Source of the DNA: Coriobacteriia bacterium
Lineage (GTDB): Bacteria > Actinomycetota > Coriobacteriia > WRKU01 > WQUG01
Direction of reading: 5' to 3'
Length of the DNA: 64,000 nucleotides
Assembly: GCA_009779855.1 (NCBI GenBank)
Contig: WRBC01000005.1
Location: 43,115 to 107,114 of the forward strand
Under the pieces are notes generated by a model that ran no database searches, was not told the origin of the DNA, and saw only the letters and a program-made list of their open reading frames with translations. This document shows positions 1-64,000 of the stretch, one piece after another. The position numbers and the translations under genes are program-made. Numbering within the stretch: position 1 is the stretch's first letter; each line of letters opens with the position of its first letter.

Positions 1-51
1 GAAGGGGAAGCCAGCGCTAAACTTAAAGATGCGGGACTGTCTCCGCAGATT

Positions 52-903
52 GTGCACTACAAAAGCTCTAGCGTGCAAAAAGGTAAGGTGTCAGCGCAGA
101 TTCCCAACACGGATTCGCTTGTCGCGCAGCCAGAGGTGAAGTCAAAGGTTGCTTGGATTTTTATCGCCGTTATTATTGCAGCTCTACTGGGGTTAGGTTA
201 CTTCATCTTTGAACGAACTAATATTGAGCCACCTCCCCCCGTTGAGCAAGCTGTTTCTCAAGTGGTTGTGCCCAACCTAATTGGACTAACAGAAGAGAGT
301 GCCACTCTTGAGCTTCAAAAGGCTGACTTAAGCCTAGGACAGGTAACAACAGCATCTGCTGAAGACACTCCTCAGGGGGCCGTGCCTGGAACGGTGATTA
401 GTTCGACCCCTGCAGAAGGTCAGGAAGTTGTGGAGGGCTCGCCCATCTCTATAGTGCTAGCAGCTGAAGCGCCCGGCGAGGCTGCCGATATGGTTCTAGT
501 TCCTAACACGGTAGGTCTGAGCGAAGAGGCCGTGCTCGATATTTTTGAAGAGCTTAATCTGACCGCAAATATAGTCAGATCGCCAGACCTAGAAGTTCCC
601 GAAGGAAACGTCATTATGCAGAGTCCTGCAGGGGAAGCAGAAGTTATTGAGGGCTCCATAGTTGTTGTGGTTATCTCTACAGGGGAACCCTTAGAGCCAA
701 CAGAGATTGAACTGGCAGATGTTACAGGACTACCCGTATCAGAGGCAACATATGAGCTGCAGGAAGCAGGACTTGTGGTGACTCTGCCCCTTATGGGCGG
801 CAGCAATGAGGCGGCCTTGGGTACTGTTGAAGGGCAGATGCCAGAAGCAGGCAGAAGTGTTTTGCTGGGCAGTGTTGTAATTCTAGAAGTCGAAACACAG
901 TAG
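52..903 (+). CDS. PASTA-domain membrane protein (N-terminal TM plus three PASTA-like repeats); frame is open back to nt 1, so the gene may start upstream of the window
   Basis: GTG at 52. TM helix 'VAWIFIAVIIAALLGLGYFIF'. Three ~65-aa repeats with a PASTA pattern (VPNLIGLTEESATLELQKA..., VPNTVGLSEEAVLDIF..., ADVTGLPVSEATYELQEAGL...). No in-frame stop between nt 1 and 51. Confidence 0.6.
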   Translation: MHYKSSSVQKGKVSAQIPNTDSLVAQPEVKSKVAWIFIAVIIAALLGLGYFIFERTNIEPPPPVEQAVSQVVVPNLIGLTEESATLELQKADLSLGQVTTASAEDTPQGAVPGTVISSTPAEGQEVVEGSPISIVLAAEAPGEAADMVLVPNTVGLSEEAVLDIFEELNLTANIVRSPDLEVPEGNVIMQSPAGEAEVIEGSIVVVVISTGEPLEPTEIELADVTGLPVSEATYELQEAGLVVTLPLMGGSNEAALGTVEGQMPEAGRSVLLGSVVILEVETQ

Positions 904-915
904 CAGGATTTTTCT

Positions 916-2817
916 ATGCGCCGTCTGTTCTTGCGCTATCTAAAGCCCTACCCCTTTGCTTTGGTGATGATTGTTGTCACTACTCTTGCGCAGGTGGGCT
1001 TTCAACTGTACTTGCCAACACTAATGAGCAGTATTGTTGACACGGGTATCGTGCGAAAAGGTATGAGCGAACAGGATGCAGCTGCAGGCATCATTGGCAC
1101 CTATGCGACCCAGATGGATTATTTAATCCAGGTTGGCGGCTTAATGTTGGGTGTCACCGTGCTTAGTGGTATTGCTGCCGTGTTAGCAGGTTATTATTGC
1201 TCGCGCGCGTCAGCTGGCCTAGCCCGTGACCTGCGCGAGAAAGTCTTTGCAAAGGTGGAGAATTTCTCACTAGTCGAGATCAATCGTTTCTCGACAGCAT
1301 CATTGATTATCAGATCAACTAATGACATTCAGCAGATTCAGCAAGTATCGTTCATGCTGCTTCGCATGGGCTTGACTGTTCCTGCCTACATTGTAGTTGC
1401 TTTTGCGTTGGCCTTTCGCGAGAATATGCAGCTTTCTTGGATTTTTGCAGCGGTCCTACCCGTGTTTTTTGGAATCTTCCTTGTCACGATGAAGTACGTT
1501 ATGCCCATCTTTAGAAGCATTCAGAAAAAGACGGACCATCTGAACCTGATTGCGCGGGAGGGCCTTACGGGGGTACGTGTTATTCGCGCCTTCAACCGTC
1601 AAGCTTTCCAGCAAGCGCGCTATGCACTGGCCAATGACGACCTGACTGACGCCAATATTCGAGCCTATAAGATCATGATTACCTTGATGCCCTTAGTCAT
1701 GCTGGTGATTCAAATGACTACTATTGTCATCATTTGGTTTGGTGGTCATCTGCTTGCTGATGGCGGTGTTCAGTTAGGTAGCCTGATGGCATTCCAGCAG
1801 TATGTAATGTGGGTACTTTACTCGCTTATGTTCCTATCAATGCTCATGGTAATGGTTCCTCGTGCCAGTGTCTGTGCCGAGCGCGTTATGGAAGTCCTTG
1901 ATACGGAACCAGTAATTAAGGATCCTGTCGAAGGCACTGAATTGGATGTTGAGCAGGCGGCCACTGCAGCTGCTTTGTGCAGTGATGCTGCAGATAGTAG
2001 TGTGACGCCAGTGCCTGTTGTGGTAGGCAGCGATTCGGCAGGTAGTCTAGAATTTGATGATGTCAGCTTTCTTTTCGAGGATCAAAAAGGTGTAGCTGGG
2101 GAGGTCCCCACGCTTTGTAATATCAGCTTCCGTGCACGCCGCGGTCAAACTTTTGCGATTATTGGATCGACTGGCTCAGGAAAATCAACTATCGCAAATC
2201 TTGCGATGCGCTTGTACGATGTAAGCTCTGGACGAATCTTGTTGGATGGCACTGATATTAGACAAATGCCCCAGCAGGATCTTCGCGATCGCATGGGGTA
2301 TATTCCTCAAAAGGCGGTGCTCTTTACGGGCACACTTGCTGAAAATATTCGTTACGGCAAATCAGATGCCAGCGACGAAGAGGTTATCGAAGCACTGAAA
2401 ATCGCGCAGGCGTGGGATTTCGTTGAGCAGCTTCCAGAGGGTCTGGATACAGAGGTTGCACAGGGCGGAACGAATTTCTCTGGTGGACAAAGACAGCGTC
2501 TGGCTATTGCCCGCGCCCTGGTCAAAAAGCCTGAAGTCTACCTGTTTGATGATAGTTTCTCTGCGCTAGATTTGCGTACTGATGCCCAGTTACGCACAGC
2601 ATTAAAACCGCTGCAAGAAAACAGCACCATGGTTATCGTTGCTCAGCGCATTATGACTATTCAGGATGCTGATCAAATTATGGTTCTAGAGGACGGACGT
2701 GTCGGTGGAATAGGCACGCATGACGAACTTATGGCAAGCAATAAGGTCTATCAAGAGATCGCGGCCTCCCAGTTAACTGCAGAGGAGGTGGCACACTATG
2801 GCAAACAGTGCAAATGA
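916..2817 (+). CDS. ABC exporter permease/ATPase fusion, subunit 1 of a heterodimer; the nucleotide-binding site looks degenerate
   Basis: 6-TM domain followed by an NBD: Walker A 'GSTGSGKST', signature 'FSGGQRQRLAIARAL'. Walker B reads 'YLFDDSFSALD' (catalytic Glu replaced by Asp) and the H-loop reads 'VAQRIMTI' (His replaced by Gln). Overlaps the next gene by 20 nt. Confidence 0.9.
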   Translation: MRRLFLRYLKPYPFALVMIVVTTLAQVGFQLYLPTLMSSIVDTGIVRKGMSEQDAAAGIIGTYATQMDYLIQVGGLMLGVTVLSGIAAVLAGYYCSRASAGLARDLREKVFAKVENFSLVEINRFSTASLIIRSTNDIQQIQQVSFMLLRMGLTVPAYIVVAFALAFRENMQLSWIFAAVLPVFFGIFLVTMKYVMPIFRSIQKKTDHLNLIAREGLTGVRVIRAFNRQAFQQARYALANDDLTDANIRAYKIMITLMPLVMLVIQMTTIVIIWFGGHLLADGGVQLGSLMAFQQYVMWVLYSLMFLSMLMVMVPRASVCAERVMEVLDTEPVIKDPVEGTELDVEQAATAAALCSDAADSSVTPVPVVVGSDSAGSLEFDDVSFLFEDQKGVAGEVPTLCNISFRARRGQTFAIIGSTGSGKSTIANLAMRLYDVSSGRILLDGTDIRQMPQQDLRDRMGYIPQKAVLFTGTLAENIRYGKSDASDEEVIEALKIAQAWDFVEQLPEGLDTEVAQGGTNFSGGQRQRLAIARALVKKPEVYLFDDSFSALDLRTDAQLRTALKPLQENSTMVIVAQRIMTIQDADQIMVLEDGRVGGIGTHDELMASNKVYQEIAASQLTAEEVAHYGKQCK

Positions 2818-4741
2818 TGAACGCATCCAAAAAGAGCGCAGGCAAGGTTCGCAACACAGCAATGTAAATGCAGGTGCTGCTATTGCTGCCCCTCCTGCAA
2901 AGGTTGATGACTTCAAAGGAACCCTGAAAAAGTTCATAGCATTATTTAAAGAGGACAAACTACATCTTTTCTTGGCTGTGCTGCTGGCAGTGCTAGGTGT
3001 TTTAGCAACGGTGCTTGGGCCCCGAATACTTGCAGAGGCAACTAATGAATTAGCAGACTTTGTAACGGCGACATATGCTGCTTTGCAGGATGCGACTTTA
3101 AATGCGTCGGCAGTTGCCCCAGCGATTGATTTTACTTTCATTGCAAAGATACTTGCAGTAGTGGGTGTGCTCTACTTGTTGGGTGCTGCATTTAGTTATA
3201 TCCAGCAACGCCTAATCATTCATGTAACGCAGAAACTTATTCATGGGCTGCGTCAGAAAGCATCTGAAAAACTAGACAGATTACCCCTACGTTATTTTGA
3301 TCGCAAGCCTTACGGCGATACCTTGTCACGCATTACCAATGATATTGATTTGATTAATTCCAATCTGCAGCAGGTCATGACGCAAACTTTGACCTCACTG
3401 ATCATGATTGTCGGAATATTAGTCATGATGTTTGTCATCAATTGGATGCTGGCTCTGATTTCATTAATTGCCCTACCAGTGACCATGCTGCTTACTGCTT
3501 GGGTTGCGCCAAAGGCCCAGCGCTTCTTTGGTCGTCAGCAGGCTCAACTGGGTGAACTTAACGGCCAGATTGAAGAAAACTTTAGTGGGCACAATGTTAT
3601 TAAGGCCTTTAATCGCGAGGAAGCCTCTGTAGAGCGCTTTCGTAAGACAAATGAAAAGCTGTATGGTAGTGCATGGAAGGCTCAGTTTTTAACAAGCATC
3701 CTGATGCCGCTGTTTACCTTAATCACCAATATCCAGTATGTGCTTATAGTAGCGATTGCTGCTATATTGACGCGTCCAGAAGTTATGTTCCTAGGCACGA
3801 ATATAGGTGGGCTGCAGATCGGTCTGATCTTGGCGTTTATCCAGTATGTCCACCAATTCCAGCAACCATTGGTTACTACAGCACAGATGGCGAATCTAAT
3901 CCAGGGGACTATTGCTGCAGCAGAACGTGTCTTTGAACTGCTGGAAGAGGACGAAGAGCGTCCAGACGATGAAGAGTCCGCAAAGCATGACAGTCGCCCT
4001 CGTGGTGCGGTAAGTCTAGACAACGTTAACTTTGACTATGTGCCTGACGAACCCTTGATTCGCGATTGGAGCCTAGAAGTAAGTCCTGGTGAAATGGTTG
4101 CAATTGTGGGACCGACTGGTGCAGGCAAGACAACGGTGGTCAATTTACTTATGCGCTTCTATGACGCAGATAGTGGCAAGATTTGTATTGATGGCATTGA
4201 TACTCAAGAAATGACACGTGCTGGTGCCCGTGGATTATTTGGTATGGTGCTACAAGATACGTGGCTCTTTAGCGGAACTATCTATGAAAATATTGCCTAC
4301 GGTCGCGAAGATGCGAGTCGCGAAGAAATCATAGAGGCGGCTAAGACAGCTTTTGCCGATCACTTCATACGTACTTTGCCTGATGGTTACGATACAGTCC
4401 TGCAAGAGGACGCTCAGAACCTGTCAGTTGGACAGCGTCAGTTACTAACAATTGCACGTGCCGTATTGCGTGACGCGCCTATAATGATTCTAGATGAAGC
4501 CACAAGTAGTGTTGACACGAGGACCGAAAAACTGATTCAGGCAGCAATGGCACGTCTTATGCAGGGTCGAACGAGCTTTGTCATAGCTCACCGCCTATCA
4601 ACTATTCGCGACGCAGATAAGATTGTAGTAATGCAGCAGGGCCGTATTGTCGAGACAGGAACTCACGATAATCTACTAAAAAGCGGAGGCTTTTACGCAG
4701 AATTATACCTGTCACAATTCGCTGAAGACGAAGATTCGTAA
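2798..4741 (+). CDS. ABC exporter permease/ATPase fusion, subunit 2 with a canonical catalytic site
   Basis: TMD plus NBD: Walker A 'GPTGAGKTT', Walker B 'IMILDEATSSVD', H-loop 'AHRLSTI'. The signature is degenerate ('LSVGQRQ'). This matches the LmrCD/BmrCD-type asymmetric heterodimer pattern. Confidence 0.9.
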   Translation: MANSANDERIQKERRQGSQHSNVNAGAAIAAPPAKVDDFKGTLKKFIALFKEDKLHLFLAVLLAVLGVLATVLGPRILAEATNELADFVTATYAALQDATLNASAVAPAIDFTFIAKILAVVGVLYLLGAAFSYIQQRLIIHVTQKLIHGLRQKASEKLDRLPLRYFDRKPYGDTLSRITNDIDLINSNLQQVMTQTLTSLIMIVGILVMMFVINWMLALISLIALPVTMLLTAWVAPKAQRFFGRQQAQLGELNGQIEENFSGHNVIKAFNREEASVERFRKTNEKLYGSAWKAQFLTSILMPLFTLITNIQYVLIVAIAAILTRPEVMFLGTNIGGLQIGLILAFIQYVHQFQQPLVTTAQMANLIQGTIAAAERVFELLEEDEERPDDEESAKHDSRPRGAVSLDNVNFDYVPDEPLIRDWSLEVSPGEMVAIVGPTGAGKTTVVNLLMRFYDADSGKICIDGIDTQEMTRAGARGLFGMVLQDTWLFSGTIYENIAYGREDASREEIIEAAKTAFADHFIRTLPDGYDTVLQEDAQNLSVGQRQLLTIARAVLRDAPIMILDEATSSVDTRTEKLIQAAMARLMQGRTSFVIAHRLSTIRDADKIVVMQQGRIVETGTHDNLLKSGGFYAELYLSQFAEDEDS

Positions 4742-5274
4742 TGAGAAGGCAAACGAGTAAGCTCACCAAAAAGCTCATTATTGATGGCTACAATCTGATG
4801 TTTCAGGCTGACCCTTACGCAAGGCTTGCACGCGATGACGAGTGGGATCTTGCCCGCGATGCACTGGTGTCTGACGTTGCGTCTTATGCAGGACAACAGT
4901 TCGAGGCAACAGTCGTATTTGACGGAAAGAATAACCCCGTCAGTAACCGTAAAGATGAGGATAGACTGGGTGTAAAGGTTATCTTTTCTGATTACGGGAA
5001 AAGTGCTGATTCGGTAATAGAGCGCCTGGCAAAGCAGGCAGTTGATGCGGGTATTCAGGTCGAGCTTGTAAGTAGCGATGCCCTAGTCCAGTGGACTTCA
5101 CTTGGCAAAGGGGTAGTGCGTCGTAGCGCGGCAGAGTTTGCTCAGCAACTAGGTTTTGGCTACAGTGAATGGGAACGTGAGCGTGATGCCCATCCTAAGC
5201 GGTCAACGCTTGCTGACAGAGCAGGCCCAGAAGGCGCAGAACTTCTCCGCCGCATTCGTGATGGACGTTCGTAA
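4741..5274 (+). CDS. NYN/YacP-like (Rae1-type) RNase-domain protein
   Basis: 'LIIDGYNLMF...VVFDG...VIFSD' pattern typical of YacP/NYN proteins. Its ATG overlaps the upstream stop by 1 nt. Confidence 0.65.
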   Translation: MRRQTSKLTKKLIIDGYNLMFQADPYARLARDDEWDLARDALVSDVASYAGQQFEATVVFDGKNNPVSNRKDEDRLGVKVIFSDYGKSADSVIERLAKQAVDAGIQVELVSSDALVQWTSLGKGVVRRSAAEFAQQLGFGYSEWERERDAHPKRSTLADRAGPEGAELLRRIRDGRS

Positions 5275-5289
5275 TCATCGCGCTGTGCT

Positions 5290-8200
5290 ATGCTGAAAAC
5301 CAATATGAAGACATTCGAAAATGACTTACAATCTGCTCTAGGATGCAGTGCTGTTTTCGCTAGGCTAATTGCTTCGCGTGGCTTCACCACGGTAGAGGCT
5401 GTTCAAAAGTTCCTTAGCCCCTCCCTTGAAAAAGACTGGCTTGATCCCTATGAGCTTCGCGGCATGGAAGATGTTGTCACAAGACTAGATGCTGCACTTA
5501 CCAATGATGAGCATATCTGTGTTTTTGGCGATTTTGATCTTGACGGAATTAGCGCGACAGCGCTGATGGTTCGTGCCCTGCGGAAACTGGGCGCAACACA
5601 GGTCAGCTATCTTATTCCAAAACGTATTGGTGAAGGATATGGTCTTAGCGCGAACAGTGTACCAAAGCTTCTCTCGCTTGCTCCAGATTTGGTTGTTACG
5701 GTAGACAATGGTGTTTCTGCTGATGCTGAAATCAAGATACTGCAAGACGCAGGTATTGATGTTGTTGTAACTGACCATCATGAACCAGGGGACAACTTAC
5801 CAAAAGGCATTCCCATCCTAAATCCTAAAATGGATCCCGATTATGGCAAGCAGCAGATGGTTGAGGGCTATCCAGAAGAAACAGCTTTTGAGCTGAGTGG
5901 TGCAGCAGTCGCACTAAAGCTTGTGCAAGCACTTGGGGTACGCAGACTGAAGCCTCTTCTGTGGCTAGAGTACTTAGACTTAGCAACTTTAGGTACAGTA
6001 GCTGATGTCATCAATCTAACAGGGGAGAGTCGCGCCCTTGTCGCTGCAGGTATAGAGCAAATGCGTGTACGGCCTTTACCCGGATTGACAGCACTCACTA
6101 GTCAGTTAGCTAATGTTGACCAGGCTCAGATAACAGCACAAAATATTGCCTTTATAATAGGCCCTCGTCTGAATGCCGCGGGTCGTGTAGGGGACCCCGT
6201 AGAGGCTCTGAAATTGTTACTGGAAGATGACCCAGAAACAGCACAAATCCTTGCAAGCCGTCTTATTGATTTGAATCAGCAGCGCCAGGAAGTAGAGCGC
6301 GAATTAGGGGCTGCTGCCGTCGAGCAAGCTCAGCGTAACTACGATGGCCAGCGTGCCTTAGTGCTGGCAGGTGCGGGCTGGCATGAAGGGGTGCGCGGTA
6401 TTGTGGCTTCGCGCCTAGCAGAACGTTATGGTGTGCCCACCATAGTCGCAAGCATCAACGATCAGGGTCTTCTAGAAGGTTCGGCACGTAGCGTAGGCAA
6501 AGTTGATTTGTTTAAGGCCTTTTCAGCTTGCTCTGATCTGTTTAGTCATTTTGGTGGCCATGCGGGGGCAGCTGGTCTTACTCTTAAGGCTACGCGAATC
6601 GACGAATTTAAGCAGCGCCTTTTTGCCTATCTGGACACCCTCCCTCAAGAAGAATTTGCTCAACAGAGGCGTTCTGATATTGAAGTAAACTTGGCGGAAC
6701 TGGACTATGAACTAAGCTGTGAATTCGAACGGCTGGAGCCCTGTGGTGAAGGTAATCCCCGGCCCATTTTTTCAGCGCGTAGCATCGAAGTGACAGAAGC
6801 AAAGGCTGTGGGGGCAGAAGGCACGCACCTTCGCTTCATGGCACAGCAGCAGACTGCTCGCGTGCCTGCTATTTGGTTTCGAGCAGATCATATTGATGAA
6901 TGGCTGAGTGCTCCTAATCAGGCTCCACCTATGGGGGACGCCATTTTCAAATTGGATAAAGATACCTTCCGTGGCCGCAAGGGTGTGCAACTAAACATAA
7001 TTGAGGTATCTATGCAGGGTGACGATTTCCTACGCGGACTGTATGAGCGCGCCCCTGAAATAGTGCAGCGTCGTGAGTATGCAGGAATCAGTGACGCGGA
7101 GAGCTTCCATACGAAACTAGTTGGCGTAACCTTTGAAGGTCGCCAAGAGCTGATAGAGAAACTAACGCTAGATGACAAACTAGAACTACTGCGCGACACG
7201 AATAACGACTTTGACCAAAATGCCATTGCGATAGTGGCAAGCAGGCTGCGCGGAATCAAGGGTGGCCAACTAGGCTTTTTGAATCGTGACCTTGCCCGTG
7301 AATTAGCCCCCGTGATAGATGACGGTACTGACTATCATGTCAGAGTTGCTGACATCACAGGAGGATCCGAGGACACCTCTGCGCGTGGGGTAAACATCCT
7401 TATTGCACGTGCAGACGCAGAAGAGTCTGCGACGCAAGACTTCGAAGCTGGTCTTGCAGAGCGCAGGCGTCTGGCCACCTTGCCTGCTGATCAATTGCGA
7501 GACGAGCTTCGCCGCGTGTTCATAGGTGAGGGCAGACTGCATGATGCACAGGCAAAGACTCTTGACTCGTTGGCTCAGGATAATAATACGCTTACGGTAA
7601 TGGCGACAGGTCGAGGAAAGTCGTTGATTTTCCACATCCATGCTGCAGTTACTGCGATTAAGCAAGGGAAGCCCAGCATTTTCATCTATCCTCTGCGCGC
7701 CTTAGTGTCTGATCAAGCCTATCATCTCGAAGAAGCTTTTGCGCGCATTGGCTTAAAGATTGCGGTAATCACGGGCGAGACCAGTGTCGAGCAGCGCGAA
7801 GATAGTTACGCGCAGCTGTCCAGTGGGCAAATTGATATTGTCTTGACTACTCCGGAATATTTGCATTTTCACGCAGAATCTTTTGCAGCAGTTACGCAAG
7901 TTGGATTTGTCGTAATCGATGAGGCTCATCATATTGGACAGTCCCGCGCGGGAAATCGTCCAGCTTACGCCCAATTGGGTGCAGCTATCGCAAAGTTAGG
8001 TAGCAAGGGAAGAGGTCCAGGCACCAACTCTAGCACAGAAAGTAGCCCAGCTGCCCTGCCCACCACTCTGGCAGTAACCGCAACTGCCGGAACAGAGGTT
8101 GCTGCACGCATCTGTGAAACTTTAGGTATTGAAAAGCGCATCCTAGACCCTCATGTGCGTGAAAATCTTTTGCTGGTTGATAAGCGCACTGAAAAGGCCA

Positions 8201-9099
8201 AGTCCTTCAAGCAAAAATATGTGCTTCAGCTTGCAGAAGAGGGACCCTTAAACCAGGGCTCAAAATTAGTCATTTATGTTAATTCGCGAAAAGAATCAGT
8301 TACTTTGGCGCGCATCATAAGGAAGGCATTGCCAGATCTTGCGTGGAAGACCTCTTTTTATAATGGCGGCATGAAGCGAGCTGAGCGTGCAGAGGTTGAG
8401 TCACGTTTTCGTAGTGGTGACCTGCGCATTATTATAGCTACAAGTGCCTTTGGTGAAGGCGTCAATATTGGTGATATCCGTGACGTTATGTTGTACCATT
8501 TTCCCTTTAGCGCAGTAGAGTTTAACCAGATGTCAGGGCGTGCTGGTCGTGATGGTAAGCCAGCACATATCCATTTGCTATTTAATGAAGAAGACGCCCA
8601 GATAAATCGTTTCATCTTGATGCCTTTGGCCCCCCCGCGCCTTTCGCTAGCTGCGCTTTATCACGTGTTGCGCAGACTTGTAGAAGGAGAAGGCAACGGC
8701 TTCAAAATAACTAATCGTGATCTGGCAGAACTTGCGAATGATCAGCTGCGAAAAACAGGGGCTTTTGATAAGGGCAAGGGACGGAAAAATCACGCCAATG
8801 GCAGTAACGCTGGGGGTGGTCAATCTGCTCGCGACGATGCGCAGGTTTTACGGGAAGAAACAGTTTCGCAAGGCCTGGGTATATTCCGTGAGTTAGGTCT
8901 GGTAACAACTGCAGGACATTCTTCTGCGCGCACCATTACCTTGACAGAAGGTGCAGCCAAAGTAGATCTTCAGTCAAGCGTGCGTTATCTTGAGGGGCAG
9001 GATGAACAAGCGGACTTCGAAACTTTTAGAGAGTGGGCACTTTTTGCTGCAGCAGATGAGTTAAGGGATCGTTTTACCCGTCCTATTTTGCCCCAATAA
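5290..9099 (+). CDS. Fusion protein: RecJ-like ssDNA exonuclease (DHH/DHHA1) + HIRAN-like domain + RecQ-like SF2 helicase
   Basis: N-terminal half: 'FGDFDLDGISATA', 'VVVTDHHEPGD' (DHH motif), 'FGGHAGAAG' (DHHA1 GGGH-like). Middle: 'VGVTFEGRQ...DQNAIAIVASRLRGIKGGQLGFLNRDLARELAP' (HIRAN-like). C-terminal half: 'MATGRGKS' (helicase motif I), 'VIDEAHHIG' (DEAH), 'QMSGRAGRDG' (motif VI). One continuous 1269-aa ORF. Confidence 0.85.
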   Translation: MLKTNMKTFENDLQSALGCSAVFARLIASRGFTTVEAVQKFLSPSLEKDWLDPYELRGMEDVVTRLDAALTNDEHICVFGDFDLDGISATALMVRALRKLGATQVSYLIPKRIGEGYGLSANSVPKLLSLAPDLVVTVDNGVSADAEIKILQDAGIDVVVTDHHEPGDNLPKGIPILNPKMDPDYGKQQMVEGYPEETAFELSGAAVALKLVQALGVRRLKPLLWLEYLDLATLGTVADVINLTGESRALVAAGIEQMRVRPLPGLTALTSQLANVDQAQITAQNIAFIIGPRLNAAGRVGDPVEALKLLLEDDPETAQILASRLIDLNQQRQEVERELGAAAVEQAQRNYDGQRALVLAGAGWHEGVRGIVASRLAERYGVPTIVASINDQGLLEGSARSVGKVDLFKAFSACSDLFSHFGGHAGAAGLTLKATRIDEFKQRLFAYLDTLPQEEFAQQRRSDIEVNLAELDYELSCEFERLEPCGEGNPRPIFSARSIEVTEAKAVGAEGTHLRFMAQQQTARVPAIWFRADHIDEWLSAPNQAPPMGDAIFKLDKDTFRGRKGVQLNIIEVSMQGDDFLRGLYERAPEIVQRREYAGISDAESFHTKLVGVTFEGRQELIEKLTLDDKLELLRDTNNDFDQNAIAIVASRLRGIKGGQLGFLNRDLARELAPVIDDGTDYHVRVADITGGSEDTSARGVNILIARADAEESATQDFEAGLAERRRLATLPADQLRDELRRVFIGEGRLHDAQAKTLDSLAQDNNTLTVMATGRGKSLIFHIHAAVTAIKQGKPSIFIYPLRALVSDQAYHLEEAFARIGLKIAVITGETSVEQREDSYAQLSSGQIDIVLTTPEYLHFHAESFAAVTQVGFVVIDEAHHIGQSRAGNRPAYAQLGAAIAKLGSKGRGPGTNSSTESSPAALPTTLAVTATAGTEVAARICETLGIEKRILDPHVRENLLLVDKRTEKAKSFKQKYVLQLAEEGPLNQGSKLVIYVNSRKESVTLARIIRKALPDLAWKTSFYNGGMKRAERAEVESRFRSGDLRIIIATSAFGEGVNIGDIRDVMLYHFPFSAVEFNQMSGRAGRDGKPAHIHLLFNEEDAQINRFILMPLAPPRLSLAALYHVLRRLVEGEGNGFKITNRDLAELANDQLRKTGAFDKGKGRKNHANGSNAGGGQSARDDAQVLREETVSQGLGIFRELGLVTTAGHSSARTITLTEGAAKVDLQSSVRYLEGQDEQADFETFREWALFAAADELRDRFTRPILPQ

Positions 9100-9117
9100 A
9101 GTGAACGTGCATAAAGC

Positions 9118-9146
9118 TTGACAGAAGACTGTACTAGCAACATAAT
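9118..9146 (+). promoter_or_regulatory. Sigma-70-like promoter (TTGACA-17 nt-CATAAT) upstream of the small membrane protein/YbjQ pair
   Basis: TTGACA at 9118-9123, a 17-nt spacer, CATAAT at 9141-9146. About 12 nt upstream of the ATG at 9159. Confidence 0.45.
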
Positions 9147-9158
9147 ACAGTTTAGGAA

Positions 9159-9416
9159 ATGAGTGAGAGGATTTTAGAGATGTCCAAAAGCAATGTAATA
9201 AGAAAGATGGTTGCACCCATCGTTATTACAGTGATTACCTGCATGTTTCTTATCGGACAAATTGCAGTCTTTTTCTTCATTCCGGAAATGCCTCTGTGGG
9301 GGACCTTCCTTGGCGTTGGTTGCTCATTGCTTGTTTTGGGGGCAATGATTTATGTCCTGATTGAGCGAATTAAAGAGATTAAGAGCGGGGTAGAAGATGA
9401 TCTTGACAACTACTGA
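9159..9416 (+). CDS. Small two-TM membrane protein
   Basis: 85 aa with two hydrophobic helices. Overlaps the downstream YbjQ-like gene by 20 nt. Confidence 0.5.
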   Translation: MSERILEMSKSNVIRKMVAPIVITVITCMFLIGQIAVFFFIPEMPLWGTFLGVGCSLLVLGAMIYVLIERIKEIKSGVEDDLDNY

Positions 9417-9711
9417 CACTATTTCTGGCAGGAATTTCGAGCACTTAGGCCTGGTTAGGGGCAGTACCGTCCAAACAAGAAATGTCGGTCGTGATATTAC
9501 GCAACAGCTAAAGTCATTAGTTGGCGGAGAGCTACATGCCTACACAGAGATGATGAATAATGCACGTGCTCTTGCTACAAAACGTATGGTAGAACAAGCC
9601 ACGGAAATGGGCGCTGATGCCATCGTAACAATTCGCTATAACAGCTCATCGGTAATGCAGGGTTCAGTAGAAATTATTGCGTATGGTACTGCGGTAAAAT
9701 TTACTTCTTAA
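9397..9711 (+). CDS. YbjQ/UPF0145 family protein
   Basis: 'ILTTTDTISGRNFEHLGLVRGSTVQTRNVGRDI...' is typical of the YbjQ family (~104 aa). Confidence 0.8.
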   Translation: MILTTTDTISGRNFEHLGLVRGSTVQTRNVGRDITQQLKSLVGGELHAYTEMMNNARALATKRMVEQATEMGADAIVTIRYNSSSVMQGSVEIIAYGTAVKFTS

Positions 9712-9784
9712 TATGTAATACCCAGACTAAAGTGCAGTAATCAGACGTCTTTGTCTGAAGCCCCGTTAGAGCGAGAATTCTAAT

Positions 9785-10159
9785 ATGACAAAATTCAGTG
9801 CCGATAGGCCAATTTATACACAAATTATTGACCTAGTGCAGGTTCGTATTGTTACGGGTGTCTACCTACCTGAGTCAAAGCTGCCCAGCGTGCGCGACCT
9901 TGCGGTAGAGCTTGGGGTAAATCCCAATACTGTTCAGCGGGCATTTTCAGGACTCGAGCAAAGCGGACTTGTTAGGTGCGAGCTTACCTCAGGACGTTTT
10001 GTCACTGATTGTGTGCAGCTGATTAAAGATGTGCGCCAAAAGCTCTTGAAAGAGCAAACAGAGGACTACGTTAAAAATATGCGTCACTATGGCTGCAGCA
10101 GTACAGAAATCTGTGATTTAGTATGTCTTTGTGCAGAACAAACGGAGGCAACCTCATGA
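9785..10159 (+). CDS. GntR-family (YtrA-like, short) transcriptional regulator
   Basis: N-terminal wHTH: 'KLPSVRDLAVELGVNPNTVQRAFSGLEQSGLV'. Only 124 aa, and it is followed by an ABC ATPase and a permease, as in ytrA operons. Confidence 0.85.
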   Translation: MTKFSADRPIYTQIIDLVQVRIVTGVYLPESKLPSVRDLAVELGVNPNTVQRAFSGLEQSGLVRCELTSGRFVTDCVQLIKDVRQKLLKEQTEDYVKNMRHYGCSSTEICDLVCLCAEQTEATS

Positions 10160-10857
10160 CCTTACTTCAGTGCAAAGAACTCACAAAGACTTACGAGAAA
10201 GGTTCAGCTCCTGCCCTGAATGGTCTCGATTTAGATCTCGAGCGGGGCAAAATTATTGGCTTACTTGGGCCCAATGGTAGCGGAAAAACGACCCTCATCA
10301 AAATAATCAACGGACTACTTGTTCCCACGGCAGGTAAAGTACTCATTAATGGTCGACTACCTGGGATCGAGTCAAAGAAGTCCATTGCGTACCTTCCTGA
10401 CAAGAGTTATCTGGCTGACTGGATGCGTATTGCGCAGATAGTAGATTTTTTCGATGATTTCTATGCAGATTTTGACCAGCAGCGAGCATTGAGCATGCTT
10501 GAATTGTTAGATATTGATTCAAGGCAAGTCTTCAGGTCTCTCTCGAAGGGCACAAAAGAGAAGGTGCAGTTAGTTCTTGTGATGAGCAGAACTGCGCAAC
10601 TTTACCTGCTGGATGAACCTATTGGAGGAGTCGACCCTGCGGCACGCGACTTCATCTTGCGCACAATACTGACCAACTATTCAGAGGAAGCCAGTATTGT
10701 TATCTCAACACATCTTATTGCCGACGTGGAATCGATACTTGATGAAGTTATTTTTCTGGACAAGGGCAAAGTCACTCTACAAAGTTCAGTAGACGCTATC
10801 CGATCAGACAAGGGAAAGTCCGTGGACGAAACATTCAGGGAGGTGTTCGCATGCTAG
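10156..10857 (+). CDS. ABC transporter ATP-binding protein
   Basis: Walker A 'GPNGSGKTT', signature 'LSKGTKEKV', Walker B 'LYLLDEP'. RBS GGAGG at 10144-10148. ATGA overlap with the GntR stop. Confidence 0.85.
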   Translation: MTLLQCKELTKTYEKGSAPALNGLDLDLERGKIIGLLGPNGSGKTTLIKIINGLLVPTAGKVLINGRLPGIESKKSIAYLPDKSYLADWMRIAQIVDFFDDFYADFDQQRALSMLELLDIDSRQVFRSLSKGTKEKVQLVLVMSRTAQLYLLDEPIGGVDPAARDFILRTILTNYSEEASIVISTHLIADVESILDEVIFLDKGKVTLQSSVDAIRSDKGKSVDETFREVFAC

Positions 10858-11693
10858 ATAAGCTGATTAAGCATGAGTTCACTGCACTAGGACGTACTCT
10901 TATAGTAATCCACATGGTCCTTGTGGTCGTCAGTCTTCTTACGGCAGGGATTGGCCTGCTTAAGCCTGCCGGGAATTTCTTTAGCCTGCTTATTGTGCCC
11001 GCAGTAACGATTCTTTACTTCGTGGTAGTGTTTGGGGTGGGTTTCATAACACTTTTTGTAGTTGCTCAGCGTTTTTACACGAACTTGCTGGGGCCAGAAG
11101 GTTACTTGATGTTCACTTTGCCCGTATCAAGGCGTGATTTAATCTTGGCTAAGTTTATTCCGGCGATGTCTTGGCATATGATCTCAACAGTATTATCCAT
11201 TGCCTCGGTCGTTATAGTAGCGCTTGCCTGGACAGATACAAGCATCCTTGCCTACCAGCTGCTTTCTGGGATTAACGAACTCTTTTCCCTGGGAGAGGTT
11301 TCCACAGTGCTTATCGTGGCACTTATTGCGCTTACTTTTGCAGGAAGTGCAAATTATATCCTGATGGCGTACCTATCTATGGCTTTAGGCCAATTGGCTA
11401 ATAAAGGACGGATTGTCCTGTCAGTCGCCATTTATTTTGGGATTTACATGACTCTGCAATTTTTAGGTCTTATTGTAGTAGCGATAGTGGCTTTGGTTGC
11501 TCCTGCATCTGCCTTAGAGGTGCAGGTTGTTGGCGGGCATGCCTTTACGGTAATTGCGCTTGCAGAACCCTTTGATGACCAGGGCTTATTAGCACTTGTG
11601 CTGTTAGGGGCAACAGCACTTACCTTAGGGGCAAGTGTTGCCTATTTCTTCATCACTGAACGCCTTTTAGATAGGCGCCTTAATCTGCTTTAG
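10851..11693 (+). CDS. ABC-2 type transporter permease
   Basis: 280 aa with about six hydrophobic helices. Start overlaps the ATPase stop. Confidence 0.75.
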   Translation: MLDKLIKHEFTALGRTLIVIHMVLVVVSLLTAGIGLLKPAGNFFSLLIVPAVTILYFVVVFGVGFITLFVVAQRFYTNLLGPEGYLMFTLPVSRRDLILAKFIPAMSWHMISTVLSIASVVIVALAWTDTSILAYQLLSGINELFSLGEVSTVLIVALIALTFAGSANYILMAYLSMALGQLANKGRIVLSVAIYFGIYMTLQFLGLIVVAIVALVAPASALEVQVVGGHAFTVIALAEPFDDQGLLALVLLGATALTLGASVAYFFITERLLDRRLNLL

Positions 11694-11786
11694 TTGAGTG
11701 AAGCTTCTTTTTTACAGGAAGTAATCGTTGTGGTATTGGCTGGTAAGATAATACAGGTTAAATGACTCGTGAAAGGAGCCTAGCAT

Positions 11787-12119
11787 ATGGCCTTAACTCA
11801 GGCTGAAGTCCGCGAGATTGGATTGATTGCTCGTCTTAATTTAGAGGACGGGGCAATTGAGGGACTCCAAGAAGAACTAAATCAAATTCTAACCTATGTT
11901 GAGCACATGCAGGAGCTTGACCTTGAGGGAGTAGCACCCACAGCCTATTCGACAGATTTCACGGATAGTCTGCGTGACGATGTGCGTGTTCCCAGTCTGC
12001 CGCGCGAGGCAGTACTTATGAATGCTCCCGAATCAAAAGAGGGGGCGTTTCTTGTCCCGCGCATTAAGGCACTTGGGATAGAGGACAGCAGAGAAGATAC
12101 AGCGGGGGGGGGCTCATAA
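11787..12119 (+). CDS. gatC: Asp-tRNA(Asn)/Glu-tRNA(Gln) amidotransferase subunit C
   Basis: 'LTQAEVREIGLIARLNL...LNQILTYVEHMQELDLEGV' is typical GatC. RBS AAAGGAG. Lies directly upstream of gatA. Confidence 0.9.
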   Translation: MALTQAEVREIGLIARLNLEDGAIEGLQEELNQILTYVEHMQELDLEGVAPTAYSTDFTDSLRDDVRVPSLPREAVLMNAPESKEGAFLVPRIKALGIEDSREDTAGGGS

Positions 12120-13625
12120 ATGTCTGATACGCAGAAGCGATTGGCGGATACGCTTCCTTTCATGTCGGCCACAGAGGTCTCTGCGCTGGTGACCAGCAAA
12201 GAGGTCAGCGCACGTGAAGTTGCGCATACTATGCTAGATCGCATCAAGCAACTGGATGGTGACATCCACGCCTATAATGAGGTTACACCAGAGCTTGCTT
12301 TGGCCGCAGCGGATAACCTTGATAAACGTATAGCAGAAGGTGCCACGGCTGAAGAATTGGGTAAGCTAGCGGGTGCCCCTGTTGCCTTCAAGGACAATAT
12401 GAACTTAGTTGGCACACATACAACATGTTCATCAAAAATGCTGGAAGGTTTCCAGTCACCCTATGACTGTACGGCAGTGCGCAGACTTCTTGATGCGCAC
12501 ACTCTTCCCTTGGGCAAGCTTAATATGGACGAGTTCGCTTTTGGCTCCTCCACAGAAACCTCTGCTACGGGACTTACCCATAATCCGTGGGACCACAAGC
12601 GTGTTCCAGGGGGATCTTCTGGGGGAAGTGCCGCAGCGGTTTCAGCAGGTATGGCGACCATTACTCTAGGTTCTGACACAGGAGGATCCATTCGTCAGCC
12701 AGCAGCCTTTACCGGTACCGTTGGACTAAAGCCTAGCTACGGACGTGTGTCTCGTTATGGCTGTGTTGCTTTCGCATCATCGCTGGACCAGATTGGGCCT
12801 TTCTCTCACACGGTTCGTGACAGTGCGCTTGCGCTAGGTGCCATTGCAGGAAAAGATCCGCTAGATGCTACCAGTATGAATGTTCCTGCTGAAGACTATT
12901 TTGCAAGCTGCAATCAGGGCGTGGAGGGTATGCGCGTAGCCGTGGCTACTGACTTGCTAGAACAAGAAGGCCTTGATCCGCGCCTAAAGAAAGAAGTTCT
13001 GGACAGTGCAGAATTGCTTGCTGGTATGGGTGCAGAGGTTGTGGAAATCACATTGCCCTCTACCAAGTACGGGCTTCCTGCTTATTACGTACTGGGCCCA
13101 GCGGAGGCCTCCAGCAACATGGCACGTTTTGATGGTATTCGCTACGGTCATCGTGCAGAGAATGCAGAAGATATTCTTGACCTGTATATGCGCAGTAGAT
13201 CAGAGGGCTTCGGTGATGAAACTATTCGCCGCATCATGATAGGTACCTATGTTCTTAGCTCAGGACATTATGACAGCTACTACATGCAGGCTCAAAAGGT
13301 ACGTACGGTTATCAGAGATGACTACAAGGCGGTGTTCGCCCAGGCGGATGTTTTGCTGACTCCTTCAACGCCTGTGCTGCCCTTCAAGTTTGGCGAATTT
13401 GCTGATGATCCTACGGCTATGTACTTATCGGATTACTATACGATTCCTGTAAATATGGCAGGTATTGCAGGTATGTCTTTACCGACGCGCCTTATTGATG
13501 GTCTGCCTGCAAGCGTTCAATTGGTAGCGAATCATTTTAGAGAGACTGACTTATTCCGTGCAGGTGCAGCATTAGAGAGCAGCTTTGCTTTTCCTTACGA
13601 CAGTGTTCCTGCAGGACAGGCATAA
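12120..13625 (+). CDS. gatA: Glutamyl-tRNA(Gln) amidotransferase subunit A (amidase signature family)
   Basis: Amidase signature 'GGSSGGSAAAV' and 'GSDTGGSIRQPA'. 501 aa. Confidence 0.95.
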   Translation: MSDTQKRLADTLPFMSATEVSALVTSKEVSAREVAHTMLDRIKQLDGDIHAYNEVTPELALAAADNLDKRIAEGATAEELGKLAGAPVAFKDNMNLVGTHTTCSSKMLEGFQSPYDCTAVRRLLDAHTLPLGKLNMDEFAFGSSTETSATGLTHNPWDHKRVPGGSSGGSAAAVSAGMATITLGSDTGGSIRQPAAFTGTVGLKPSYGRVSRYGCVAFASSLDQIGPFSHTVRDSALALGAIAGKDPLDATSMNVPAEDYFASCNQGVEGMRVAVATDLLEQEGLDPRLKKEVLDSAELLAGMGAEVVEITLPSTKYGLPAYYVLGPAEASSNMARFDGIRYGHRAENAEDILDLYMRSRSEGFGDETIRRIMIGTYVLSSGHYDSYYMQAQKVRTVIRDDYKAVFAQADVLLTPSTPVLPFKFGEFADDPTAMYLSDYYTIPVNMAGIAGMSLPTRLIDGLPASVQLVANHFRETDLFRAGAALESSFAFPYDSVPAGQA

Positions 13626-13645
13626 GCAAGCAAGCGACAGCAAGA

Positions 13646-15163
13646 GTGAATGACGATAAGAAATATATAAGGACAACACGGACTACGATGAAGGCGGAAA
13701 AGGACATAAAAAAGCCTCTCGATGTTGACGAAGGAAACCCTGAAGAGGGAATCAACGGAAATGGTGAGGTGGGCACTGCAGAGCTTGAGCAAGTAGTTGC
13801 AGATCAGGCGGCTCGTGCTGCTGCGGCAAAAATCGAAGACTCTTCCTCTGAAGTTTCCGACAAAGCCCCTGCAGAAGATGACACGGCACTTTCTGACCAA
13901 CTGCAAGGCTTGCGTGGCGAATTGAAGTCCACACTACCAGAGCCAGAGAAGTTTTTAAGCTTTGAAGCAGCAGTGGCTGACAGAGAAAGCAGCGAAGAAG
14001 ATGAGCAGTCTCCGGGCAGATTTCCTAATTCCCCGCGCTTTTTGCTGCGTTTTGGCATCATTGCCCTTGTTGTTTCACTTATTGTAGTGGGTGGACTTGT
14101 CTTATTTCTTCGTGTAGAGATGCCCTCTTTGGTGGGACAGACTTCGGTAGAAGCAAGTGAGACCCTTGTCGACCTTGGGCTTGATTTTGAGCTTTTTGAA
14201 GAAGAAGTTCCTGGAACCCCTGCAGGACAGGTGCTCTCTACAACACCTGCAGCGGGTGAGTACGTTATGCGCGGCACAACGGTAGTAGTACGTGTTGCAG
14301 CAGATACTGATCTTGTGGCAGTACCCGACTTGCGAGGAATGAGTCTTGATGAGGCTAAAGAGGCTCTAACAGCTCTGCGCCTAGACGCTGAAACGGTTTA
14401 TACCTTTGACGGTGCTGTGCCTGCGGGCAACATCGTTGGTTTCTTGCCGGTAATAAATACGCAGATTCCTGCGGGTACTTCTGTGACTATCTTAGTTTCT
14501 GCAGGAGTATTCGAGGCATCCCTTGATGTCCCGCGTGTCATTGGCTTGACTGAAGAGGCAGCCCGTACCGTTTTGATAGAGGCAGGTTTTAATCCCGTCA
14601 TGTACTATGCAGCAACAACACGGGGAGAGATTGACCATGTTGTTTCACAAACCCCGGGTGAGGGTAATATGGTGAGTCCAGGATCGCCCATATTGATGAT
14701 GGTCTCAACAGGGAACTCTACTACAGATCATCCTATTCCTGACGTTTCAGAAGAGCGAAGGGCTGAGGCAGAAATTATTTTAGAGCAAGCAGGATTCGAG
14801 CCAGAGCCCTTTTCTATCGTGGATGCTGGCGTAGATGCAGGGACGGTTATCTCTCAGATGCCTCCTGCCCAGGATGCCTTGCTACGTTCTGGTGATCCTG
14901 TGGGACTGCTTGTCTCAGCAGGCGCGAACTCAGCAGCAGAGGTTCCGAGTGTTTTAGGACTAGATGAGGAATCTGCGCGCGATACACTTCGCGGGGTAGG
15001 ACTTAATGCCGTGTTTATTTTTGATCCTGTTCTGGCCGGATCATCTGTAGATGACATTAGCCCAGAAGTAAGGGGAGATATTGTTACGCAGCAATTTCCT
15101 GCGGGGGGTAGCCAGTATCATATCGGGCTTCCCGTCCTAGTATTTTTGTCAGCACAGGATTAG
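13646..15163 (+). CDS. Membrane protein with an acidic cytoplasmic N-terminus, one TM and five extracellular PASTA domains (no kinase domain)
   Basis: TM 'FGIIALVVSLIVVGGLVLFL'. Five ~65-aa repeats, each opening 'VP.L.G' or 'VPSVLGL' and closing '...V.LLVS'. Sits between gatA and gatB. Confidence 0.8.
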   Translation: MNDDKKYIRTTRTTMKAEKDIKKPLDVDEGNPEEGINGNGEVGTAELEQVVADQAARAAAAKIEDSSSEVSDKAPAEDDTALSDQLQGLRGELKSTLPEPEKFLSFEAAVADRESSEEDEQSPGRFPNSPRFLLRFGIIALVVSLIVVGGLVLFLRVEMPSLVGQTSVEASETLVDLGLDFELFEEEVPGTPAGQVLSTTPAAGEYVMRGTTVVVRVAADTDLVAVPDLRGMSLDEAKEALTALRLDAETVYTFDGAVPAGNIVGFLPVINTQIPAGTSVTILVSAGVFEASLDVPRVIGLTEEAARTVLIEAGFNPVMYYAATTRGEIDHVVSQTPGEGNMVSPGSPILMMVSTGNSTTDHPIPDVSEERRAEAEIILEQAGFEPEPFSIVDAGVDAGTVISQMPPAQDALLRSGDPVGLLVSAGANSAAEVPSVLGLDEESARDTLRGVGLNAVFIFDPVLAGSSVDDISPEVRGDIVTQQFPAGGSQYHIGLPVLVFLSAQD

Positions 15164-15225
15164 TCAATTAATCATTTCGCTATTTAGAAGAAGGCTTTAT
15201 AAGGGGACGAAGGAAGGTAAGAAGC

Positions 15226-16797
15226 ATGCCAAGAGAATTAAAAGATGTACTGCATGACTGGGAAGCAGTGATTGGTCTCGAGATTCATACAGAAATTACG
15301 ACATCGCAGACAAAGATGTTTTGTGGCTGTCCTGTCGCCTTTGGTGGTGAGCCGAATTCGCGTACCTGTCCTACCTGTGCAGGTTTGCCAGGTGCACTAC
15401 CTGTGCCCAACAAGAAGGCAATCGAATGGACAGTGCTCTCTGGTCTGTCTATTGGTTGCGATATTGCGCGCTGGTCTCAGTTTAGCCGCAAGAATTACTT
15501 CTACCCTGATATGCCAGCAAACTATCAAATATCACAGTTTGACACACCTTTTTGCTTTGACGGTGAGGTCACGGTAGAAGTTGATGAAAAATTCACTTGG
15601 CAGCGCTATGACCGTGGTACCGCAGACAATGTCAAAGCTGTGGAGGGTGATGTCGATAAAGGCTACAATGCGCGCATCGGCGTAACTCGCATTCACCTAG
15701 AAGAAGACACAGGCAAGATGATACACGTTGGCGGTAGTGATGGCCGCATTACGGGGGCAATCGCTTCACTCGTTGACTTTAATCGTGCAGGTTTGCCACT
15801 TATGGAATTGGTAAGCGAACCCGACATTCGTACCCCAGAAGAGGCTCGTCGTTTTGTTCATAAGCTACGTAATATCTTTTTGACCTTGGGTGTTTCAGAC
15901 TGCAGTATGGAGGAAGGTTCCATGCGTGTTGATGGAAACATTTCTGTACGCAAACGCGGAACAACGGAGTTCGGAACAAAGACAGAGCTTAAAAACATGA
16001 ACTCTTTGAAAGCCTTACATGATGGTCTTACCTACGAGATTGTCCGTCAGGTGGAGCTAATTGAATCAGGCGGTAAAGTTACGCAAGAGACACGTCACTA
16101 CGATCCTGTGACAAAGGTAACAAGTACGCTTCGCTCGAAAGAAGATGCGCAAGATTATCGCTACTTCCCAGAGCCTGATATTGCCCCTGTTGTTTTGACT
16201 GACGCGCAGATTGAAGAAATTGCTTCCCGCCTACCAGAGTTACCTGATCAGCGAAAAGATCGCCTGATGAAAGACTTGGGTCTTCCAAACTATGATGCAG
16301 GTGTCATAGCAGGTGACGTTGAACTGTCAGCCTATTTTGATGAGGGTCTTGCCTCAGTAGGCAAAGGGCGCCTAAAAGATCTGGCAAAACCTTTTGCAAA
16401 CCTGGTTCTGGGCGATTTGAGTGCCTACCTCAATGCTGAGGGTATTACTGCTGACGCAAGCAAAATTAGCAGCGCTGACTGCATGGAGCTTGTCGGGCTT
16501 GTCCATGAAGGGACTATTAGTGGCAAACAAGCCAAAGAGGTTTTTGAACTGATGGTAGAAAGCGGAGCAAGTCCCACAACTATCGTTGAAGAGCGTGGCA
16601 TGAAGCAACTTAGTGATGCGGGTGAACTTGAAGGTATCATTACAGCTATTGTTGAGGCTCACCCAGATCAGGCTAATGCCTATCGTGGCGGAAAAACGGG
16701 ACTAATGGGCTTCTTTGTCGGGCAGGTTATGAAAGAGACAAAGGGACAGGCAAATCCTAAAATGGTAAACGAGATATTGGGACGCTTGCTCTCTTAG
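15226..16797 (+). CDS. gatB: Asp-tRNA(Asn)/Glu-tRNA(Gln) amidotransferase subunit B
   Basis: 'WEAVIGLEIHTEI...KMFCGCP' is the characteristic GatB N-terminus. C-terminal GatB/YqeY domain present. RBS AGGAAGG. Confidence 0.95.
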   Translation: MPRELKDVLHDWEAVIGLEIHTEITTSQTKMFCGCPVAFGGEPNSRTCPTCAGLPGALPVPNKKAIEWTVLSGLSIGCDIARWSQFSRKNYFYPDMPANYQISQFDTPFCFDGEVTVEVDEKFTWQRYDRGTADNVKAVEGDVDKGYNARIGVTRIHLEEDTGKMIHVGGSDGRITGAIASLVDFNRAGLPLMELVSEPDIRTPEEARRFVHKLRNIFLTLGVSDCSMEEGSMRVDGNISVRKRGTTEFGTKTELKNMNSLKALHDGLTYEIVRQVELIESGGKVTQETRHYDPVTKVTSTLRSKEDAQDYRYFPEPDIAPVVLTDAQIEEIASRLPELPDQRKDRLMKDLGLPNYDAGVIAGDVELSAYFDEGLASVGKGRLKDLAKPFANLVLGDLSAYLNAEGITADASKISSADCMELVGLVHEGTISGKQAKEVFELMVESGASPTTIVEERGMKQLSDAGELEGIITAIVEAHPDQANAYRGGKTGLMGFFVGQVMKETKGQANPKMVNEILGRLLS

Positions 16798-16836
16798 GAT
16801 TGCTGCGCACAATTATGACGTGATGAATTCCCCCCG

Positions 16837-18297
16837 ATGACCACAAATCCGCTGCTCATAGACCTGTACCAGCTGACCATGGCGCAGGGCTATTTTCGTG
16901 AAGGTATGCAGGAAGCCCAGGCCTCGTTCACCTATAGTTTCCGTGAACATCCCTTCAAGGGGGGATTTGCAGTTTTCGCGGGGCTTTATGAATTCGGAAA
17001 CCATCTAGAAAACTGGAGTTTCAGCACAGAAGACATACAGTGGCTTTCCTCATTAAAGGCTGCTGACGGAACAGTTTTATTTGGCAAGGATTTTCTTGAA
17101 TACCTAAAAAAGTTACAAGTAGATCAACTTGAGATATCGGCGGTTTCTGAGGGCAGTATTGTTTTTGCTGGTGAACCTTTGCTACGCGTGACGGGATCTT
17201 TGATTGTTACTCAGCTTTTAGAGACAACGCTTATGAATCGTCTTAATTTTGAAACCTTGATTGCAACCAAGGCAGCACGCTGTTATATCGCTGCTGGGGG
17301 CGATCCTGTTCTTGAATTTGGGCTACGCCGGGCACAGGGACCAGATGGAGGAATTAGCGCCAGCCGTGCAGCCTACATTGGGGGCTGCAGTGCGACTTCA
17401 AATCTTGAAGCGGGGCGCAAGTTTGGCCTTCCTGTTGCAGGTACTCATGCGCACTCATGGGTGATGGCGCACACTAGCGAAGAAGAGGCTTTTGAATCAT
17501 GGACGCGCTCTGCTGCCAATAACTCAATCCTGCTGGTAGATACGTACAATTCTGAAAAAGGGATAGAGCAGGCGGTAAAAGCAGGGGCTGCACTTGAGGC
17601 TCGTGGGGGCACCTTTGCAGGGGTTCGTCTGGATTCGGGTGACCTTGCTTGGCTGTCAAGACGTGCCCGAAAAATGCTTGATTCTGTAGGCCTGGAACAT
17701 GCGAAAATATATGCGAGCAATAATCTTGATGAGCACACTATTTTGAGTCTAAAATCCCAGGGTGCGATGATTGATTCCTGGGGGGTTGGTACACGCCTAG
17801 CTACGGGGGGCGACCAGTCTGCTTTAGGTGGCGTGTATAAAATGACCGCAATGAGACCGTCCCCAACTGATTCGTGGGAACCAAAGATTAAGGTGTCTGA
17901 TCAGTCGATTAAGACCAGCATACCGGGAATACTTGCGGTTCGCAGATTTCTTGATTACAAGGGTAGGCCTGTCGGCGATATGATTTATGATTTGAACAAT
18001 CCCCCTGCAGGAGGGGCAGAAGTAACCATTGTTGACCCAAGGGATGTCACGCGTCAAAAAAACTTCGACGCAGAGATGGACAGTATCGAACTGCTAAAAC
18101 CCTTCTTCAGAGGAGGATCCTTAGTTCAGCTGCAGAACGATATTCATGAAATTAGAGAGAACTGCCTGGCAAATCTGGCAGTATTGGATAAAAGTCATCA
18201 ACGCTTTATGCGCCCACATCTTTATCCCGTGGGTCTAGAGCGCAATCTTTTCGAGAAGCGTCTAGAGATGATTACGAGACACAAAGGAGTGTCCTAA
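16837..18297 (+). CDS. pncB: Nicotinate phosphoribosyltransferase
   Basis: 'LIDLYQLTMAQGYF' N-terminus and 'GTHAHSWVMA' motif. 486 aa. Confidence 0.9.
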   Translation: MTTNPLLIDLYQLTMAQGYFREGMQEAQASFTYSFREHPFKGGFAVFAGLYEFGNHLENWSFSTEDIQWLSSLKAADGTVLFGKDFLEYLKKLQVDQLEISAVSEGSIVFAGEPLLRVTGSLIVTQLLETTLMNRLNFETLIATKAARCYIAAGGDPVLEFGLRRAQGPDGGISASRAAYIGGCSATSNLEAGRKFGLPVAGTHAHSWVMAHTSEEEAFESWTRSAANNSILLVDTYNSEKGIEQAVKAGAALEARGGTFAGVRLDSGDLAWLSRRARKMLDSVGLEHAKIYASNNLDEHTILSLKSQGAMIDSWGVGTRLATGGDQSALGGVYKMTAMRPSPTDSWEPKIKVSDQSIKTSIPGILAVRRFLDYKGRPVGDMIYDLNNPPAGGAEVTIVDPRDVTRQKNFDAEMDSIELLKPFFRGGSLVQLQNDIHEIRENCLANLAVLDKSHQRFMRPHLYPVGLERNLFEKRLEMITRHKGVS

Positions 18298-19082
18298 TGT
18301 CACAAGAACAAAAGCAGGCTCAGTTAGCCGTATTTATAGATTTTGAAAACCTAGCGCTAGGTATTCAGCCTAAAACATCTAGCGGTAGACGTCGTAAACG
18401 CACTGATAAGTTAGATATGCAGCTAATTCTAGAGCGTCTTGTTGAAAAGGGAAAGATTGTAGTTAAGCGTGCTTACTGCGATTGGCAACGCTTTCCCGAA
18501 TACGTAGTTTCCTTGCACGAACTGGGTATTGAGCTTATTGAGATTCCTGATCGTTATATGACGGGCAAGAACTCAGCCGATATTCGTTTGGTGGTGGATG
18601 CTCTAGAGATGGGCCTCTCGAAAGACCACATTGATACCTATGTCATTGTATCGGGGGACAGTGATTTCTTACCCCTGGTAAGTAAGCTCCGTGAAAATGG
18701 AAAGACCATTATTGGCGTGGGACTTAAAGACTCAACTAGTGACTTGCTTGCTAACAATTGCGATGAGTTTATCTTCTATGACGATATTGGTGCGGGCAGC
18801 GAGGTGCCAAAGATTGGTGAGAATGTTACCCGTAAACAGCGCCCCGCCTACAAGCTGCTGTTCGAGACCATCGATGCTATGCAGCGTGAAAGTACTACAA
18901 AGATGCACAGTTCATTAGTAAAAGATACTATCCGTCGCAAGAAACCACAGTTTTCCGAGCGCAGTTATGGGTACCGCAGTTTCAATCAATTGCTCGAGGA
19001 TGCTCAGACAAAGGGATACATTGAAATCTGCAAGGATGAGCGCAGTGGCACCTATGTTGTGGAAGGGTTCGCAAAGCAATGA
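18297..19082 (+). CDS. NYN (LabA-like) domain protein with a C-terminal OST-HTH/LOTUS domain
   Basis: 'AVFIDFENLALG', 'YCDWQRF', 'GKNSADIRLVVDALEM', 'YVIVSGDSDFLPLVSKLRENGKTIIGVG' (NYN). C-terminal ~70 aa look LOTUS-like. ATG overlaps the pncB stop by 1 nt. Confidence 0.8.
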   Translation: MSQEQKQAQLAVFIDFENLALGIQPKTSSGRRRKRTDKLDMQLILERLVEKGKIVVKRAYCDWQRFPEYVVSLHELGIELIEIPDRYMTGKNSADIRLVVDALEMGLSKDHIDTYVIVSGDSDFLPLVSKLRENGKTIIGVGLKDSTSDLLANNCDEFIFYDDIGAGSEVPKIGENVTRKQRPAYKLLFETIDAMQRESTTKMHSSLVKDTIRRKKPQFSERSYGYRSFNQLLEDAQTKGYIEICKDERSGTYVVEGFAKQ

Positions 19083-19144
19083 ACCTAGGCAAGACGGAAA
19101 GCAGAAGTAAGTGAAGCAGGAAACACTAGAGGGGTGCAAGGTAC

Positions 19145-20521
19145 ATGAGAGAACATAGTGATACGACTGCCCTTTTCAAGCTGGTAGAGGCAGATAAATT
19201 GCAGCGCAAAGAACAGCTAGCAAAACTAGTGTCGTATCAGTCCTTAGCCTTTCCTGGCTATGATCCTGCTCAGTCGGCGGAGTGTGCCCAGCTTGTTGCA
19301 GCGCTATTGCGCGATGTAGGTTTTGCTGATATTGAGATGCTTGATGTTGGCGGGCAAAATCCCACAGTGTGGGCAGAGACTAGGATAGACGATGATGCTC
19401 CGACGATATTTCTTTACGCACATTACGATGTGCAGCCAGCTCCTCTAGAGCAAGGTTGGGACAGCGATCCCTGGACGATGATTGAACGTGATGGTCGTTA
19501 TTTTGGGCGGGGTTCTGCAGACGATAAGGCGGGAATTGTTCAACATCTGTCAGCACTGCGCGCACTTTGTGAACAGCGAGGCCTGCACGGTGTAGGTCAA
19601 CTTCCCTTCAATATTAAAGTTTGCTTCGAGGGTGAAGAAGAGTATGGTGATTCTCTGCCGACGTATATACCGAAAGATGCAGACCGCTTTGAAGCCGATG
19701 TTTTCCTAGTCTGTGACGGGGGTAACCTAGAGCGCGGGAAGCCTATCTTGCAAACGACATTGCGCGGGGTAGTAGAACTGAATATCGAGGTTCAAACCTT
19801 GCCCAATGCCCTGCATTCGGGTGCTTTTGGGGGACCAGCCCCAGACGCTTATTTGGCGCTGACACGCTTAATCTCTAGTCTCTATGATGCAGAAGGAAAC
19901 ACCGTAATTGCTGGGGTGAAGGATGCTGACTATCAGGGAAGTGCCGATTACAGTGACGAGCTTTTTCGTCGTCAAGCAGAGGTCCCAGAAGGCATTGAAT
20001 TGGTGGGAACGGGAAGCGTTGCATCTAGACTGTGGACGCGTCCAGCAGCAACAATTGTAGGTGTGGATATGCCAAGTATTGAAGAATCTTCAAATATAGT
20101 TATCCCGAAGGTAAGTGCTCGAATTTCGCTACGCTTTCCTCCGGGGCAGGACGGTGCAGAGGTACTTGAAGCTCTTAAGCAGCATTTATTGGCGCGGGTG
20201 CCTTGGGGTGCAGATGTAAGCTTCACTAGCGAAAATATCATGAATGCCTTTGCGGCAGGGGATGCAGGAGGTCCTTATACAGCGCTTATGAAGGATTGCC
20301 TGACAGAAGCCTACCAGTCGCCCTGTGGTGAGGCAGGTAGTGGGGGCAGCATTCCTTTACTGGGAGTGCTCCAGCAGGTATCGCCAGAAGCAGAATTCTT
20401 GCTTTTCGGTCCCATAGATAGTGAGCTATCAAATATTCACGGGGCAAACGAAAGCGTCTGCGAGCAAGAACTGGAGAATTGCACTAAGGCAGAAGCTCTT
20501 TTCATGAGTCGGTTGTCCTAA
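19145..20521 (+). CDS. M20-family metallopeptidase (dipeptidase/ArgE/DapE-like)
   Basis: 'YAHYDVQPA', 'GRGSADDKAGIV', 'GEEEYG' are the metal-binding motifs of peptidase family M20. Confidence 0.85.
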   Translation: MREHSDTTALFKLVEADKLQRKEQLAKLVSYQSLAFPGYDPAQSAECAQLVAALLRDVGFADIEMLDVGGQNPTVWAETRIDDDAPTIFLYAHYDVQPAPLEQGWDSDPWTMIERDGRYFGRGSADDKAGIVQHLSALRALCEQRGLHGVGQLPFNIKVCFEGEEEYGDSLPTYIPKDADRFEADVFLVCDGGNLERGKPILQTTLRGVVELNIEVQTLPNALHSGAFGGPAPDAYLALTRLISSLYDAEGNTVIAGVKDADYQGSADYSDELFRRQAEVPEGIELVGTGSVASRLWTRPAATIVGVDMPSIEESSNIVIPKVSARISLRFPPGQDGAEVLEALKQHLLARVPWGADVSFTSENIMNAFAAGDAGGPYTALMKDCLTEAYQSPCGEAGSGGSIPLLGVLQQVSPEAEFLLFGPIDSELSNIHGANESVCEQELENCTKAEALFMSRLS

Positions 20522-20666
20522 TCACTCTTCTGAGACTACATGCCATGAACTAAAGGCGGAGCAGTTAAAGATCACAGCCCGTGAAGGACTACTCTGACGC
20601 TCGATACTAGACGTTCCTATGAGATAATATTGCGTTGGAACAACCGCAGATCCGAGAGGACAGCAC

Positions 20667-21956
20667 ATGCCAGGTGTGGTTTTGATAGGTGCCCAATGGG
20701 GCGATGAAGGTAAGGGCAAGATTACAGATTTGCTCTCGCGCGATTACGACTATGTGGCGCGCTTCCAAGGTGGAAACAATGCGGGCCATACGGTAATCGT
20801 AGGGGATCGCACACTTAAGCTGCACCTTATTCCCAGTGGGGTTATGTATGATAATGTCACGCCCATCATAGGGAATGGCTGTGTACTGGACTTGAAGGTC
20901 CTTATTGACGAAATTGACCGTGTTGAGTCTGAAGGTATCAGCTGTGAGCGTCTTATCATCAGCAGTAATGCACACATTATCATGCCCTATCATCTTGATC
21001 TTGATGAGGCCAGTGAACGCAGGCTAGGTAAAAACCTTATTGGTACGACAAAGCGTGGTATTGGTCCTGCGTACCAGGATAAGATTTCACGTATGGGACT
21101 GCGCATGCAAGACCTTTTTGATCGCTCAATCTTTAAGGAAAAAGTTGCGGCTGCGCTTATCGAAAAGAATGATGTGCTTGCAAAGGTCTATGACCTGCCT
21201 ACCTATACGGTTGACCAGATTGCAGAAGAGTACCTACCTTATGCAGAGCGCTTAAAACCTTACATTCAAGACACCTCCCCGCTACTTAATGATGCGCTAG
21301 ATGAAGGCGACTGGGTGCTGTTCGAAGGTGCTCAGGGAACATTGCTTGATATTGATCACGGCACCTATCCCTTTGTAACTTCTTCGAATCCCATTGCGGG
21401 GGGTGCTGCAGTAGGTACAGGAGTCGGCCCGACAAGGGTTGACCGTGTACTGGGTGTTGCTAAGGCTTATATTACGCGTGTGGGCTCAGGCCCTTTCCCA
21501 ACAGAGCTCTCTTGCAAAGATGGTGACACCTTTATTGATGTGGGGCACGAATTCGGTACTACCACAGGCCGTCGCCGTCGCGCTGGTTGGTATGATGCAG
21601 TTATCACCAAGTATGCTGCCCAGGTAAATGGGCTGACCGACCTGTGTATCACAAAACTAGACGTTCTTTCTGCCTTTCCGACCATTAAAATTTGCGTTGC
21701 CTATGAGCACCTTGGCAAGACGTATACAAGCGTCCCTGGTCATCAGAGTGCCTTCCATCATGCAAAACCTGTTTACGAGGAAATGCCTGGCTGGAATGTA
21801 GATATTACAGGGTGCCGTACGTTTGAAGATCTTCCTGTAGAGGCACAGAATTACATCAAACGCTTGGAAGAGCTTGCTGGTGTTCCCGTGACTATGATTG
21901 CTGTTGGTCCTGACCGTGAACAGACTATCCACAATGGGTTTCTCCAGAGAAGCTAA
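20667..21956 (+). CDS. purA: Adenylosuccinate synthetase
   Basis: 'IGAQWGDEGKGKITD' P-loop, 'GGNNAGHTV', 'GTTKRGIGPAY'. Confidence 0.95.
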   Translation: MPGVVLIGAQWGDEGKGKITDLLSRDYDYVARFQGGNNAGHTVIVGDRTLKLHLIPSGVMYDNVTPIIGNGCVLDLKVLIDEIDRVESEGISCERLIISSNAHIIMPYHLDLDEASERRLGKNLIGTTKRGIGPAYQDKISRMGLRMQDLFDRSIFKEKVAAALIEKNDVLAKVYDLPTYTVDQIAEEYLPYAERLKPYIQDTSPLLNDALDEGDWVLFEGAQGTLLDIDHGTYPFVTSSNPIAGGAAVGTGVGPTRVDRVLGVAKAYITRVGSGPFPTELSCKDGDTFIDVGHEFGTTTGRRRRAGWYDAVITKYAAQVNGLTDLCITKLDVLSAFPTIKICVAYEHLGKTYTSVPGHQSAFHHAKPVYEEMPGWNVDITGCRTFEDLPVEAQNYIKRLEELAGVPVTMIAVGPDREQTIHNGFLQRS

Positions 21957-21988
21957 AGACTGAAGAATAACGAGGACAGGCACTAACG

Positions 21989-23293
21989 ATGAACATACTT
22001 GTTATAGGTTCTGGTGGCAGAGAGCATGCTATTGTGCGCGGGCTTGCTGCGTCACCAGAAGTTAAGAATATTTACGTTGCTCCTGGCAATGGAGGGACAG
22101 CTCTTGAAGAGAAGGCACATAACGTAGAGGTCTCTTCACCACTGTGCTTTGCGAAAGATCATGCTATTGATCTTGTGGTGGTAGGTCCTGAGGCACCGCT
22201 GGTGGAAGGGCTTGCTGATGAGTTGCGTGCAGCGGGTATTGCCACGTTTGGTCCAGGAATTGACGGCGCTTTGCTGGAAGGGTCAAAGCAGTTTAGCAAG
22301 GATTTCATGTTTACTCATGGCATCCCAACTGCTGCATATGGCGTATTTACTGTAGATGAACGTGAGGCGGCCTATGCCTGTCTTGAGGACTTCGGTGCTC
22401 CCGTCGTCGTAAAGGCAGATGGTCTAGCAGCAGGTAAGGGAGTCACGGTTGCTGCCACTCTTGAAGAAGCCCGCGAAGCGGTTAATGAATGCTTTGATGG
22501 TCGCTTTGGGGATGCCGGAGCAACTGTAGTAATTGAAGCCTGTCTAGCAGGTGACGAATGCTCAATGATTGCCTTTGTAGATGGGTCAACCGTCTTGCCT
22601 CTGGCCCCCTCGCAGGATCATAAGCGTGTTGGGGATGGGGACACAGGCCTCAATACGGGAGGGATGGGCTGTTACTCTCCTGTTCCTAGTGTAAGCGACG
22701 AACAGCTTGTGCAGATGACAGATATCCTTAACCGTACAGCAGCAGCACTTGTTGAAGAAGGCATTGAATATCGAGGCATTCTTTACGCGGGTTTTATGTT
22801 GACAGAGGAAGGTCCACAGATTCTTGAGTTCAATGTGCGCTTTGGTGATCCAGAGACACAGGTCTTATTGCCACGCCTCAAATCTGATCTTGCGCAGATA
22901 ATGATGAAGACAGCCTGTGGTGAACTCTCAGGTACAGTTCTAGAGTTTTCGGATGAAGTAGCGGTGAGTGTTGTTATTGCTAGCGCGGGATATCCAGGCA
23001 CTATAACAACAGGACTGCCCATTACAGGAATTGATGACGCTATGGCAAGGCAGATGAAACCAGAGGCTTCTTTGCACATTTACCATGCAGGCACGAAGCT
23101 ACTCAAAACAGATGAGAATAGTGAGGAGCTTGTTACTGCAGGCGGACGCGTGCTGAATGTAACGGCACTCGCGCCTACCTTTGAAGAGGCAATTGAAGTA
23201 GCCTATCGCGCGGTAGAGAATATTCACTTTGAGGGGGCATTTAGTCGATCAGACATCGCCCAGCGAGCACTCTTAAAAAGAGAACAGAAATAA
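21989..23293 (+). CDS. purD: Phosphoribosylamine-glycine ligase
   Basis: '[15 protein letters not shown]' N-terminus and ATP-grasp motifs. Confidence 0.95.
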
Positions 23294-23331
23294 AGAAGAT
23301 TAAAAGAGGGTATAAGGAGTCAGGTTGAAAT

Positions 23332-23802
23332 ATGATAGATCCTAAAAAGATATTCCCTCAGGTAGACGCGAGCGTACAACTTTTTTTCGCAGCCATAGTC
23401 TGGCTTATTGGGGCAGGCATGATCCTGCGTCTTGCAATGATTTATTTAGCTCAGGTAGGAAGTGAGCACTGGTGGATTCCTCCGCTAGGTCTACTGCTAG
23501 GTCTACTGAAGGCTTACTTTCTTATGATACCCAGTGCTGCAAAGACAATAGAGCGCATCAGAGAACAGGGTCGTAGCTGGCTATTTAATAGCTATGCGCC
23601 ACGTGTTTATCTGCTGGTAGGAGGCATGATTGCCCTGGGGGTATCTTTGCGCTTACTAGGACCAACTGATGTCTTAGGCTATCAAATGTTCCTTGCAGTT
23701 CTTTATCTAACCATTGGCGTAGGAATGTTTATTTCCGACGGGGTATTTTTGGCAGCACTGCGCAAAGGCAAGGCTCGCAAAAAGGCTAACAGTAAGCAGT
23801 AA
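23332..23802 (+). CDS. Hypothetical four-TM membrane protein
   Basis: 156 aa and hydrophobic, with an RBS (AGGAG) upstream. The 3' end is part of a 35-nt imperfect direct repeat. Confidence 0.5.
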   Translation: MIDPKKIFPQVDASVQLFFAAIVWLIGAGMILRLAMIYLAQVGSEHWWIPPLGLLLGLLKAYFLMIPSAAKTIERIREQGRSWLFNSYAPRVYLLVGGMIALGVSLRLLGPTDVLGYQMFLAVLYLTIGVGMFISDGVFLAALRKGKARKKANSKQ

Positions 23803-23890
23803 GGTTCACCTTCGCTCGAAAAGCCTGCCAACAGAGGAATGTTTTATTTCTGGCGGGGTATTTTTAGCAGTGGCAGTAGCTGGGACAGAG

Positions 23891-24598
23891 CTAGCACGCT
23901 ATTGTTTGCTGGGGGGTTACGATGTAGTCCATCTTTACATCATGAGGTTCTGCTGGCAGCTGGTCAAAGAGCGTTTCGTCATAGCTAATTCCGACAAGAA
24001 GTGGACCTTTTGACACGGACAGTCCTTCTGGTGCTTCGTCACTTTGTTGCGATAAAAGCTGCGGTACAAGTCCTTGCTGTAAGGGCGCAAGTAGTTGATC
24101 GTAGTAACCCTTGCCGTAACCCAGCCTATTCCCCTGCGCATCAAAGGCCAGACCGGGCACTAACATTACCGCAATATCCTTCAAGTCGACTAGAGGCATG
24201 TCAGCCCCTGGTTCTGGTATTCCAAAGCTGCCAGGAAGGAGATGCTCCAACAGCGCGAAGTGTAACGAGAGTTTGCCCTTGCCGGCAATACGGGGGAAGG
24301 TCATGCGTGGACGTACTCCGCCAGATGACTCAATCGTATCAAGGAAACCATTGGGATTAGGTTCCCCTTTGCTGGGGGCATAGCTGGCAAAGCATTGCTG
24401 ATGGTTAGTTTGTCCCTGCTCTAGGGCGATTCGCAAAGCATTTTGTACTTCCGGAATTGAAAGGAAGTTTCCTGCAATAAGAGAGGACGACCTCAAAACG
24501 AAGTCGTCCTTTTGTAAAAGTTCTTTTCGCACAGCTAGTGCCTGTGCTCGCAGACCTTCTTTCCCTTTTTGCTTGAAAGACTGACCAGTGATACTCAT
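23891..24598 (-). CDS. 5-formyltetrahydrofolate cyclo-ligase family protein
   Basis: 'GNRLGYGKGYYDQLL' matches the MTHFS GxGxGYYDR motif. Confidence 0.7.
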   Translation of the reverse strand: MSITGQSFKQKGKEGLRAQALAVRKELLQKDDFVLRSSSLIAGNFLSIPEVQNALRIALEQGQTNHQQCFASYAPSKGEPNPNGFLDTIESSGGVRPRMTFPRIAGKGKLSLHFALLEHLLPGSFGIPEPGADMPLVDLKDIAVMLVPGLAFDAQGNRLGYGKGYYDQLLAPLQQGLVPQLLSQQSDEAPEGLSVSKGPLLVGISYDETLFDQLPAEPHDVKMDYIVTPQQTIAC

Positions 24599-24612
24599 CT
24601 AAAGAGCTTTGG

Positions 24613-26115
24613 TTAAGGGGTACCGGGATCGGGTTCGATGCCGGGCTCGACCAGTTCGCCTTCCCCGAGCAATTCATCAAGGTAGAGAGTATCGTCCTCA
24701 AAAGTCATATCCCCTTCACCTAGGCCAAACTCTTCCATCATGCCTTCGTCAAGCATGAATTCTTCGCCAAATCCTTCTTCATCAAACATAAAGTCTTCAT
24801 CGAAGTCAAAGTCAAATTCTTGTTCCTGTGCTTCCCACGCACGCTCTTGTTCTTGCAGCCACAAATGAGCTGCAGGGTAGACGACAATGGCGTAGGAGAG
24901 TACGAAAACAAGCATTGCTGCAAGTGCAGCTCGTGCTGGGCGTATTTCCAATCCCTTGTCATGTTTCGCCTTCACAGCACCAATAATCCATGCACTAAAG
25001 AGGGCAGTAAGTAGGGATGCAAGAAGTAATGGCAGGAAAATGCCTAGGACAAAGATCGAGCTTGCAAAATGCCAGAAGTCTGATGCAAAAGTGCCGATAC
25101 TTTCCATAGGCATAGACATTTCAATGAAGTTTCTGCCCATGATGTAAAGTGCTACCAGTAGCGCATAAGAAATGACTGCTTGGATTGCTCCAATAGGGAC
25201 TGCGAAGAGGTAGCGAACAGAGGCCTCTGTGGGATAAATCTTTCCACAAGTGTAGACCTTAATTCCGCGCATGACCCCTCCGTGGATGGTCAGCAGTATA
25301 AGAGGTAATACGACAAGTAATGCCTGCACGGAAACAAAGGCAAAGTCCATCACCATAAGGAATTGGGGAATTTCGCCACCTGCACTAAGAGGATCTATTT
25401 CAGCAATAAGTCGATCAGCATGAAGCATGAGACTGTTTTGACCCAGGTAAACAGCTAATGAGGTCGCGAGCCATAGTACGACCCAGCTTGCATGCTGGGG
25501 AAAGAGCCAGCTTATACCTTTACCAATCTTGCAAAGAGCTTTGCGAAGCTTGCCGTCCTCAGCTCCTGAATTAGGTTTATCAGATCTTTTCGCAACGTCA
25601 TCCTCGTTTTTTTCGTCTTTGTTAGAACTTGCGTCAAGGACGGCCTCTTCAAGTATTGCATCAGCGGAAGGAGCTCTATCCTGAGAAGAGCTTTTCTCTG
25701 CTCCTAGGGGTGCCGCATCAATCAGGCAGTCAGCAGTGACCATGCCTACCAGACGTTCATCTTTGTCTACAATCGGTAGGGCTAGCAGCTTGTTCTTAGT
25801 AGCAAGCCATGCGGCGTATTCAGGATCCTTGTTCGGGTTAGTGCTGGGAATGTCATAACGGGCAAAACTTTTCAGCTTTTTGTCTGCATCCTGCAAGAGC
25901 AACTCTGATAGAGTAACAAAACCCATAAGGCGAGAATCTGCCTTCGGCAAGCCGTCTACATCAGTTTCTCTAACCAAGTAGATGTAGTGTAGGCCCTTCA
26001 TGTCTAAGCCTAGACTGCGTAGATGCTCTGTAGTCTCTGCGACAGTCATGTCTTCAGTAGCAACGGCAGGTGCGGGCACCATGATGTCATCAATATAGAT
26101 TTTGCGGTTTCTCAT
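24613..26115 (-). CDS. CBS-pair domain membrane protein (MgtE-like topology) with a repetitive acidic C-terminal tail
   Basis: N-terminal tandem CBS motifs, then about seven hydrophobic helices. C-terminal 'EFDFDFDEDFMFDEEGFGEEFMLDEGMMEEFGLGEGD' acidic repeat. Confidence 0.6.
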   Translation of the reverse strand: MRNRKIYIDDIMVPAPAVATEDMTVAETTEHLRSLGLDMKGLHYIYLVRETDVDGLPKADSRLMGFVTLSELLLQDADKKLKSFARYDIPSTNPNKDPEYAAWLATKNKLLALPIVDKDERLVGMVTADCLIDAAPLGAEKSSSQDRAPSADAILEEAVLDASSNKDEKNEDDVAKRSDKPNSGAEDGKLRKALCKIGKGISWLFPQHASWVVLWLATSLAVYLGQNSLMLHADRLIAEIDPLSAGGEIPQFLMVMDFAFVSVQALLVVLPLILLTIHGGVMRGIKVYTCGKIYPTEASVRYLFAVPIGAIQAVISYALLVALYIMGRNFIEMSMPMESIGTFASDFWHFASSIFVLGIFLPLLLASLLTALFSAWIIGAVKAKHDKGLEIRPARAALAAMLVFVLSYAIVVYPAAHLWLQEQERAWEAQEQEFDFDFDEDFMFDEEGFGEEFMLDEGMMEEFGLGEGDMTFEDDTLYLDELLGEGELVEPGIEPDPGTP

Positions 26116-26152
26116 TTTAGATATAGTGTCCTAACGTATCCTCTATCGGTGG

Positions 26153-27082
26153 CTATAATTCACGCTTGCAGGCAAGTATAGCACGCACCAATTCTGTCCA
26201 TCCGTCGCCTTGCGATCCTTCTGTCAGGTAAGCATTCGGCATGCTGATAAGGGCGTCTTTCATATGGGGTGAACGGAGTGAATTCTGCAGCATAAAGATA
26301 GCTGCGACTTCTGGGCCACACTCTAGATCGGCCATGCCGTCCCCTACCATTAAGGCTTCGTCTTTACGTAAGCTCCGACGCGCAAGGTCTGCCCTAATGG
26401 CAAATCCTTTAGTAGCCCCCGTAGGGGTCAGGTGATATGCACGAATGGGCTCGCTACTTTCAATTAACGTATGAGCAGAGGGGGCAATGACGCCGTTCTC
26501 AATTAGGGTTATAGGAATCTCAAGATTGGCAAAAAGTACATTAGCTTTTGCAGCATCAACGCGTCCGCGTAAGACATTAGTAGCTTGCCTGTTAACATTC
26601 CAGGGACTATGGTATTCAATTTGTCCGGGGAAGGCAGCAAAAAGTGCTTCCATGGCACCGCTAGCATTGATGATGTCAAGCGGTGTTGTGTCGCCGGAGG
26701 CACGTTCGCGTAATTCTGCAGACCAACTGGGGGTGTCGTAAACATTTTCGCGCACACCCTTATCAGCATGCCAGTATGACCTGACAGCGCCAGCCTCTCC
26801 GATAAAGTCGTTCCAGCCACACAGTCGTGAGATCTCGATTAACTGGGTAACACTGCGTCCTGTGCAGGGTACTACCTCAAAATCAGGACTTAAATTGACC
26901 TCAACAATTGTCTGTGCCGTAGTGGCGCTGGGCTGATTATTTCCATCGACCAGCAGACATCCACGTTTCCCTAGTACTGTTCCGTCAATGTCAGTGTAAA
27001 GAATCTTTATGTGGCGGAGCATTTCCAGAAGCTCTCCATCGCCGGCGCGTGCGCGCTGCAATTCTTCAGAAAAATTTTTCAC
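26153..27082 (-). CDS. HAD-superfamily (Cof/IIB-like) hydrolase
   Basis: Motif I 'LYTDIDGTVL'. Late 'MVGDGMADLE' (motif IV-like). Confidence 0.7.
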   Translation of the reverse strand: MKNFSEELQRARAGDGELLEMLRHIKILYTDIDGTVLGKRGCLLVDGNNQPSATTAQTIVEVNLSPDFEVVPCTGRSVTQLIEISRLCGWNDFIGEAGAVRSYWHADKGVRENVYDTPSWSAELRERASGDTTPLDIINASGAMEALFAAFPGQIEYHSPWNVNRQATNVLRGRVDAAKANVLFANLEIPITLIENGVIAPSAHTLIESSEPIRAYHLTPTGATKGFAIRADLARRSLRKDEALMVGDGMADLECGPEVAAIFMLQNSLRSPHMKDALISMPNAYLTEGSQGDGWTELVRAILACKREL

Positions 27083-27253
27083 GGTGTGTCCTCCTCAAAT
27101 CAGTCTTTCATTATAAATGATGGGTGCTTTTATCTTGTCCTTGTTAGAGGCTTGTCGTCAGTTTCATGAAATTTCACTGAAATGTTGCGTGCTGAAGTAT
27201 CATAGTAGTTTGCGCTTGTATAAGACTTTGTGTGACTGAAAGGGCATTTTAGA

Positions 27254-27997
27254 ATGATTTTTGATCCAGTTTTTATAGGAATCATGATTCTATCAATAGT
27301 TTTGGGTGGTCTTACTCAACTCTATATTAAGAGTACATTTAAGAAATACAGCAAGTCTGGACTTGCCAGACCTGCAAGTGGGGCACAAGTTGCAGAGCGT
27401 ACTTTGCGCCACAGCAATTTGCCTATTGCCGGTCCCAGTGGGGCAGTGGGCGGAAATGCTTTTGGCAAAAGACCTGTTACTGTCGCGCGTTCAACGCAGG
27501 GTAAACTTTCGGATCACTTTGATCCGCGTAGCAATACGGTTGCCCTGTCAGAAGTAGTTTATGATAAAAGCAGCATTGCAGCAGCTGCAGTAGCAGCACA
27601 TGAGGTGGGGCATGCCATTCAAACTGCCGAAGCCTATTTACCGGGCAGAATCCGCTCGGCGCTCGTCCCTGTGGCGAATTTTGGCTCATCCATATCCATA
27701 TGGCTGATAATTGGTGGACTCTTTCTTGCTTCAAGCAATGAGTTTCTTGGTACAAATCTTATGTGGCTGGGCATTGCACTTTTCGGAGCAGCAGTACTTT
27801 TCCAGGTAGTTACCCTACCAGTCGAATTTGATGCGAGTCGTCGCGCCATGGTACTTCTGCGTGAAACGGGTACCCTGACGGCGGCTGAACTACCAGCGGC
27901 ACGTAAGGTTCTTACAGCTGCGGCACTAACATACGTGGCGGCAGCACTTATAGCGGTATTGCAATTGCTGTATTGGATTGGGCTAGCTAGGGATTAA
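27254..27997 (+). CDS. YugP-like membrane zinc metallopeptidase
   Basis: HExxH 'AAHEVGHAIQ' between TM helices. Size and topology fit the YugP family. Confidence 0.75.
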   Translation: MIFDPVFIGIMILSIVLGGLTQLYIKSTFKKYSKSGLARPASGAQVAERTLRHSNLPIAGPSGAVGGNAFGKRPVTVARSTQGKLSDHFDPRSNTVALSEVVYDKSSIAAAAVAAHEVGHAIQTAEAYLPGRIRSALVPVANFGSSISIWLIIGGLFLASSNEFLGTNLMWLGIALFGAAVLFQVVTLPVEFDASRRAMVLLRETGTLTAAELPAARKVLTAAALTYVAAALIAVLQLLYWIGLARD

Positions 27998-28008
27998 GAT
28001 AAGCAACT

Positions 28009-28794
28009 GTGAACAAAAGGCCATCAACAACTAGGCGCTACCTTCGGGACGCTACTCTGGGACAGCGACGAGCTGCATTTGCTGCCGCTGTTCTAACTGT
28101 TGTTATGTTGATTGCCGCCATCGCATTGTTCTTCGCAACAGAGATGGAGATGCTGCGTCCAACCCCAACAACTGCAGCAGAGACTCAGTATTTGCGTGCG
28201 CGAAGCGCAGAGAGTGATGCGATTGATGCAGCGAGAGCTGCAAGGGTGGCCGTCGACACCGCCCCTGCCGTAGTGGCAGCGCGTATTGACACTGCTGATG
28301 CTCAGCTTTTGATGGGACAATTTAGCGCAGCAGCACGCACCCTTGACCTGGTGCTAAGGGACAACCCACACAATGTGAGAGCTCTCATCTTGCGCGGTAA
28401 CGTGTATGAGACCTCTGGTGATAAGCGCGATGCGGTAGATACCTACCATCTTGTACTAGATTACGTAGGTACGCATGAACCTGAAGTGCGCCGTGAGGCA
28501 CTGCGCGGGATTGGCTACAGTCTAGCATCGTTAGGCGAAGGTCCTCAGGCGTTGGACGCGCTCACCCAGGCTGCTCTGATCGTTCCAGAGTCAACTACCT
28601 TGCATCTTGCAGCGGGGGAGCTTGCCCTTGAACTAGAGCGCTGGGAACTTGCAGCAACACATTTTTACTCCGTTCTTCGCTTTGCTCCCAACGATGAGCT
28701 CGCACTTGATCGCTTAGCTGTGCTGGAGCGTGATCATAGCGAGGCTGCTTCGGCAGCGCTTATCGCGCTTACCGAAGGGACTGCGTATGAATGA
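28009..28794 (+). CDS. Membrane-anchored TPR-repeat protein
   Basis: N-terminal TM 'AAVLTVVMLIAAIALFF', then TPR-like helical repeats (ALILRGNVYETSGDKRDAVDTYHLVL...). Confidence 0.6.
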   Translation: MNKRPSTTRRYLRDATLGQRRAAFAAAVLTVVMLIAAIALFFATEMEMLRPTPTTAAETQYLRARSAESDAIDAARAARVAVDTAPAVVAARIDTADAQLLMGQFSAAARTLDLVLRDNPHNVRALILRGNVYETSGDKRDAVDTYHLVLDYVGTHEPEVRREALRGIGYSLASLGEGPQALDALTQAALIVPESTTLHLAAGELALELERWELAATHFYSVLRFAPNDELALDRLAVLERDHSEAASAALIALTEGTAYE

Positions 28795-30547
28795 GAAAAA
28801 GCCCTTCATATTACCCGCAGATATTCGTCGCAAGCGTATCTTTTGGTTGCTCAGCCTTTTCTTCGTGTTTCTACTTTGTCTAGGAATGCTGCTACTTGTG
28901 CTCTTGTTGAATATGGTGCAGCCTCCTGGTTTTGGTTCTGCTGCTCCTTCGCCTGTAGCGAATTTTCAGACATCGTTTTATGGTCCGGCGGAGGCGCTTC
29001 TTAATAGACCAACAGGTGTTGCCCTTTCTCCAAGCGGGGAGCTCTATGTATCTGATACGGGCAATGCGCGCGTGATTGTTCTTGACCGGAATGGTGTTAT
29101 GTTGCGCAGCATTACAGAGTTCACTTTAGCTCTAGATGACAGCCACGCAGATACTGATTCTGAAAATGGTGATGTGCGAAGGGGATGGCAATCTGCCTCT
29201 TACACTACGCCAATCGAGGACACACCAGGTGCCTTTGTTGCCCCAACAGCATTAGCTTTTGCTGATGACGGCAGATGGTTTGCTGTGGACCAAGCACAAA
29301 GGGTACTGCTTTTCTTTGACGCAGAGGATCGGTTGTTGCAGGGGGTTACTTTTGAAGAAGAGGAGCCCATTAGTGTTGATGTGAACCTAGTTGATGAAGA
29401 GGAGCAACTTTTTGTCACAACACGTTCAGGTATCCTGCAGGGAAGCCTTGAGGGAGAATTCTTTAGTACCTACATTAATTGGGGTCTACTTTCTGGGCAA
29501 CTAGATAATCCAGCTGCGGTTGTAGTTTTTGATCCAGCCCATATGAGTGAAGAGGCATCTATTTCTGCGACTGATACGGTTCAATTAACCATTGTTGCTG
29601 ATACGCTTAATAATCGTGTTCAGGCCTTTAAAAACTTCGACACAGAGCCTGAGGTAGCCTGGATGTTTGGAAGGCCAATCCTTTCTCCTGATGCCATGGA
29701 AGAATTGGATTATGAGTTTGAAAATATGATCCTAGGATACATGTCAGCCCCAGTGGATTTAGCACTTTCCCCTCTGGGAAGGCTTTTTGTTGTAGATGGA
29801 CTGACTTCAGAAATTGTTGTTCTGAATGCGCAAACAGGGGCTTACGAATACACGGTCTCTAGCGTGGGTTCGCGGGACGGGCTACTGTACTATCCTTCAG
29901 GTGTGGACTATGCCCAGGGCAACATCTATGTTGTGGACAGATTTAATGATAGGGTGTCAGTGTTTGAGGATGCCCCACCAAGTCCTGCAGACGAAGTAGA
30001 GGAACCAGTAGAAGCCTTCAATCGTTGGTTTTTATTAGCGTTGCCAGCTGTAGCATTCTTGTTAGCGCTTCTTAGGCTATTGACCTTGCGTATACCACGT
30101 TATGTGCTGGACTTGAGTTCTTTAGAGAGCTTGTCAGAGGACGATCAAATGCTCATGTTCATAATAGAGCACTTTGACAATTTAACCATTGTGTCTGGTA
30201 CAGAATCAGTTGCTGAAAAAGTATTGCCAGGTTATGACTGGAAAGTCGAGATAGCCAAAGAAGAAAAGCGTGACACTTTGATAGAGGAGTATTCGGGACT
30301 TAATGATTTGGAAGCAGAAGCATTAGCCTTGGCCTTAAAGAAAAAGAGCCGTAGTTATCTACTGACGGCTTCATCTGCTGTTGAGCACGCAGGTAAAGAA
30401 CAAGAAGCAAAGGTCGTAACCTTTGCAGAGTTCCGTGCCGTTGCACAGGGAATTATTGCTGAAGAAAGTCTTACAAAAGAAGAGGCGGCAGCTATTCTGA
30501 AGGATGACATTTCCCCGGGTGAAGAGGCAGAGAAAGAAGCCTCATAA
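28787..30547 (+). CDS. NHL-repeat beta-propeller membrane protein with a second TM and a C-terminal cytoplasmic domain
   Basis: Signal-anchor 'IFWLLSLFFVFLLCLGMLLLVLLL'. NHL repeats ('LYVSDTGNARVIVLDRNG', 'LFVVDGLTSEIVVLN', 'NIYVVDRFNDRVSVFE'). Second TM 'WFLLALPAVAFLLALL'. ATG at 28787 overlaps the TPR gene's stop by 8 nt. Confidence 0.7.
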   Translation: MNEKKPFILPADIRRKRIFWLLSLFFVFLLCLGMLLLVLLLNMVQPPGFGSAAPSPVANFQTSFYGPAEALLNRPTGVALSPSGELYVSDTGNARVIVLDRNGVMLRSITEFTLALDDSHADTDSENGDVRRGWQSASYTTPIEDTPGAFVAPTALAFADDGRWFAVDQAQRVLLFFDAEDRLLQGVTFEEEEPISVDVNLVDEEEQLFVTTRSGILQGSLEGEFFSTYINWGLLSGQLDNPAAVVVFDPAHMSEEASISATDTVQLTIVADTLNNRVQAFKNFDTEPEVAWMFGRPILSPDAMEELDYEFENMILGYMSAPVDLALSPLGRLFVVDGLTSEIVVLNAQTGAYEYTVSSVGSRDGLLYYPSGVDYAQGNIYVVDRFNDRVSVFEDAPPSPADEVEEPVEAFNRWFLLALPAVAFLLALLRLLTLRIPRYVLDLSSLESLSEDDQMLMFIIEHFDNLTIVSGTESVAEKVLPGYDWKVEIAKEEKRDTLIEEYSGLNDLEAEALALALKKKSRSYLLTASSAVEHAGKEQEAKVVTFAEFRAVAQGIIAEESLTKEEAAAILKDDISPGEEAEKEAS

Positions 30548-30673
30548 TTGCATTAATGGACAGTGCCAATTTACTTCCTGCACTATCAATATGAGTAAAA
30601 AGATTGTATTATGTACTAGTAGGATTTTCTGTTTTTTGACGACAGTCTATTGGTTGGCTGAAAGATTAGGCAC

Positions 30674-32602
30674 ATGATGAAGAGACGTACCATCGCAATA
30701 AAGACAATCAGTCTAGTACTGATGGTTGCCTGTGCGACTGTTTTTATAGCCGCACCTGCTTTTGCGGCAAACATTAATCAAATTTCAATAACTGAACTAA
30801 GCGCAGCACTAAGTGAAGGGGAACCTGTTCCTCCTGCGCGCATGTTTAGTGAGGGACTAGATTTCGAGGCAGCAGTAAGGCTTCCCGATGTAAACGGCAG
30901 GGAAGTATACCTAAATACGGCACGGCAACTTATATATAAGGCAAGTGACGGTACCTTTTTTGATGCCAGCGTTGGTGAAAACGTGGTTCCTGCAGACCTA
31001 GTCTTCGGGCCAGCCTACATGTTCCCCAGTGACGGAAATCAATACACCTTTACTGCGGGTGAAAATCCGCACCCAGGATTTGAGCTAAGGGGTCGAGGCC
31101 CACACGGTGGTTATACAACCACTTCGGCGAAATGTGCTACCTGTCACTCTGCACACTCTGCCGTAACTACTGAAGATCCCAATGATGTTCGTGCACCAGG
31201 CTCAAGCAGCGTAAATCTTGCTTCGCGTGCTAATGCCTCGCTTACTCGTGCTGGTTCGACTGGCTGTGAGTACTGCCATTTGACCGGTACTCCTATCGGT
31301 GCAGCAGGCATGAGTTCAAGGGTTGTATACACAGGTGGCATCGAGGGCGGCACAAGTAACATGGGCGAGGACATTTCAGGCCACTCGCTTTTCCAGCCCA
31401 ATATGGTGATTCCTAATTCGGCAATGGTAGATACTAGTGGAAATCCCATTATGGTTAGCGGGCAACCTCAGCCAGTAGTGCTAACAGATGGGTTGACCTG
31501 TGCTACCTGTCATGCTGTGCACGGAAACGTGGGAACCTGGCAGCCCGAAGAGTTCTTTAGAGGGGTTGGTACGGGGACTTTCGCACAGGGTGGTGCGTTT
31601 AGCAACGATGAAACCGTTGATGAACTTTCTTATCGAATGTTGCGTGTAAGCCCAGCAGGTGTGGCGAATCCTAACATTGCTCCTGCTCCGACAGAGCCAG
31701 CAGACCCTAGTAGCCCGCTTGTGTATGCCACAGACACAAACCAAATCAATCAGTTCACTATGGGCACGTGGTGCTCAAGCTGTCATAATGCTCCTGGCAT
31801 GAATAAGGTTATGGAAAGTACCACTGCAAGTGGGGCCACCTTTGAAGAAATGATGGACTCACTACCCAGTACCTTCACGGTAAATAATGCTGACGTTCAC
31901 AGTGTAGATGGTGGTTTTGCAGCCAGCTATCCAGCGGATGCTCCAGATCTGCCAGAGGAAGCTCATCCGTCAACTTTTGTGGGTGTTTACTCGGGGCCAG
32001 GACAGTGCTATACCTGCCACCGTGGGGATTTGGGCGGACCGCTCAATGCGCAGTGGACACTTAACGGGTCACCTGTTGCAGAGTGGGAACTTGGTGCAGA
32101 GTTAGCCCCTGACCCTGATGCGCCTACGGACTTGGACACACTTGCCCGCTTCCGCGCCCTGGGTTACTTTGCTCTTGATTCAGGCACAGCGCAGCAACAG
32201 CTTGATCAGCAGGCTCGTAATCTTGCCTGTTCTAGCTGCCACTTTGGCACTGCAGATTATGCGCGCTGGTCACTTATGAGTGACTGGCCACACAGATCAG
32301 CAGACAGTGATGTCATGTTGCTAGGACTTGATTTAAACAGTACTGAACTTAGTCAAGTGGGTGACTCAGGAAATGCCACAAGACTTCCTGCAAGCCTTGC
32401 ATCAGAGCGCTTCTGTTCTCGTTGCCACATCAGCATCAACGATGCAAGTGCTGCTAATATGTTTGCTATTTCACATCACTATCTAGAGCATAACAATATT
32501 AATAATGAAGAGACTACGGTCACACTGTTTTCTCCGCTAAGTCCTGGAAATGAACCTACAGGCGCAGCAGGGTCTGGAAGTAGCATAGAGACGACTCCAT
32601 AA
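30674..32602 (+). CDS. Secreted multiheme c-type cytochrome (seven CxxCH motifs)
   Basis: Signal peptide 'ISLVLMVACATVFIAAPAFA'. CxxCH x7: CATCH, CEYCH, CATCH, CSSCH, CYTCH, CSSCH, CSRCH. Confidence 0.8.
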   Translation: MMKRRTIAIKTISLVLMVACATVFIAAPAFAANINQISITELSAALSEGEPVPPARMFSEGLDFEAAVRLPDVNGREVYLNTARQLIYKASDGTFFDASVGENVVPADLVFGPAYMFPSDGNQYTFTAGENPHPGFELRGRGPHGGYTTTSAKCATCHSAHSAVTTEDPNDVRAPGSSSVNLASRANASLTRAGSTGCEYCHLTGTPIGAAGMSSRVVYTGGIEGGTSNMGEDISGHSLFQPNMVIPNSAMVDTSGNPIMVSGQPQPVVLTDGLTCATCHAVHGNVGTWQPEEFFRGVGTGTFAQGGAFSNDETVDELSYRMLRVSPAGVANPNIAPAPTEPADPSSPLVYATDTNQINQFTMGTWCSSCHNAPGMNKVMESTTASGATFEEMMDSLPSTFTVNNADVHSVDGGFAASYPADAPDLPEEAHPSTFVGVYSGPGQCYTCHRGDLGGPLNAQWTLNGSPVAEWELGAELAPDPDAPTDLDTLARFRALGYFALDSGTAQQQLDQQARNLACSSCHFGTADYARWSLMSDWPHRSADSDVMLLGLDLNSTELSQVGDSGNATRLPASLASERFCSRCHISINDASAANMFAISHHYLEHNNINNEETTVTLFSPLSPGNEPTGAAGSGSSIETTP

Positions 32603-32687
32603 TTATAAAGTGGTTGTTATTTGATGAGGGCTGTATGAATAGCGTACAGCCCTCTCTAAATTGTTATATAAGAAAGGGAATTGTTAT

Positions 32688-33845
32688 ATGTCTTTAAAGA
32701 AGCGTTATCTGATGACACCAGGACCGACTCCTGTGCCTGCAGACATTCTGCTGTCGATGGCGAAACCTATTACTCATCATCGTACGGTGGAGTTTGAAGA
32801 GGTATTTAAGGAGGCTCGCTTAGGCTTGCAGTACATCTTTAACACAAAGAATGAAGTGCTACTTTTTGCATCAAGTGGCACAGGGGCCATGGAGAGCTCT
32901 ATTGTTAATTGTTTTAGTGCGGGGGATAGTGTCATTGTTGCGCGCAATGGAAAATTTGGAGATCGTGAAAAGCAGATTGCTGAAACCTATGGCTTAAAAG
33001 TTATTGATCTAGAATATGCCTGGGATGAAGTTGTGAAAACTGAAGACATTGCACGCGAACTTGCGACAAACCCTTCTGTGCGTGGGGTGATTGTGACTCA
33101 ATCAGAAACTTCGACAGGAGTCCTTAATCCCATTAAGGAAATCGCAGAAGTTGTACGCGGCTATGATGAAACATTAATGATTGTGGATTCTATTACTGGC
33201 ATTGGTGCTGTAGCTTGCGAGACTGATGATTGGGGTCTTGATGTGGTTATGACAGGATCGCAAAAGGGGCTTATGTTGCCGCCAGGACTTGCGGCAGTGT
33301 CAGTTTCAGAAAAGGCATGGCGTGCTGTAGAGAGGTCTACGTTGCCAAAGTTCTACTTTGACTGGAAAAAGTATCAAAAGAGCGCCGACAAGAACACGAC
33401 ACCCTTTACCCCGGTACTCACTTTAATCCAGGGGCTGAATGAAGTCTTGAAGCTAATGAGGGATGAGGGACGCGAGAATCTTATTGAGCGCCACAGCTTG
33501 CTCGCAGAAGCTGCGCGTCAGGGCGTTGAAGCAATTGGACTAAGGCTGTTTGCTCCTCCAGAGGGACGGGGTAGCGCGGTGACTCCTGTCTGGACACCAG
33601 AAGGTCTTCCTGCGGGCAAGATTGTAAAAATTATGAAAGAGGACTACGGGGTAACCATTACTAATGGCCAAGATGACTACAAGGACAGGATTTTCCGCAT
33701 TGGTCACTTAGGTTATTTTGGCATGTTTGACATCATAACTACGCTAACTGCCTTAGAAATGGCACTGACAAAACTAGGCTATGACTTCGAGCAAGGCGCA
33801 AGTATCAAGGCAGCAGAATCAGTTTTTCTGAGATCTCACGTCTAG
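32688..33845 (+). CDS. Class-V aminotransferase (SerC-type phosphoserine / serine-pyruvate aminotransferase family)
   Basis: 'LMTPGPTPVP' N-terminus is typical of the AGXT/class-V SerC family. Immediately upstream of serA. RBS AAGGGAA. Confidence 0.8.
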   Translation: MSLKKRYLMTPGPTPVPADILLSMAKPITHHRTVEFEEVFKEARLGLQYIFNTKNEVLLFASSGTGAMESSIVNCFSAGDSVIVARNGKFGDREKQIAETYGLKVIDLEYAWDEVVKTEDIARELATNPSVRGVIVTQSETSTGVLNPIKEIAEVVRGYDETLMIVDSITGIGAVACETDDWGLDVVMTGSQKGLMLPPGLAAVSVSEKAWRAVERSTLPKFYFDWKKYQKSADKNTTPFTPVLTLIQGLNEVLKLMRDEGRENLIERHSLLAEAARQGVEAIGLRLFAPPEGRGSAVTPVWTPEGLPAGKIVKIMKEDYGVTITNGQDDYKDRIFRIGHLGYFGMFDIITTLTALEMALTKLGYDFEQGASIKAAESVFLRSHV

Positions 33846-33886
33846 AACACGCTTGTTACACAGACACTTTAAATGAGAGGACTTTT

Positions 33887-34807
33887 GTGAAAATTCTAGT
33901 GGCAGACAAGGTAAATCAAGCAGGTATTGACTACTTAGCAGATGCTGGTTATGAAGTTGAGGTAAAGGTTGGTCTAAGCCCAGAGCAGCTTGCTGCAGAG
34001 ATTCCTGGTTATGATGCCCTGGCAGTGCGCAGTGCTGTCCAGGTAACGCGCGAAATTATAGAGGCAGGTACAAGCCTTAAGGTGATTGGTCGCGCTGGTG
34101 TAGGTACCGATAATATTGACAAAGAGGCTGCTGCAGAACAGGGCATTGCAGTGGTGAACACCCCTGCGGCAAATGTTGTTTCGGCTGCAGAGCAAACCTT
34201 TGCCTTGATGCTGGCCTGCGCGCGTAATACAGCACAGGCTAACGCTAGCATGCATGCAGGGCGGTGGGATCGTTCAGAGTTTACAGGACTTGAGTTGTGC
34301 GGTCGTACTTTAGGCATCATTGGTTTTGGAAAGATTGGTGCTTTACTAGCGCAGCGTGCTAAAGCTTTTGGCATGACCATCCATGCCTATGACCCTTACG
34401 CTGATTCTGACTTTGTTACACAACATGATGCGATACTATTGCCAACCCTTGATGAGTTAATTTGTACTTCAGACGTTATCTCAGTTCATTTGCCAAAGAC
34501 TCCAGAAACGACAGGAATGATTTGTGCAGATCAAATCGATAAAATGAAGGATGATGTCATAATCCTTAATGTGGCACGCGGAGGGATTTGCAACGAGACC
34601 GCACTGCTCGCAGGACTTGAGAGTGGGAAGATCTGGGCAGTCGGGATAGACGTTTTTGATCCAGAGCCACCTGTAGATTGTCCCTTGGCAGGCTGCGATA
34701 GGGCAGTGCTCACTCCTCATTTGGGGGCCTCAACTAAAGAGGCACAGGTGCGAGCAGGAGTTCAGGTAGCAGAGGCAATAGTGGACGAGTTAAAGAAATT
34801 CAGCTAA
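33887..34807 (+). CDS. serA: D-3-phosphoglycerate dehydrogenase (short form, no ACT domain)
   Basis: GTG start. NAD-binding 'GIIGFGKIGALLA'. 2-hydroxyacid dehydrogenase catalytic 'NVARGG' with downstream His. Confidence 0.8.
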   Translation: MKILVADKVNQAGIDYLADAGYEVEVKVGLSPEQLAAEIPGYDALAVRSAVQVTREIIEAGTSLKVIGRAGVGTDNIDKEAAAEQGIAVVNTPAANVVSAAEQTFALMLACARNTAQANASMHAGRWDRSEFTGLELCGRTLGIIGFGKIGALLAQRAKAFGMTIHAYDPYADSDFVTQHDAILLPTLDELICTSDVISVHLPKTPETTGMICADQIDKMKDDVIILNVARGGICNETALLAGLESGKIWAVGIDVFDPEPPVDCPLAGCDRAVLTPHLGASTKEAQVRAGVQVAEAIVDELKKFS

Positions 34808-34842
34808 ACTGTCTTTCGCAGCACTTGCAGCTGCAATCACAT

Positions 34843-34918
34843 GCGCGATTAGCTCAGCTGGGAGAGCACTTGCCCGACACGCAAGGGGTCACTGGTTCAA
34901 GTCCAGTATCGCGCACCA
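34843..34918 (+). tRNA. tRNA, most likely tRNA-Val (anticodon GAC); 76 nt including encoded CCA
   Basis: Acceptor stem GCGCGAT/ATCGCGC, D-arm 'AGCTCAGCTGGGAGAGC', T-arm 'GGTTCAAGTCC', 3' ACCA. Anticodon stem CTTGC/GCAAG with loop CCGACAC. Confidence 0.8.
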
Positions 34919-34929
34919 TTTAAAACAGT

Positions 34930-34975
34930 ACCCCGCATGCCTCTCTATGACGCGAACCAGGCGGGGTCTTTTTGT
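34930..34975 (+). terminator. Putative intrinsic terminator after the tRNA
   Basis: Stem ACCCCGC (34930-36) pairing with GCGGGGT (34961-67) over a large loop, followed by a TTTTT run. Confidence 0.35.
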
Positions 34976-35141
34976 TTATTTGTGGAGGCTTGGCTTATAG
35001 GACAAAATGCGTATCTGAGCATTAACTTCACTCAAGCCCGTTGTGACTTCTCTGATTTTGGCAACAGTTGAGATAAGTTTAATCACCCATCAAGACACAG
35101 TGTAATAATTGCATCTTGTTGTTTTGAAAGGGTGTTTATCT

Positions 35142-36941
35142 ATGAAAAAGTATATTGTGTGGATATGTGCGGCCTTGGGAAGTGCTGCCGTTGTTGAACT
35201 TTTCTTCTTTTCTCCCCCTGCACTGGGCTGGACCTTACTCTTCTTGATTTGTCTGGTACTGTACTTTGTATGTTATGGGGTAAAAGAATTTCCTAAAGCG
35301 GTTGACTGGGCTTTAATTGCGACGATAGTAGGCCTGGCGTTGCCTTTTACTCTTTTTAATAACGCGCCCCTGCGCTGGTTCAATTTTATTGCAATCACTA
35401 TCTGTCTGCTTGTTTTGTTTTTGCGCAGAATCGTTCCAGAGGACACAGGCTGGGACAAGCTTGCTTTTTATGGTGAGATGTTTGCTGGCGCAGTCGTAAG
35501 ACCGTTTGCTTATATTGTTCATCCTTGGCGTGAGAGTTTTAATGCTCGCCGTACAGCTGCAGTTCCTACTCCCGTCTCTGCTGTAGATGCAGCTGTACCT
35601 CCTGTGGCTGATGCAGGCATGTACGCAGAAGCAGGGGCAAATCCCGTTTTTCCAAACCCAGCCATTCATGGGCAGTACCCTGATACTGAGCGTGTTGCAC
35701 GGTCAAAACGCAGGCAGGCTATAGCCCTTCAGGTTTCGTTGGCTTTGCTCGTGGCAGTGCCACTACTCACTATTTTAGGTAGCTTTCTTTATAGTTCTGA
35801 TCCAGTGTTTGCCGCGCTTGTTGATGGGGTAGTGCGCTTTATTGTTAACTTAAATATTGGAACCATTCTTTTGCATGCAAGCATCATGGTGCTAATTTTT
35901 CCTTTCGCCCTCAGTTTTTTCTGGTCGTTCAATAAGGGGAAGCTTGTTACGATTAGACCAAAAGTGCCACAGAATCATGTTCAGGCTCCCCCTGAAAAGA
36001 AGGCAAAGTTTAAATTGCCCTCAATTTTTTCTGCGACCTTGCTGCTGCTGATTAACTTAATGTATTTTGTTTATGCTGTTGTACAATTTCGTTTTCTTTT
36101 TGCAGGGACAAGCGGAACCCTGCCAGAAGGACTGAGTTTAATCTATGCAGAATATGCTCGTAGTGGCTTCTTTGAACTAGTGACTCTTGCTATTTTCAAT
36201 TTTGTTCTTATTGCGATAAGTGCCTACTTTACCCATCGTGAGGGTCGCGCAGGTGTTGTGCTTCGCATTCTTACTATCACCTTAGTGGCTCTTTCAACCA
36301 TTCAGCTTGCTTCTGCGACTTCTCGGATGGATCTTTACATTCAGACCTTTGGTCTTAGTCAGCTACGTCTTTTTGTACTGGCCTATATCGCATTTATTGC
36401 TGTGGTGTTTGTGCTCTTCATAATCCGTGAATTGTTATCAAAGCGAGCAACACCCTTGTTTAAGGCAGCTGCTTTTTCTGCCCTTGTACTCCTGTTGGGC
36501 ATGAACTATATAGTGCCGGATGCTTTGATTGCTCGCTACAATATTGATCGCCAAATCGCAGGTGAGTTAAAGGTTCAGAGGTTTGACTTTAACTATTACG
36601 CTTACCAATTGTCTTTTGACTCTACAAGAGTGCTTCTTGAAAATGAGCAACGTCTACTTGAGGCAAAACCAGAACTTGAATCTGACTTTAGAAGATTACA
36701 TAGCGCACTTTCAAGGACAAGGGCAGATGTTCCTTCCATGCGTCCGACCCAAGGACAGTGGGGCTATTTCTCTAGTTACAGGGTCTGGGGTCTAGATGAA
36801 AAGGAGTCTTTTTATGTAGCGGGTAATAACAGAATGCCCTTTATGGAAAGAGAGCGCTACGACAATACCTGGCGTAGTTTCAACTTAAGTAGTGAGAGAC
36901 TTTTCAGGATGGCTGACGCTCGTAGTGAGGCAATCTATTAG
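35142..36941 (+). CDS. Large polytopic membrane protein (DUF4153/DUF4173-like, at least 12 TM)
   Basis: About 600 aa dominated by hydrophobic helices. ATG at 35142 with RBS GAAAGGG. No catalytic motif recognised. Confidence 0.55.
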   Translation: MKKYIVWICAALGSAAVVELFFFSPPALGWTLLFLICLVLYFVCYGVKEFPKAVDWALIATIVGLALPFTLFNNAPLRWFNFIAITICLLVLFLRRIVPEDTGWDKLAFYGEMFAGAVVRPFAYIVHPWRESFNARRTAAVPTPVSAVDAAVPPVADAGMYAEAGANPVFPNPAIHGQYPDTERVARSKRRQAIALQVSLALLVAVPLLTILGSFLYSSDPVFAALVDGVVRFIVNLNIGTILLHASIMVLIFPFALSFFWSFNKGKLVTIRPKVPQNHVQAPPEKKAKFKLPSIFSATLLLLINLMYFVYAVVQFRFLFAGTSGTLPEGLSLIYAEYARSGFFELVTLAIFNFVLIAISAYFTHREGRAGVVLRILTITLVALSTIQLASATSRMDLYIQTFGLSQLRLFVLAYIAFIAVVFVLFIIRELLSKRATPLFKAAAFSALVLLLGMNYIVPDALIARYNIDRQIAGELKVQRFDFNYYAYQLSFDSTRVLLENEQRLLEAKPELESDFRRLHSALSRTRADVPSMRPTQGQWGYFSSYRVWGLDEKESFYVAGNNRMPFMERERYDNTWRSFNLSSERLFRMADARSEAIY

Positions 36942-37698
36942 TGCTCCGCGCTTTATAACAAGCAGGGATAATGACTTTTTTAAGCAGATAAAGTCATATC
37001 AGCTAGCGAAGTATCGCAAGCAAGACAATTGTTTTCTTGCAGAGGGCGAGAAAGTCTACCATGAGGCCTGTCGAAAACTGAAATTGCGGTACACCATTGT
37101 TAGTGAAAGTTACTTTCTTGCGCATCCTTATGTTGCAGGTGATGATGCAGCTAAGGCATCGGTTTTCGCTGACAATATTTTTGAGTCGGTGTCTGACCTT
37201 AAGACAAACCAAGGTATCTTAGGCATTTTTGAATTGCCCGTCTTTAACCTAGAGATATCTAGGTTAAGTAGAGTGGCTTTACTGGAAAAGGTGCAAGACC
37301 CTAAAAATGTTGGTGCCATAATTCGCAATGCGCATTGCTTAGGTTACGAGGCAGTGTTTTTGGATGAGGACTGCGCCGCACCTTTTTCACCTAAAGTAAT
37401 CAGGTCGTCAATGGGGTCAGTTTTTCATGTGCCTGTATTGAGCGGTGATATACTGCAACATATTCAAGAATTAAAAAGTGCTGGATTCGCCTTGGTGGGA
37501 ACCACTTTGGCAGGTAAAGAAGAAGTGCAAACTGCAGACAAGGTTGCCCTTCTGGTAGGCAATGAGGGTGGCGGATTAAGTAATCAAGCGCTAGCGCTTT
37601 GCGATTATCTATTTAGGATAAAGATGAATCCTGAAGCGGAGAGCCTTAATGCCGCAGTGGCAAGTGGTATTGCCATGTATCTGTTTAATAATGCTTAG
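36892..37698 (+). CDS. TrmH/SpoU-family RNA 2'-O-methyltransferase
   Basis: SpoU motifs 'LLVGNEGGGLS' and 'SLNAAVASGIAMY'. Start uncertain; overlaps the upstream gene by 50 nt. Confidence 0.75.
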   Translation: MRDFSGWLTLVVRQSISAPRFITSRDNDFFKQIKSYQLAKYRKQDNCFLAEGEKVYHEACRKLKLRYTIVSESYFLAHPYVAGDDAAKASVFADNIFESVSDLKTNQGILGIFELPVFNLEISRLSRVALLEKVQDPKNVGAIIRNAHCLGYEAVFLDEDCAAPFSPKVIRSSMGSVFHVPVLSGDILQHIQELKSAGFALVGTTLAGKEEVQTADKVALLVGNEGGGLSNQALALCDYLFRIKMNPEAESLNAAVASGIAMYLFNNA

Positions 37699-37735
37699 CG
37701 GACTATGAGGGTCAGGTAGGCTGAAAGGATAAGTA

Positions 37736-39025
37736 ATGGAACTTATAGTAGCGCTTGTGATTGGTGCTGTACTTGGTGTAGCCTCAGGCTTTGCTTTTGC
37801 TAGCTTTGCAGCACAGAAGAAAGCTGAACCTATACGTCACCGTGCAGAGAAGGCGCAAAGCCTAGAACAAGACCTTGCTTCTGTGCAGTCGGAACTTGCT
37901 GGCACAAAGACCACTCTTGTTGCTGCGCAATCAGAGGTCATAACCTTGCGTGAAACGCAGGCGCGTGCACAGGCACAGGCACAGGCATATCAAGAGCAGC
38001 TAATAAAAACTGAAGCACAGCTGGCACAGATTAATCAGCAAAAAGCTGCTGATCTCGAGCAGGAAAATAAGGTAATAGAAAAGCTTGCTCCTGTGTCAAA
38101 AAGCGTTGATACCATGAAACAAAAAATTGCAGAGATGGAAGAGGCTCGTCTGCGCCAGGAAGAAAACCTACATAAGACGATTGACCAGCTGCAAGCAACT
38201 ACGAGCACTCTTGCGGGGACTCTAACCAAATCGCAGGAACGTGGCCGCTGGGGAGAAGTTCAGCTAGAGCAAATCTTTGAGAGCGCAGGTCTTATAGAGG
38301 GTGTGCATTTTGATCGTCAATCGACAACAGCTGCAGGTTTAGCAGGGGGTGGCGGCACACGAATCAGACCAGATTTTATACTGAGACTGCCCAATAAACG
38401 TGTTGTTCCCATTGATGCTAAGGTGCCTTTTGATGCCTACGATAGAGCCTGTGAAATCCCTTTGAGCTCCGGTCCAGATGACCTCCTTCGCCGTGAAGAA
38501 TTGCTTAAGAAGCATGCCTTGGCGCTGAAAGATCACGTAAAGGCACTTTCACGTAAAGAGTATGGCGAATCATTGGACGGTGCTCCAGATTTTGTGGTGG
38601 CCTTTCTGCCAGCAGAAGCACTGCTTTCGGCTGCCTTAGAGGCAGATTCACAATTGGTGGATTATGCCTTTTCTCAGCGGGTAGCCCTGGCGAGTCCCGT
38701 GACACTGTGGTCGATTGTGAAGTCTATTGCCTATGCCTGGCAGCAGCAGGAGGCAAGCGACAACGCTCAGGAAATTGTCGATGTAGGTAAGCAGCTACTT
38801 AATCACATGGCAAATCTAGCCAAGAAAAGCAACAACCTCAAAAGAAGTCTTGATAGCACCGTTAAGAATTACAATGAGTTTGCGGCGACCCTTGAGACAA
38901 GGGTTTTGGTGCAAGCTCATAAATTACAAAAGCTTGACATGAGCAAAGAACTTCCAACAGCAGATCAAAGCGAGATGACAACGCGTGAATATGTCAAGCC
39001 AGAATTGAGCGAAGGCAATGATTAG
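37736..39025 (+). CDS. rmuC: DNA recombination protein RmuC
   Basis: N-terminal TM, long coiled-coil (Q/A/E-rich), C-terminal RmuC domain ('RPDFILRLPNKRVVPIDAKVPFDAY', 'DFVVAFLPAEALLSAALE'). Confidence 0.85.
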   Translation: MELIVALVIGAVLGVASGFAFASFAAQKKAEPIRHRAEKAQSLEQDLASVQSELAGTKTTLVAAQSEVITLRETQARAQAQAQAYQEQLIKTEAQLAQINQQKAADLEQENKVIEKLAPVSKSVDTMKQKIAEMEEARLRQEENLHKTIDQLQATTSTLAGTLTKSQERGRWGEVQLEQIFESAGLIEGVHFDRQSTTAAGLAGGGGTRIRPDFILRLPNKRVVPIDAKVPFDAYDRACEIPLSSGPDDLLRREELLKKHALALKDHVKALSRKEYGESLDGAPDFVVAFLPAEALLSAALEADSQLVDYAFSQRVALASPVTLWSIVKSIAYAWQQQEASDNAQEIVDVGKQLLNHMANLAKKSNNLKRSLDSTVKNYNEFAATLETRVLVQAHKLQKLDMSKELPTADQSEMTTREYVKPELSEGND

Positions 39026-39079
39026 TTTGCTATCATATTAAGCCACATTTCTATTTCTACTAGAGCAAAGGAGTACCCT

Positions 39080-39319
39080 ATGTCCATTGATAAAAAACTT
39101 GTTGAAGAAACACTTGCAACTATTCGTCCACGCCTGCAGGCAGACGGAGGCGACATTGCCCTAAAAGAAATCCAAGAAGACGGAACAGTCCTTGTTGAGT
39201 TGCAGGGTGCGTGTCGTGGCTGCCCTATGGCAGGACTTACTATGGCATCACAGGTTGAGTGTGTTTTGAAAGAGAACGTCCCAGGAGTAACTAAGGTTGT
39301 TAACGCAAGCGCAATGTAG
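39080..39319 (+). CDS. NifU-like (Nfu-type) Fe-S cluster domain protein
   Basis: 'ATIRPRLQADGGDIALKEI' and 'CRGCPMAGLTM' CxxC. RBS AAAGGAG. Confidence 0.8.
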   Translation: MSIDKKLVEETLATIRPRLQADGGDIALKEIQEDGTVLVELQGACRGCPMAGLTMASQVECVLKENVPGVTKVVNASAM

Positions 39320-39361
39320 CATTCTAATGGCACCTAGCTAATGCGAATAGAGCAAACTTTT

Positions 39362-39395
39362 AGAGGGCGCCCAGTTTAGGGCGCTCTCTTGCTAT
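39362..39395 (+). terminator. Possible weak intrinsic terminator downstream of the NifU-like gene
   Basis: 11-bp hairpin AGAGGGCGCCC / GGGCGCTCTCT (one G.U pair) with an AGTTTA loop, then a U-poor tail CTTGCTATTAT. Confidence 0.3.
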
Positions 39396-39460
39396 TATGG
39401 ACAGTATCGTTTTACACAACAAGCGCAGCAAAGTGCGATAAAAGGTCCCAAGGAGCCATC

Positions 39461-40510
39461 ATGATTATTATTCTAAAGCCAGAGATAGATCAGCAGGAAC
39501 TAGATAATCTTATGACTTGGCTGCGCAATATGGGCCTAGAGATTCACATGAGCGAGGGAGCAAACACGACCATAATGGGTCTTGTGGGTGATACTTCAAC
39601 GGTGGATATCAACTTACTGCGCGCCTTAGACTGCGTTGCTGACGTCAAGCGCATCCAAGAGCCCTTCAAAAAAGCCAACCGTAAATTCCACCCTCAAGAC
39701 ACAGTAATTACTCTAGCGAGCAGCGATGCTGAAGGCACAAGCTATGAGGCAAAGATTGGCGGTGGTCACTTCATGACAATCGCTGGCCCCTGTTCTGTTG
39801 AGTCACGTGAACAAATCAGTGAAGTTGCAGCAGCAGTAAAAGGCAGTGGCGCGCAAGCCTTGCGGGGTGGCGCCTTTAAGCCGCGTACTTCTCCCTATGC
39901 TTTTCAAGGGATGCAAGAAGAAGGGATCGAGCTACTGATAGAGGCTCGCAAGGCAACAGGACTCCCCATCGTTACCGAGATTATGGACTTGAATCAGTTA
40001 GATTATTTTGAAGATGTTGATGTCATTCAGGTGGGCGCGCGTAATATGCAAAACTTTGTCCTATTGCGTGAACTAGGCAAGATCAAAAAGCCCATTTTGC
40101 TCAAGCGTGGCTTTGCAGCGACCATTGAAGAATTGCTCATGAGTGCTGAATACTTAATGGCGGGGGGCAATGAACAAGTTATTCTCTGCGAGCGTGGAGT
40201 ACGCACCTTTGAGCCTCTAACGCGTAATACTTTAGATCTTTCTGCTATTCCGATTATTAAGGAATTGTCACACTTGCCTGTTGTGGTGGACCCAAGCCAC
40301 GCAACAGGGGTGGCGCGCTATGTGCGCCCCATGTCGCTGGCAGCAGTTGCGGCAGGGGCAGATGGCCTTCTCATAGAGGTACATAATAGTCCAAAGACAG
40401 CACTCTGTGACGGGCAGCAATCAATAACCCCAGAGGAATTCGATAAACTGGCAAAAGACATTGACGCTATGCGTATAGCCATCGGCCAGTGCAACAGACC
40501 CAATGCTTAA
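39461..40510 (+). CDS. 3-deoxy-7-phosphoheptulonate (DAHP) synthase, class I-beta type with an N-terminal ferredoxin-like/ACT regulatory domain
   Basis: 'MIIILKPEIDQQELDNLMTWLRNMGLEIHM' regulatory domain. KDO8PS/DAHPS-type barrel ('IAGPCSVES', 'GAFKPRTSPY', 'VVDPSHATG'). RBS AGGAG before the ATG at 39461. Confidence 0.85.
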   Translation: MIIILKPEIDQQELDNLMTWLRNMGLEIHMSEGANTTIMGLVGDTSTVDINLLRALDCVADVKRIQEPFKKANRKFHPQDTVITLASSDAEGTSYEAKIGGGHFMTIAGPCSVESREQISEVAAAVKGSGAQALRGGAFKPRTSPYAFQGMQEEGIELLIEARKATGLPIVTEIMDLNQLDYFEDVDVIQVGARNMQNFVLLRELGKIKKPILLKRGFAATIEELLMSAEYLMAGGNEQVILCERGVRTFEPLTRNTLDLSAIPIIKELSHLPVVVDPSHATGVARYVRPMSLAAVAAGADGLLIEVHNSPKTALCDGQQSITPEEFDKLAKDIDAMRIAIGQCNRPNA

Positions 40511-40524
40511 GGAGTAGTACCTAT

Positions 40525-41439
40525 ATGGATGAGACAACACTCAATCTAGACAAGCCGACTTTTGCTGATGATAAAACGGTAGGCATTGTGGGACTGGGTC
40601 TTATCGGAGGTTCGCTGGCAAAAGCCCTTAAGGTTAATACAGCAAATCGCGTACTGGGCTATGACATCAACCCTAATGTAGTAAAGCAGGCGCTGGCAGA
40701 GGATGTCCTTGACGCCACTCTTGCCCTGTCGGAAACCAATGGCCTTCAGTCAGGAGCCCCATCTGCACAACTGCATGAGTGCGATATGATTCTCATTGCG
40801 CTATATCCAGAGGCAACTATCGACTTTGTGCGCGCGAATTGGGATAAATTCAAAAAGGGCACCGTCATAATTGATTGTGCTGGTGTTAAAGCAGAGATTT
40901 GTGCAGAGCTTTCCGCACAGGCTGCAGAACGTGACCTTTACTTTGTAGGCGGCCATCCCATGACAGGGATTGAACGCACAGGCTATGAGCATTCTTTCGC
41001 ACACCTGTTCAGCGGGGGAACCATGATTCTGTGCCGCGACGAGCACACCAATATCATTGCACTAAAAGCAGCAGAAATGCTTTTCACAGGAATTGGTTTC
41101 TTGAAAATAACAATCACCAGTGCTGAAGAGCATGACCGTGTAATCGCCTTTACTTCTCAACTACCGCATGTTGTTGCGGGTGCTTTTATTCGCAGTGAAA
41201 CAGTAAAACAGCAGCTGGGCTTTTCAGCGGGCAGCTACCAAGACCTAACCCGTGTTGCCTTTCTGAATGAACCTATGTGGACTGAGTTATTTATGGCGAA
41301 CCGTCAGAATCTCATAGCAGAGATTGAAGGACTGCGTACACGCCTGGAAGAGTATGTCCAAATACTCGAAGAAGGCGATGAACAAAAGATGCTTGCTCTA
41401 CTTGCAGAAGGCAAGCAGGCAAAGCAACATTATGGCTAA
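40525..41439 (+). CDS. tyrA: Prephenate dehydrogenase
   Basis: Rossmann 'VGIVGLGLIGGSLAKAL', 'GGHPMTG', 'SQLPHVVA'. RBS AAGGAG. 8-nt overlap with aroA. Confidence 0.85.
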   Translation: MDETTLNLDKPTFADDKTVGIVGLGLIGGSLAKALKVNTANRVLGYDINPNVVKQALAEDVLDATLALSETNGLQSGAPSAQLHECDMILIALYPEATIDFVRANWDKFKKGTVIIDCAGVKAEICAELSAQAAERDLYFVGGHPMTGIERTGYEHSFAHLFSGGTMILCRDEHTNIIALKAAEMLFTGIGFLKITITSAEEHDRVIAFTSQLPHVVAGAFIRSETVKQQLGFSAGSYQDLTRVAFLNEPMWTELFMANRQNLIAEIEGLRTRLEEYVQILEEGDEQKMLALLAEGKQAKQHYG

Positions 41440-42673
41440 AGACACCTTAGTCCTTCAGGGTAATCAGCATTGTGACATTGTCGTAGAGCCAGGACGCCTG
41501 TCAGGTAGCATAGAGGCCATTCCTTCAAAGTCATATGTTCAGCGCATTTATATTGCCGCCGCCTTAGCTGATGAAACTACAACAGTAACCAGAAGTGATT
41601 ATTTGTCTAACGACATGCTTGCAGCCTTGCTTGCCCTAGAGTCTGCGGGTGCTGGTTTTAGAATTTCACCCAACTTTGACACAATCATTCCACTTGGTAC
41701 GGACGCACATAAGTTATCCACCGTTAATTGTGGAGAGAGCGGAACGGTGGCTCGACTACTTCTGCCTGTGTTGACAGCGTTTTTTGAGGGCGGTATCTTG
41801 ACAGGGGAGGGTAGTCTGCTTAAGCGACCTTTTGAAGCCTTGTGCAAAACACTTGAGCAGGGCGGAGGTATTCACTTCGACCAATACTCCCTGCCTGTTT
41901 GCTGGGAAGGTTGTCTGCAGCCAGGCACCTATCATCTGCCGGGTAACGAAAGTTCTCAGTATATATCTGGACTTCTTTTTGCCCTGCCCTTACTTCCTGA
42001 AGACAGTATCGTAGTTCTTACATCGCCGCTGCAGTCAGTAGGTTACGTCGACATGACCCTTGATATCTTGAGGCAATTTGGAATCACCGTTGAGTTTGAT
42101 GAGTCAAACACCTATTACATTAGGGGTGATCAGCAGTATAGATCTCCAGGAGACATTACTGCCGAAGGGGATTGGTCGAACTCTGCCTTTTGGCTTGCGG
42201 CAAATGTAGAAGTAGTCGGACTTAAGGCCGACTCCTTACAGCGTGATCGTAGTTTCTTGCAGGTGAGGGATCAGGCAGTAATTGACGCGACAGATATTCC
42301 GGATCTTGTTCCTATACTTTCTGTATGTGCTGCATTACGTACAGGGATGACACGCATCTGCGGCATTAAGCGACTGCGCTTGAAAGAAAGCGACCGTATT
42401 GAGACCACGCTTGCAATGCTAGAAGCCCTGGGCTGCAAAGCAGAGCTTTGCTCTGACAGCAAGGACGAAATAGTTATTCATGGTTCAGGGACTATCCCAG
42501 GAGGAGAGACTGTCGATGGTGCTAACGATCATCGCATTGTAATGGCCGCTGCGATTGCGGCAAGTTTTGCAGAGGCTCCTGTAGCTATCAGCGGTGCGCA
42601 GGCTGTTGCGAAAACCTACGCGCACTTTTTCAGTGACTTTCAAGATCTAGGAGGGAAGGTTTATGTCGTCTAG
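41432..42673 (+). CDS. aroA: 3-phosphoshikimate 1-carboxyvinyltransferase (EPSP synthase)
   Basis: 'PSKSYVQR' and 'GESGTVARLLLP' motifs. ATGGCTAA overlap with the tyrA stop. Confidence 0.9.
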   Translation: MAKDTLVLQGNQHCDIVVEPGRLSGSIEAIPSKSYVQRIYIAAALADETTTVTRSDYLSNDMLAALLALESAGAGFRISPNFDTIIPLGTDAHKLSTVNCGESGTVARLLLPVLTAFFEGGILTGEGSLLKRPFEALCKTLEQGGGIHFDQYSLPVCWEGCLQPGTYHLPGNESSQYISGLLFALPLLPEDSIVVLTSPLQSVGYVDMTLDILRQFGITVEFDESNTYYIRGDQQYRSPGDITAEGDWSNSAFWLAANVEVVGLKADSLQRDRSFLQVRDQAVIDATDIPDLVPILSVCAALRTGMTRICGIKRLRLKESDRIETTLAMLEALGCKAELCSDSKDEIVIHGSGTIPGGETVDGANDHRIVMAAAIAASFAEAPVAISGAQAVAKTYAHFFSDFQDLGGKVYVV

Positions 42674-43760
42674 CTTTGGGAAGAATATTAGACTGCAGGT
42701 CTTTGGACAGTCGCATTCAGAGATGCTTGGCGTGGTTATCGATGGTCTGCCTGCCGGCCTTCACATTGACGGGCAAAAAATTCAAGCGTTTCTTGACCGT
42801 AGGCGCGGGGGGCAAAATGCCTACTCTACCCCACGTGTAGAGGCAGATGTGCCCAACATTGTCTCAGGGGTCGTGGACGGAGTAACCTGCGGTGCTCCAC
42901 TTTGCGCGCTTTTTGAGAATGCCAATATTCGCAGTAAAGACTATGATGAATTGCGGCATGTGCCCAGACCTTCACATGCAGACTTTTATGCAGGCAGGAA
43001 GCATCACGGTGCGCAAGACTTTCGCGGAGGCGGCCACTTTTCTGGGCGTATGACCTTGGCTCTTTGCTTTGCAGGCGCTGTTTGTATGCAGTTGCTGGAA
43101 AGTTGGAATGTCCACATTGGAGCCCACATAGAGCAGATTTACAATGTACAAGATCTGCCCTATGACTCATTGAATGTAAGCCAAGATCAACTAAAGTATA
43201 AAGGGTTCCCTGTTAACGATCCTTCTGTTGCAGAGGCCATGAAGCAAGCAATGCTTGACGCTGCAGCTGAAGGTGATTCTGTAGGCGGCATTATAGAGTG
43301 CGCTGTTATTGGCCTACCAGCAGGTGTTGGATCTCCTCTTTTTGCTGGCATTGAAAATCAGCTAGCGCAAGCAATATTTGCTGTTCCTGCTGTGCGCGGG
43401 ATAGAGTTTGGTGCAGGGTTTGAAGCTGCAGGGATGTTGGGTAGTGAACATAATGACCCTTTCTATCTTGATGTAGCCCAATCTGCCGGTGCAACTCAGT
43501 CTGTCCAGCATAAATCTAACAATGCAGGGGGAGTTGTAGGGGGACTTACCACGGGTGCACCACTCATCTTTAGGGCTGCAATAAAACCTACCCCCTCTAT
43601 TTCAAAAGAGCAGAGTTCAGTGAATCTTAACTCTTTGGAAGAGGTTAAATTATCCATAACAGGACGACATGATCCCTGCATAGTGCCCCGTGCAGTTCCC
43701 TGCATTGAGGCTGTTGCAGCTTTTGTGCTCGCAGATATGTTGGTGCAAGACTATGCTTAA
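42663..43760 (+). CDS. aroC: Chorismate synthase
   Basis: 'FGQSHSEMLGVVIDGLPAG', 'GGQNAYSTPR', 'GRHDPCIVPRAVP'. Confidence 0.9.
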   Translation: MSSSFGKNIRLQVFGQSHSEMLGVVIDGLPAGLHIDGQKIQAFLDRRRGGQNAYSTPRVEADVPNIVSGVVDGVTCGAPLCALFENANIRSKDYDELRHVPRPSHADFYAGRKHHGAQDFRGGGHFSGRMTLALCFAGAVCMQLLESWNVHIGAHIEQIYNVQDLPYDSLNVSQDQLKYKGFPVNDPSVAEAMKQAMLDAAAEGDSVGGIIECAVIGLPAGVGSPLFAGIENQLAQAIFAVPAVRGIEFGAGFEAAGMLGSEHNDPFYLDVAQSAGATQSVQHKSNNAGGVVGGLTTGAPLIFRAAIKPTPSISKEQSSVNLNSLEEVKLSITGRHDPCIVPRAVPCIEAVAAFVLADMLVQDYA

Positions 43761-44085
43761 TGATGGTCGTGAACTTGAATATAATGCTGACTCGTTGCAG
43801 ACCGACGTCAATTCACAAGAGTTTACTGCCGAACAGCAGCTCGATATTCTAAGGCAGGAAATTGATCAGGTTGACAATCAGATAAGAGGCCTGTTCTTAC
43901 AGCGCATGAAGACGGTACAGCAGGTTGCAGAGGTAAAGCGCGATGCAGGCATTCCTGTATTGCATAGCGGGCGTGAAGAAGAGGTATTGAAGCGTTTGAC
44001 CAGTGGTCTTACCGTGCAGCAAGAACAAGAGGTAAAAGCTCTTTACCAGAAACTCTTCGAGATATCTCGTAAGCGACAGAGCTAG
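43753..44085 (+). CDS. Monofunctional AroQ-class chorismate mutase
   Basis: 'LDILRQEIDQVDNQIRGLFLQRMKTVQQVAEVK' is typical of AroQ. ATG at 43753 overlaps the aroC stop. Confidence 0.75.
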   Translation: MLNDGRELEYNADSLQTDVNSQEFTAEQQLDILRQEIDQVDNQIRGLFLQRMKTVQQVAEVKRDAGIPVLHSGREEEVLKRLTSGLTVQQEQEVKALYQKLFEISRKRQS

Positions 44086-44253
44086 TATTTCATATTTTCT
44101 TCATATTTAGCTAGGATAACCTTAAGATAGCTCATAATAGAGTGCGAAAATTACAGAGTTGTTCTAATATGGAACACAGCGTATCGTTCCTGCGCACAAT
44201 TTGGATTTTTGGTTGCGGTTATAAATCGTCTACACTGCAACCAATGATAGTAA

Positions 44254-45453
44254 ATGAGTAGTAGAACTAAACAAAGAAGAAACGCGAGGAAGAAGATGAT
44301 TAAGGCTATGAAAGGTGCCCGCGCTAAACTTTCTTTTGCGCTCGCACTTGCACTGGTCATGGGTCTTACAGCCGCTGGTACGGCTTTTGCAGATCCAGCC
44401 CCAATCTACGTTAATCCAAACAGTTATGCAGAGATCACAAAGGTTCTCGAGAGACCCATGGGGGTACACCTGCCAGAGCCAGCAGATGCAGGATTCAATT
44501 TCTCTGCAACACCGCAGGCTTTTGATGGGGGCACGATTCCCTCAGGATTAAGCTTTCCAGACATTGCATCAATCTCTCTAAATACCAATGATGGGGTTCT
44601 TCCTGATGTTTGGGAACGCACTTATCCTGAGAATTGGGGAGTCGACTCCATCGAAAGATCTGTTAGATTTGACCTCGCTGACTTGACCTTCAGTCGTGCG
44701 GGACAGTATGACTATTTGGTAGAACAGCAGCCCAATAGTCACGAGGACATCACTGACTCGAGCGAGAGGTATATATTGCGCCTAACCGTTGGGCAAAACA
44801 ACGCCATCAGCAATGTGCAATTCTTTGACTTCCGTGCGGGTAGCATGGGCGCTGCAATTGATTCTCCTCGCTTTATAAGCACCTATACGCCTGTGGGATC
44901 GCTTAGCATTACGAGTGAAGTAGCGGGCGCTGATGCTGATGAACATAAGGACTTCGATTTTAGAATCAGGCTAACCAGCACATCTTTTGCAGATTTTGAT
45001 GGCACAGTGGACGCGACGATTACTAATGCCGCAGGTTCGGGAGCATCAAGCCACACTATCACCTACAATCAGTGGTATAGCTTTACCTTGCAGCATGGCT
45101 GGAAAATGGAAATCAGCAATCTGCCTTTGGGTACTGCCTTCATGGTAAATGAGCCAGCTCCAACAGATTACATTCCTTCAGTTGATGTTACCGTAGATGG
45201 GAATATCTCCTTTGTCTATTCTGTAGGTGACCTAGATAGAGCAATCACCTCAGAATCAGCTTTGGCACAGGCTTTCTTGGTAGAAGAGCGTGTAGTGGGT
45301 GCGGGAGAAAACCTCGTAGCCTTTAGTCACTACATGCCTGATACTCCAGAACCGCACATCGTGCAGGACAATCTGGTCTGGTTTGCTGTTGCAGGTATAG
45401 GGGCAGTATTCTTCATAGCCCTTGTAGTGTTTATGCGTAAGCGTCTTAATTAA
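44254..45453 (+). CDS. Secreted cell-surface protein with a C-terminal TM anchor (no LPXTG)
   Basis: Signal peptide 'LSFALALALVMGLTAAGTAFA'. C-terminal 'VWFAVAGIGAVFFIALVVFMRKRLN'. Preceded by a 170-nt AT-rich leader. Confidence 0.6.
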   Translation: MSSRTKQRRNARKKMIKAMKGARAKLSFALALALVMGLTAAGTAFADPAPIYVNPNSYAEITKVLERPMGVHLPEPADAGFNFSATPQAFDGGTIPSGLSFPDIASISLNTNDGVLPDVWERTYPENWGVDSIERSVRFDLADLTFSRAGQYDYLVEQQPNSHEDITDSSERYILRLTVGQNNAISNVQFFDFRAGSMGAAIDSPRFISTYTPVGSLSITSEVAGADADEHKDFDFRIRLTSTSFADFDGTVDATITNAAGSGASSHTITYNQWYSFTLQHGWKMEISNLPLGTAFMVNEPAPTDYIPSVDVTVDGNISFVYSVGDLDRAITSESALAQAFLVEERVVGAGENLVAFSHYMPDTPEPHIVQDNLVWFAVAGIGAVFFIALVVFMRKRLN

Positions 45454-45548
45454 TAAACTAAGTAGACTTTGCGAGCGACAGCGCAGAAATTAATCTAGAA
45501 GGTAAGCCGCTCCTTAAGGAGCGGCTTATTTAATGAAAGGATTTTGCC

Positions 45549-46865
45549 GTGGAATATAATGCCGTGTTTTGGGTAATTGTTGCGATTATCGCCTTGAGCT
45601 TTATTTGGGGACAGGTTCGTGCGGCACTTAATAGGTCACGCATGGGTGATACCTTACCAGCAGAGCTTGTGGGCATCTATGATACAGATGACTATGCACG
45701 CCAGCAGCAGTACCAGCGAACCTATGGTAAGTTTTCACTCATCAGTGGAAGCGTTTCAACCCTGGCATTTTTGCTGGTGTTATTCTTCGGTGTGCTCGGC
45801 AACCTTGAGGGCGTTTTACAACAGGTCACGAGCCATTATGTTTTACTGCCTTTGCTTTTTGTTGTCGTTATTGTAGTTGTGGCAACCTTGCTTTCTCTGC
45901 CGTTTGAATATTACAGCACCTTTGTTATTGAGGAGCAATTTGGCTTTAACAAGTCGACCAAAATAACATTTTTTCTTGACGCACTAAAAAACCTATTGCT
46001 TTTACTAGTTTTGGCAGGGGTTGTTGTGAGCATCGTGTCATTTCTCTATCATCTTTCGCCACAGTGGTTTTGGGTATGGGCTTGGATTGCATTAACTTTC
46101 TTCAGTGTCGGCATTACCTACTTCTATTCTCAACTCATAGTTCCTCTTTTCAATAAGCAGACTCCTCTTAAAGAAGAAGGGGAGGAGGGGAAGCTAAGGA
46201 CTGCACTTATGCAATTAGCGGAAAAGACTGTTTTTCCTATTTCGGATGTTTATGTCATTGATGGATCAAAGCGTAGCACGAAGGCAAATGCTTACTTTGC
46301 AGGTTTCGGAAAGCGCAAGCGTATTTGTCTGTACGATACCTTAATTGATGATCTTGACACAGAGGAAATTGCAGCAGTTCTTGCGCATGAGATTGGGCAC
46401 TATAAGAAGCGTCACGTTCCTATTAATATGTTACTTGCTGTTGTGCAGCAAGGTTTCCAGCTGTGGCTTATGTCACTCTTCTTAGGCAGTGTTGCACTTG
46501 CCGCAGCGATGGGGTCAACTACAGGTGCCTCGTCTTTCATTTTAGGACTGATTGCGTTTAGTCTTCTCTATGGGCCGATTTCTGAGCTACTTTCTGTAGG
46601 GGGTAATGTTTTGTCCCGCCGCTTCGAATATCAAGCTGATGCCTTCGCAGCTAGCTATGGTTATGGTCAGGCATTGGTTGATGGACTCAAGACCATATCT
46701 GCAAAAGCACTTGCCAACATGACCCCGCATCCCATTGTGGTCTTTTGGACTTACTCTCATCCGCCCTTACTACAGCGAATGCAGGCGCTGGGAATTAGTG
46801 GTTTTACAGAAAAGCCAGAACTGGATGTAGAGGACGTGCCGGATACGTCAGATGGTGAACACTAG
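45549..46865 (+). CDS. M48-family (Ste24/HtpX-like) zinc metalloprotease
   Basis: Multi-TM with 'LAHEIGHYKKRH' HExxH and a downstream Glu. Confidence 0.8.
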   Translation: MEYNAVFWVIVAIIALSFIWGQVRAALNRSRMGDTLPAELVGIYDTDDYARQQQYQRTYGKFSLISGSVSTLAFLLVLFFGVLGNLEGVLQQVTSHYVLLPLLFVVVIVVVATLLSLPFEYYSTFVIEEQFGFNKSTKITFFLDALKNLLLLLVLAGVVVSIVSFLYHLSPQWFWVWAWIALTFFSVGITYFYSQLIVPLFNKQTPLKEEGEEGKLRTALMQLAEKTVFPISDVYVIDGSKRSTKANAYFAGFGKRKRICLYDTLIDDLDTEEIAAVLAHEIGHYKKRHVPINMLLAVVQQGFQLWLMSLFLGSVALAAAMGSTTGASSFILGLIAFSLLYGPISELLSVGGNVLSRRFEYQADAFAASYGYGQALVDGLKTISAKALANMTPHPIVVFWTYSHPPLLQRMQALGISGFTEKPELDVEDVPDTSDGEH

Positions 46866-46967
46866 CATTTGAGGACGAATGTCAGGGCAAGATTCAGGCA
46901 ACACAGGTGAAAGAAGGGCACTGGTTATCTTAAAACGTATATAATGAAACAGTAGTGTCAAATAGAC

Positions 46968-47732
46968 ATGCAAGTGGCCGCAAACCCACAAGTAGGAGGC
47001 AGCAATATGTCCTTAGGCTCAAACAATCAATCTTCTGCAGATGAATCTTCTTCAAGTCAGCACAGTTCCCCCAACCCTTCTTCGGATGGACTTCGTTTAG
47101 GCGAACATTTTCTAAACGAGCCTTCTCCAGGTGACGGCAAGCTTTCACGAAAGAAAATTGCGCTTACGGCGGTAGCTGTAAGCGTTGTTGTTTTGCTGCT
47201 TTCGGCTTGTTCTGTTTTTGCACTATATTTCCTTTGGCATGGGCCAGGTATGATGCCCTGGGATAGTTATCGCTGGCATGACGATCCTCAAAGCAACATC
47301 GTGCTTATAGAAGAGTCTGATTCAGCGGCGATAGATTTCATTGTTGGTGAATATAAGGTGACAGAAGTTCAGTATATTTTTGAGAATCAAGAGTTCGATT
47401 CTGACTATGAAGGTCATGAGTGGATACTCCAAAGGTATGTGCTCAATTCTGATTCAAGCTTTGAAAGAATTTTCCCCGATTCCTTTGTAGAGAAGGGCAC
47501 CTTTACTATAGAAAATATTTCTGACGATGAGCTGGCTGCCAGAGGCGACCGAGGAATCAGTCGTTTTTTCGATGAGCGCTCAGAAGCAGAAACCTACCGT
47601 ATGATTTTTAGCATTGAGGAAGGTCCTCGTGACTTTCATGAAGAGATAATCGTGTCCCATGCAGGGGATGAAGACATAGCTTTCTATTTCCCTGAATTTG
47701 GGGATATTGAAATGCTCATTAGAGCAAGGTAG
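46968..47732 (+). CDS. Hypothetical membrane-anchored protein with an S-rich N-terminus
   Basis: 'SSADESSSSQHSSPNPSS' low complexity, TM 'IALTAVAVSVVVLLLSACSVFALYF', acidic extracellular domain. Confidence 0.45.
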   Translation: MQVAANPQVGGSNMSLGSNNQSSADESSSSQHSSPNPSSDGLRLGEHFLNEPSPGDGKLSRKKIALTAVAVSVVVLLLSACSVFALYFLWHGPGMMPWDSYRWHDDPQSNIVLIEESDSAAIDFIVGEYKVTEVQYIFENQEFDSDYEGHEWILQRYVLNSDSSFERIFPDSFVEKGTFTIENISDDELAARGDRGISRFFDERSEAETYRMIFSIEEGPRDFHEEIIVSHAGDEDIAFYFPEFGDIEMLIRAR

Positions 47733-47789
47733 TAGACTTCCACAGCGCCTTTTTTGTTCATGCTTCTGCTACACTGTTTTAATACTCTA

Positions 47790-48015
47790 TTGGTTCTATG
47801 TGCTGCGGACCGGCACAAAGACGAAGAGGGAAGCTGGTGAAAATCCAGCGCAACCCCCGTTGCCGTAATAGGGAACGAGGATTAAGCACAGGCCACTGGC
47901 GCGGATTGCGCTGGGAAGGCGCTTGTCCTCATTTGACCCTTAAGCCGGAAGACCTGTCAAAGAGCCCTAAAAAGTATCTGTCTTTCGGCGGGAAAGACCG
48001 GATCTATCTTTTTAA
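47790..48015 (+). promoter_or_regulatory. Cobalamin (B12) riboswitch with a putative attenuator hairpin
   Basis: Core elements readable directly: 'AGAGGGAAG', 'GGTGAAAATCC', 'GCCACTG', 'GGGAAGGC', and B12-box 'AAGCCGGAAGACCTG'. Then a 7-bp hairpin GTCTTTC-GGCGG-GAAAGAC (47980-47998) and a T-run (48008-48012). Ends about 50 nt before the ATG at 48066. Confidence 0.85.
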
Positions 48016-48065
48016 GTAGATAATCCGGACATAAGACTCCGTCGCAAAGAGCGAGGAGGAAACAG

Positions 48066-51000
48066 ATGCACGTCAGATCAAACATAAGCCTTAGGCTTGC
48101 ACTAGTCTTAGCGATATTTGCATTTTCGTTATTAGTGATGGTTCCCGTAGCGTGGGCGCAAGAGGTTACTGCTACTTTGCGCGTAGAATTTATTGAAGAT
48201 ACGAGGCTTGCTCCTATGGAAGTTACGATGGAGCACAGACCTCTCAGTGACTTTGGTATAAACATGAGCGATCCGGGCTTTGTTACTCCTATCCACCTTC
48301 TTGCAGAAGGACTTGAGCAGCGTTACGGTGCAGGATCTGCGGCAAGCATGATTAATGCTCCTGGAATGCTCATGACTATCGATGATTCTTTCGGCTCGAT
48401 TGCAGGTGAGCCCAATGTATGGTGGATGTTTGCCATCAACCAATCGATGCCTGTGTCTACAGATACTGGATGGGGATATGCCTCAAATCAGTACCGTGTT
48501 CAAAACGGCGATGATATTGACTTCCTGGGCATGTGGGGAGGTCAGTGGGGTGTAGCGTCACCCTTTATAGGCTTCTTTGGTAGCCAGACTTACCATACTA
48601 CTGTTGGGCAGCCCTTAGAGGTTGAATTGCTTGGGCTTGATGGCTTTGATGACTTTGCTGTGAGACCTTCGCGCATACTTGAGGGCGCAGAAATCCTTGT
48701 AGACCCTGCAGGCAGTACACGTGCTGGCGCGACAACAGCTAGCGGCACTTTTATTGATGAAGAGGGTCTGGCAGAACTCACTTTCGACGAAGCAGGTACA
48801 TTTCTGCTTAGTGCAAGGCGACCTATCGCAAGCCCCAGCAGCCCTAGTGGTACGGTCAGTGACATTACTCGTCCCTTTGCGGTAGTAACAGTAAGCGAGT
48901 CATCTGGTCAGCCTAACTGGACTCAAGAGGGTGCCCCAGCAGCAAGTATAGATTTCAGCATTGAAGAGCTCACCAATCTAGTTCCAGGTGTTGAGTACAG
49001 CATTGACAGCACAGGCAGCACTGACAGTGCGCGTATCGTGGCTAATGCGGACGGAACAATTCCTCTAAGTGAAGCCTGGTTTGGACAAGGCATAGATATT
49101 GTACGGCTGGGTATTGCAGCAAATCATACTCTTGATAGTGACCCTCAGAACTTAGCAGTTCCTTCTCGTTCGTCTGCCCCCACGGGTCTAGGCTCAATTG
49201 ACGCGACGGGTACTGTTGAAAGTGCTACGGGCGTGATTACAGGGGTAGGTTCTGCTATGGAGTGGCGTCTACGTACGGGAACTACATGGACGGCTGTCTC
49301 AGGTGCAACGGTAGAGAATCTTATTCCAGGCACTTATTATGTTCGCTTCCAGTCAGAACCAGGCTCTTTCGCTAGTGCATCCGCAGCAGTAATCGTGTCC
49401 CTAGATCAGCAGTACTGGTCTCAAGCAAGCACGCCAACAGCAGCAGTAGATTTTGAACTTGAGGTACTTACGGGACTCACCCCAGAAGCTGCCTACCTTA
49501 TTGCTGGACAACATAACATGAGTGATTCAAGTGGCGCGATTCTTTTGGACGCTGCGTGGCTTGGTCAGAATATTAGTATCGTAAAGTTAGGCAATCCTGC
49601 CAACTTTACCCTTGATAGCGATGTCCAGTCTCTTGCGGTCCCGCTACGTCCGCATGCTCCTACAGGGCTAAGCCCAGCTAATGCAACAGGCACAAATAGT
49701 GACGGCTCTATTGCTGGTGTGGCCTTCACTATGGAGTGGCGCTTAAGCACTTCACATGCCTGGACAGCTGTTACAGGCGCGACCATAGAAAATCTTGTAG
49801 CAGGCACCTACCATGTTCGCTTCCGGGCTACATCAGGGTCCTTTGCAAGTGCCTATGCCACAGTAACGGTATCTGTGACAGGAGAGCTGCCCAGTGTCAG
49901 GTGGAGTTCTTTTCGTGGCAATGCCTTTAATTTGGCAAGAGTCGATTCAGGTACTCCAGCTACAAACCAACTAGGTAGAACACTTTGGAGCCAGCCAGTT
50001 AGTGATGGGTCATCAGCCCTGTCCCCAGTAAAGGTGGGTGACGCCGTTTACATTGCAGGTGGGTCGACTTTGTGGAAACTTGATTCTGCGGGAAGCATAG
50101 TTGACACAGTGCCTCTTGAAGCTCCCATAGGGCAGGCGGCCTTCCTTGCGGCAGGCAGTGGTAAAATTTTCGTACCCATTGGTGCTGGACAAGTGCAGGC
50201 TTTTGATGCACACACTCTGCAGCCACTTTGGACATCTGAGCCTTTTGCAAGCAATTGGCAGGCTTTAGGTGCACTGACGTATAAAGATGGTTACCTCTAT
50301 GGTTCTGCAAGTTTTGACCTCTTTATGCGCCATAGCGAAGGGGCCTTCTTCTGTCTTGATGCAAGCACCGGTGAAGAAGTATGGACCCACTCTTCCTCTT
50401 CTGGTGCAGCCCAGACAGGATTCTATTGGGCGGGCGCAGCAGTGACAGATCATGTAGTACTTTTTGCAGGTGATGAGGGCATATTGGTTTCACACACTGC
50501 GGGAACACAGACGGCACGAGCAACGGGAATCGTTGACACGGCCGTGCTTGCTGGTGGCGTGCGTAGCCCCGTACTGTTTGTTGAAAATGAGGTGTCTGCT
50601 GATGGCAGCGGTGTTGCTTTTGCTTCAACACGAGACGGTTTTGTGTCACGTGTCGTGGTTGCTGCTGACGGCAGCCTAGGTCCAGTCCTGTCGGCCCCCT
50701 TAAGCGGAGAGATATCCACGGCGACACCGGTAATATACCGAAATCGTCTTTATGTTGTATCAGGGGAACTGCTTGATGGTGGCTACGTAGATGTCTTTAG
50801 CGCAACAACGCTAGAGCGCTTGCGTAGTATTGAGCTGCCCGGATTTAGCCAGTCTTCTCCACTTCTTGCTACTGCTGGCTCAAATAGTGCTAATGGCTAT
50901 GAAGTGTCATTGTTTGTGGCGCTTAATGATATGCAAGACGATGTTGTCCGTATTATTGATTCAGAGCGTGTTGGTGCTGAAATGCGCGCAGAAACCTTTC

Positions 51001-51596
51001 TAAGTCCAGGGGGATCGTTTGCACTGAATTCTGTAAGCGCCTGTGATCAGGGTAGACTCTATTATGTTGATGGACGTGGCAATTTCACTGCAATTACCGC
51101 TGCGAACCAGCAGTTGTCACCAGGCAATGGCGGTAACGGCAATAACGGTAACGACAATAACAACAATGGTGACGCTGGTGGAGGCACGGATGGCAGCGGT
51201 AATAATGGTGGTGCTAACGATGACATCTACTCACCTCAAGAGGAGGACGAGACTACCTCTGAAGAATCTGGTTCTGAAGATGCCACAGGGATTCCAGGCG
51301 ATGGATCAAGGGCAGCAGGCGAAGGTCCAAAAACTGCTGATGTAAGTGATGCTATGCGTTGGCTTTTCTTTGCGGCATTAGCGCTGACAGCAGGGTTTGC
51401 AGTGATTGCAGCTAAAATAGCTGACCGAAAAAAAGAGAAGCTGAAAAAGCTAGAAAAATTCAAAGAAGACGCTAGCCAGCACGAAGACAGCAAGGCCACT
51501 GTAGCGACGACACCGGTGGCAGCAGGTCAAGCAGAACATAGCGAGGGTGCTGACTTGCAGAGTCCGTACCAAAATAAACAGGAGCAGCGCGTATGA
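48066..51596 (+). CDS. Large cell-surface protein: signal peptide, DUF4430-like (transcobalamin-like) domain, two tandem ~160-aa repeats, PQQ/BamB-like beta-propeller, N/G-rich linker and C-terminal TM anchor. Putative cobalamin-capture protein.
   Basis: Signal peptide 'LALVLAIFAFSLLVMVPVAWA'. N-terminal 'ATLRVEFIED...NVWWMFAINQ...YRVQNGDDIDF' resembles the DUF4430 domain of the downstream lipoprotein. Propeller blades such as 'VYIAGGSTLWKLD' and 'GQVQAFDAHTLQPLW'. C-terminal 'WLFFAALALTAGFAVIAAKIADRKK'. First gene after the B12 riboswitch. Confidence 0.8.
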   Translation: MHVRSNISLRLALVLAIFAFSLLVMVPVAWAQEVTATLRVEFIEDTRLAPMEVTMEHRPLSDFGINMSDPGFVTPIHLLAEGLEQRYGAGSAASMINAPGMLMTIDDSFGSIAGEPNVWWMFAINQSMPVSTDTGWGYASNQYRVQNGDDIDFLGMWGGQWGVASPFIGFFGSQTYHTTVGQPLEVELLGLDGFDDFAVRPSRILEGAEILVDPAGSTRAGATTASGTFIDEEGLAELTFDEAGTFLLSARRPIASPSSPSGTVSDITRPFAVVTVSESSGQPNWTQEGAPAASIDFSIEELTNLVPGVEYSIDSTGSTDSARIVANADGTIPLSEAWFGQGIDIVRLGIAANHTLDSDPQNLAVPSRSSAPTGLGSIDATGTVESATGVITGVGSAMEWRLRTGTTWTAVSGATVENLIPGTYYVRFQSEPGSFASASAAVIVSLDQQYWSQASTPTAAVDFELEVLTGLTPEAAYLIAGQHNMSDSSGAILLDAAWLGQNISIVKLGNPANFTLDSDVQSLAVPLRPHAPTGLSPANATGTNSDGSIAGVAFTMEWRLSTSHAWTAVTGATIENLVAGTYHVRFRATSGSFASAYATVTVSVTGELPSVRWSSFRGNAFNLARVDSGTPATNQLGRTLWSQPVSDGSSALSPVKVGDAVYIAGGSTLWKLDSAGSIVDTVPLEAPIGQAAFLAAGSGKIFVPIGAGQVQAFDAHTLQPLWTSEPFASNWQALGALTYKDGYLYGSASFDLFMRHSEGAFFCLDASTGEEVWTHSSSSGAAQTGFYWAGAAVTDHVVLFAGDEGILVSHTAGTQTARATGIVDTAVLAGGVRSPVLFVENEVSADGSGVAFASTRDGFVSRVVVAADGSLGPVLSAPLSGEISTATPVIYRNRLYVVSGELLDGGYVDVFSATTLERLRSIELPGFSQSSPLLATAGSNSANGYEVSLFVALNDMQDDVVRIIDSERVGAEMRAETFLSPGGSFALNSVSACDQGRLYYVDGRGNFTAITAANQQLSPGNGGNGNNGNDNNNNGDAGGGTDGSGNNGGANDDIYSPQEEDETTSEESGSEDATGIPGDGSRAAGEGPKTADVSDAMRWLFFAALALTAGFAVIAAKIADRKKEKLKKLEKFKEDASQHEDSKATVATTPVAAGQAEHSEGADLQSPYQNKQEQRV
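48914..49885 (+). repeat. Intragenic tandem duplication (two ~480-nt / ~160-aa repeat units) inside the large surface-protein gene
   Basis: Units NWTQEGAPAASIDFSIEELTNL...AAVIVS and YWSQASTPTAAVDFELEVLTGL...ATVTVS align at roughly 50% identity. The antisense artefact ORFs 49145-49333 and 49565-49807 are near-copies of each other for the same reason. Confidence 0.85.
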
Positions 51597-52540
51597 AAAG
51601 GTGCGCATTGAGAGTTGCCATCTGTCTACTTGCAGCGCTATTTATTCTAGTGCTTGCTGGCTGCAGCCGACCTGAGCACACAGGACCAAAAGCAAGTAAT
51701 ACTTCTGCCAGCACAAACATTGTCACGAGTGGTCCAAGCAAGTCATCGGCTGAAGGAACATCCACTGCCACAGATACCTCATTGGATGATGAGCAAGATC
51801 AGAACGAAGATGCTGATGCAGAAGCAATAGGCCAAACAGGTGACGATTCTGAAGGTTCTGCTGAGGATACTGAAGCACAGGGACAAAATGCAGGAAGCAG
51901 TTCTGGTGGCAGTTCCCGCAATTCTAATTCTGGCAGTAATGGGTCAGGTTCCTCCACAGCAAGTTCTGGGGGCCAGGGTACAGGTGCAGGCACAAATTCT
52001 AGCGGCGGTAATGTCTCTACACAAAATAGTAACCGAAATACAGGACAAAGCTCTGGGGGAAGTTCAAACCAAAACGCGAACCGAAATTCCGGACAGGGTT
52101 CAGCAGGAAATTCTAGTCAAGGCAACACGGGTACCGGGCAGTCACAATCTGGCGGATCTAACCAGAGTAATACCCCTAGGACTATTACCGTGTCGATTGA
52201 AATCGAGGCACGTCTGGCTCACGCGCAAAATCCAGCAGCGCTATCAGGCATCGCTAATAATGGGATAATTCTTGCACGTAGGAATGTGACCTTACAGGAA
52301 GGTGCAACAGTACGCCAAGCCTTAGATGCAACAGGAATACGTGTTAATGCGCGCGGAGCATATATTGCAGGGATTGGTGGTCTATCTGAAGGGGACATAG
52401 GTCCCCGCAGTGGCTGGATGTTTAGCGTAAACGGGCAATTTCCCGGAAGTTCTGCATCTGCTCAAAGACTTAACGCAGGGGATGTAATCGCGTGGCGCTA
52501 TACCCTGAATGGGGGAGCAGACCTCGGTGCCAGCTGGTAG
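51593..52540 (+). CDS. Lipoprotein with a long S/G/N/Q-rich disordered linker and a C-terminal DUF4430-like (transcobalamin-like) domain
   Basis: Lipobox 'LVLAGC'. About 150 aa of low complexity. C-terminal 'ITVSIEIEARL...RRNVTLQEGATVRQALDATGI...RSGWMFSVNGQFPGSSASAQRLNAGDVIAWRY'. ATGA overlap with the upstream gene. Confidence 0.8.
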   Translation: MKRCALRVAICLLAALFILVLAGCSRPEHTGPKASNTSASTNIVTSGPSKSSAEGTSTATDTSLDDEQDQNEDADAEAIGQTGDDSEGSAEDTEAQGQNAGSSSGGSSRNSNSGSNGSGSSTASSGGQGTGAGTNSSGGNVSTQNSNRNTGQSSGGSSNQNANRNSGQGSAGNSSQGNTGTGQSQSGGSNQSNTPRTITVSIEIEARLAHAQNPAALSGIANNGIILARRNVTLQEGATVRQALDATGIRVNARGAYIAGIGGLSEGDIGPRSGWMFSVNGQFPGSSASAQRLNAGDVIAWRYTLNGGADLGASW

Positions 52541-52595
52541 AACGTACAGAAGGCATAGGCTAAAACGGCGCTTCTTGTTGTTGCATCCAGGTGTT

Positions 52596-53483
52596 ATGAT
52601 GGCCTTTTTTGTTGGTGTCATTGTGGTGACCTTGCTTAGCTATCACCCATTAATCCTGGGACTTTCTTTTGTGTTTGCGGCAGCAAGTGTAATCTACTAT
52701 CTAGGAGTAAAGGTACTGGGACGGTCATTAATGTGGTTAGGACCGATGACTGCTATTGTTGTAGTTTTTAATACGGTATTTAATCGTCGCGGTGCGACAG
52801 AACTTTTCACTACCGAACACCTTCAGATGACTTTTACCTTAGAGAGTCTACTTTTTGGCCTAAGTATTGCACTTATGCTGACTGCAGTTATTCTCTGGTT
52901 TCGCCTTTATCAAGAACTTATGACAAGTGATCGCTTTCTTTATCTTTTCGCACCTATTGCCCCAACTTTCGCCCTAAGTGTCACCATGGTGCAGCGCTGG
53001 ATTCCTCTAACGAAGTATCGTTGGCAGCAGATTAGAGATGCTCATAAACCCTCAAGATTTGCGGCTATTCGATCTTTGACACACTCATTGTCAGCACTCA
53101 TGTCATGGTCTATGGAGGATGCTATACAGGCAGCAGACTCGATGCAGGCTCGTGGATACAGTAAAAGTAGTTCTAGCAATTACGGCAAGAATAATCAAGG
53201 CAAAGGCGCTCATGATACAAGGAAACGACGCAGAAGTAGCTTTCGATACTTTCCTTTCACCACTTATGATGCCATCGCACTTACTGTAGTCATCTTACTT
53301 GCTGTCACAGCGGGACTAGCCGTCTTTTTCTCAGCTAGAGAGCTCGCCTTTTTCCCCGTTTATAGGGGCGTTGAATATCTTTCTGCCACTGCCCTAATAG
53401 CTGTAACCCTGCTTATGTTTTTTCCACTGCTGCTTGAAGGTGGTGAGCAGCTAAGATGGCGATTATCCGCGCAGAAAACCTAG
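52596..53483 (+). CDS. ecfT: ECF transporter transmembrane (T) component, EcfT/CbiQ family
   Basis: About 5 TM. Coupling-helix-like 'DSMQARGYS' (the A-R-G motif typical of EcfT). An in-frame upstream extension to 52509 has no TM and is probably not translated. Overlaps ecfA by 28 nt. Confidence 0.7.
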   Translation: MMAFFVGVIVVTLLSYHPLILGLSFVFAAASVIYYLGVKVLGRSLMWLGPMTAIVVVFNTVFNRRGATELFTTEHLQMTFTLESLLFGLSIALMLTAVILWFRLYQELMTSDRFLYLFAPIAPTFALSVTMVQRWIPLTKYRWQQIRDAHKPSRFAAIRSLTHSLSALMSWSMEDAIQAADSMQARGYSKSSSSNYGKNNQGKGAHDTRKRRRSSFRYFPFTTYDAIALTVVILLAVTAGLAVFFSARELAFFPVYRGVEYLSATALIAVTLLMFFPLLLEGGEQLRWRLSAQKT

Positions 53484-55198
53484 GTTTTACCTATCCAGAA
53501 GCTCAAAATTCAACCTTTGATGAGGTTAATTTTCAAATCAGTGCAGGGGAGTTTGTCCTATTATGTGGACGCACAGGTAGCGGCAAGACGACCTTGTTGC
53601 GACAGCTTGTCCCGGCTCTTGCCCCTCATGGTCAGTCTACAGGTGAACTTGAAGTAAAGGGAAGTGTAGGCTTTGTTCAACAGACCCCCGATAATCAAAT
53701 TGTTACAGACATTGTTTTTCATGAACTTGCTTTTGCTTTAGAAAATCAAGGTCTGCCAACCCAGACCATCAGGCGGAAAGTGGCGGAGATCGCCAGCTAC
53801 TTCGGCCTGGAGTATTTACTAGAAGCAAAGACACATTCTTTGTCAGGCGGACAGAAGCAAATCCTTAACCTAGCAGCAACCCTTGTAGCCGAGCCAGACA
53901 TCCTTGTCCTTGATGAGCCAACCAGTGAACTTGACCCTATAGCTGCACAGAACTTTTTGCGTCACCTGGCACGTATTAATCGTGAGCTGGGAACTACGGT
54001 AGTATGCTGTGAGCATCGCCTAGATGAAGTTCTTGACCTTTGTGACAGGGTCTTGTTGATGAGCAAGGCAAAGGGACAGGATTTAGGAAAGCAGGACATA
54101 GAGGGACGAAACATCGAGGAACAAAACTCCAAAGAACAGGACGTTCAGTCGCATACAGCGCAGCAATTCGTCCAGAGTTGTCTGGGAGTCAATAGGAACT
54201 TTGCTCTTTACTTGCCAGAACCCACCCGTATTGCTCTTGCTGCTGCCAGTGCAAAGAGGACTCCTGCAGAGCCTGTAGGATCCGCCGTAAAGTCCATAAA
54301 GCTCACAGAATGGCCTCTTGATGTAAAAAGTGGGCGCACTTGGTTGATAGAAAACCTTGCTGTGTTTCCTCATGCGCAGACGAAGCCTTCTGTGCAATCA
54401 TCATCTTTCTCTTCGTCATCCCTGTCAGGGCCCCCTGCAATCACTATCCGGGATCTTTGTTTTCGCTATGAAAGGGAGGAGCCTTTCATAATAAGATATC
54501 TGAACGCTACGTTTAGTCGGGGAAATGTGCATGGCATAGTAGGCGGAAACGCTTCAGGAAAGTCTACTTTGCTTGGGCTTATCTCAGGTATACACCGATC
54601 CCAGCTAGGCAAGGTCCGCATAGACAGAAACTTAAGATTGGCAGCACTGCCTCAAAATCCTAAGGCGAATTTTGTTTGTGATACCGTGCGCGAAGATCTT
54701 CATGACTCAAATACAGAAATAGATGCAGAGGCAGTGCTACAGGTGGCACGTGACATGGATATTACTCATCTATTAAACAGTCATCCCTATGACCTTTCTG
54801 GGGGAGAAACCCAAAAGGCGGTTCTTGCAAAGTTGCTACTAAAAGATCCCGATATCCTCTTACTGGATGAACCAACTAAGGGTCTGGACGCACAGGCAAA
54901 ACAGGAAATTGGACGTATCTTTGACCAATTGGCTCAGCAGGGGAAAACGCTCATTATCGTTACTCACGATCTTTCTTTTGCAGCAGAGCATACGCAGACA
55001 TGCTCTCTTTTAGCAAATGGTGAGCTTATAGCCCAGGACCAAACTCACAATTTCTTTCTTGGGAATAGCTTCTACACTACGCCGACAAATCGTATGTCCC
55101 GAGGCATTGTTGATGACTGTGTAATCGCTGATGATATTCTTAGGGCCCTGAAGCTTGAAGAGTCTCAGCAAAAGGCTCAAGAAGCTCCCCTGTTATGA
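53456..55198 (+). CDS. ecfA: Fused ECF transporter ATPase (EcfA-EcfA', two NBDs; CbiO family)
   Basis: NBD1: 'GRTGSGKTT', 'LSGGQKQIL', 'LVLDEPTSELD'. NBD2: 'GGNASGKST', 'LSGGETQKA', 'LLLDEPTKGLD'. Confidence 0.9.
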   Translation: MAIIRAENLGFTYPEAQNSTFDEVNFQISAGEFVLLCGRTGSGKTTLLRQLVPALAPHGQSTGELEVKGSVGFVQQTPDNQIVTDIVFHELAFALENQGLPTQTIRRKVAEIASYFGLEYLLEAKTHSLSGGQKQILNLAATLVAEPDILVLDEPTSELDPIAAQNFLRHLARINRELGTTVVCCEHRLDEVLDLCDRVLLMSKAKGQDLGKQDIEGRNIEEQNSKEQDVQSHTAQQFVQSCLGVNRNFALYLPEPTRIALAAASAKRTPAEPVGSAVKSIKLTEWPLDVKSGRTWLIENLAVFPHAQTKPSVQSSSFSSSSLSGPPAITIRDLCFRYEREEPFIIRYLNATFSRGNVHGIVGGNASGKSTLLGLISGIHRSQLGKVRIDRNLRLAALPQNPKANFVCDTVREDLHDSNTEIDAEAVLQVARDMDITHLLNSHPYDLSGGETQKAVLAKLLLKDPDILLLDEPTKGLDAQAKQEIGRIFDQLAQQGKTLIIVTHDLSFAAEHTQTCSLLANGELIAQDQTHNFFLGNSFYTTPTNRMSRGIVDDCVIADDILRALKLEESQQKAQEAPLL

Positions 55199-55863
55199 AC
55201 CTTCTTATCTCGTCAGTCGTAGTAGGTATACCTCTTATTGTGCTGGTTTTTGGGATTGAGCGCGTGAAGCCTCGCCCCCGCGACCTTATGCCTGTGATAG
55301 TTTTAACGGCCCTTGCTATATTGGGGCGTGTGGCTGCCATGCCTATTCCTAATTTTCAGCCAGCAACAGCACTCATTATTCTAGCGGGTTTCTTTTTTGG
55401 TAGACACGCAGGGTTACTTTCGGGCATGTTGGTCGCGCTAGTTTCGAATATATTTATGGGACAGGGCCCCTGGACTCCTTGGCAGATGCTTACCTGGGGG
55501 CTTGTGGGTTACGGAGCAGGACTTTTAGGGGACAGAGTAAGCTGGGCCCAGCCTCACGAAGTTGAGCCCAGAGAACCTGAGAAGAACAGATACACAAAAC
55601 GCAGGAGGATCATTTTGCTTGCGGTTGTAATCATCTACGGTGTGGTGGCATCACTACTCTTTGGGATGATTATGGACGTACAGTTCTTTGTTGCTTATAT
55701 CTGGGAATCAGGATGGCCAGGTCTTGTGGCTACATGGATGATGGGTCTGCCCATGAATGTTGCTCACGCGGCTTCAACATGCATCTTCTTGGTGCTTACC
55801 CTTATTCCCTGGGGAAAGAAGTTTCATCGTCTAAAGACGAAGTACGGAATCCGAAGCATTTAG
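55195..55863 (+). CDS. Putative ECF substrate-specific (S) component; by operon context, a cobalamin-specific S unit
   Basis: 222 aa and about 6 TM. 'LVSNIFMGQGPWTPWQMLTWGLVGYGAGLL' looks like an S component. ATGA overlap with ecfA. Last gene of the riboswitch-led operon. Confidence 0.6.
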   Translation: MNLLISSVVVGIPLIVLVFGIERVKPRPRDLMPVIVLTALAILGRVAAMPIPNFQPATALIILAGFFFGRHAGLLSGMLVALVSNIFMGQGPWTPWQMLTWGLVGYGAGLLGDRVSWAQPHEVEPREPEKNRYTKRRRIILLAVVIIYGVVASLLFGMIMDVQFFVAYIWESGWPGLVATWMMGLPMNVAHAASTCIFLVLTLIPWGKKFHRLKTKYGIRSI

Positions 55864-55907
55864 ATATACTTAGGTACCTGTGATTCAAAGTATAAGGAGC
55901 ACGATAC

Positions 55908-56612
55908 ATGAGTGATGAGCAAGCAAAGTCTCGTATTGGGGTCTATTTGGACTGTGACACCAGTCATCCTAAAGAACATCAGCATAATTTGAATATGATG
56001 GAAGCGCTTAGACTCTGTACGGATGCAGACGGACAGTCGTATGAAATCTATGTTTACAGTGCAAAAAAGGTGTGGAAAAACTATTGCAAAGAGCACTCAT
56101 TGACCTATCGTCCTTTTCCCACAAGTGGTGCTTCGAATCATATTGGCAAAATGCTGTTTGGGAAGTACATTGATAGCCCAAAGCCGCCTGAATGGGTGGG
56201 GGAGATGCTCAACCGCAAGGCGCATGATTTTAAGGTAGAGACTATGATTTTCTCTGCCCCAACGACATTAGTACAACAGATGCAGCTGCCAACGGTAGTG
56301 GTTATGCTCGATCTAGCAGCGAACGGCGTTGGTGATTATGACGCGCAGTGGTATAAAGATCTTTATCAATCGATACTAAAGAATGCGACAGCCGTTATTG
56401 TGGATCCAACAGAGGGAACTGATTATTTGAACGAAGCACTGGCTGAAAATCCGGCAGATGTAAAGATGCTTTCGCTTGATGCCAGCTCTAATGTACTGGC
56501 TTTTAGTCTGGCTACTGTGCTGCGCTCTGTGGCGGTGTCCTCACCTGCAGAAGAGTCCAATCCTGTATCAGAGCCCGAATTTACGACAGAATCTAAAGTA
56601 GGGGGAGAATAA
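55908..56612 (+). CDS. Hypothetical cytoplasmic protein
   Basis: 234 aa, no recognised motifs. RBS AAGGAG. Its stop overlaps the punA start. Confidence 0.45.
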   Translation: MSDEQAKSRIGVYLDCDTSHPKEHQHNLNMMEALRLCTDADGQSYEIYVYSAKKVWKNYCKEHSLTYRPFPTSGASNHIGKMLFGKYIDSPKPPEWVGEMLNRKAHDFKVETMIFSAPTTLVQQMQLPTVVVMLDLAANGVGDYDAQWYKDLYQSILKNATAVIVDPTEGTDYLNEALAENPADVKMLSLDASSNVLAFSLATVLRSVAVSSPAEESNPVSEPEFTTESKVGGE

Positions 56613-57442
56613 TGGACGTACTTACAAAAATCAAACTTGTTGAAGCTAAACTGAAGGCTATATTAGATAAAAATGGTGTCGTTATGCCAGAGGTTGCCAT
56701 TGTATTAGGAAGCGGACTCTCTGATGTTGCAGACAATGTTATAGATCCACTTGTTATTTCCTATGATGAACTTGCAGACTTTCCTGTGGCTACAGCTCCA
56801 GGTCACAAGGGGCGTTTTGTTGTGGGTAATCTGGGGGATACTCCTGTGATAATAATGCAGGGACGCATCCACTACTATGAGGGTTATCCAATGACAGATG
56901 TTGTTCTTCCCGTGCGCGTGCTTGCTCGCCTAGGTGTTAAGAATTTTGTTTTGACCAACGCTGTAGGTGGCCTAGCAGACGGAATGCGCGAGGGTGACCT
57001 AATGCTCATTACTGACCATATTTCAACCTTTGTTCCTTCTCCGCTTATTGGTCCTAATATTGATGAGCTTGGCTTGCGCTTTACCGACATGACTCATGTT
57101 TATGATGTAGGTTTACAGAATGTTTTCCGCGAAGCGGCAGATAAGCTGGATATTCGCCTGCTCGAAGGGGTATATGCTCAGTTCACGGGACCCCAATTTG
57201 AGACTCCGACAGAGATTCAATTACTGAAAGGCTTGGGTATTGATGTTGTTGGCATGAGTACCGTTGTAGAGGCCATTGCACTACGCCATATGGATATTCG
57301 TGTCAGTGGGGTTAGCTGCATCACAAATCTGGCAGCGGGCATTAGTGACGAGCTACTATGCGGCAGTGACGTGGTAGATGTTGGGACCGAAGTCGGACCA
57401 ACTGTGACGGCTCTAATCTCTGAAGCTGTCAGGAATTTTTAG
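56612..57442 (+). CDS. punA: Purine nucleoside phosphorylase (trimeric PNP-I/PunA type)
   Basis: 'GRIHYYEGY' and 'VGMSTVVEAI' (PNP family-1 signatures). Confidence 0.9.
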   Translation: MDVLTKIKLVEAKLKAILDKNGVVMPEVAIVLGSGLSDVADNVIDPLVISYDELADFPVATAPGHKGRFVVGNLGDTPVIIMQGRIHYYEGYPMTDVVLPVRVLARLGVKNFVLTNAVGGLADGMREGDLMLITDHISTFVPSPLIGPNIDELGLRFTDMTHVYDVGLQNVFREAADKLDIRLLEGVYAQFTGPQFETPTEIQLLKGLGIDVVGMSTVVEAIALRHMDIRVSGVSCITNLAAGISDELLCGSDVVDVGTEVGPTVTALISEAVRNF

Positions 57443-57535
57443 TCGGTAACGGTGGTAATCAGAAGCCAGCAGCCAGTAACTAGAAGCGCTCTAGATATCT
57501 TAAGGCAGCCCAATCTTAGAAAGTGAAACATCTCT

Positions 57536-58513
57536 ATGAGAGCAATAGTCCATGATGGGGCAAGAACCTACTTTACTACTGACCATCCTGAACCAAAGTT
57601 AGAAGCAGGGGAGGCACTGGTTAAAGTTACTCTTGCTGCACTTTGCAATACTGACCGTGAAGTTATGGCGGGTTACTCGCCAGGATTCAATAACGTTATG
57701 GGGCACGAATTCGTGGGAATTGTTGCAGCCGTAGCTGACAGCACAGATCAGGCGGCAGCTTCGTTAGTGGGTAAGCGTGTTGTAGGAGAGATTAACCTAA
57801 GCTGCTTTAGCACCGACTGTCCCTACTGTTCCACGGGACGCTCGACACAGTGTCCAGAACGAACAGTGGCAGGCATCCACGGCAGGGATGGTTGTTTTGC
57901 GGATTACCTTGCCCTACCCACACGTCTGCTGCATGTGATTCCAGACAGCTTGCCAGATGACGTTGCTATCTATGCAGAGCCCTTAGCAGCGGCACTGCGC
58001 ATTACAGAGCTGTCGCATATTTCGCCAGATCAGCCTATTGCACTGGTAGGTGATGGGCGTCTTGCCTACATGATTGCACAGGTCATAGCCTTAACCGGGG
58101 CTCCTTTGACGGTCTTTGGTCTCTCTGAAGATAAGTTAGCATTGTTTGAACCTTTTGCAGTGGACACGCAGTTAGTTAAACAGGCCGCTCAGACTAATGA
58201 CATTCATGGTTATGAGGTTGTCATAGATGCGACAGGACACCCTTCAGGCCTGACGACTGCGCTAAGCTTAGTTCGGTCAGGGGGTCTGCTTGTTATGAAG
58301 TCGACCTATGCTTCAAGTGTAGAAATCAATATGAGTGAAGTAGTTGTGCGTGAACTTACCATTCGAGGCAATCGCTGCGGACCTTTTGCTCCCGCCTTGC
58401 GTTATCTTGATCGCGGAATGATTCACTTGCCTTCCGCAGAGGTTTTCAATCCTGCAGATTTTCAGGAGGCCTTCAAGTCAGAGGCGTTTAAGACGGTACT
58501 TGATTTCAGTTAA
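57536..58513 (+). CDS. Zinc-dependent medium-chain alcohol/polyol dehydrogenase family protein
   Basis: 'GHEFVG' catalytic-zinc motif. Structural-zinc cysteines 'CPYCSTGRSTQC'. Confidence 0.8.
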   Translation: MRAIVHDGARTYFTTDHPEPKLEAGEALVKVTLAALCNTDREVMAGYSPGFNNVMGHEFVGIVAAVADSTDQAAASLVGKRVVGEINLSCFSTDCPYCSTGRSTQCPERTVAGIHGRDGCFADYLALPTRLLHVIPDSLPDDVAIYAEPLAAALRITELSHISPDQPIALVGDGRLAYMIAQVIALTGAPLTVFGLSEDKLALFEPFAVDTQLVKQAAQTNDIHGYEVVIDATGHPSGLTTALSLVRSGGLLVMKSTYASSVEINMSEVVVRELTIRGNRCGPFAPALRYLDRGMIHLPSAEVFNPADFQEAFKSEAFKTVLDFS

Positions 58514-58635
58514 ACTGTAGTAAGCGAGAGGAAAAGAAAAGCTGGTCTAGGGTAACTGCCTTGATCTTGGTTTGACTATGATACTATTATAATCACATTT
58601 GCTCGGACAGAATCCAGATAGAAAAGGAAAGAACT

Positions 58636-59391
58636 ATGAAAAGAAATCGTCCAATAATCCTGACTTTTGTAATGGTCTTGCTTTGTGTAGCCATCATGGG
58701 TGCGCTAATGGGGTGTTCAGCAGAAGATGGTGAAGTAGGCAATATAATCGATCGTACCCTTTGGGATATGCGTGGCTATCCTAGCCAGCAAGAAATTCTA
58801 GAACGACTGGAAGAAAAATACGGGGAAGAATTCGGTCTTGTCAGCCTGAATCCAGGCGCACGCTTTTTTCAGGGTATTGCTTTTCCTCAAGACAATCCTG
58901 ATTTGCACTTTTCGCTAGAGATGAAGGATGATGAAGGCAATCCAGTGTCTATTGAATATATGCGCGACGATTATCAAGCTCGCTTGGCAGAAGTGTACAT
59001 TGAAGATAAGTTGACCCCAGTTTTCGAGGATGAGTTTGGGCCAGGTGAAATCGCGAGCCTTCGTATTGAGGTAGGCCTGTTTGACAGAAGGGAAGACGCA
59101 AGTTTGCCTCCTGTAGATTTTGAATGGCTTCCTAGTGATGGTCTGGATGCTTTAGCGACTACAGAAGATATCTCTATGCTAACGACCATCCATCTTATGC
59201 TGGAGTCTGTTGAACTGCTACGAACGATAGAGTTTGAACAGCTAGAACAATTGGCTGAGCTGATTGTCGAGGACGTGGGGATACCTTTGAGCGGTGACCT
59301 GTATCTTCGCGCAGTGGAGCAGAATCCTGTTGACGAGAGATACATACGCTGGACAGTAGAAGATGGTCAAATAAGTGAGGTCAATCCCTAG
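58636..59391 (+). CDS. Hypothetical lipoprotein
   Basis: Lipobox 'ALMGCS' after the signal peptide 'IILTFVMVLLCVAIMGA'. Acidic mature domain. Confidence 0.6.
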   Translation: MKRNRPIILTFVMVLLCVAIMGALMGCSAEDGEVGNIIDRTLWDMRGYPSQQEILERLEEKYGEEFGLVSLNPGARFFQGIAFPQDNPDLHFSLEMKDDEGNPVSIEYMRDDYQARLAEVYIEDKLTPVFEDEFGPGEIASLRIEVGLFDRREDASLPPVDFEWLPSDGLDALATTEDISMLTTIHLMLESVELLRTIEFEQLEQLAELIVEDVGIPLSGDLYLRAVEQNPVDERYIRWTVEDGQISEVNP

Positions 59392-59482
59392 GTCTGATTG
59401 CTGGCCTTCGGTCTAGCTTTAACTTCATAGTCACCAGCGGATTTAGCAATCTGCTGACTGAATAACTGGCGGCCTGCTAATA

Positions 59483-60196
59483 CTAATAGGTGTTGTTTTC
59501 TTCTTCTGTGTCAGTTACGATTGCAACTCCAGAGGAGGTACCTATTCTGGTGGCTCCTGCTTCTATCATGACTAGCGCAGTCTTGCGGTCTCGAATCCCT
59601 CCTGATGCTTTGACCCCCATGGGATCACCTAGGCCTGATATTCCGCGTGCTTTGCTCGCCATAAGCTGAACTGCATGGATGCTTGCTCCTGTTTTGCCGT
59701 CTGCGGTCATACCCGGTAAAAGCATTCCTGTTGAGGTCTTGACGTAATCTGCTCCAAAGTCCCAGCAGATCTCACAGGCACGAATGATTTCATTGTCGTT
59801 TAGTAGGGCTGTCTCTAGTATTACCTTTAAGATTGCTCCAGCTGCATGCGCTGCATCGGCTAGGGGGGCGATATCTTCGCGAAGGGTCTCAAGATTGTCA
59901 GTTTGCAGTGCGATGTTATTGATGACGGTATCTAGTTCTTGGGCACCATTAGCAAGTGCGAGTTTTGCCTCTGTCAGCTTGACACTAGCAGCATGAGCAC
60001 CTGTGGGAAAGCCTATTACTGTGCATACTTTCACCTCACTGTCATGCAATAAGTCTGCAGCAAGCTTTACCCAAATAGGGCTTATGCAAACTGCTGCAAA
60101 ATCATACTCCATCGCTTCAGCACAGAGTAGACGGATGTCAGTCTCGCTAGCATTAGGTGCCAAATTAGTGTGATCAATATACTTTGCAAGGTTCAA
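59483..60196 (-). CDS. deoC: Deoxyribose-phosphate aldolase
   Basis: 'IDHTNLAP', 'AAVCI', 'KVCTVIGFPTGA', Schiff-base region 'YVKTSTG'. Confidence 0.85.
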   Translation of the reverse strand: MNLAKYIDHTNLAPNASETDIRLLCAEAMEYDFAAVCISPIWVKLAADLLHDSEVKVCTVIGFPTGAHAASVKLTEAKLALANGAQELDTVINNIALQTDNLETLREDIAPLADAAHAAGAILKVILETALLNDNEIIRACEICWDFGADYVKTSTGMLLPGMTADGKTGASIHAVQLMASKARGISGLGDPMGVKASGGIRDRKTALVMIEAGATRIGTSSGVAIVTDTEEENNTY

Positions 60197-60227
60197 AATG
60201 AATCGCCTCTCTGATGCGTAGGTTCAA

Positions 60228-61208
60228 CTATCTTTTGGATTTGTCGTAGAGTTCACCCAGGGCTCGCGGCGCTTTATTGCTTCGCCCAAAGAAAGCAAGC
60301 AGCAGCAAGGTCACTACGAAGGGTGCAGTCATGGCAAGGTCAATCACTGCTGCGCTGGCATCGAAGACAGGCAGTAGCTGGAAAGCTGCACTGCGCGTTA
60401 GGCCAAATACTAAGCAGGCCGCAAAGGTGGGCACAATTCTCCAGTTACCAAAAATCAGTGCCGCAATGGCAAGGAATCCATAACCCATATATATCGCAGG
60501 CGAGAAGTTTGTTGATATCGAATAAGCAAAGCTCATGCCCCCGATACCTGCCAATGCTCCTGAGATTACAACTGCCCCAAAACGTACGCGACTTACGTTT
60601 ACTCCAGCAGCATCTAGCGCTTGAGGGTTGTCGCCAGCAGCACGAACACGTAATCCAAATTTTGTTTTATACAGTAAATACCAAAAGAAGGTTGCTACGA
60701 TTAGGATGATAAACATGAAGGGATATACGCGGGTAAACGCAGCTCCTATAATGGGAATTTCCATTAAGAAAGGAATATCCCATCTGGGTGATGTTTGCAA
60801 CATGAAGCGCTCAGAGGCTTCTCCAAAGAAGGTTGCGTTAATAGTTGAGGTTAGGAAGCCCGTTAGTGCGACTGACAAAATATTAATTACTACACCACTG
60901 ATGACTTGGTTTGCCATGAACTTTATACAGAGTACTGCATGGATGACAGCGAAGAGTGCTCCGCCTAGGGCTGCAAAAGCAAAACTTAGGTACATGGGCA
61001 AATCAGAACCTGTTGCAAATAGCCCCACTGTTGAGGCCACAAAAAGTGCGCCAGCAAAAGCCCCAAAGCCTAGTAAGCCTTCTAGTGCTAAGTTCACGAT
61101 ACCACTGCGCTCAGAATAGATTCCACCAATGGCAATAATCAAGAGGGGCAAAGCAAAACTTAGTCCATCCACTAGGATTGCTGCGTAATTTACGTTGAGG
61201 ATACTCAT
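60228..61208 (-). CDS. BMP-family (nucleoside) ABC transporter permease, NupQ/YufQ-like
   Basis: About 9 TM. 'IAIGGIYSERSGIVNLALEG' is typical of BMP-family permeases. Overlaps the upstream permease gene by 4 nt. Confidence 0.8.
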   Translation of the reverse strand: MSILNVNYAAILVDGLSFALPLLIIAIGGIYSERSGIVNLALEGLLGFGAFAGALFVASTVGLFATGSDLPMYLSFAFAALGGALFAVIHAVLCIKFMANQVISGVVINILSVALTGFLTSTINATFFGEASERFMLQTSPRWDIPFLMEIPIIGAAFTRVYPFMFIILIVATFFWYLLYKTKFGLRVRAAGDNPQALDAAGVNVSRVRFGAVVISGALAGIGGMSFAYSISTNFSPAIYMGYGFLAIAALIFGNWRIVPTFAACLVFGLTRSAAFQLLPVFDASAAVIDLAMTAPFVVTLLLLAFFGRSNKAPRALGELYDKSKR

Positions 61209-62485
61209 GCGTCATCACCCCCTTTAGTGGCATTATCGTCTGTATTAGCGTTAGCGTCTGCAAGGCTGCGCTTTTTTACATCCAGCCATGAACGTAGGTA
61301 ACCTCCGCAGGCAGTAAACAGTAAGATCATGCCGGTAATCAGTGCTGCAATTTCTTGACGTACACCTACGATTGAGCTCATATAAGTTGCTCCGCTTACT
61401 AAGGTAGCGATGAGTGTTGAAGCAAGAATGGCTCCTAGGGGATGAGCGTTGCCTAAGAAAGCTACAGCGATTGCGTCAAAACCAACCCCGGGTAATACTC
61501 CTGGGGCGATTGAGGGGACACTGGCCATGTAGTGAGTCACACCAGCAAGTCCGCCCATGGCGCCTGATATCGCCATGGCAACAATTACCGTGCGTCCAAT
61601 CTTGATGCCTGCATATTGCGCGGCTTTGGGACTTTTACCCACAGCCGTCATCTCGAAACCTTGCTTAGTTTTTGTTAGGAAGAACCACAGCAAGAAGGCC
61701 ATAATCAAAGCCAATAAAAATCCAACGGGAAGCCGTGCACTAGCTTCGCCTAACTGGACTGGTTCTGTCAGTAATCGTGCGTCAGCACTTGCTGCGCGCA
61801 TATTACGTGAAACAGGATCCTGATGGCTTGATGTGATGAAGTAGCTCACCGTTAGCATGAAAATATTATTGAGCATGATCGAAGAAACTACTTCATGAAT
61901 GTTAAAACGGTATTTCAAAAAACCAATCAGCGCGCCAGCTAAGGCACCCACAGCAATTGCAATAAGAAATACTAGCGGACGTGCAAGCCAAGCAGTCATG
62001 TCACTATAGCCCACAAGTACCGTGGCAAGAAACGCCGCTAAAATCATTTGACCTGCGACACCAATGTTAAAGAGGCCCGCACGCAGGGCAACAACAACCC
62101 CAAGGGCGCCAAAGAGTAAAGGGGTCAGTGTAGTAGCGAGGCCTACAAGATCAGTAAGTTGAGACTGTCCACCGCCGTAGTTTTCTTTTGGCCACCAGCC
62201 AGCACCAGCCAGTAATCCTCGAAATACGTCAAAAGGATTATTGCCAAAGATAAGGATTACCACAGATATTGTTAGTAGGGATAAGAAAATCGCAAGCAGG
62301 GGGATTGTCAACGATTGCCATCGTTCATTTCCAAAGCCCTTTACAAGACCCTGGGTCACCATTCTAGTTGCCTTGTCTAAAGATTTATTTAGACTGTTTA
62401 ATGCATGCCTTGGATCTCGTTGATCGTGTGGTTCATGGTCCTGTTGTTGGTTATCCTGCGGAGAGGCTCCAGAATTTTTAGTCAT
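61205..62485 (-). CDS. BMP-family (nucleoside) ABC transporter permease, NupP/YufP-like
   Basis: Multi-TM with the BMP-permease conserved 'GLFNIGVAGQM' region. Overlaps the ATPase gene. Confidence 0.8.
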   Translation of the reverse strand: MTKNSGASPQDNQQQDHEPHDQRDPRHALNSLNKSLDKATRMVTQGLVKGFGNERWQSLTIPLLAIFLSLLTISVVILIFGNNPFDVFRGLLAGAGWWPKENYGGGQSQLTDLVGLATTLTPLLFGALGVVVALRAGLFNIGVAGQMILAAFLATVLVGYSDMTAWLARPLVFLIAIAVGALAGALIGFLKYRFNIHEVVSSIMLNNIFMLTVSYFITSSHQDPVSRNMRAASADARLLTEPVQLGEASARLPVGFLLALIMAFLLWFFLTKTKQGFEMTAVGKSPKAAQYAGIKIGRTVIVAMAISGAMGGLAGVTHYMASVPSIAPGVLPGVGFDAIAVAFLGNAHPLGAILASTLIATLVSGATYMSSIVGVRQEIAALITGMILLFTACGGYLRSWLDVKKRSLADANANTDDNATKGGDDA

Positions 62486-64000
62486 TTTCTGTCACCCCCA
62501 TCATGTATTCGCCTACTTTGTTGGTGGTGAGTGTAGACGCAGGGGCCACCTTAAGCATTTGTCCTGCATACATCACTCCAATAGTGTCAGCTAAATCCAT
62601 GACCTCATCCAACTCTAGCGATATCAAAAGAATAGCCTTTCCCTTATCTCGTTCATCTAGGATACGCTCACGAATGGCCATAATCGCGCCAATATCTAAT
62701 CCGCGTGTAGGTTGAACAAATATAAGCAAATCGGCATCTTGGTCAATCTCTCGACCTACGATAGCTTTCTGCTGGTTTCCTCCACTCATTTCGCGTGTTG
62801 TTGTCTTACATCCGCGCGCACAACGAATATCAAAATCTTCGATGAGTTTTTCGGCACGCTCGGCGAAGGCAGTTGGGTTTAACAGAGAAGATGTGCAGAA
62901 GGGCGCCTGGTAATAGGATTTTAGAGCAAGATTTTGATCTAAACTAAAGTCAAGCACTAGCCCAACTGATTGACGATCCTCGGGGATGTAGGCAATGCCT
63001 GACTCGCAACGCTTGCGTACATTCAGCTTTGCTAAGTCACAGTCATTTAGCCTGATGCTGCCTTTTTTTACCTTCGTCAGTCCCGCAACGGCATCAGCAA
63101 GCTCTGTTTGTCCACTGCCCGATACCCCCGCAATTGCAAAGATTTCTCCGGCGCGTATTTCAAAGCTTACATCATTGACTTTTGGGAACCCGCTACTATC
63201 TTCAACGCGTAAATCTTGCACTTCAAGAACTGTTTTACCTATTGCTTTAGTAGGTCGCTTTGCGCTGAAGTTGATGTCGCGCCCAACCATTTTTGCAGCT
63301 AGTTCTGCAGGACTTGTGTTCTTTGTCTCGCTAACATCTACCAGCTTTCCGCGCACAAGAATTGCACAACGATCGCAGACTTCCATAACTTCATCTAGTT
63401 TGTGCGTAATAAAAATAACCGTCTTGCCTTGGTCGCGTAGATTTTTAATAATCTGAAGAAGACTTTCGATTTCCTGTGGGGTCAGCATGGCGGTAGGCTC
63501 GTCGAAGATGAGCAATTCCGCATCACGGTAAAGCATTTTTAAGATTTCGACACGCTGCTGAACAGACACGCCTAAATCACTGATGACAGCGCTCGGATCG
63601 ACCTCTAGACCATATTCCTTCGACAGCTCCTCGATGCGTTTCTCAGCATTTTTGATATCTACATAAGGAAAGATTCCCAAGGCGCGTTTTTTGGGTTCAT
63701 CCCCTAGAATGATGTTTTGCGTGACTGTGTAGTTGCTGATAAGTTTGAAGTGTTGATGGACCATCCCAATGTCAAGAGCGACAGCTTCATTGGGAGAATC
63801 GATTTGAGCCTCTTTTCCACGCATAAAGATTTGACCTTCGTCGGGCTGGTAAAGTCCAAAAATCATAGAGGCAAGGGTAGATTTCCCCGCACCGTTTTCC
63901 CCTAAAAGGGCATAAATCTCGCCCTTGCGAATATCTAAACTTACATCATCACAGGCGACAATGCCTGGAAATCGTTTGGTGACACCCTTTACCTCTAAAA
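62478..64000 (-). CDS. BMP-family ABC transporter ATPase (two NBDs), NupO/YufO-like; the 5' end extends beyond the window
   Basis: Window-end sequence encodes '...GENGAGKSTL' (Walker A of NBD1). Signature 'LSVQQRVEIL' and a second NBD 'GVSGSGQTEL...MSGGNQQKA'. No start codon inside the window. Confidence 0.85.
   Translation of the reverse strand, partial: LEVKGVTKRFPGIVACDDVSLDIRKGEIYALLGENGAGKSTLASMIFGLYQPDEGQIFMRGKEAQIDSPNEAVALDIGMVHQHFKLISNYTVTQNIILGDEPKKRALGIFPYVDIKNAEKRIEELSKEYGLEVDPSAVISDLGVSVQQRVEILKMLYRDAELLIFDEPTAMLTPQEIESLLQIIKNLRDQGKTVIFITHKLDEVMEVCDRCAILVRGKLVDVSETKNTSPAELAAKMVGRDINFSAKRPTKAIGKTVLEVQDLRVEDSSGFPKVNDVSFEIRAGEIFAIAGVSGSGQTELADAVAGLTKVKKGSIRLNDCDLAKLNVRKRCESGIAYIPEDRQSVGLVLDFSLDQNLALKSYYQAPFCTSSLLNPTAFAERAEKLIEDFDIRCARGCKTTTREMSGGNQQKAIVGREIDQDADLLIFVQPTRGLDIGAIMAIRERILDERDKGKAILLISLELDEVMDLADTIGVMYAGQMLKVAPASTLTTNKVGEYMMGVTEND

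Follow-up and report, generated by a model that had tools for sequence, protein, structure and literature searches.

The window, meaning the whole 64,000-nucleotide stretch of Coriobacteriia bacterium DNA analysed here, contains a single uninterrupted open reading frame in which a RecJ nuclease, a HIRAN domain and a complete SF2 helicase core share one polypeptide (Table 1). The sequence-only reading had proposed this architecture, and Pfam, NCBIfam and conserved motifs bear it out: all six Pfam domains in question (DHH, DHHA1, RecJ_OB, HIRAN, DEAD and Helicase_C) score above their gathering cut-offs, and every string quoted in its support (VVVTDHH, GGHAGAAG, VGVTFEGRQ, NAIAIVASRLRGIKGGQLGFLNRDLARELAP, GRGKS, DEAH and QMSGRAGRDG) is present in the translation. 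The fusion gene is real and its reading frame confirmed, although the annotated start is likely five residues too early: a 100% identical database protein (P0001) is 1264 amino acids long and close homologs begin with MKTFE, so translation probably begins at the second ATG, at 5305 (M6), not 5290. Upstream lies the YacP-like NYN-domain gene that had been described as translationally coupled to the fusion; the gene is there, but the coupling is not supported, as its reading frame ends 15 nt before the ATG at 5290 and 30 nt before that at 5305, without overlap, no Shine-Dalgarno sequence is evident in the junction, and YacP was absent upstream of the fusion gene in every relative examined. In the window genome both genes probably belong to the same transcription unit, while the YacP-like gene does not belong to the conserved feature.

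Table 1 Features of the fusion locus, in window coordinates.
Feature	Residues	Position	Strand	Basis and details
YacP-like NYN-domain gene		4741..5274	+	PF05991, 105.7 bits
Fusion ORF	1269 aa	5290..9099 (including stop)	+	zero internal stops
RecJ DHH domain	75-236	5512..5997	+	Pfam; alignment to D. radiodurans RecJ 5f54
RecJ DHHA1 domain	355-448	6352..6633	+	Pfam; S398/R400 5'-phosphate pocket, GGH motif 422-424
RecJ OB-fold domain	463-571	6676..7002	+	Pfam 82.2 bits; TIGR00644
RecJ OB-HIRAN connector, conserved, partly helical	572-604	7003..7101	+	alignment, structure model
HIRAN domain	605-682 (Pfam)	7102..7410	+	Pfam match; beta-barrel to about 707 in model
HIRAN-helicase connector, long, helical, into RecQ-type motif 0	708-752	7411..7545	+	structure model, alignment
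Helicase RecA-like lobe 1	753-935	7546..8094	+	Pfam, alignment, structure comparison
Helicase RecA-like lobe 2	987-1089	8248..8556	+	Pfam, alignment; motifs IV YVNSR, V TSAFGEG, VI QMSGRAGRD 1080-1088
C-terminal tail	1100-1269	8587..9096	+	structure model, alignment

The N-terminal 570 residues are predicted to form a full RecJ, competent for catalysis; RecJ is an exonuclease that digests single-stranded DNA 5'-to-3'. The NCBIfam equivalog model TIGR00644 (recJ), whose cut-off is 396.9 bits, matches residues 19-570 with 486.4 bits, and the Pfam DHH and DHHA1 matches reach 74.9 and 55.4 bits. Both the metal ligands (D81/D83/D85, D139 and D162-H163-H164 in the DHH domain, D239 just past it) and the 5'-phosphate pocket (R112 in the DHH domain, S398/R400 in DHHA1) are invariant in 22 homologs of 50-79% identity. 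In D. radiodurans RecJ the corresponding sites comprise Asp79/81/83, Arg109, Asp135, His159, Asp223, Ser371 and Arg373 (PMC4846377), which in the structure 5f54 pair, in order, with D81/D83/D85, R112, D139, H163, D239, S398 and R400 of the fusion.

The HIRAN domain scores 30.6 bits against a Pfam cut-off of 24.7 and carries the conserved motifs GVTFEGR (F615) and NNDFDQNA (F641, D642), with G612, V613, E616, R618, N639, D642, A645, G662 and N665 invariant across the 22 homologs. Solved HLTF HIRAN structures (2mzn, 4xzf and 4s0n) align to it over NNPYDKNA...GHLKKELA with E about 0.003, and F641 takes the position of HLTF Y93, one of two stacking tyrosines bordering the HLTF DNA pocket (PMC4666394); the beta-barrel thus aligned appears to keep the pocket that captures a free 3' DNA end in human HLTF. 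The connectors on either side are also conserved in the 22 homologs: the OB-HIRAN connector has invariant L584, A588 and Y597 and is modelled as helical at model residues 5-18 (pLDDT 68-79), and the HIRAN-helicase connector, with helices at model residues 134-155 and 159-171, leads through a region in which F744, G746, L750, H751 and Q754 are invariant.

Both helicase lobes are well supported (Pfam DEAD, 82.7 bits; Helicase_C, 84.3 bits), and motifs 0-VI are invariant across the 22 homologs, those of lobe 1 including motif I (TGRGKS, 773-778), Ia (PLRALV), II (DEAHH, 877-881) and III (ATA, 931-933). The aromatic-rich loop of lobe 1 is reduced to a remnant, R890-P-x-Y893. A low-complexity insert at about residues 900-925 of the same lobe is specific to the window protein. 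Among solved structures, the closest sequence relatives are bacterial RecQ, RECQ4, WRN and RECQ5, and the top 50 Foldseek matches of the helicase model all belong to the RecQ family. The earlier assignment as a RecQ-like helicase therefore stands on sequence, fold and intact motifs, but a strict RecQ assignment fails: the helicase scores under the cut-off of the RecQ subfamily model TIGR00614, has no tetracysteine zinc module (zero cysteines beyond residue 942) and has no HRDC domain. The zinc module has been termed a signature of the RecQ family (PMC3378886). On these grounds we regard the helicase as RecQ-like but not a bona fide RecQ, and since it has neither zinc module nor HRDC, its substrate preference may differ from that of RecQ.

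The tail sits at the position of RecQ-C in structure comparisons and is modelled as a helical hairpin, a winged-helix-like fold broken by a disordered low-complexity loop, and a conserved helical hairpin. It contains no cysteines, has residues invariant in the 22 homologs, gives weak matches to winged-helix regulators and ends in the motif SVRYxEG...F..F..W...RFxRPILP. Of 24 members, 15 gave recurrent co-linear matches between PF10141 and the tail, the best with an E-value of 5e-05 and all below the Pfam cut-off, and a profile search with the tail did not retrieve the solved long RecJ 8y30.

The fusion is conserved in relatives rather than split. Its HIRAN-helicase half matches 237 clusters (50% identity) at E<=1e-30, most of them RecJ fusions of about 1200 amino acids from independent assemblies, and 195 of the 393 proteins fetched contain all three parts. 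The fusion, found in hundreds of sequence clusters, is the standard RecJ of the class Coriobacteriia and not a peculiarity of the window genome. Database entries for such fusions are named 'RecJ' only, and we found no literature describing them. Relatives carry the gene in the canonical recJ slot (secD-secF-[fusion gene]-relA), with hisS-aspS a few genes further downstream in two of them and no defence genes near the fusion gene; no recQ or recJ paralog lies within the 64-kb window. The fusion is the housekeeping RecJ of its Coriobacteriia host. Two kinds of variant occur. Stand-alone HIRAN-helicases take up the recJ slot in Eremiobacterota and are also found in prophage-like regions, and RecJ-helicase fusions without HIRAN occur in many Atopobiaceae (including cultured Olsenella) and in a Bacillota metagenome-assembled genome. 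HIRAN appears to be dispensable for the core function.

In other bacteria, separate RecQ and RecJ proteins jointly resect the 5' strand at DNA ends. We consider it probable, if by no means certain, that the fusion is a single-chain enzyme of this RecQ/RecJ type, targeted by HIRAN to 3' ends. In the mechanism that we infer, HIRAN would dock the enzyme onto a 3'-OH end at a break, gap or stalled fork; the RecQ-like motor would load on the 3'-ended strand and travel 3'-to-5' into the duplex; and the complementary strand, which has its 5' end at the same junction, would be displaced, passed to the tethered RecJ and degraded 5'-to-3'. Motor and nuclease would then move the same way along the duplex and leave a 3' single-stranded tail, or a bigger gap, for RecFOR/RecA. 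If HIRAN gripped the 3' end while the motor left along the same strand, the strand would need to loop out unless HIRAN released it. The 'built-in resection machine' of the sequence-only reading can reasonably be inferred from the polarities that the two enzyme families have: the RecQ-like enzymes characterised so far translocate 3'-to-5' (PMC3378886), RecJ degrades the 5' strand whereas RecQ is needed to open blunt or 3'-tailed ends (PMC4846377), and RecJ, which resects 5' overhangs by itself, depends on RecQ at ends of the latter two kinds (Morimatsu and Kowalczykowski 2014, as reported in PMC4846377). AlphaFold modelled the domains confidently but gave no confident interface between the halves: the full-length protein reached a pTM of only 0.57 (0.73 for the C-terminal half alone), and its model has no fixed route by which a strand leaving the helicase would enter RecJ.

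An unlikely but tenable alternative is that the fusion remodels forks, with HIRAN taking the nascent leading-strand 3' end at a stalled fork, the motor regressing the fork or unwinding the nascent lagging strand, and RecJ trimming the nascent 5' end. The order of HIRAN and SF2 motor is that of HLTF, whose fork reversal needs HIRAN-dependent 3'-end binding (PMC4666394), the 3'-end pocket residues are conserved, and at blocked forks in E. coli nascent DNA is known to be processed by RecQ and RecJ (Courcelle and Hanawalt 1999, as cited in PMC4846377). However, the motor is a RecQ-like single-strand translocase and unwinder, whereas that of HLTF is a Snf2-type translocase on double-stranded DNA, and many otherwise identical fusions lack HIRAN, so the conserved core activity would be independent of 3'-end capture. 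No LexA box was found, which is neutral here. Fork remodelling also overlaps with single-chain resection, the biochemistry being the same and the preferred substrate different. A fork remodeller would act mainly on stalled forks and daughter-strand gaps rather than on double-strand ends.

We think it rather improbable that the fusion serves co-localisation only, in that two independent enzymes would be kept at a 1:1 ratio and recruited together, for example to SSB-coated DNA, while the displaced strand would not be handed from helicase to nuclease. The full-length model, which places the halves without confidence, and the occurrence of the helicase module without RecJ in Eremiobacterota and prophage-like regions are both consistent with this idea, and no direct RecQ-RecJ contact was detected in D. 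radiodurans (PMC4846377), so coupling is not a known requirement. Against it, the RecJ_OB-HIRAN connector, partly helical and with invariant positions, is conserved and no variable floppy linker, and retention of the fusion across the whole class Coriobacteriia and beyond points to a benefit of physical coupling.

A role against phages or mobile elements, in which the helicase would be one of the RecQ-like defence helicases grouped with DpdF/PsyrT and RecJ would be its effector, is very improbable. The helicase core does match DpdF (177.7 bits) and PsyrT (168.6 bits) in PADLOC, and stand-alone HIRAN-helicase relatives in prophage-like regions have small HTH genes around them, but the match is confined to the generic helicase core, NCBIfam DpdF reaches 123 bits where its cut-off is 550, neither dpd nor psyrA partners lie close by, the module occurs in zero phages or plasmids of annotated collections, and the gene passes the RecJ equivalog threshold and sits in a conserved housekeeping slot in relatives. 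That neighbouring genes were merely joined through a sequencing or assembly error has nothing in its favour and is barely conceivable: the same junction, with residues invariant in the 22-homolog alignment, recurs in an identical, unbroken architecture in hundreds of independent assemblies, isolate genomes among them, which excludes an assembly-induced fusion.

Mycobacterial RqlH, shown to translocate 3'-to-5' (PMC3378886), is another RecQ-like motor from actinobacteria that lacks HRDC and has a non-canonical C-terminus, but it has a tetracysteine zinc domain and a ComF-like C-terminal domain and no nuclease or HIRAN fusion, and the window helicase differs on each of these points. HLTF and Rad5 resemble the fusion in carrying HIRAN immediately upstream of an SF2 ATPase, with an alignable pocket core motif and conserved aromatic and Asp positions; HLTF, however, is driven by a Snf2-type translocase that acts on double-stranded DNA, has a RING ligase and reverses forks, whereas the fusion is a bacterial housekeeping protein with a RecQ-like motor and a nuclease. 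WRN also joins a RecQ-family motor and an exonuclease on one chain, and its helicase core ranks with the best matches in both sequence and fold, but its nuclease is an N-terminal DnaQ-type 3'-to-5' enzyme, opposite in strand polarity to the DHH-family 5'-to-3' nuclease of the fusion, and WRN retains the Zn, RQC and HRDC modules, while the fusion helicase has neither zinc module nor HRDC. Sgs1/BLM with Dna2, and the bacterial enzymes RecBCD, AddAB and AdnAB, share with the fusion the logic of a motor-coupled nuclease that removes the 5' strand to leave 3' tails on which recombination can start, but are multi-subunit or pair SF1 motors with PD-(D/E)XK nucleases; to our knowledge, neither DHH nucleases nor HIRAN domains occur in any of them. 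Long RecJs (the Deinococcus-Thermus CTD type and the Firmicute type with PF10141, ssDNA-exonuc_C) have C-terminal extensions, as the fusion does, and we know of no other RecJ in which the extension is an ATP-driven motor. Lineage-specific C-terminal additions to RecJ serve partner binding (PMC4663267, PMC4846377). RecQ and RecJ of the RecF pathway in E. coli, D. radiodurans and B. subtilis are of the same enzyme families with the same expected polarities; the window protein differs in being one polypeptide with HIRAN between the halves and a conserved tail of its own, and would be a natural one-chain counterpart of this two-protein DNA-resection team.

The gene for the fusion protein is one open reading frame, and every sequence string quoted in the sequence-only reading, which had placed a RecJ nuclease, a HIRAN module and a RecQ-like helicase in a single polypeptide, was found in its translation. 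All six domains (DHH, DHHA1, RecJ_OB, HIRAN, DEAD and Helicase_C) were recovered above Pfam cut-offs. Searched against 5.8 billion proteins, the fusion gave 5573 matches, and the best 120 of these, 978-1388 aa long, carry the full set of six domains in 119 cases, P0013 lacking HIRAN only, so the proposed fusion is conserved in relatives. Where named, these 120 are called 'single-stranded-DNA-specific exonuclease RecJ' and come from Coriobacteriia or Actinomycetes metagenome-assembled genomes (MAGs). Since the architecture recurs across independent assemblies and the junction between RecJ and the HIRAN-helicase part holds residues invariant in 22 homologs, the fusion is not an artefact. A minor correction concerns the start: the identical database protein has 1264 aa and the closest homologs start 'MKTFE', so translation probably begins at the second ATG (residues are numbered here in the 1269-aa form).

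Features of the fusion protein, of the surrounding window and of loci in relatives
Feature	Position	Score or counterpart	Remark
Fusion ORF	5290..9099 (+)		1269 codons
Probable start codon	5305		second ATG
DHH	residues 75-236	74.9 bits	Pfam, above curated cut-off
DHHA1	residues 355-448	55.4 bits	Pfam, above curated cut-off
RecJ_OB	residues 463-571	82.2 bits	Pfam, above curated cut-off
HIRAN	residues 605-682	30.6 bits	Pfam, gathering cut-off 24.7
DEAD	residues 753-935	82.7 bits	Pfam, above curated cut-off
Helicase_C	residues 987-1089	84.3 bits	Pfam, above curated cut-off
Metal ligands, motif I	D81/D83/D85	drRecJ Asp79/81/83	alignment
Metal ligand, motif II	D139	drRecJ Asp135	alignment
Metal ligand, motif III	H163	drRecJ His159	alignment
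Metal ligand, motif IV	D239	drRecJ Asp223	alignment
5'-phosphate pocket	R112, S398, R400	drRecJ Arg109, Ser371, Arg373	alignment
Low-complexity insert KLGSKGRGPGTNSSTESSPAALP	7987-8064 (~residues 900-925)		between helicase motifs II and III
Second variable low-complexity loop	~residues 1150-1185		breaks up winged-helix tail
C-terminal end	8965-9096 (residues 1226-1269)		among most conserved stretches of whole protein, homologs included
Near-consensus sigma-70-type promoter	9118-9146	TTGACA-17-CATAAT	19 nt past fusion stop
Promoter, 85-aa predicted membrane protein and YbjQ-family gene	9118-9711		YbjQ-family gene at 9397..9711
gatC-gatA-gatB	11787-16797
505-aa four-PASTA-domain protein	13646..15163		between gatA and gatB
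Second PASTA-domain protein	52..903
NHL-repeat protein and MtrC/MtrF-like multihaem cytochrome domain protein	28730-32602
1176-aa ORF	48066-51596		sole Pfam match a weak PQQ_2/BamB-like beta-propeller stretch
Faint multihaem cytochrome matches	L005 14866-18770		few kb downstream of relative's fusion gene
P0152	L008 265-2193		stand-alone HIRAN-helicase-tail
P0171	L011 8001-9974		stand-alone HIRAN-helicase
P0169	L010 6463-8496		stand-alone HIRAN-helicase-tail, Vulcanimicrobiaceae MAG
P0164	L012 632-2533		stand-alone helicase

Judged from its residues, the RecJ half amounts to a whole enzyme. It scored 486.4 bits against the NCBIfam RecJ equivalog TIGR00644 (cut-off 396.9), with residues 19-570 covering profile positions 1-543 of 546, and its closest solved structures are RecJ 8y30 (E = 2.9e-82), Deinococcus radiodurans RecJ (drRecJ, 5f54) and Thermus thermophilus RecJ. 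The metal ligands and the residues of the 5'-phosphate pocket are given by the D. radiodurans structure (PMC4846377); all those listed in the table are invariant in 22 homologs.

The helicase is best described as RecQ-like. By sequence, the solved proteins closest to it are bacterial RecQ (4tmu, 3.9e-28), RECQ4, E. coli RecQ, WRN and RECQ5, and RecQ-family structures make up all of the top 50 in a Foldseek search. Motifs 0, I, Ia, II (DEAH), III, IV, V and VI of superfamily 2 are present with a RecQ-type signature and are invariant in homologs, and part of the aromatic-rich loop survives as R890-P-x-Y893. Sequence, fold and motifs bear out the helicase assignment, but strict membership of the RecQ family failed. 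The TIGR00614 RecQ model reached 155.8 bits, below its cut-off of 219.8, and was matched only over profile positions 8-343 of 470, its first two-thirds. The family signature, a tetracysteine zinc module after the ATPase core (PMC3378886), is absent, because the cysteines of the fusion protein are at positions 19, 77, 414, 477, 485 and 942 only, with none in residues 943-1269. Pfam searches of the fusion protein detected HRDC at none of the thresholds applied and gave no RQC match; HRDC occurs in many RecQ members, not in all. By analogy with RecQ-like enzymes, which move 3'-to-5' (PMC3378886), we infer 3'-to-5' translocation and unwinding for the fusion helicase. The low-complexity insert between motifs II and III is confined to the window protein and, in a shortened version, to a few homologs (7 of 21 aligned), close relatives P0004 and P0008 among them, and the structure model is of low confidence there.

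HIRAN (PF08797) scores higher in relatives (34-60 bits) than in the window protein, where it aligns to the solved human HIRAN domains of the fork-reversal factor HLTF (2mzn, 4xzf and 4s0n; E about 0.003), with 'LLRDTNNDFDQNAI...GGQLGFLNRDLARELAPVIDD' of the fusion against 'LQRDPNNPYDKNAI...GNQVGHLKKELAGALAYIMDN' of HLTF. HIRAN is a binder of 3' ends, and in HLTF Y72 and Y93 border the DNA pocket and stack on the terminal dinucleotide (PMC4666394). In the alignment to the HLTF PDB chains, F641 lies opposite Y93, a position held by F, Y or H among family members, and D642, invariant in 22 homologs, lies opposite the Asp adjoining Y93. Upstream of F641 lies a 'GVTFEGR' motif that contains the nearly invariant F615. 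We take F615 to be a plausible equivalent of HLTF Y72, from the Pfam match and the HLTF sequence. An AlphaFold model of residues 575-1269 (mean pLDDT 84.8, pTM 0.73) has a small beta-barrel at HIRAN, followed by a long helix into the helicase.

When the HIRAN-helicase half alone was run exhaustively with HMMER against 1.84 billion cluster representatives, it matched 237 clusters at E<=1e-30, most of them ~1200 aa long with a match that begins near residue 590, leaving a RecJ-sized N-terminus before it. Among 393 proteins gathered, 195 combine RecJ, HIRAN and helicase, 103 combine RecJ and helicase, and a handful consist of HIRAN and helicase alone. On the megabase contigs of relatives the gene order is queA-tgt-yajC-secD-secF-[fusion gene]-relA; in one relative hisS-aspS lie downstream of this block, and a HIRAN-less homolog also lies before relA. 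Between secDF and relA is the classical housekeeping position of recJ; in the window, the fusion gene follows an ABC-transporter pair and YacP rather than occupying this position. The HIRAN-less RecJ-helicase, of ~1080-1130 aa, is the RecJ of many Atopobiaceae, including that of the cultured isolates Olsenella sp. Marseille-P4559, Paratractidigestivibacter and Atopobiaceae bacterium 24-176, while HIRAN is kept in other Atopobiaceae; a Bacillota MAG also encodes one fusion that lacks HIRAN. P0195, a full RecJ-HIRAN-helicase fusion, was deposited as an 'archaeon' MAG. Locus L003 (CAZCRB010000009.1), labelled 'uncultured Eubacteriales', was left out as evidence for Firmicutes because its DNA is extremely GC-rich and actinobacterium-like; both this label and that of P0195 are probably binning errors.

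Genuine stand-alone HIRAN-helicase-tail proteins occur in two settings. P0169 directly follows secD-secF, that is, it fills the recJ slot, and P0164 comes immediately after a SecF-like gene that the contig edge truncates; no RecJ domain or detectable RecJ remnant was found upstream of either. They represent either the outcome of a fission in which the nuclease was lost or a pre-fusion state. P0152, with upstream stops in every frame, is surrounded by small helix-turn-helix (HTH) genes, and P0171 belongs to a prophage-like block; both lie among successive small ORFs with repressors of the HTH_3 type, a setting that resembles early regions of prophages or mobile elements, and the HIRAN region of P0152 scores 42 bits against PDC-M03B, a component of a PADLOC candidate system. 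Two further proteins were rejected as 'split' genes, P0137 because it begins at a contig edge and P0163 because it looks truncated. In a rough, midpoint-rooted neighbour-joining tree of the helicase plus tail, drawn without support values, HIRAN-bearing and stand-alone forms are deepest and HIRAN-less forms are scattered, a pattern weakly in line with an ancestral HIRAN in the helicase module that was lost repeatedly.

The tail behind motif VI is modelled as a helical hairpin, then a helix-strand-helix and helix-hairpin arrangement typical of winged-helix domains and interrupted by a disordered low-complexity loop, and a final helical hairpin; this winged-helix-like fold stands at the position corresponding to the RQC of RecQ. 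Foldseek alignments are ~150 columns longer to RecQ cores that include the zinc/winged-helix region than to chains without the winged helix, which suggests that the tail is located where RecQ-C is. A profile of 24 tails searched against PDB sequences gave weak matches to winged-helix regulators of the MarR/ArsR/ZitR type and one spurious coiled-coil repeat, and did not retrieve the long RecJ 8y30. Fifteen of the 24 tails matched PF10141 (ssDNA-exonuc_C), the C-terminal domain of long RecJ proteins, co-linearly at profile positions of about 97-186 (best E-value 5e-05), and every other family was matched by at most two. The highest printed PF10141 score was 21.1 bits (P0152), with 11.7 for the window protein and a Pfam gathering cut-off of 26.4. 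Since no printed score reaches the cut-off, and since the search missed the solved long RecJ, we treat this likeness as a lead only, pointing either to a helicase inserted into a long RecJ or to a common winged-helix partner-binding domain. Conservation is striking over the last ~40 residues, which read SVRYxEG...F..F..W...RFxRPILP; this stretch is found in all three architectures and matches no known motif. The extreme C-terminus is a candidate partner-binding site for SSB, the clamp or the RecJ half itself.

The sequence-only reading had also linked the fusion gene to an upstream YacP/NYN gene by translational coupling. The YacP-like NYN domain is real (Pfam), and its gene starts with a one-base overlap onto the stop codon of the ABC-transporter gene before it, but its end is separated from the fusion ORF by a 15-nt gap (30 nt as far as the probable start codon), and the junction shows neither an overlap nor a clear ribosome-binding site. 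YacP is absent upstream of the fusion in the closest relatives (L001 and L002) and at every other locus examined; the linkage is local and uninformative on function. No actinobacterial-type LexA box was found near the operon, the sole match in the 64 kb being at chance level and 35 kb off. The strong promoter-like site past the fusion stop precedes the gene for the predicted membrane protein, whose 3' end overlaps the YbjQ-family gene. Elsewhere in the window, PASTA-domain proteins are encoded at two places, and the cytochrome matches, together with the faint ones in a relative, hint at extracellular electron transfer in the lineage.

To our knowledge, the coordination of RecQ and RecJ on DNA is still described as functional cooperation only. 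RecJ degrades single strands 5'-to-3' and by itself starts only on 5' overhangs, blunt or 3'-tailed ends being opened by a 3'-to-5' helicase such as RecQ, and a structural study in D. radiodurans did not find direct contact between RecQ and RecJ (PMC4846377). In the fusion enzyme, HIRAN would bring the protein to a 3'-OH end, whether at a break, in a gap or at a stalled fork, the motor would go 3'-to-5' into the duplex and the nuclease would go 5'-to-3' on the displaced strand; since motor and nuclease would thus advance in one direction, joining them covalently makes geometric sense. It is possible, though on balance doubtful, that one whole bacterial class and some Bacillota have swapped the RecQ/RecJ pair for this single HIRAN-helicase-nuclease enzyme with direct strand hand-off, in which a 3'-OH end would be recognised via HIRAN and 3'-to-5' unwinding would be accompanied by simultaneous 5'-to-3' degradation of the opposite strand. 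[quoted passage not shown]

One less likely alternative shifts the emphasis to fork remodelling. HIRAN is otherwise studied in eukaryotic fork-reversal factors such as HLTF; here it is part of a bacterial RecJ-helicase. Another less likely alternative is that the fusion merely co-localises helicase and nuclease; when a 1198-aa homolog was modelled at full length, its domains were confident but the pTM reached only 0.57 and no fixed interface was predicted, and the two halves may be flexibly linked. A defence role as a DpdF/PsyrT-type helicase, disfavoured by gene context and by thresholds, was rejected: PADLOC gave scores of a comparable level against DpdF and PsyrT, which are RecQ-like defence helicases, but the matches are limited to the generic helicase core, the NCBIfam DpdF model gave 123.1 bits against a cut-off of 550, the fusion-gene neighbours are ABC transporters, YacP, YbjQ, GntR and gatCAB, without a dpd cluster or psyrA partners, and the context is a housekeeping one. 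The HIRAN-helicase-tail module is absent from phages and plasmids in annotated collections, where only RecQ cores of 24-32% identity were found.

Bacterial HIRAN domains have been described as fused to 'phosphoesterases or nucleases' (PMC4666394). The sequences of the fusion are public and annotated as 'RecJ', and no paper describing or testing a RecJ-HIRAN-helicase fusion was found in the literature searched, which was thin in subscription journals, so that absence there is not proof. The remark on 'phosphoesterases or nucleases' probably refers to other enzymes, and we know of no earlier HIRAN domain inside a core bacterial repair enzyme. We caution against reading the fusion as a new principle: helicase-nuclease resection enzymes are already a known kind, and it is a Rosetta-stone joining of two known partners with a known DNA-end sensor. 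A class-wide natural RecJ-RecQ-like fusion is evolutionary evidence that physical coupling is advantageous, and a single polypeptide of ~140 kDa could open the hand-off of strands from a 3'-5' motor to a 5'-3' nuclease to cryo-EM and single-molecule study. Its 3'-end sensor offers a simple system for HIRAN's contribution to a motor, with natural HIRAN-less and nuclease-less variants as controls. Thousands of entries labelled only 'RecJ' conceal a helicase, and surveys that score RecQ as absent in Coriobacteriia, including the gut genus Olsenella, may misjudge their recombination repertoire. Were the replacement of the RecQ/RecJ pair to prove true, the enzyme would be the bacterial equivalent, in a single chain, of HLTF together with BLM-DNA2.

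Follow-up and report, generated by a model that had tools for sequence, protein, structure and literature searches.

What a secreted multihaem cytochrome does for a Gram-positive-type bacterium, when its gene lies just behind genes for two membrane-anchored repeat proteins, is the question raised by this locus. To our knowledge, electron movement across the thick monoderm wall is known from few systems, namely Thermincola, Carboxydothermus and the flavin route of Listeria, and NHL and TPR proteins have often been noticed in extracellular electron transfer (EET) clusters without an assigned function. The stretch of DNA analysed here (the window) comprises 64,000 nt of the uncultured Coriobacteriia bacterium MAG GCA_009779855.1 (contig WRBC01000005.1, positions 43,115–107,114, forward strand), and gene coordinates below are positions in the window. 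The host had been taken for a monoderm in the initial annotation, and rightly so: the homologues are named as Coriobacteriia or Actinomycetes MAGs, PASTA-domain proteins are encoded inside the window, and an FHA/FhaA/kinase cluster lies directly upstream of it. The three ORFs of that annotation, encoding a TPR protein (28009–28794), an NHL beta-propeller membrane protein (28787–30547) and the secreted cytochrome (30674–32602), are all present at these coordinates and co-directional on the forward strand. The 8-nt overlap of the first two was also read correctly, as the ATG of the NHL gene at 28787 is chosen by other gene callers (L002), and the gap between the NHL and cytochrome genes is indeed 126 nt (30548–30673).

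The overlap between the TPR and NHL genes suggests translational coupling, and an overlap of 4–11 nt is retained in those relatives whose coordinates were compared. The gene of a membrane Zn-metallopeptidase (27254–27997, forward strand; Pfam Zn_peptidase_2, PF04298, 2.7e-77) ends 11 nt before the TPR gene and is probably the first gene of the transcription unit that includes all three. Because its synteny is limited to close relatives (L003 and L008) and it is absent from L005, L014 and L017–L019, we rejected it as a fourth component of the module. The AT-rich spacer at 30548–30673 has no significant RNA structure (z = 0.03), and a search for a consensus promoter inside it found none. At the other end, a hairpin with a 12-bp stem (32626–32654, forward strand) is located 24 nt past the stop codon of the cytochrome gene. 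The segment 32603–32670 folds with a dG of −23 kcal/mol (z = −4.57), a value equalled by none of 200 shuffles, and the hairpin probably ends the unit, as a terminator or 3′ stabiliser. Promoter and terminator scans gave counts that were not above those of shuffled sequence. A serC-like Aminotran_5 gene and a 2-Hacid_dh gene follow downstream.

The 642-aa product of the third gene carries CxxCH motifs at residues 154, 198, 276, 367, 445, 519 and 581, in agreement with the seven counted previously, and 14 of its 15 cysteines fall within these motifs. When the sequence was shuffled 20,000 times, one motif arose in 0.9% of the shuffles and more than one in none. Six of the motifs are invariant in 28 homologues, and the motif at residue 445 has one cysteine replaced in a single homologue. 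Seven histidines outside the motifs (H144, H161, H237, H283, H409, H431 and H540) are also invariant in this set, and the family has no conserved methionine. Counted by residue, 27 of the 28 ligands are invariant down to approximately 30% identity, in homologues of which several come from different termite hosts, and the mean identity is 0.999 at the ligand columns versus 0.41 elsewhere. The ligand positions are invariant or nearly so in a 52-sequence alignment as well. Because both the seven CxxCH motifs and the seven further histidines are conserved, the sequence suggests that the protein likely holds seven bis-His haems.

The N-terminus displays a basic n-region, a hydrophobic h-region and a conserved PAFA/A site, and the protein is thus predicted to be exported with a cleavable signal peptide (aa 1–31). 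The mature protein of approximately 68 kDa (haems included; pI 4.5) comprises a lineage-specific beta-rich N-terminal domain (approximately aa 32–130), a haem core (aa 131–610) and, after a conserved SPG, an S/T/P-rich C-terminal tail. Lipoprotein anchoring was rejected because Cys20 is not conserved, and sortase anchoring because there is no LPXTG motif. A surface location is favoured by the homologue P0022, in which the cytochrome is joined to surface domains of the Flg_new, PKD and BspA-type LRR kinds.

The family is small and annotated as "hypothetical", and an NCBIfam search with the cytochrome gave no matching family. Weak Pfam matches to c3, c7 and cbb3-type models all fell under threshold. 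There is no match to Cytochrom_NNT (PF03264) or NrfH, and the protein has a cleavable signal instead of an N-terminal TM anchor. A PDB sequence-profile search returned chance-level motif matches only. In a separate profile search, the profile from the representative library was contaminated by the LRR extension of P0022, and matches to its positions 550–805 were ignored. AlphaFold2 gave an unusable model of the full-length protein with 28 sequences (pLDDT 43) and a better one of the haem core with 52 sequences (pLDDT 60, pTM 0.65). In the fold search, no match to MtrC, MtrF, OcwA or any other solved cytochrome was obtained.

The ligand set bears on one alternative role, in which the cytochrome would dispose of oxygen or peroxide, or buffer redox changes, at a micro-oxic gut wall, as a secreted sink or capacitor and not as a mineral or humic reductase. 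The periphery of the termite hindgut is micro-oxic, and the large set of membrane cytochromes seen in environmental relatives (described below) appears to be missing from the lineage, which would fit a non-respiratory role. However, since every haem has a candidate distal histidine, there is no sign of a five-coordinate or peroxidase-type haem, no peroxidase family matched the sequence, and the homologous clusters in MAGs from anoxic habitats look respiratory. We regard such a role as highly improbable.

The two accessory proteins contain no redox motifs. The membrane anchoring given in the initial annotation is correct; the TPR protein has one TM helix and the NHL protein has two. The TPR protein (GTG start, 261 aa, no cysteine) has its single TM helix near the N-terminus (aa 24–42) in an N-in orientation that places the TPR domain outside the membrane. 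It matches TPR_16 (2.8e-9), TPR_2 (9e-9) and TPR_19 in Pfam. CcmI/CycH and NrfG, the TPR chaperones of apocytochromes, likewise have a membrane-anchored extracytoplasmic TPR domain and are encoded beside a multihaem cytochrome, and the TPR protein shows weak similarity to TPR_CcmH_CycH (PF23914). Its score of 27.2 bits is below the cut-off of 42, as is that of the L005 orthologue (25.1 bits), and we did not assign it as a CcmI/NrfG-type chaperone. Those chaperones are components of system I or are found in the system II clusters of diderms, and the TPR protein also occurs in L010, where it has no cytochrome neighbour.

The NHL protein (586 aa) matches Pfam NHL (PF01436) at 1.7e-16, with 59.7 bits against a cut-off of 20. 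Its two TM helices, aa 21–39 (nt 28847–28903) and aa 411–429 (nt 30017–30073), enclose an extracytoplasmic propeller at approximately aa 60–400 and are followed by a cytoplasmic C-terminal domain, aa 430–586 (nt 30074–30544). This TM-propeller-TM-C-terminal architecture is kept in 15–16 orthologues, which score up to 87 bits with three to four repeats recognised by Pfam. The C-terminal domain has no Pfam match and gives a marginal PIN-like signal (2mdt, E = 0.0057).

Do the three genes belong together? TPR homologues adjoin NHL homologues in 14 distinct loci of relatives, or 15 including the window, with duplicate records of one contig counted once. In 13 of these 15, window included, a seven-haem homologue or other multihaem cytochromes are encoded no more than a few kb from the pair, and the 13 loci come from MAGs of Coriobacteriia, 'Actinomycetes', Ca. 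Aquicultor and other Actinomycetota sampled in different habitats. The order TPR-NHL-cytochrome is kept at 27–35% cytochrome identity in L005, L017, L018 and L019, and the annotated flanking genes of L005 are unrelated to those of the window. Relatives with a termite in their MAG name come from higher termites that feed on humus (Embiratermes) or soil (Labiotermes and Cubitermes). In the study concerned, 16 of the 71 Actinobacteria MAGs from termite guts belong to family OPB41, and almost all of the 71 were obtained from termites feeding on humus or soil (PMC7024585); we infer that the MAGs related to the window belong to this family.

The set of three genes is not obligatory, as parts of it are missing from some relatives. 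In L010, the TPR-NHL pair has no cytochrome and is followed by a BspA-like LRR/fn3 surface protein without CxxCH. An NHL orthologue with 41% identity in L011 directly precedes the Aminotran_5 (serC-like) and 2-Hacid_dh genes that also occur in the window, and no cytochrome gene separates them; in L012 the NHL homologue is followed by a Germane (GerMN) gene only. Conversely, the cytochrome is found without the pair in L006/L016, in L015 and, more distantly, in L023, L026 and L028. The first three loci would be explained if the TPR-NHL pair were a general envelope module, for example for sensing or for the handling of surface proteins, and if the cytochrome gene merely occupied a permissive insertion site between the NHL and serC-like genes. 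A passive scaffold would also not obviously need the cytoplasmic domain of the NHL protein. On the other hand, an incidental insertion fits poorly with the recurrence of the linkage in 13 of 15 loci across diverse taxa and habitats, with unrelated flanks in L005, and with the environmental clusters, in which the pair is embedded between cytochrome genes. The arrangement in L010 may itself be derived, as P0022 joins an LRR surface domain and the cytochrome in one polypeptide. We therefore consider a general envelope module unlikely.

The larger clusters of relatives also bear on the role of the cytochrome. In L021, L022, L027, L029 and L030, the TPR-NHL pair and the seven-haem cytochrome are located beside TM-anchored proteins with 11–12 haems, which match Cytochrom_NNT (3.7e-15 and 6.6e-10) and NrfH (3.3e-13); the N-terminal TM anchor with the tetrahaem Cytochrom_NNT feature was found in the 11-haem proteins of L022. 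Pfam also recognises a Germane (GerMN) gene after the NHL gene in L022, at the place occupied by the 126-nt spacer in the window, and in L029 this position is taken by a 187-aa lipoprotein that was not scanned with Pfam. The initial annotation had left open whether the cytochrome serves EET or a respiratory reductase chain. EET is better supported because these distant relatives hold the TPR-NHL pair and the seven-haem cytochrome amid NapC/NirT-type cytochromes with 11–12 haems. For the other reading, the cytochrome would be the electron-entry or electron-exit subunit of a conventional chain of the kind seen in Eggerthellaceae, reducing nitrite, sulfite, DMSO/TMAO or organohalides, and the gene of the enzyme would lie elsewhere. 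Respiratory reductases are abundant in Coriobacteriia, and the sub-threshold Pfam matches to c3, c7 and cbb3-type models point the same way. However, neither the window nor the annotated loci of relatives (L001–L012 and L022) have a molybdo- or flavo-reductase gene beside the module, and none was seen in L022, the single large cluster given a Pfam search. The remaining fetched loci were screened for module homologues, CxxCH counts and WWD motifs only, and could hold a reductase. The other partners identified in the larger clusters are multihaem cytochromes, accessory proteins and the GerMN lipoprotein. In the cytochrome sequence itself, neither CxxCK nor any other signature of a catalytic site is present, and for each of the seven haems a conserved histidine is a candidate distal ligand. 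A reductase subunit thus seems very unlikely to us.

A cytochrome of this kind would need maturation and a source of electrons. Pfam was run on all window ORFs of at least 150 aa, and 10 kb beyond each end of the window was examined; for the downstream part, a sister assembly with a nearly identical contig was used. Neither this nor a WWD-motif scan identified any cytochrome c maturation gene in the window or in the 10 kb past either end (approximately 84 kb), and a quinol dehydrogenase or other multihaem cytochrome was also absent from this region. The absence of maturation and partner reductase genes from the window, as reported in the initial annotation, is thereby upheld and extended by 10 kb on either side. 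A WWD-motif regular expression found nothing in any fetched locus. When the 11-haem protein of NapC/NirT type from a relative was used as the query, 31 matches were obtained, none named as a termite MAG, although most of the matches are nameless. By comparison, cultured OPB41 strains have 17–18 multihaem cytochromes together with cytochrome c biogenesis genes, and one of them is an obligate Fe(III) reducer (PMC9686372). These reported biogenesis genes and the fact that the haem ligands are so strictly kept are indirect evidence for a maturation system in the present host. The lack of maturation genes in approximately 84 kb of contig, in an organism that looks reduced relative to its environmental relatives, would fit a gene in decay, left over in a symbiont that lives by fermentation and has lost the ability to mature c-type cytochromes. 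This is extremely improbable, in our judgement, as the ORF is intact in every homologue, and near-complete invariance of the ligands, with one cysteine replaced in a single homologue, is the opposite of what neutral decay would leave.

Considering these results, we think that the chances are slightly in favour of the module being a minimal, termite-gut form of an Actinomycetota EET module, with the three-gene set most likely passing respiratory electrons to extracellular iron or humic material. The sequences themselves show the gene structure, the conservation of the ligands, the topology signals and the conserved linkage; the scheme that we infer for haem attachment, location, partners and acceptor is as follows. 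The 642-aa protein would be exported by the Sec pathway and cleaved after PAFA, and system II machinery, with its genes at another place in the genome, would attach seven bis-His haems to it covalently on the outside of the membrane. Located in the cell wall or at the surface, it would then act as a non-catalytic electron wire of approximately 68 kDa; its low haem density of approximately 87 residues per haem was counted against this model. The TPR and NHL proteins, anchored in the membrane with their repeat domains outside, would most likely serve as a scaffold at the interface of membrane and wall, where the soluble cytochrome is received, folded or held, by analogy with proposals for NHL/TPR proteins in other EET clusters. 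Electrons may enter from menaquinol via a membrane cytochrome, whose counterpart in the relatives is the NapC/NirT/NrfH-type 11-haem protein, and may leave to Fe(III), humic quinones or shuttles, all of them plentiful in the guts of termites that feed on humus or soil.

We also considered a stronger version of this proposal. The TPR protein and the NHL protein, the latter with its cytoplasmic and perhaps PIN-like domain, would be a dedicated transmembrane platform, conserved in Actinomycetota, that builds a wall-spanning and possibly polymeric cytochrome conduit, and in the termite symbionts three genes would be nearly the whole dedicated apparatus for humic and Fe(III) reduction. We consider this quite unlikely; if true, it would represent a minimal EET machine of a monoderm, and the fold of its cytochrome would have no relation to the solved ones.

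The reduction of iron and humic material has been observed in the guts of soil- and humus-feeding termites, and the cytochrome is a concrete candidate gene for this activity. Should the protein be mature and exposed at the surface, Coriobacteriia would count among the microbes of these guts that are candidates for electroactivity. If the genome proves to have no maturation genes, it would have to be explained why the haem ligands are so strictly conserved. The locus is very small and phylogenetically conserved, comprising a cytochrome and two accessory proteins, and may be a tractable test bed for accessory roles.

Comparison with solved multihaem cytochromes places the protein apart. It matches Mtrc-MtrF_II-IV_dom (PF22113) with 40.1 bits against a threshold of 30 (E = 3.6e-10) over aa 362–524, which include haems 4–6, and the match is precomputed for 18 of 28 homologues, but it is partial (profile positions 27–128 of 176). 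MtrC, MtrF and OmcA have ten haems in two pentahaem domains that alternate with two beta-barrel domains, whereas the present cytochrome has seven haems and lacks this four-domain architecture; MtrC and MtrF gave no sequence or fold match in the PDB searches. OcwA of Thermincola, with nine haems and an NrfA-like core, was not among the PDB matches even at E values up to 10 and gave no fold match. No chain of the nanowire subunits OmcS, OmcE and OmcZ or of the archaeal ECNs appeared in the PDB profile or fold searches.

The accessory genes offer closer parallels. In Geobacter, the NHL protein GSU2505 is encoded beside omcS (PMC9070056), and an NHL gene adjoins an extracellular multihaem gene likewise at Gmet_0556 and in D. 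ferrophilus (DFE_0451/DFE_0463), whose EET clusters contain NHL/TPR proteins (PMC9769857), as do those of Tenderiales (bioRxiv 10.1101/2022.05.06.490989). Propellers of the GSU2505 type have been suggested to be needed for cytochrome assembly, expression or stabilisation (PMC9070056, PMC9769857, bioRxiv 10.1101/2022.05.06.490989). OmcS-type systems differ in their diderm hosts and in their cytochromes, which are of unrelated hexahaem or other types. The Gram-positive EET clusters (1-Fe-T to 3-Fe-T of Dethiobacter alkaliphilus, and the Thermincola and Carboxydothermus types) share with the window a monoderm host, secreted or surface multihaem cytochromes, and NHL and TPR companions, which in Dethiobacter have been proposed to help assemble or orient cytochromes (PMC10376724). 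Clusters of the Dethiobacter/Thermincola type hold many cytochromes, including CymA-like quinol oxidases, as well as flavoproteins, whereas the window has one seven-haem gene, and its NHL protein is distinguished from theirs by the TM-propeller-TM-cytoplasmic domain layout.

The closest likeness is to the environmental clusters of Coriobacteriia and Actinomycetota (OPB41/Anaerosomatales and Ca. Aquicultor; L021, L022, L027, L029 and L030), which contain homologues of all three proteins. Their cytochromes are 23–25% identical to that of the window (tblastn; phmmer E values of 1e-8 to 2e-12), and their NHL proteins (E values of 1e-43 to 1e-59) have the same architecture. In addition, they encode membrane-anchored NapC/NirT/NrfH-type cytochromes with 12 and 11 haems, a lipoprotein gene after the NHL gene (confirmed as Germane/GerMN in L022) and often a second seven-haem paralogue, all of which are missing from the window. 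NHL and TPR companions of EET cytochromes are already known, and the termite version looks like a stripped-down EET module.

The three genes of the module lie in a co-directional group of four, which is flanked by a divergent intergenic region (27083–27253) and a strong hairpin 3′ of the cytochrome stop codon (32626–32654; ΔG −23 kcal/mol, z = −4.6). A Zn-peptidase gene (27254–27997; PF04298) is followed by the TPR gene (28009–28794), the NHL gene (28787–30547), whose ATG start at 28787 produces an 8-nt overlap with the TPR gene, and, after a 126-nt spacer, the cytochrome gene (30674–32602; 642 codons). Topology was assigned by simple hydropathy analysis. In the TPR protein, a basic segment leads into a single N-terminal transmembrane (TM) helix. 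The propeller of the NHL protein is flanked by two TM helices (aa 21–39 and 411–429), the second of which is followed by about 155 residues. The sole hydrophobic segment of the cytochrome is N-terminal and signal-like, ending in PAFA↓AN. The TPR protein contains no cysteine and the NHL protein one, and neither has redox motifs. Because the coordinates, the motif count and the topology all match, the initial annotation, which had described the overlap and gap, a membrane-anchored NHL protein and a secreted cytochrome with seven CxxCH motifs, was accurate in each checkable detail.

The CxxCH motifs are located at residues 154, 198, 276, 367, 445, 519, and 581, and 14 of the 15 cysteines of the cytochrome lie within them; in 20,000 shuffles of the protein, no more than one such motif ever arose. 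A word-indexed search returned only 28 homologues. Searched exhaustively with a profile, 1.84 billion representatives gave 511 matches with E-values of 1e-3 or better, among which only about 30 clusters span the whole haem core; matches at profile positions 550–805 were disregarded because they derive from the leucine-rich repeat (LRR) extension of one member. In the alignment of 28 sequences, six motifs are invariant, and the motif at residue 445 has one cysteine replaced in a single homologue. Seven non-motif histidines (144, 161, 237, 283, 409, 431, and 540) are also invariant, and no conserved methionine was found in this alignment. The mean identity is 0.999 in the ligand columns versus 0.41 in the other core columns, and the same pattern is present in a 52-sequence alignment. 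Such strict conservation points to strong purifying selection on seven bis-His, low-spin haems that serve in electron transfer, and speaks against a relic gene.

The sole above-threshold Pfam match is Mtrc-MtrF_II-IV_dom (40.1 bits versus 30), limited to haems 4–6 and profile positions 27–128 of 176. Apart from this partial match, the cytochrome does not belong to the MtrC/MtrF family, and it was likewise found to be neither OcwA-type, nor a NapC/NrfH member, nor a nanowire subunit. No NCBIfam model matches it, and among all PDB sequences the best profile match reached only E = 0.14. Fold prediction, which the initial annotation had called for, was run with AlphaFold2 and did not lead to a relative of solved fold: the pLDDT was 43 with 28 sequences, and with 52 sequences the haem core reached 60 (pTM 0.65). 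Because this model contains no haems and is only moderately confident, the result shows "no detectable relative" rather than "new fold". The window cytochrome and its closest relatives have an extra beta-rich N-terminal segment (about aa 32–130) that is absent from more distant members. Neither an LPXTG motif in the cytochrome nor a conserved lipobox cysteine across its homologues was found. The homologue P0022 (locus L038, 649–3624) joins the seven-haem cytochrome to Listeria-Bacteroides repeats (Flg_new), a PKD domain and BspA-type LRRs in one polypeptide, which supports a surface, extracellular location of the family.

One genome per GTDB species was scanned for relatives, and phmmer and CxxCH scans were then applied to all fetched loci. 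Relatives with 47–55% cytochrome identity are syntenic with the window over the entire neighbourhood and are therefore uninformative on linkage. In locus L005 (31% identity), the TPR–NHL–cytochrome order and the 8-nt overlap are kept amid entirely different neighbours, and the ordered triad also occurs in the termite MAGs L014, L017, L018, and L019 (27–43% identity). In locus L010 (9127–14104), the gene after a TPR-like and NHL pair encodes a secreted BspA-LRR/fn3 protein lacking CxxCH, whose repeats share homology with the C-terminal extension of P0022 (34% identity between repeats). In L011, an NHL orthologue (41% identity) directly precedes counterparts of the window's serC-like and serA-like genes, and no cytochrome is present; this locus and P0022 come from a common JGI sample (3300042636). 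Conversely, the cytochrome occurs without the pair in L006/L016, where it adjoins wall-polysaccharide genes, in L015, and in the more distant L023, L026, and L028. The pair is therefore a frequent, not obligate, companion of the cytochrome, and a more general envelope role of the pair is a live alternative to one tied to the cytochrome.

In environmental Actinomycetota MAGs, the TPR–NHL pair is embedded in larger clusters, and the NHL orthologues retain the TM–propeller–TM–C-terminal-domain layout. The order is CYT7 (seven-haem homologue), 12-haem, 11/12-haem, TPR, NHL, CYT7 in L021 and L029, and 11-haem, TPR, NHL, Germane, CYT7, 12-haem, 11-haem in L022; L027 and L030 are variants. Two further small genes are conserved: a lipoprotein gene right after NHL and before a cytochrome gene (L022 4915–5520, with a confirmed Germane (GerMN) domain; L029 11321–11884), and a gene for a single-TM protein of 255–273 aa just before the 12-haem gene (L022 7314–8081, no Pfam match; L029 4875–5696). 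The 11- and 12-haem proteins of L022 and L029 carry N-terminal TM anchors. Those of L022 match the NapC/NirT domain (3.7e-15 and 6.6e-10) and NrfH (3.3e-13) below the family cut-offs, and look like quinol-oxidising membrane cytochromes lengthened by extra haems. Taken together, the environmental clusters resemble a full quinol-to-cell-wall chain, of which the window has the distal cytochrome and two accessory proteins only.

As had been noted initially for maturation genes and a partner reductase, the window encodes no ResB/CcsB, CcsA/ResC, CcdA, NapC/NirT-type protein, cytochrome b or reductase, and none is present within 10 kb upstream (same contig) or 10 kb downstream (read from a near-identical contig). 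The TPR protein was found not to be a CcmI/NrfG family member. When the 11-haem NapC/NirT-type protein of L029 was used as query, none of the 31 matches carried a termite MAG name; most carried no name at all, which makes this a weak negative.

The C-terminal cytoplasmic domain of the NHL protein (aa 430–586; 30074–30544) belongs to no Pfam family. Its 13-sequence profile weakly matches PDB 2mdt (E = 0.0057) and reaches E of about 0.8 with SMG6/EST1A PIN domains. Environmental orthologues retain an LLTD[DE] motif, which reads LLTAS in their termite counterparts. The domain may be PIN-like but degenerate.

The window is part of a 128-kb ENA contig. The module proteins have identical or near-identical counterparts at NCBI, entered under uncultured "Coriobacteriia bacterium" MAGs, in which the cytochrome is a hypothetical protein (MCL2870832.1, MCL2437857.1). 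The monoderm-type genome proposed initially agrees with two features that fit Actinomycetota: the window encodes PASTA-domain proteins, and an FHA/FhaA/Ser-Thr kinase cluster is located just upstream of it. The PASTA-repeat ORFs (52–903, three recognised repeats, extending to 417 aa on the full contig; 13646–15163, four) have no detected kinase or transpeptidase domain. The DUF7601 domain of a 399-aa protein (44254–45453) is one that accompanies SpaA in a giant surface protein of L010; no LPXTG-like motif occurs in the final 60 residues of the 399-aa protein. At 47774–55863, a cobalamin riboswitch (108 bits) directly precedes an operon for a 1176-aa PQQ_2/BamB-like propeller, a DUF4430 protein, an unassigned 324-aa protein, a double ABC ATPase and an ECF S-component, probably a B12 capture/uptake system with an unusually large surface protein. 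A 1269-aa protein (5290–9099) fuses RecJ-like DHH/DHHA1/OB domains, a HIRAN domain and a DEAD/Helicase_C helicase. The CBS-domain membrane protein at 24613–26115 (−) is 500 aa long and ends in an extremely acidic tail rich in D, E, F and M. Its counterpart at the equivalent position of L008 is a 781-aa MgtE_N, CBS, PRC protein, so the window protein could be Mg transporter-like but divergent.

Species-representative genomes holding relatives bear the isolate names Emb289, Lab288, and Cu122, codes that stand for the humus feeder Embiratermes neotenicus and the soil feeders Labiotermes labralis and Cubitermes ugandensis (PMC7024585). The 71 termite-gut Actinobacteria MAGs of that study came nearly all from humus or soil feeders; Coriobacteriia are among the classes listed, and 16 MAGs belong to family OPB41 (PMC7024585), to which we infer that the MAGs carrying module relatives belong. 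Genes for cytochrome c biogenesis and 17–18 multihaem cytochromes are present in cultured OPB41 (Anaerosomatales) strains, one of which reduces Fe(III) obligately (PMC9686372). Extracellular electron transfer (EET) by termite-gut microbes has been demonstrated experimentally in a study that also cites iron reduction in termite guts, neither being linked to Coriobacteriia cytochromes (PMC13599477). This setting fits an EET function.

Judging from its sequence, the cytochrome would be exported via Sec and its signal cleaved. Haems would be attached by system II machinery encoded elsewhere, as suggested by the ligand conservation and such genes in cultured OPB41 strains. A TPR/NHL membrane complex would retain or assemble the cytochrome at the membrane–wall interface, a role suggested by translational coupling, shared topology, the absent redox motifs and what the literature proposes for NHL and TPR proteins of EET clusters (PMC10376724, PMC9769857, PMC9070056, bioRxiv 10.1101/2022.05.06.490989). 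Electrons would come in from a membrane donor and go out to Fe(III), humic quinones or shuttles. With all steps taken together, we give this account slightly better than even chances; the role of the accessory proteins is the least secure step. The module is a putative agent of humic or iron reduction in the termite gut, and a compact, useful candidate for learning what NHL and TPR companions do. The literature searched held no description of this seven-haem family, of a conserved Actinomycetota module centred on an NHL protein that spans the membrane twice and carries a cytoplasmic domain, or of the reduced three-gene form in termite-gut symbionts. The module is unsurprising in principle. EET clusters that combine multihaem cytochromes with NHL and TPR proteins are already known, also from monoderms.

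Follow-up and report, generated by a model that had tools for sequence, protein, structure and literature searches.

The window (the whole 64,000-nucleotide stretch of DNA that was analysed) comes from a Coriobacteriia bacterium, a monoderm member of the Actinomycetota. A cobalamin riboswitch is followed in the list of open reading frames by five co-oriented genes with overlapping junctions, whose features are collected in Table 1. The preliminary description had proposed a five-gene operon under a B12 riboswitch, and its elements, namely the reading frames, the riboswitch match, the ECF module and the two extracytoplasmic proteins, were all borne out.

Table 1 Features of the riboswitch-controlled operon (positions are those of the window).
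Feature	Position	Strand	Basis
Cobalamin riboswitch aptamer (RF00174)	47774-47975	+	cmscan
Expression platform	47976-48065	+	RNA folding, four-leader alignment
Gene 1, 1176-aa membrane-anchored surface protein	48066-51596	+	ORF
Gene 1, signal peptide	48066-48158	+	
Gene 1, divergent DUF4430/SLBB-like domain	about 48189-48545	+	hhalign
Gene 1, Ig/DUF4198-like domain	about 48558-48920	+	
Gene 1, two ~160-aa repeats, 53% identical	48900-49403, 49398-49877	+	protein-level comparison
Gene 1, PQQ/BamB-type beta-propeller	about 49863-51095	+	PQQ_2, family profile
Gene 1, low-complexity stalk	51096-51365	+	
Gene 1, C-terminal TM anchor, then charged tail	51372-51440 (TM)	+	
Gene 2, 315-aa lipoprotein	51593-52540	+	ORF, Pfam
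Gene 2, signal peptide, lipobox LAGC, Cys24	51593-51664	+	read from sequence
Gene 2, ~180-aa S/G/T/N-rich linker	51668-52207	+	composition
Gene 2, C-terminal DUF4430 domain	52301-52504	+	PF14478
Gene 3, divergent EcfT	52509-53483	+	family profile
Gene 4, fused EcfA-EcfA' ATPase, 580 aa	53456-55198	+	Pfam, TIGR models
Gene 5, CbrT-type S component, 222 aa	55195-55863	+	Pfam, PDB profile

The aptamer matched RF00174 over the full length of the model (positions 1-189) with 108.5 bits and an E-value of 3.1e-26, against a gathering score of 31.5 bits. The riboswitch had previously been placed at 47790-48015; the four sequence motifs named for it were present, but that range was slightly shifted and entered the expression platform. 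Homologous aptamers were detected with Rfam 5' of the same module in six of the nearest related loci (L001, L004, L005, L006, L008 and L048). The B12 box GCCGGAAGAC (47944-47953) was complementary to GUCUUUCGGC (47980-47989), and both sequences were invariant in an alignment of four related leaders, as was a hairpin, GUCUUUC-GGCGG-GAAAGAC, at 47980-47998. The leader was folded with and without the 3' half of the aptamer available. RNA folding indicated that the 5' arm of this hairpin could alternatively pair with the B12 box, that a CUCC...GGAG hairpin (48037-48058) masked the Shine-Dalgarno sequence GGAGG (48055), and that a helix between AUCUGU (47976-47981) and ACAGAU (48062-48067) extended to the start codon. 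Of the attenuator proposed earlier, the hairpin proved real and invariant, whereas the accompanying T-run lay 10 nt past the stem and was not conserved. The terminator scan also gave no plus-strand call at this site, and an intrinsic terminator was rejected.

The ORF coordinates bore out the overlaps reported before, with ATGA at both 51593 and 55195 and 28 nt shared at 53456. The 55-nt gap described before gene 3 is obtained only when the downstream ATG at 52596 is taken as the start, whereas independent gene calls gave a 14-nt overlap at this junction. These calls came from a near-identical 174-kb contig, on which the four junctions overlapped by 4, 14, 28 and 4 nt and the gene 3 homolog comprised 318 aa; gene 3 of the window probably starts at 52527, which gives a product of the same length. 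Since every junction overlaps, the five genes are likely to be co-transcribed. The genes at 55908-57442 were considered as further members and rejected: L001, the closest relative, was alone in showing synteny with them, and a gap of 1.5 kb was present there, whereas the other loci lacked these genes.

The transporter module was assigned from single sequences and family profiles. For gene 5, the sole significant match of the single sequence in the PDB was CbrT (6fnp_A, E 4.2e-11), and a profile built from 21 family members matched the same chain over residues 6-178 of 182 with an E-value of 2.9e-22. The next S components (4hzu_S, 1.8e-4; RibU, 8e-3) followed about 18 orders of magnitude behind, and the Pfam matches were to ECF-ribofla_trS (39.1 bits) and DUF6580 (37.5 bits). 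These sequence matches support gene 5 as an S component of the CbrT family, with cobalamin or cobinamide as the predicted substrate, and its earlier reading as the S component of a complete ECF importer was sustained by the full-length profile match. Gene 4 contained two PF00005 stretches (153.6 bits) and matched the ECF-type models TIGR04520 (ECF_ATPase_1, E 1e-84) and TIGR04521 (E 2.8e-77), in agreement with a fused EcfAA' carrying two ABC cassettes. Both TIGR scores fell under the equivalog cutoffs, as expected because the protein is fused and divergent. Gene 3 is, by its family profile, a divergent member of EcfT. Its single sequence had no Pfam match, including CbiQ (PF02361), even at an E-value of 10, but the family profile matched solved EcfT chains (5d3m/6fnp) with E-values of 1.8e-11, 9.5e-8 and 1.1e-7, so that the earlier EcfT assignment stood on profile evidence without the Pfam match. 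PF02361 was carried by 5 of the 32 gene 3 homologs, an A-R-G-Y motif was invariant in the family, and a 99%-identical protein has been named EcfT by NCBI.

Both extracytoplasmic proteins had been described as carrying DUF4430-like domains. For gene 2, in which an N-terminal hydrophobic segment and the lipobox were read directly as the export signal, this was confirmed by a PF14478 match of 53.9 bits (gathering score 23.8 bits) that placed residues 237-304 on profile positions 1-71 of 72. DUF4430 corresponds to the C-terminal domain of the transcobalamins (PMC4350170). With an AF2 model of moderate quality (pLDDT 64.6), the best Foldseek matches were the bacterial DUF4430 structure 3u7z and the beta domains of transcobalamin, haptocorrin and intrinsic factor; they were weak (E about 1e-2, TM about 0.45), with MoaD/ThiS proteins, which are unrelated beta-grasps, scoring alongside. 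The DUF4430 profile likewise matched the transcobalamin beta domain 5no0 weakly (E 0.14), and searches of the PDB with single sequences or small profiles returned nothing significant for either the gene 2 domain or the N-terminal module of gene 1.

The N-terminal domain of gene 1 stayed under the PF14478 gathering score (14.8 versus 23.8 bits, E 0.039, profile positions 33-68 only). Nevertheless, hhalign aligned it with the DUF4430 alignment at 96.3% probability (E 2e-9, 91 columns), the matched region contained a W-x-x-x-N...GD-x-I motif, and relatives of gene 1 scored 34.0 (P0066), 23.4 (P0048) and 21.1 bits (P0074) against PF14478. Membership of this domain in the DUF4430 family is thereby supported by profile-profile comparison rather than by the Pfam threshold. 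An AF2 model of the module (pLDDT 33, one usable database homolog in the alignment) was discarded. The ~160-aa repeats were visible in the protein only, with no tandem repeats detected at the DNA level. Pfam matches of the propeller were confined to PQQ_2 (39.6-45.2 bits), PQQ and DUF5074, and the propeller family profile matched BamB, designed PQQ-type propellers and PQQ dehydrogenases in the PDB. A BtuG-like identity was rejected, as DUF4465 was not among the Pfam matches and BtuG was absent among the 66 matches of the family profile. Pfam likewise gave no prenyltransferase or SQHop_cyclase match in gene 1.

Relatives of the core module numbered 401, mostly from Clostridia, and the arrangement of DUF4430 lipoprotein, T, AA' and S is widespread. 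Counts taken over 80 loci, and over 67 loci testable for the riboswitch, showed conservation of gene order and riboswitch linkage, which had been suggested as a check. A DUF4430 ORF was located just 5' of T in 62 of the 80 loci, and in most loci this was the gene of a small lipoprotein directly 5' of T, its stop codon overlapping the T start codon; the ECF genes of the other 18 loci had no adjoining DUF4430 ORF. A CbrT-like S component was found in 63 of 80. A cobalamin riboswitch preceded the module in 45 of the 67 testable loci, often with two or three riboswitches at a single locus, and all 56 cobalamin-riboswitch matches lay on the operon strand. No riboswitch was detectable in the remaining 22, and six of seven rechecked with Rfam stayed negative. 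The first gene after the riboswitch elsewhere encoded a small DUF4430 protein (9), T (5), a large DUF4430 protein (5) or a propeller protein (9). Propellers homologous to that of gene 1 accompanied the module in 16 of 80 loci, among which the nine just mentioned follow a B12 riboswitch, and in L035, L048 and L050 they formed secreted proteins of their own. The accessory proteins under these riboswitches were very varied (SLH, cadherin-like, LRR, GLUG and propellers), the DUF4430 domain being the single constant among them. Weak toroid matches were seen in L008, L020 and L057.

The locus is probably a cobalamin-repressed operon for corrinoid uptake, with predicted surface capture by DUF4430 proteins. 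At low intracellular cobalamin, the leader would permit expression. The membrane-anchored gene 1 protein would then hold its N-terminal DUF4430-like domain and propeller away from the membrane on the Ig-like repeats and the low-complexity stalk, where they may capture corrinoids within or past the cell wall. Gene 2 would provide a second DUF4430 domain on a flexible tether of ~180 residues, receive the corrinoid or itself capture it near the membrane, and hand it over to the CbrT-like S component, upon which the ECF module would drive import with ATP. The hand-over among the surface proteins and the S component would presumably follow this order. As suggested by folding and by the four-leader alignment, abundant cobalamin would lock the ligand-bound aptamer and free the GUCUUUC/GAAAGAC hairpin together with the downstream helices, which would cover the Shine-Dalgarno sequence and the AUG, with less translation and probably lower mRNA stability as the outcome.

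Corrinoid binding by the DUF4430 domains of genes 1 and 2 is suggested by their sequence relationships. A literature search found no bacterial DUF4430 protein reported to bind a corrinoid. An alpha/alpha toroid forms half of the binding site in transcobalamin, and such a partner is absent from the operon, which counts against corrinoid capture. Whether the propeller takes part is more doubtful: it is a rather speculative candidate for a corrinoid-binding or -extracting module, convergent with the unrelated Bacteroides BtuG. If so, the operon would encode a monoderm three-station extracellular relay, from the wall-spanning propeller/DUF4430 protein through the tethered DUF4430 lipoprotein to the CbrT-type S component. 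Such a relay would have its analogues in the Isd system for heme and in the Btu system of Bacteroides.

Other roles for the surface proteins or other substrates would also be consistent with parts of these data. The ECF module might import corrinoids while the DUF4430 proteins act not as carriers but in wall tethering, or while the propeller strips B12 from the binders of competitors or the host. In the classical view, ECF transporters involve no soluble binding protein. The heterogeneous accessory repertoire would fit roles in surface architecture, as would the loci that have no DUF4430 ORF beside the ECF genes, and polysaccharide tethering by fused propeller, Ig and similar domains has been proposed by Burroughs et al. 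(PMC1796856). Nevertheless, the constancy of DUF4430 among the accessories, its homology to the domain of transcobalamin that contacts cobalamin, and the tight coupling of the lipoprotein gene to T make this reading unlikely. As a further alternative, the ECF module could belong to the CbiMNQO type and transport cobalt or nickel. Systems of this kind are common under B12 riboswitches, which control CbiMNQO in C. difficile, for example (PMC11477304), and the NCBIfam models for ATPases of cobalt transporters give good scores for gene 4. However, these ATPase matches are generic and below the equivalog cutoffs, the S component matches CbrT, riboflavin-type and general ECF S families and not CbiM, and neither CbiM nor CbiN was matched by any of the five proteins in Pfam and NCBIfam; metal import is therefore scarcely credible.

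The imported ligand could also be heme or another non-corrin tetrapyrrole, the riboswitch then reflecting cross-regulation and not substrate identity. Riboswitches, however, usually control genes for the synthesis or import of their own ligand, and here the cobalamin riboswitch recurs on the operon strand before the module in the majority of testable loci, often in multiple copies. In addition, the closest solved relative of the S component is, by a wide margin, a B12 transporter. A non-corrin substrate thus appears very unlikely, even though the homologous operon lsa1836-1840 of Lactobacillus sakei has been experimentally linked to heme uptake and the authors of that work propose extracellular heme scavenging via transcobalamin-like proteins (bioRxiv 10.1101/864751). 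Compared by description, the L. sakei system also comprises five genes and shares the core order of TC-beta-like protein, T, fused AA' and S, but its first gene encodes a transcobalamin-alpha-like alpha/alpha toroid instead of a DUF4430-like/Ig/propeller protein, and the paper reports neither a riboswitch nor a test of B12 (bioRxiv 10.1101/864751). Testing the present operon would also clarify how general the heme assignment of the L. sakei homolog is.

The reading as a corrinoid uptake operon agrees with earlier predictions. Transcobalamin-like SLBB surface proteins were predicted to scavenge B12 or its precursors by Burroughs, Balaji, Iyer and Aravind in 2007 (Biol Direct 2:4; PMC1796856), a prediction derived independently from gene context. 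As in the window, the proteins of their systems were secreted or surface-anchored, contained a beta-grasp domain resembling that of transcobalamin beta, occurred in fusions with Ig and beta-propeller domains, and had an SLBB paralog in the same operon, which further encoded a membrane protein similar to CbiQ and an ATPase similar to CbiO (PMC1796856). Riboswitches and the S component were not mentioned there, and the clade was described mainly in low-GC Gram-positives, planctomycetes and some archaea (PMC1796856), whereas the present host belongs to the Coriobacteriia and its large protein has a C-terminal TM anchor and a very divergent, sub-cutoff SLBB domain. Both the architecture and the B12-scavenging hypothesis have been known since 2007 (PMC1796856), and the window adds no new concept. 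It provides a clean case from the actinobacteria along with a compact construct set, and roughly 400 related loci link a transcobalamin-like lipoprotein to a CbrT-type ECF importer under a B12 riboswitch. The 2007 hypothesis becomes directly testable because the lipoprotein is tied so tightly to this importer. The operon bears on the extramembrane capture of scarce corrinoids by Gram-positive (monoderm) bacteria; the earlier remark that monoderm B12-capture proteins are essentially uncharacterised agrees with a September 2026 review, in which the extracellular capture of cobamides by Firmicutes is described as "entirely uncharacterized" (PMC13616437).

Similarities extend to further systems. 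The loci of the surface B12-binding lipoproteins BtuG, BtuH and BtuJ in Bacteroides likewise combine a B12 riboswitch with several surface accessory proteins 5' of the transporter (PMC10404256, PMC8941943, PMC13616437). BtuG is a beta-propeller, as is part of gene 1, but the protein families of the two systems are unrelated, the propeller of gene 1 being of the PQQ/BamB type; the present system lacks both an outer membrane and a TonB-dependent transporter, and its inner transporter is of the ECF type, not BtuCDF. Mammalian transcobalamin, intrinsic factor and haptocorrin share with gene 2 a C-terminal beta domain of DUF4430 (PMC4350170), whereas they hold cobalamin between this domain and the toroid that the operon lacks.

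The S component of the transporter is closest to CbrT, which was reportedly first predicted by Rodionov et al. in 2009. ECF-CbrT of Lactobacillus delbrueckii (6FNP), an experimentally shown ATP-driven importer of cobalamin and cobinamide (PMC5997447), has an S component of the same family and an EcfT of the same fold family. It uses a group II ECF module common to other S components and is encoded in an nrdJ-cbrS-cbrT-pduO cluster (PMC5997447), whereas the operon of the window has a dedicated T and fused AA' and includes two extracytoplasmic proteins. Fusion of the S component to AA' was even seen, in eight related loci.

Scanned against Rfam, the whole window yielded a cobalamin riboswitch aptamer of full length (RF00174; 108.5 bits, gathering score 31.5, E 3.1e-26) with five co-oriented ORFs downstream of it, confirming the preliminary description of a riboswitch with a five-gene operon. 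All four riboswitch motifs named there were found in the sequence. The junctions it reported, two with ATGA overlaps and one with an overlap of 28 nt, agreed with the ORF coordinates, whereas its single 55-nt gap appeared only when an internal ATG was taken as the start of gene 3. Gene calls on L081, a near-identical 174-kb metagenomic contig, gave products of 1171, 315, 318, 580 and 222 aa for genes 1-5 and junction overlaps of 4, 14, 28 and 4 nt. Since all junctions overlap, a single transcription unit is strongly indicated. The upstream flank (a DUF7601 surface protein, an M48 peptidase and an unknown protein) and the downstream flank (an unknown protein, purine nucleoside phosphorylase, zinc-type alcohol dehydrogenase and DeoC) had no link to B12, and the downstream genes travelled with the operon solely in its closest relative; the unit was therefore delimited to 47774-55863. 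The DUF7601 protein, three genes upstream, also belongs at the surface: it has a signal peptide and, at its C-terminus, a TM segment, but shows no evident link to the operon. Neither ORF directly flanking the operon had a Pfam match; the downstream one was kept beside the phosphorylase gene in the related locus L001, apart from the ECF genes there.

Coordinates of features in the window and in numbered related loci (L)
Feature	Location	Strand	Remarks
Cobalamin riboswitch	47774-47975	+	RF00174
Conserved leader hairpin	47980-47998		GUCUUUC-GGCGG-GAAAGAC
Gene 1, surface protein	48066-51596	+	1176 aa
Gene 1 tandem repeats	48900-49877		residues 279-446 and 445-604
Gene 1 stalk repeat	51123-51161		15 nt, GGCAATAACGGTAAC, 2.6 copies
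Gene 2, DUF4430 lipoprotein	51593-52540	+	
Gene 3, EcfT (T)	52509-53483	+	
Gene 4, fused EcfAA' (AA')	53456-55198	+	
Gene 5, S component	55195-55863	+	
DUF7601 protein	44254-45453		399 aa
ORF directly upstream	46968-47732		254 aa
ORF directly downstream	55908-56612		234 aa
tRNA gene	34843-34915	+	64.3 bits; unrelated to operon
AA'-S fusion ORF	L011:8289-10862		Pfam: two ABC_tran, ECF S-component domain
AA'-S fusion ORF	L037:10858-13446		same domains
AA'-S fusion ORF	L058:10684-13539		same domains
AA'-S fusion ORF	L074:10816-13311		same domains
Propeller protein	L035:7860-9320		
Propeller protein	L048:7449-9041		
Propeller protein	L050:7629-9137		
LRR surface protein	L032:1964-5326		Clostridia
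LRR surface protein	L039:3519-5762		Clostridia
LRR surface protein	L044:3636-5825		Clostridia
Weak cobalamin riboswitch	L065:8511-8675		35.0 bits
SAM riboswitch	L065:4236-4339	opposite	upstream

An attenuator hairpin with a T-run had been proposed in the leader, and only the hairpin stood. Like the B12 box, it was invariant across the window and the related loci L001, L004 and L048, and its 5' arm can alternatively pair with the B12 box. The T-run begins 10 nt past the stem and is not conserved, and a terminator scan did not call the site, on which grounds intrinsic termination was rejected. Further downstream, a CUCC...GGAG hairpin occludes the Shine-Dalgarno sequence, and an AUCUGU/ACAGAU helix extending to the AUG was kept in three of the four leaders. 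We infer that control is translational. Judged by cobalamin riboswitches in general, the C-rich L5 loop has a candidate kissing partner in the G-rich loop of this hairpin, in an interaction that the ligand would stabilise.

Gene 5 matched ECF S-component families in Pfam, and its sole significant match among solved structures was the vitamin B12 S component CbrT (6FNP chain A, E 4.2e-11). A profile built from 21 family members covered residues 6-178 of the 182 in CbrT (E 2.9e-22), while the next-best S components reached 1.8e-4 and 8e-3. Gene 4 encodes a fused double ABC cassette similar to ECF-type ATPases. Gene 3 alone had no Pfam match, even at E 10; its homologs included carriers of PF02361 and proteins named EcfT by NCBI, and its family profile matched three solved EcfT chains (E 1.8e-11 to 1.1e-7), so that it is assigned by homology as a divergent EcfT. 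In eight related loci (the four tabulated, which were checked with Pfam, and L026, L045, L047 and L059), AA' and a CbrT-like S component formed one ORF of 830-950 aa. Such a predicted covalent fusion does not seem to fit easily with models that have the S component come off the ECF module.

The claim of DUF4430 domains in both extracytoplasmic proteins was borne out directly for gene 2. This lipoprotein (lipobox LAGC, Cys24) carries a ~180-residue S/G/T/N-rich linker and a C-terminal DUF4430 scoring 53.9 bits against a Pfam cutoff of 23.8. Vertebrate transcobalamins have DUF4430 as their C-terminal domain (PMC4350170). The DUF4430 profile could be aligned from end to end with the beta domain of human transcobalamin, at an E of only 0.14. 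An AF2 model of the gene 2 domain, of moderate quality (pLDDT 64.6), best matched the solved bacterial DUF4430 3u7z and the beta domains of rat and human transcobalamin, haptocorrin and intrinsic factor, all weakly (E about 1e-2, TM about 0.45) and alongside generic beta-grasp proteins. These modelled matches are consistent with the family assignment rather than independent proof of it.

The gene 1 protein opens with a signal peptide and a two-domain module at its N-terminus; two ~160-aa repeats and a PQQ/BamB-type beta-propeller come next, and a low-complexity stalk then leads to the C-terminal TM anchor and a charged tail. The Pfam test of its N-terminal domain failed (14.8 bits, E 0.039, half of the model covered). 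However, hhalign of the module and four locus homologs against 37 DUF4430 domains gave 96.3% probability (E 2e-9, 91 columns), with the hallmark W-M-x-x-x-N...G-D-x-I aligned, and three of ten scanned relatives matched DUF4430 in Pfam (34.0, 23.4 and 21.1 bits). When 1.84 billion representatives were searched exhaustively, the module turned up in just 102 clusters, with few exceptions as the N-terminal part of a larger secreted protein. Based on these profile comparisons, the module was taken to consist of a divergent SLBB/DUF4430 domain and, after it, an Ig/DUF4198-like domain. The tandem repeats, 53% identical, matched the NCBIfam MAG6410 lipoprotein model in its C-terminal part, and there were weak matches to Ig-like families. 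As they are absent from the related protein P0042, in which the module joins the propeller directly, they look like a recent stalk-lengthening insertion. A 15-nt tandem repeat encodes part of the G/N-rich stalk and could vary in length.

Taken as a whole, the unit is probably a cobalamin-repressed operon in which genes 3-5 would form a dedicated ECF-CbrT-type corrinoid importer and the two SLBB/DUF4430 surface proteins may capture the substrate and deliver it. The functional reading of the preliminary description is supported to this extent, with binding and hand-over as putative steps. Essentially the same system was described in 2007: transcobalamin-like SLBB proteins bearing a signal peptide or a wall anchor, fused to Ig and beta-propeller domains, often with a second paralog in the same operon and co-encoded with CbiO-like and CbiQ-like proteins, and predicted to scavenge B12 or its precursors (Burroughs, Balaji, Iyer and Aravind, PMC1796856). 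The window operon is an actinobacterial addition to that kind, with little that is new. The Bacteroides BtuG/BtuH/BtuJ relay is a functional analogue with unrelated sequences, and a 2026 review described extracellular cobamide capture in Gram-positives as uncharacterised (PMC13616437).

One main rival holds that the substrate is heme or another tetrapyrrole. Automatic annotation had labelled the homologous five-gene operon of L. sakei (TC-alpha-like, TC-beta-like, T, fused AA' and S) a cobalamin transporter, but experiments tied it to heme uptake (10.1101/864751); the riboswitch and the CbrT-like S component of the window operon point to corrinoids, and the latter also makes a third rival, cobalt transport, unlikely. 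The other main rival assigns the accessory proteins a non-carrier role. ECF-CbrT, a proven cobalamin/cobinamide importer, draws on an ECF module shared with other S components and lacks accessory proteins (PMC5997447). The literature yielded no paper in which a bacterial DUF4430 protein was demonstrated to bind a corrinoid; the transcobalamin relationship and the association of DUF4430 with ECF genes across loci favour the putative carrier role.

To survey this association, a T-component alignment was searched against a species-representative genome collection, and the best 80 of 401 loci were analysed, mainly from Clostridia, alongside termite-gut Coriobacteriia and one Actinomycetes MAG. A DUF4430 ORF lay beside the ECF genes in 62 of the 80 and a CbrT-like S component was present in 63; the usual order was DUF4430-lipoprotein, T, AA', S. 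The closest relatives, L001 and L004, shared all five genes and the riboswitch. Among the nine nearest loci, Rfam detected a same-strand upstream cobalamin riboswitch in six, and two of those left over were short on upstream sequence. An nhmmer model built from the aptamers of these nearest loci yielded 56 matches across the 80 loci, all on the operon strand, with a match in 45 of the 67 loci with sufficient upstream sequence. Six of seven nhmmer-negative loci were again negative with Rfam; 45/67 is a slight underestimate, since a weak riboswitch in L065 was overlooked. That locus also contains a SAM riboswitch.

Among the 49 strongest riboswitch matches (E <1e-8), the gene directly following encoded a small DUF4430 protein in 9 cases, T in 5, a large DUF4430 surface protein in 5 and a propeller in 9. 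Two or three cobalamin riboswitches occurred on the operon strand of L009, L042, L063, L069, L012 and L010; in L069 one (at 3520) precedes a large SLH/DUF4430 protein and another (at 8984) the DUF4430 lipoprotein-ECF core. In large upstream proteins elsewhere, DUF4430 was accompanied by domains of the SLH, cadherin-like, Big_3 or GLUG kinds, and further accessory genes encoded weakly matching alpha/alpha-toroid proteins, LRR proteins and stand-alone PQQ propellers. The window operon thus represents one form of a B12-regulated theme that is widespread. PQQ/BamB propellers of the gene 1 type adjoined the DUF4430-ECF module in 16 of the 80 loci and came first after the riboswitch in nine, sometimes as stand-alone secreted proteins without DUF4430. 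Of all the pieces, this recurring B12-regulated propeller is understood least and holds the most promise. Several loci from Clostridia, among them L032, L039 and L044, encode large surface proteins that combine BspA-type LRR with Listeria-Bacteroides repeats and sit between a cobalamin riboswitch and the DUF4430-ECF genes.
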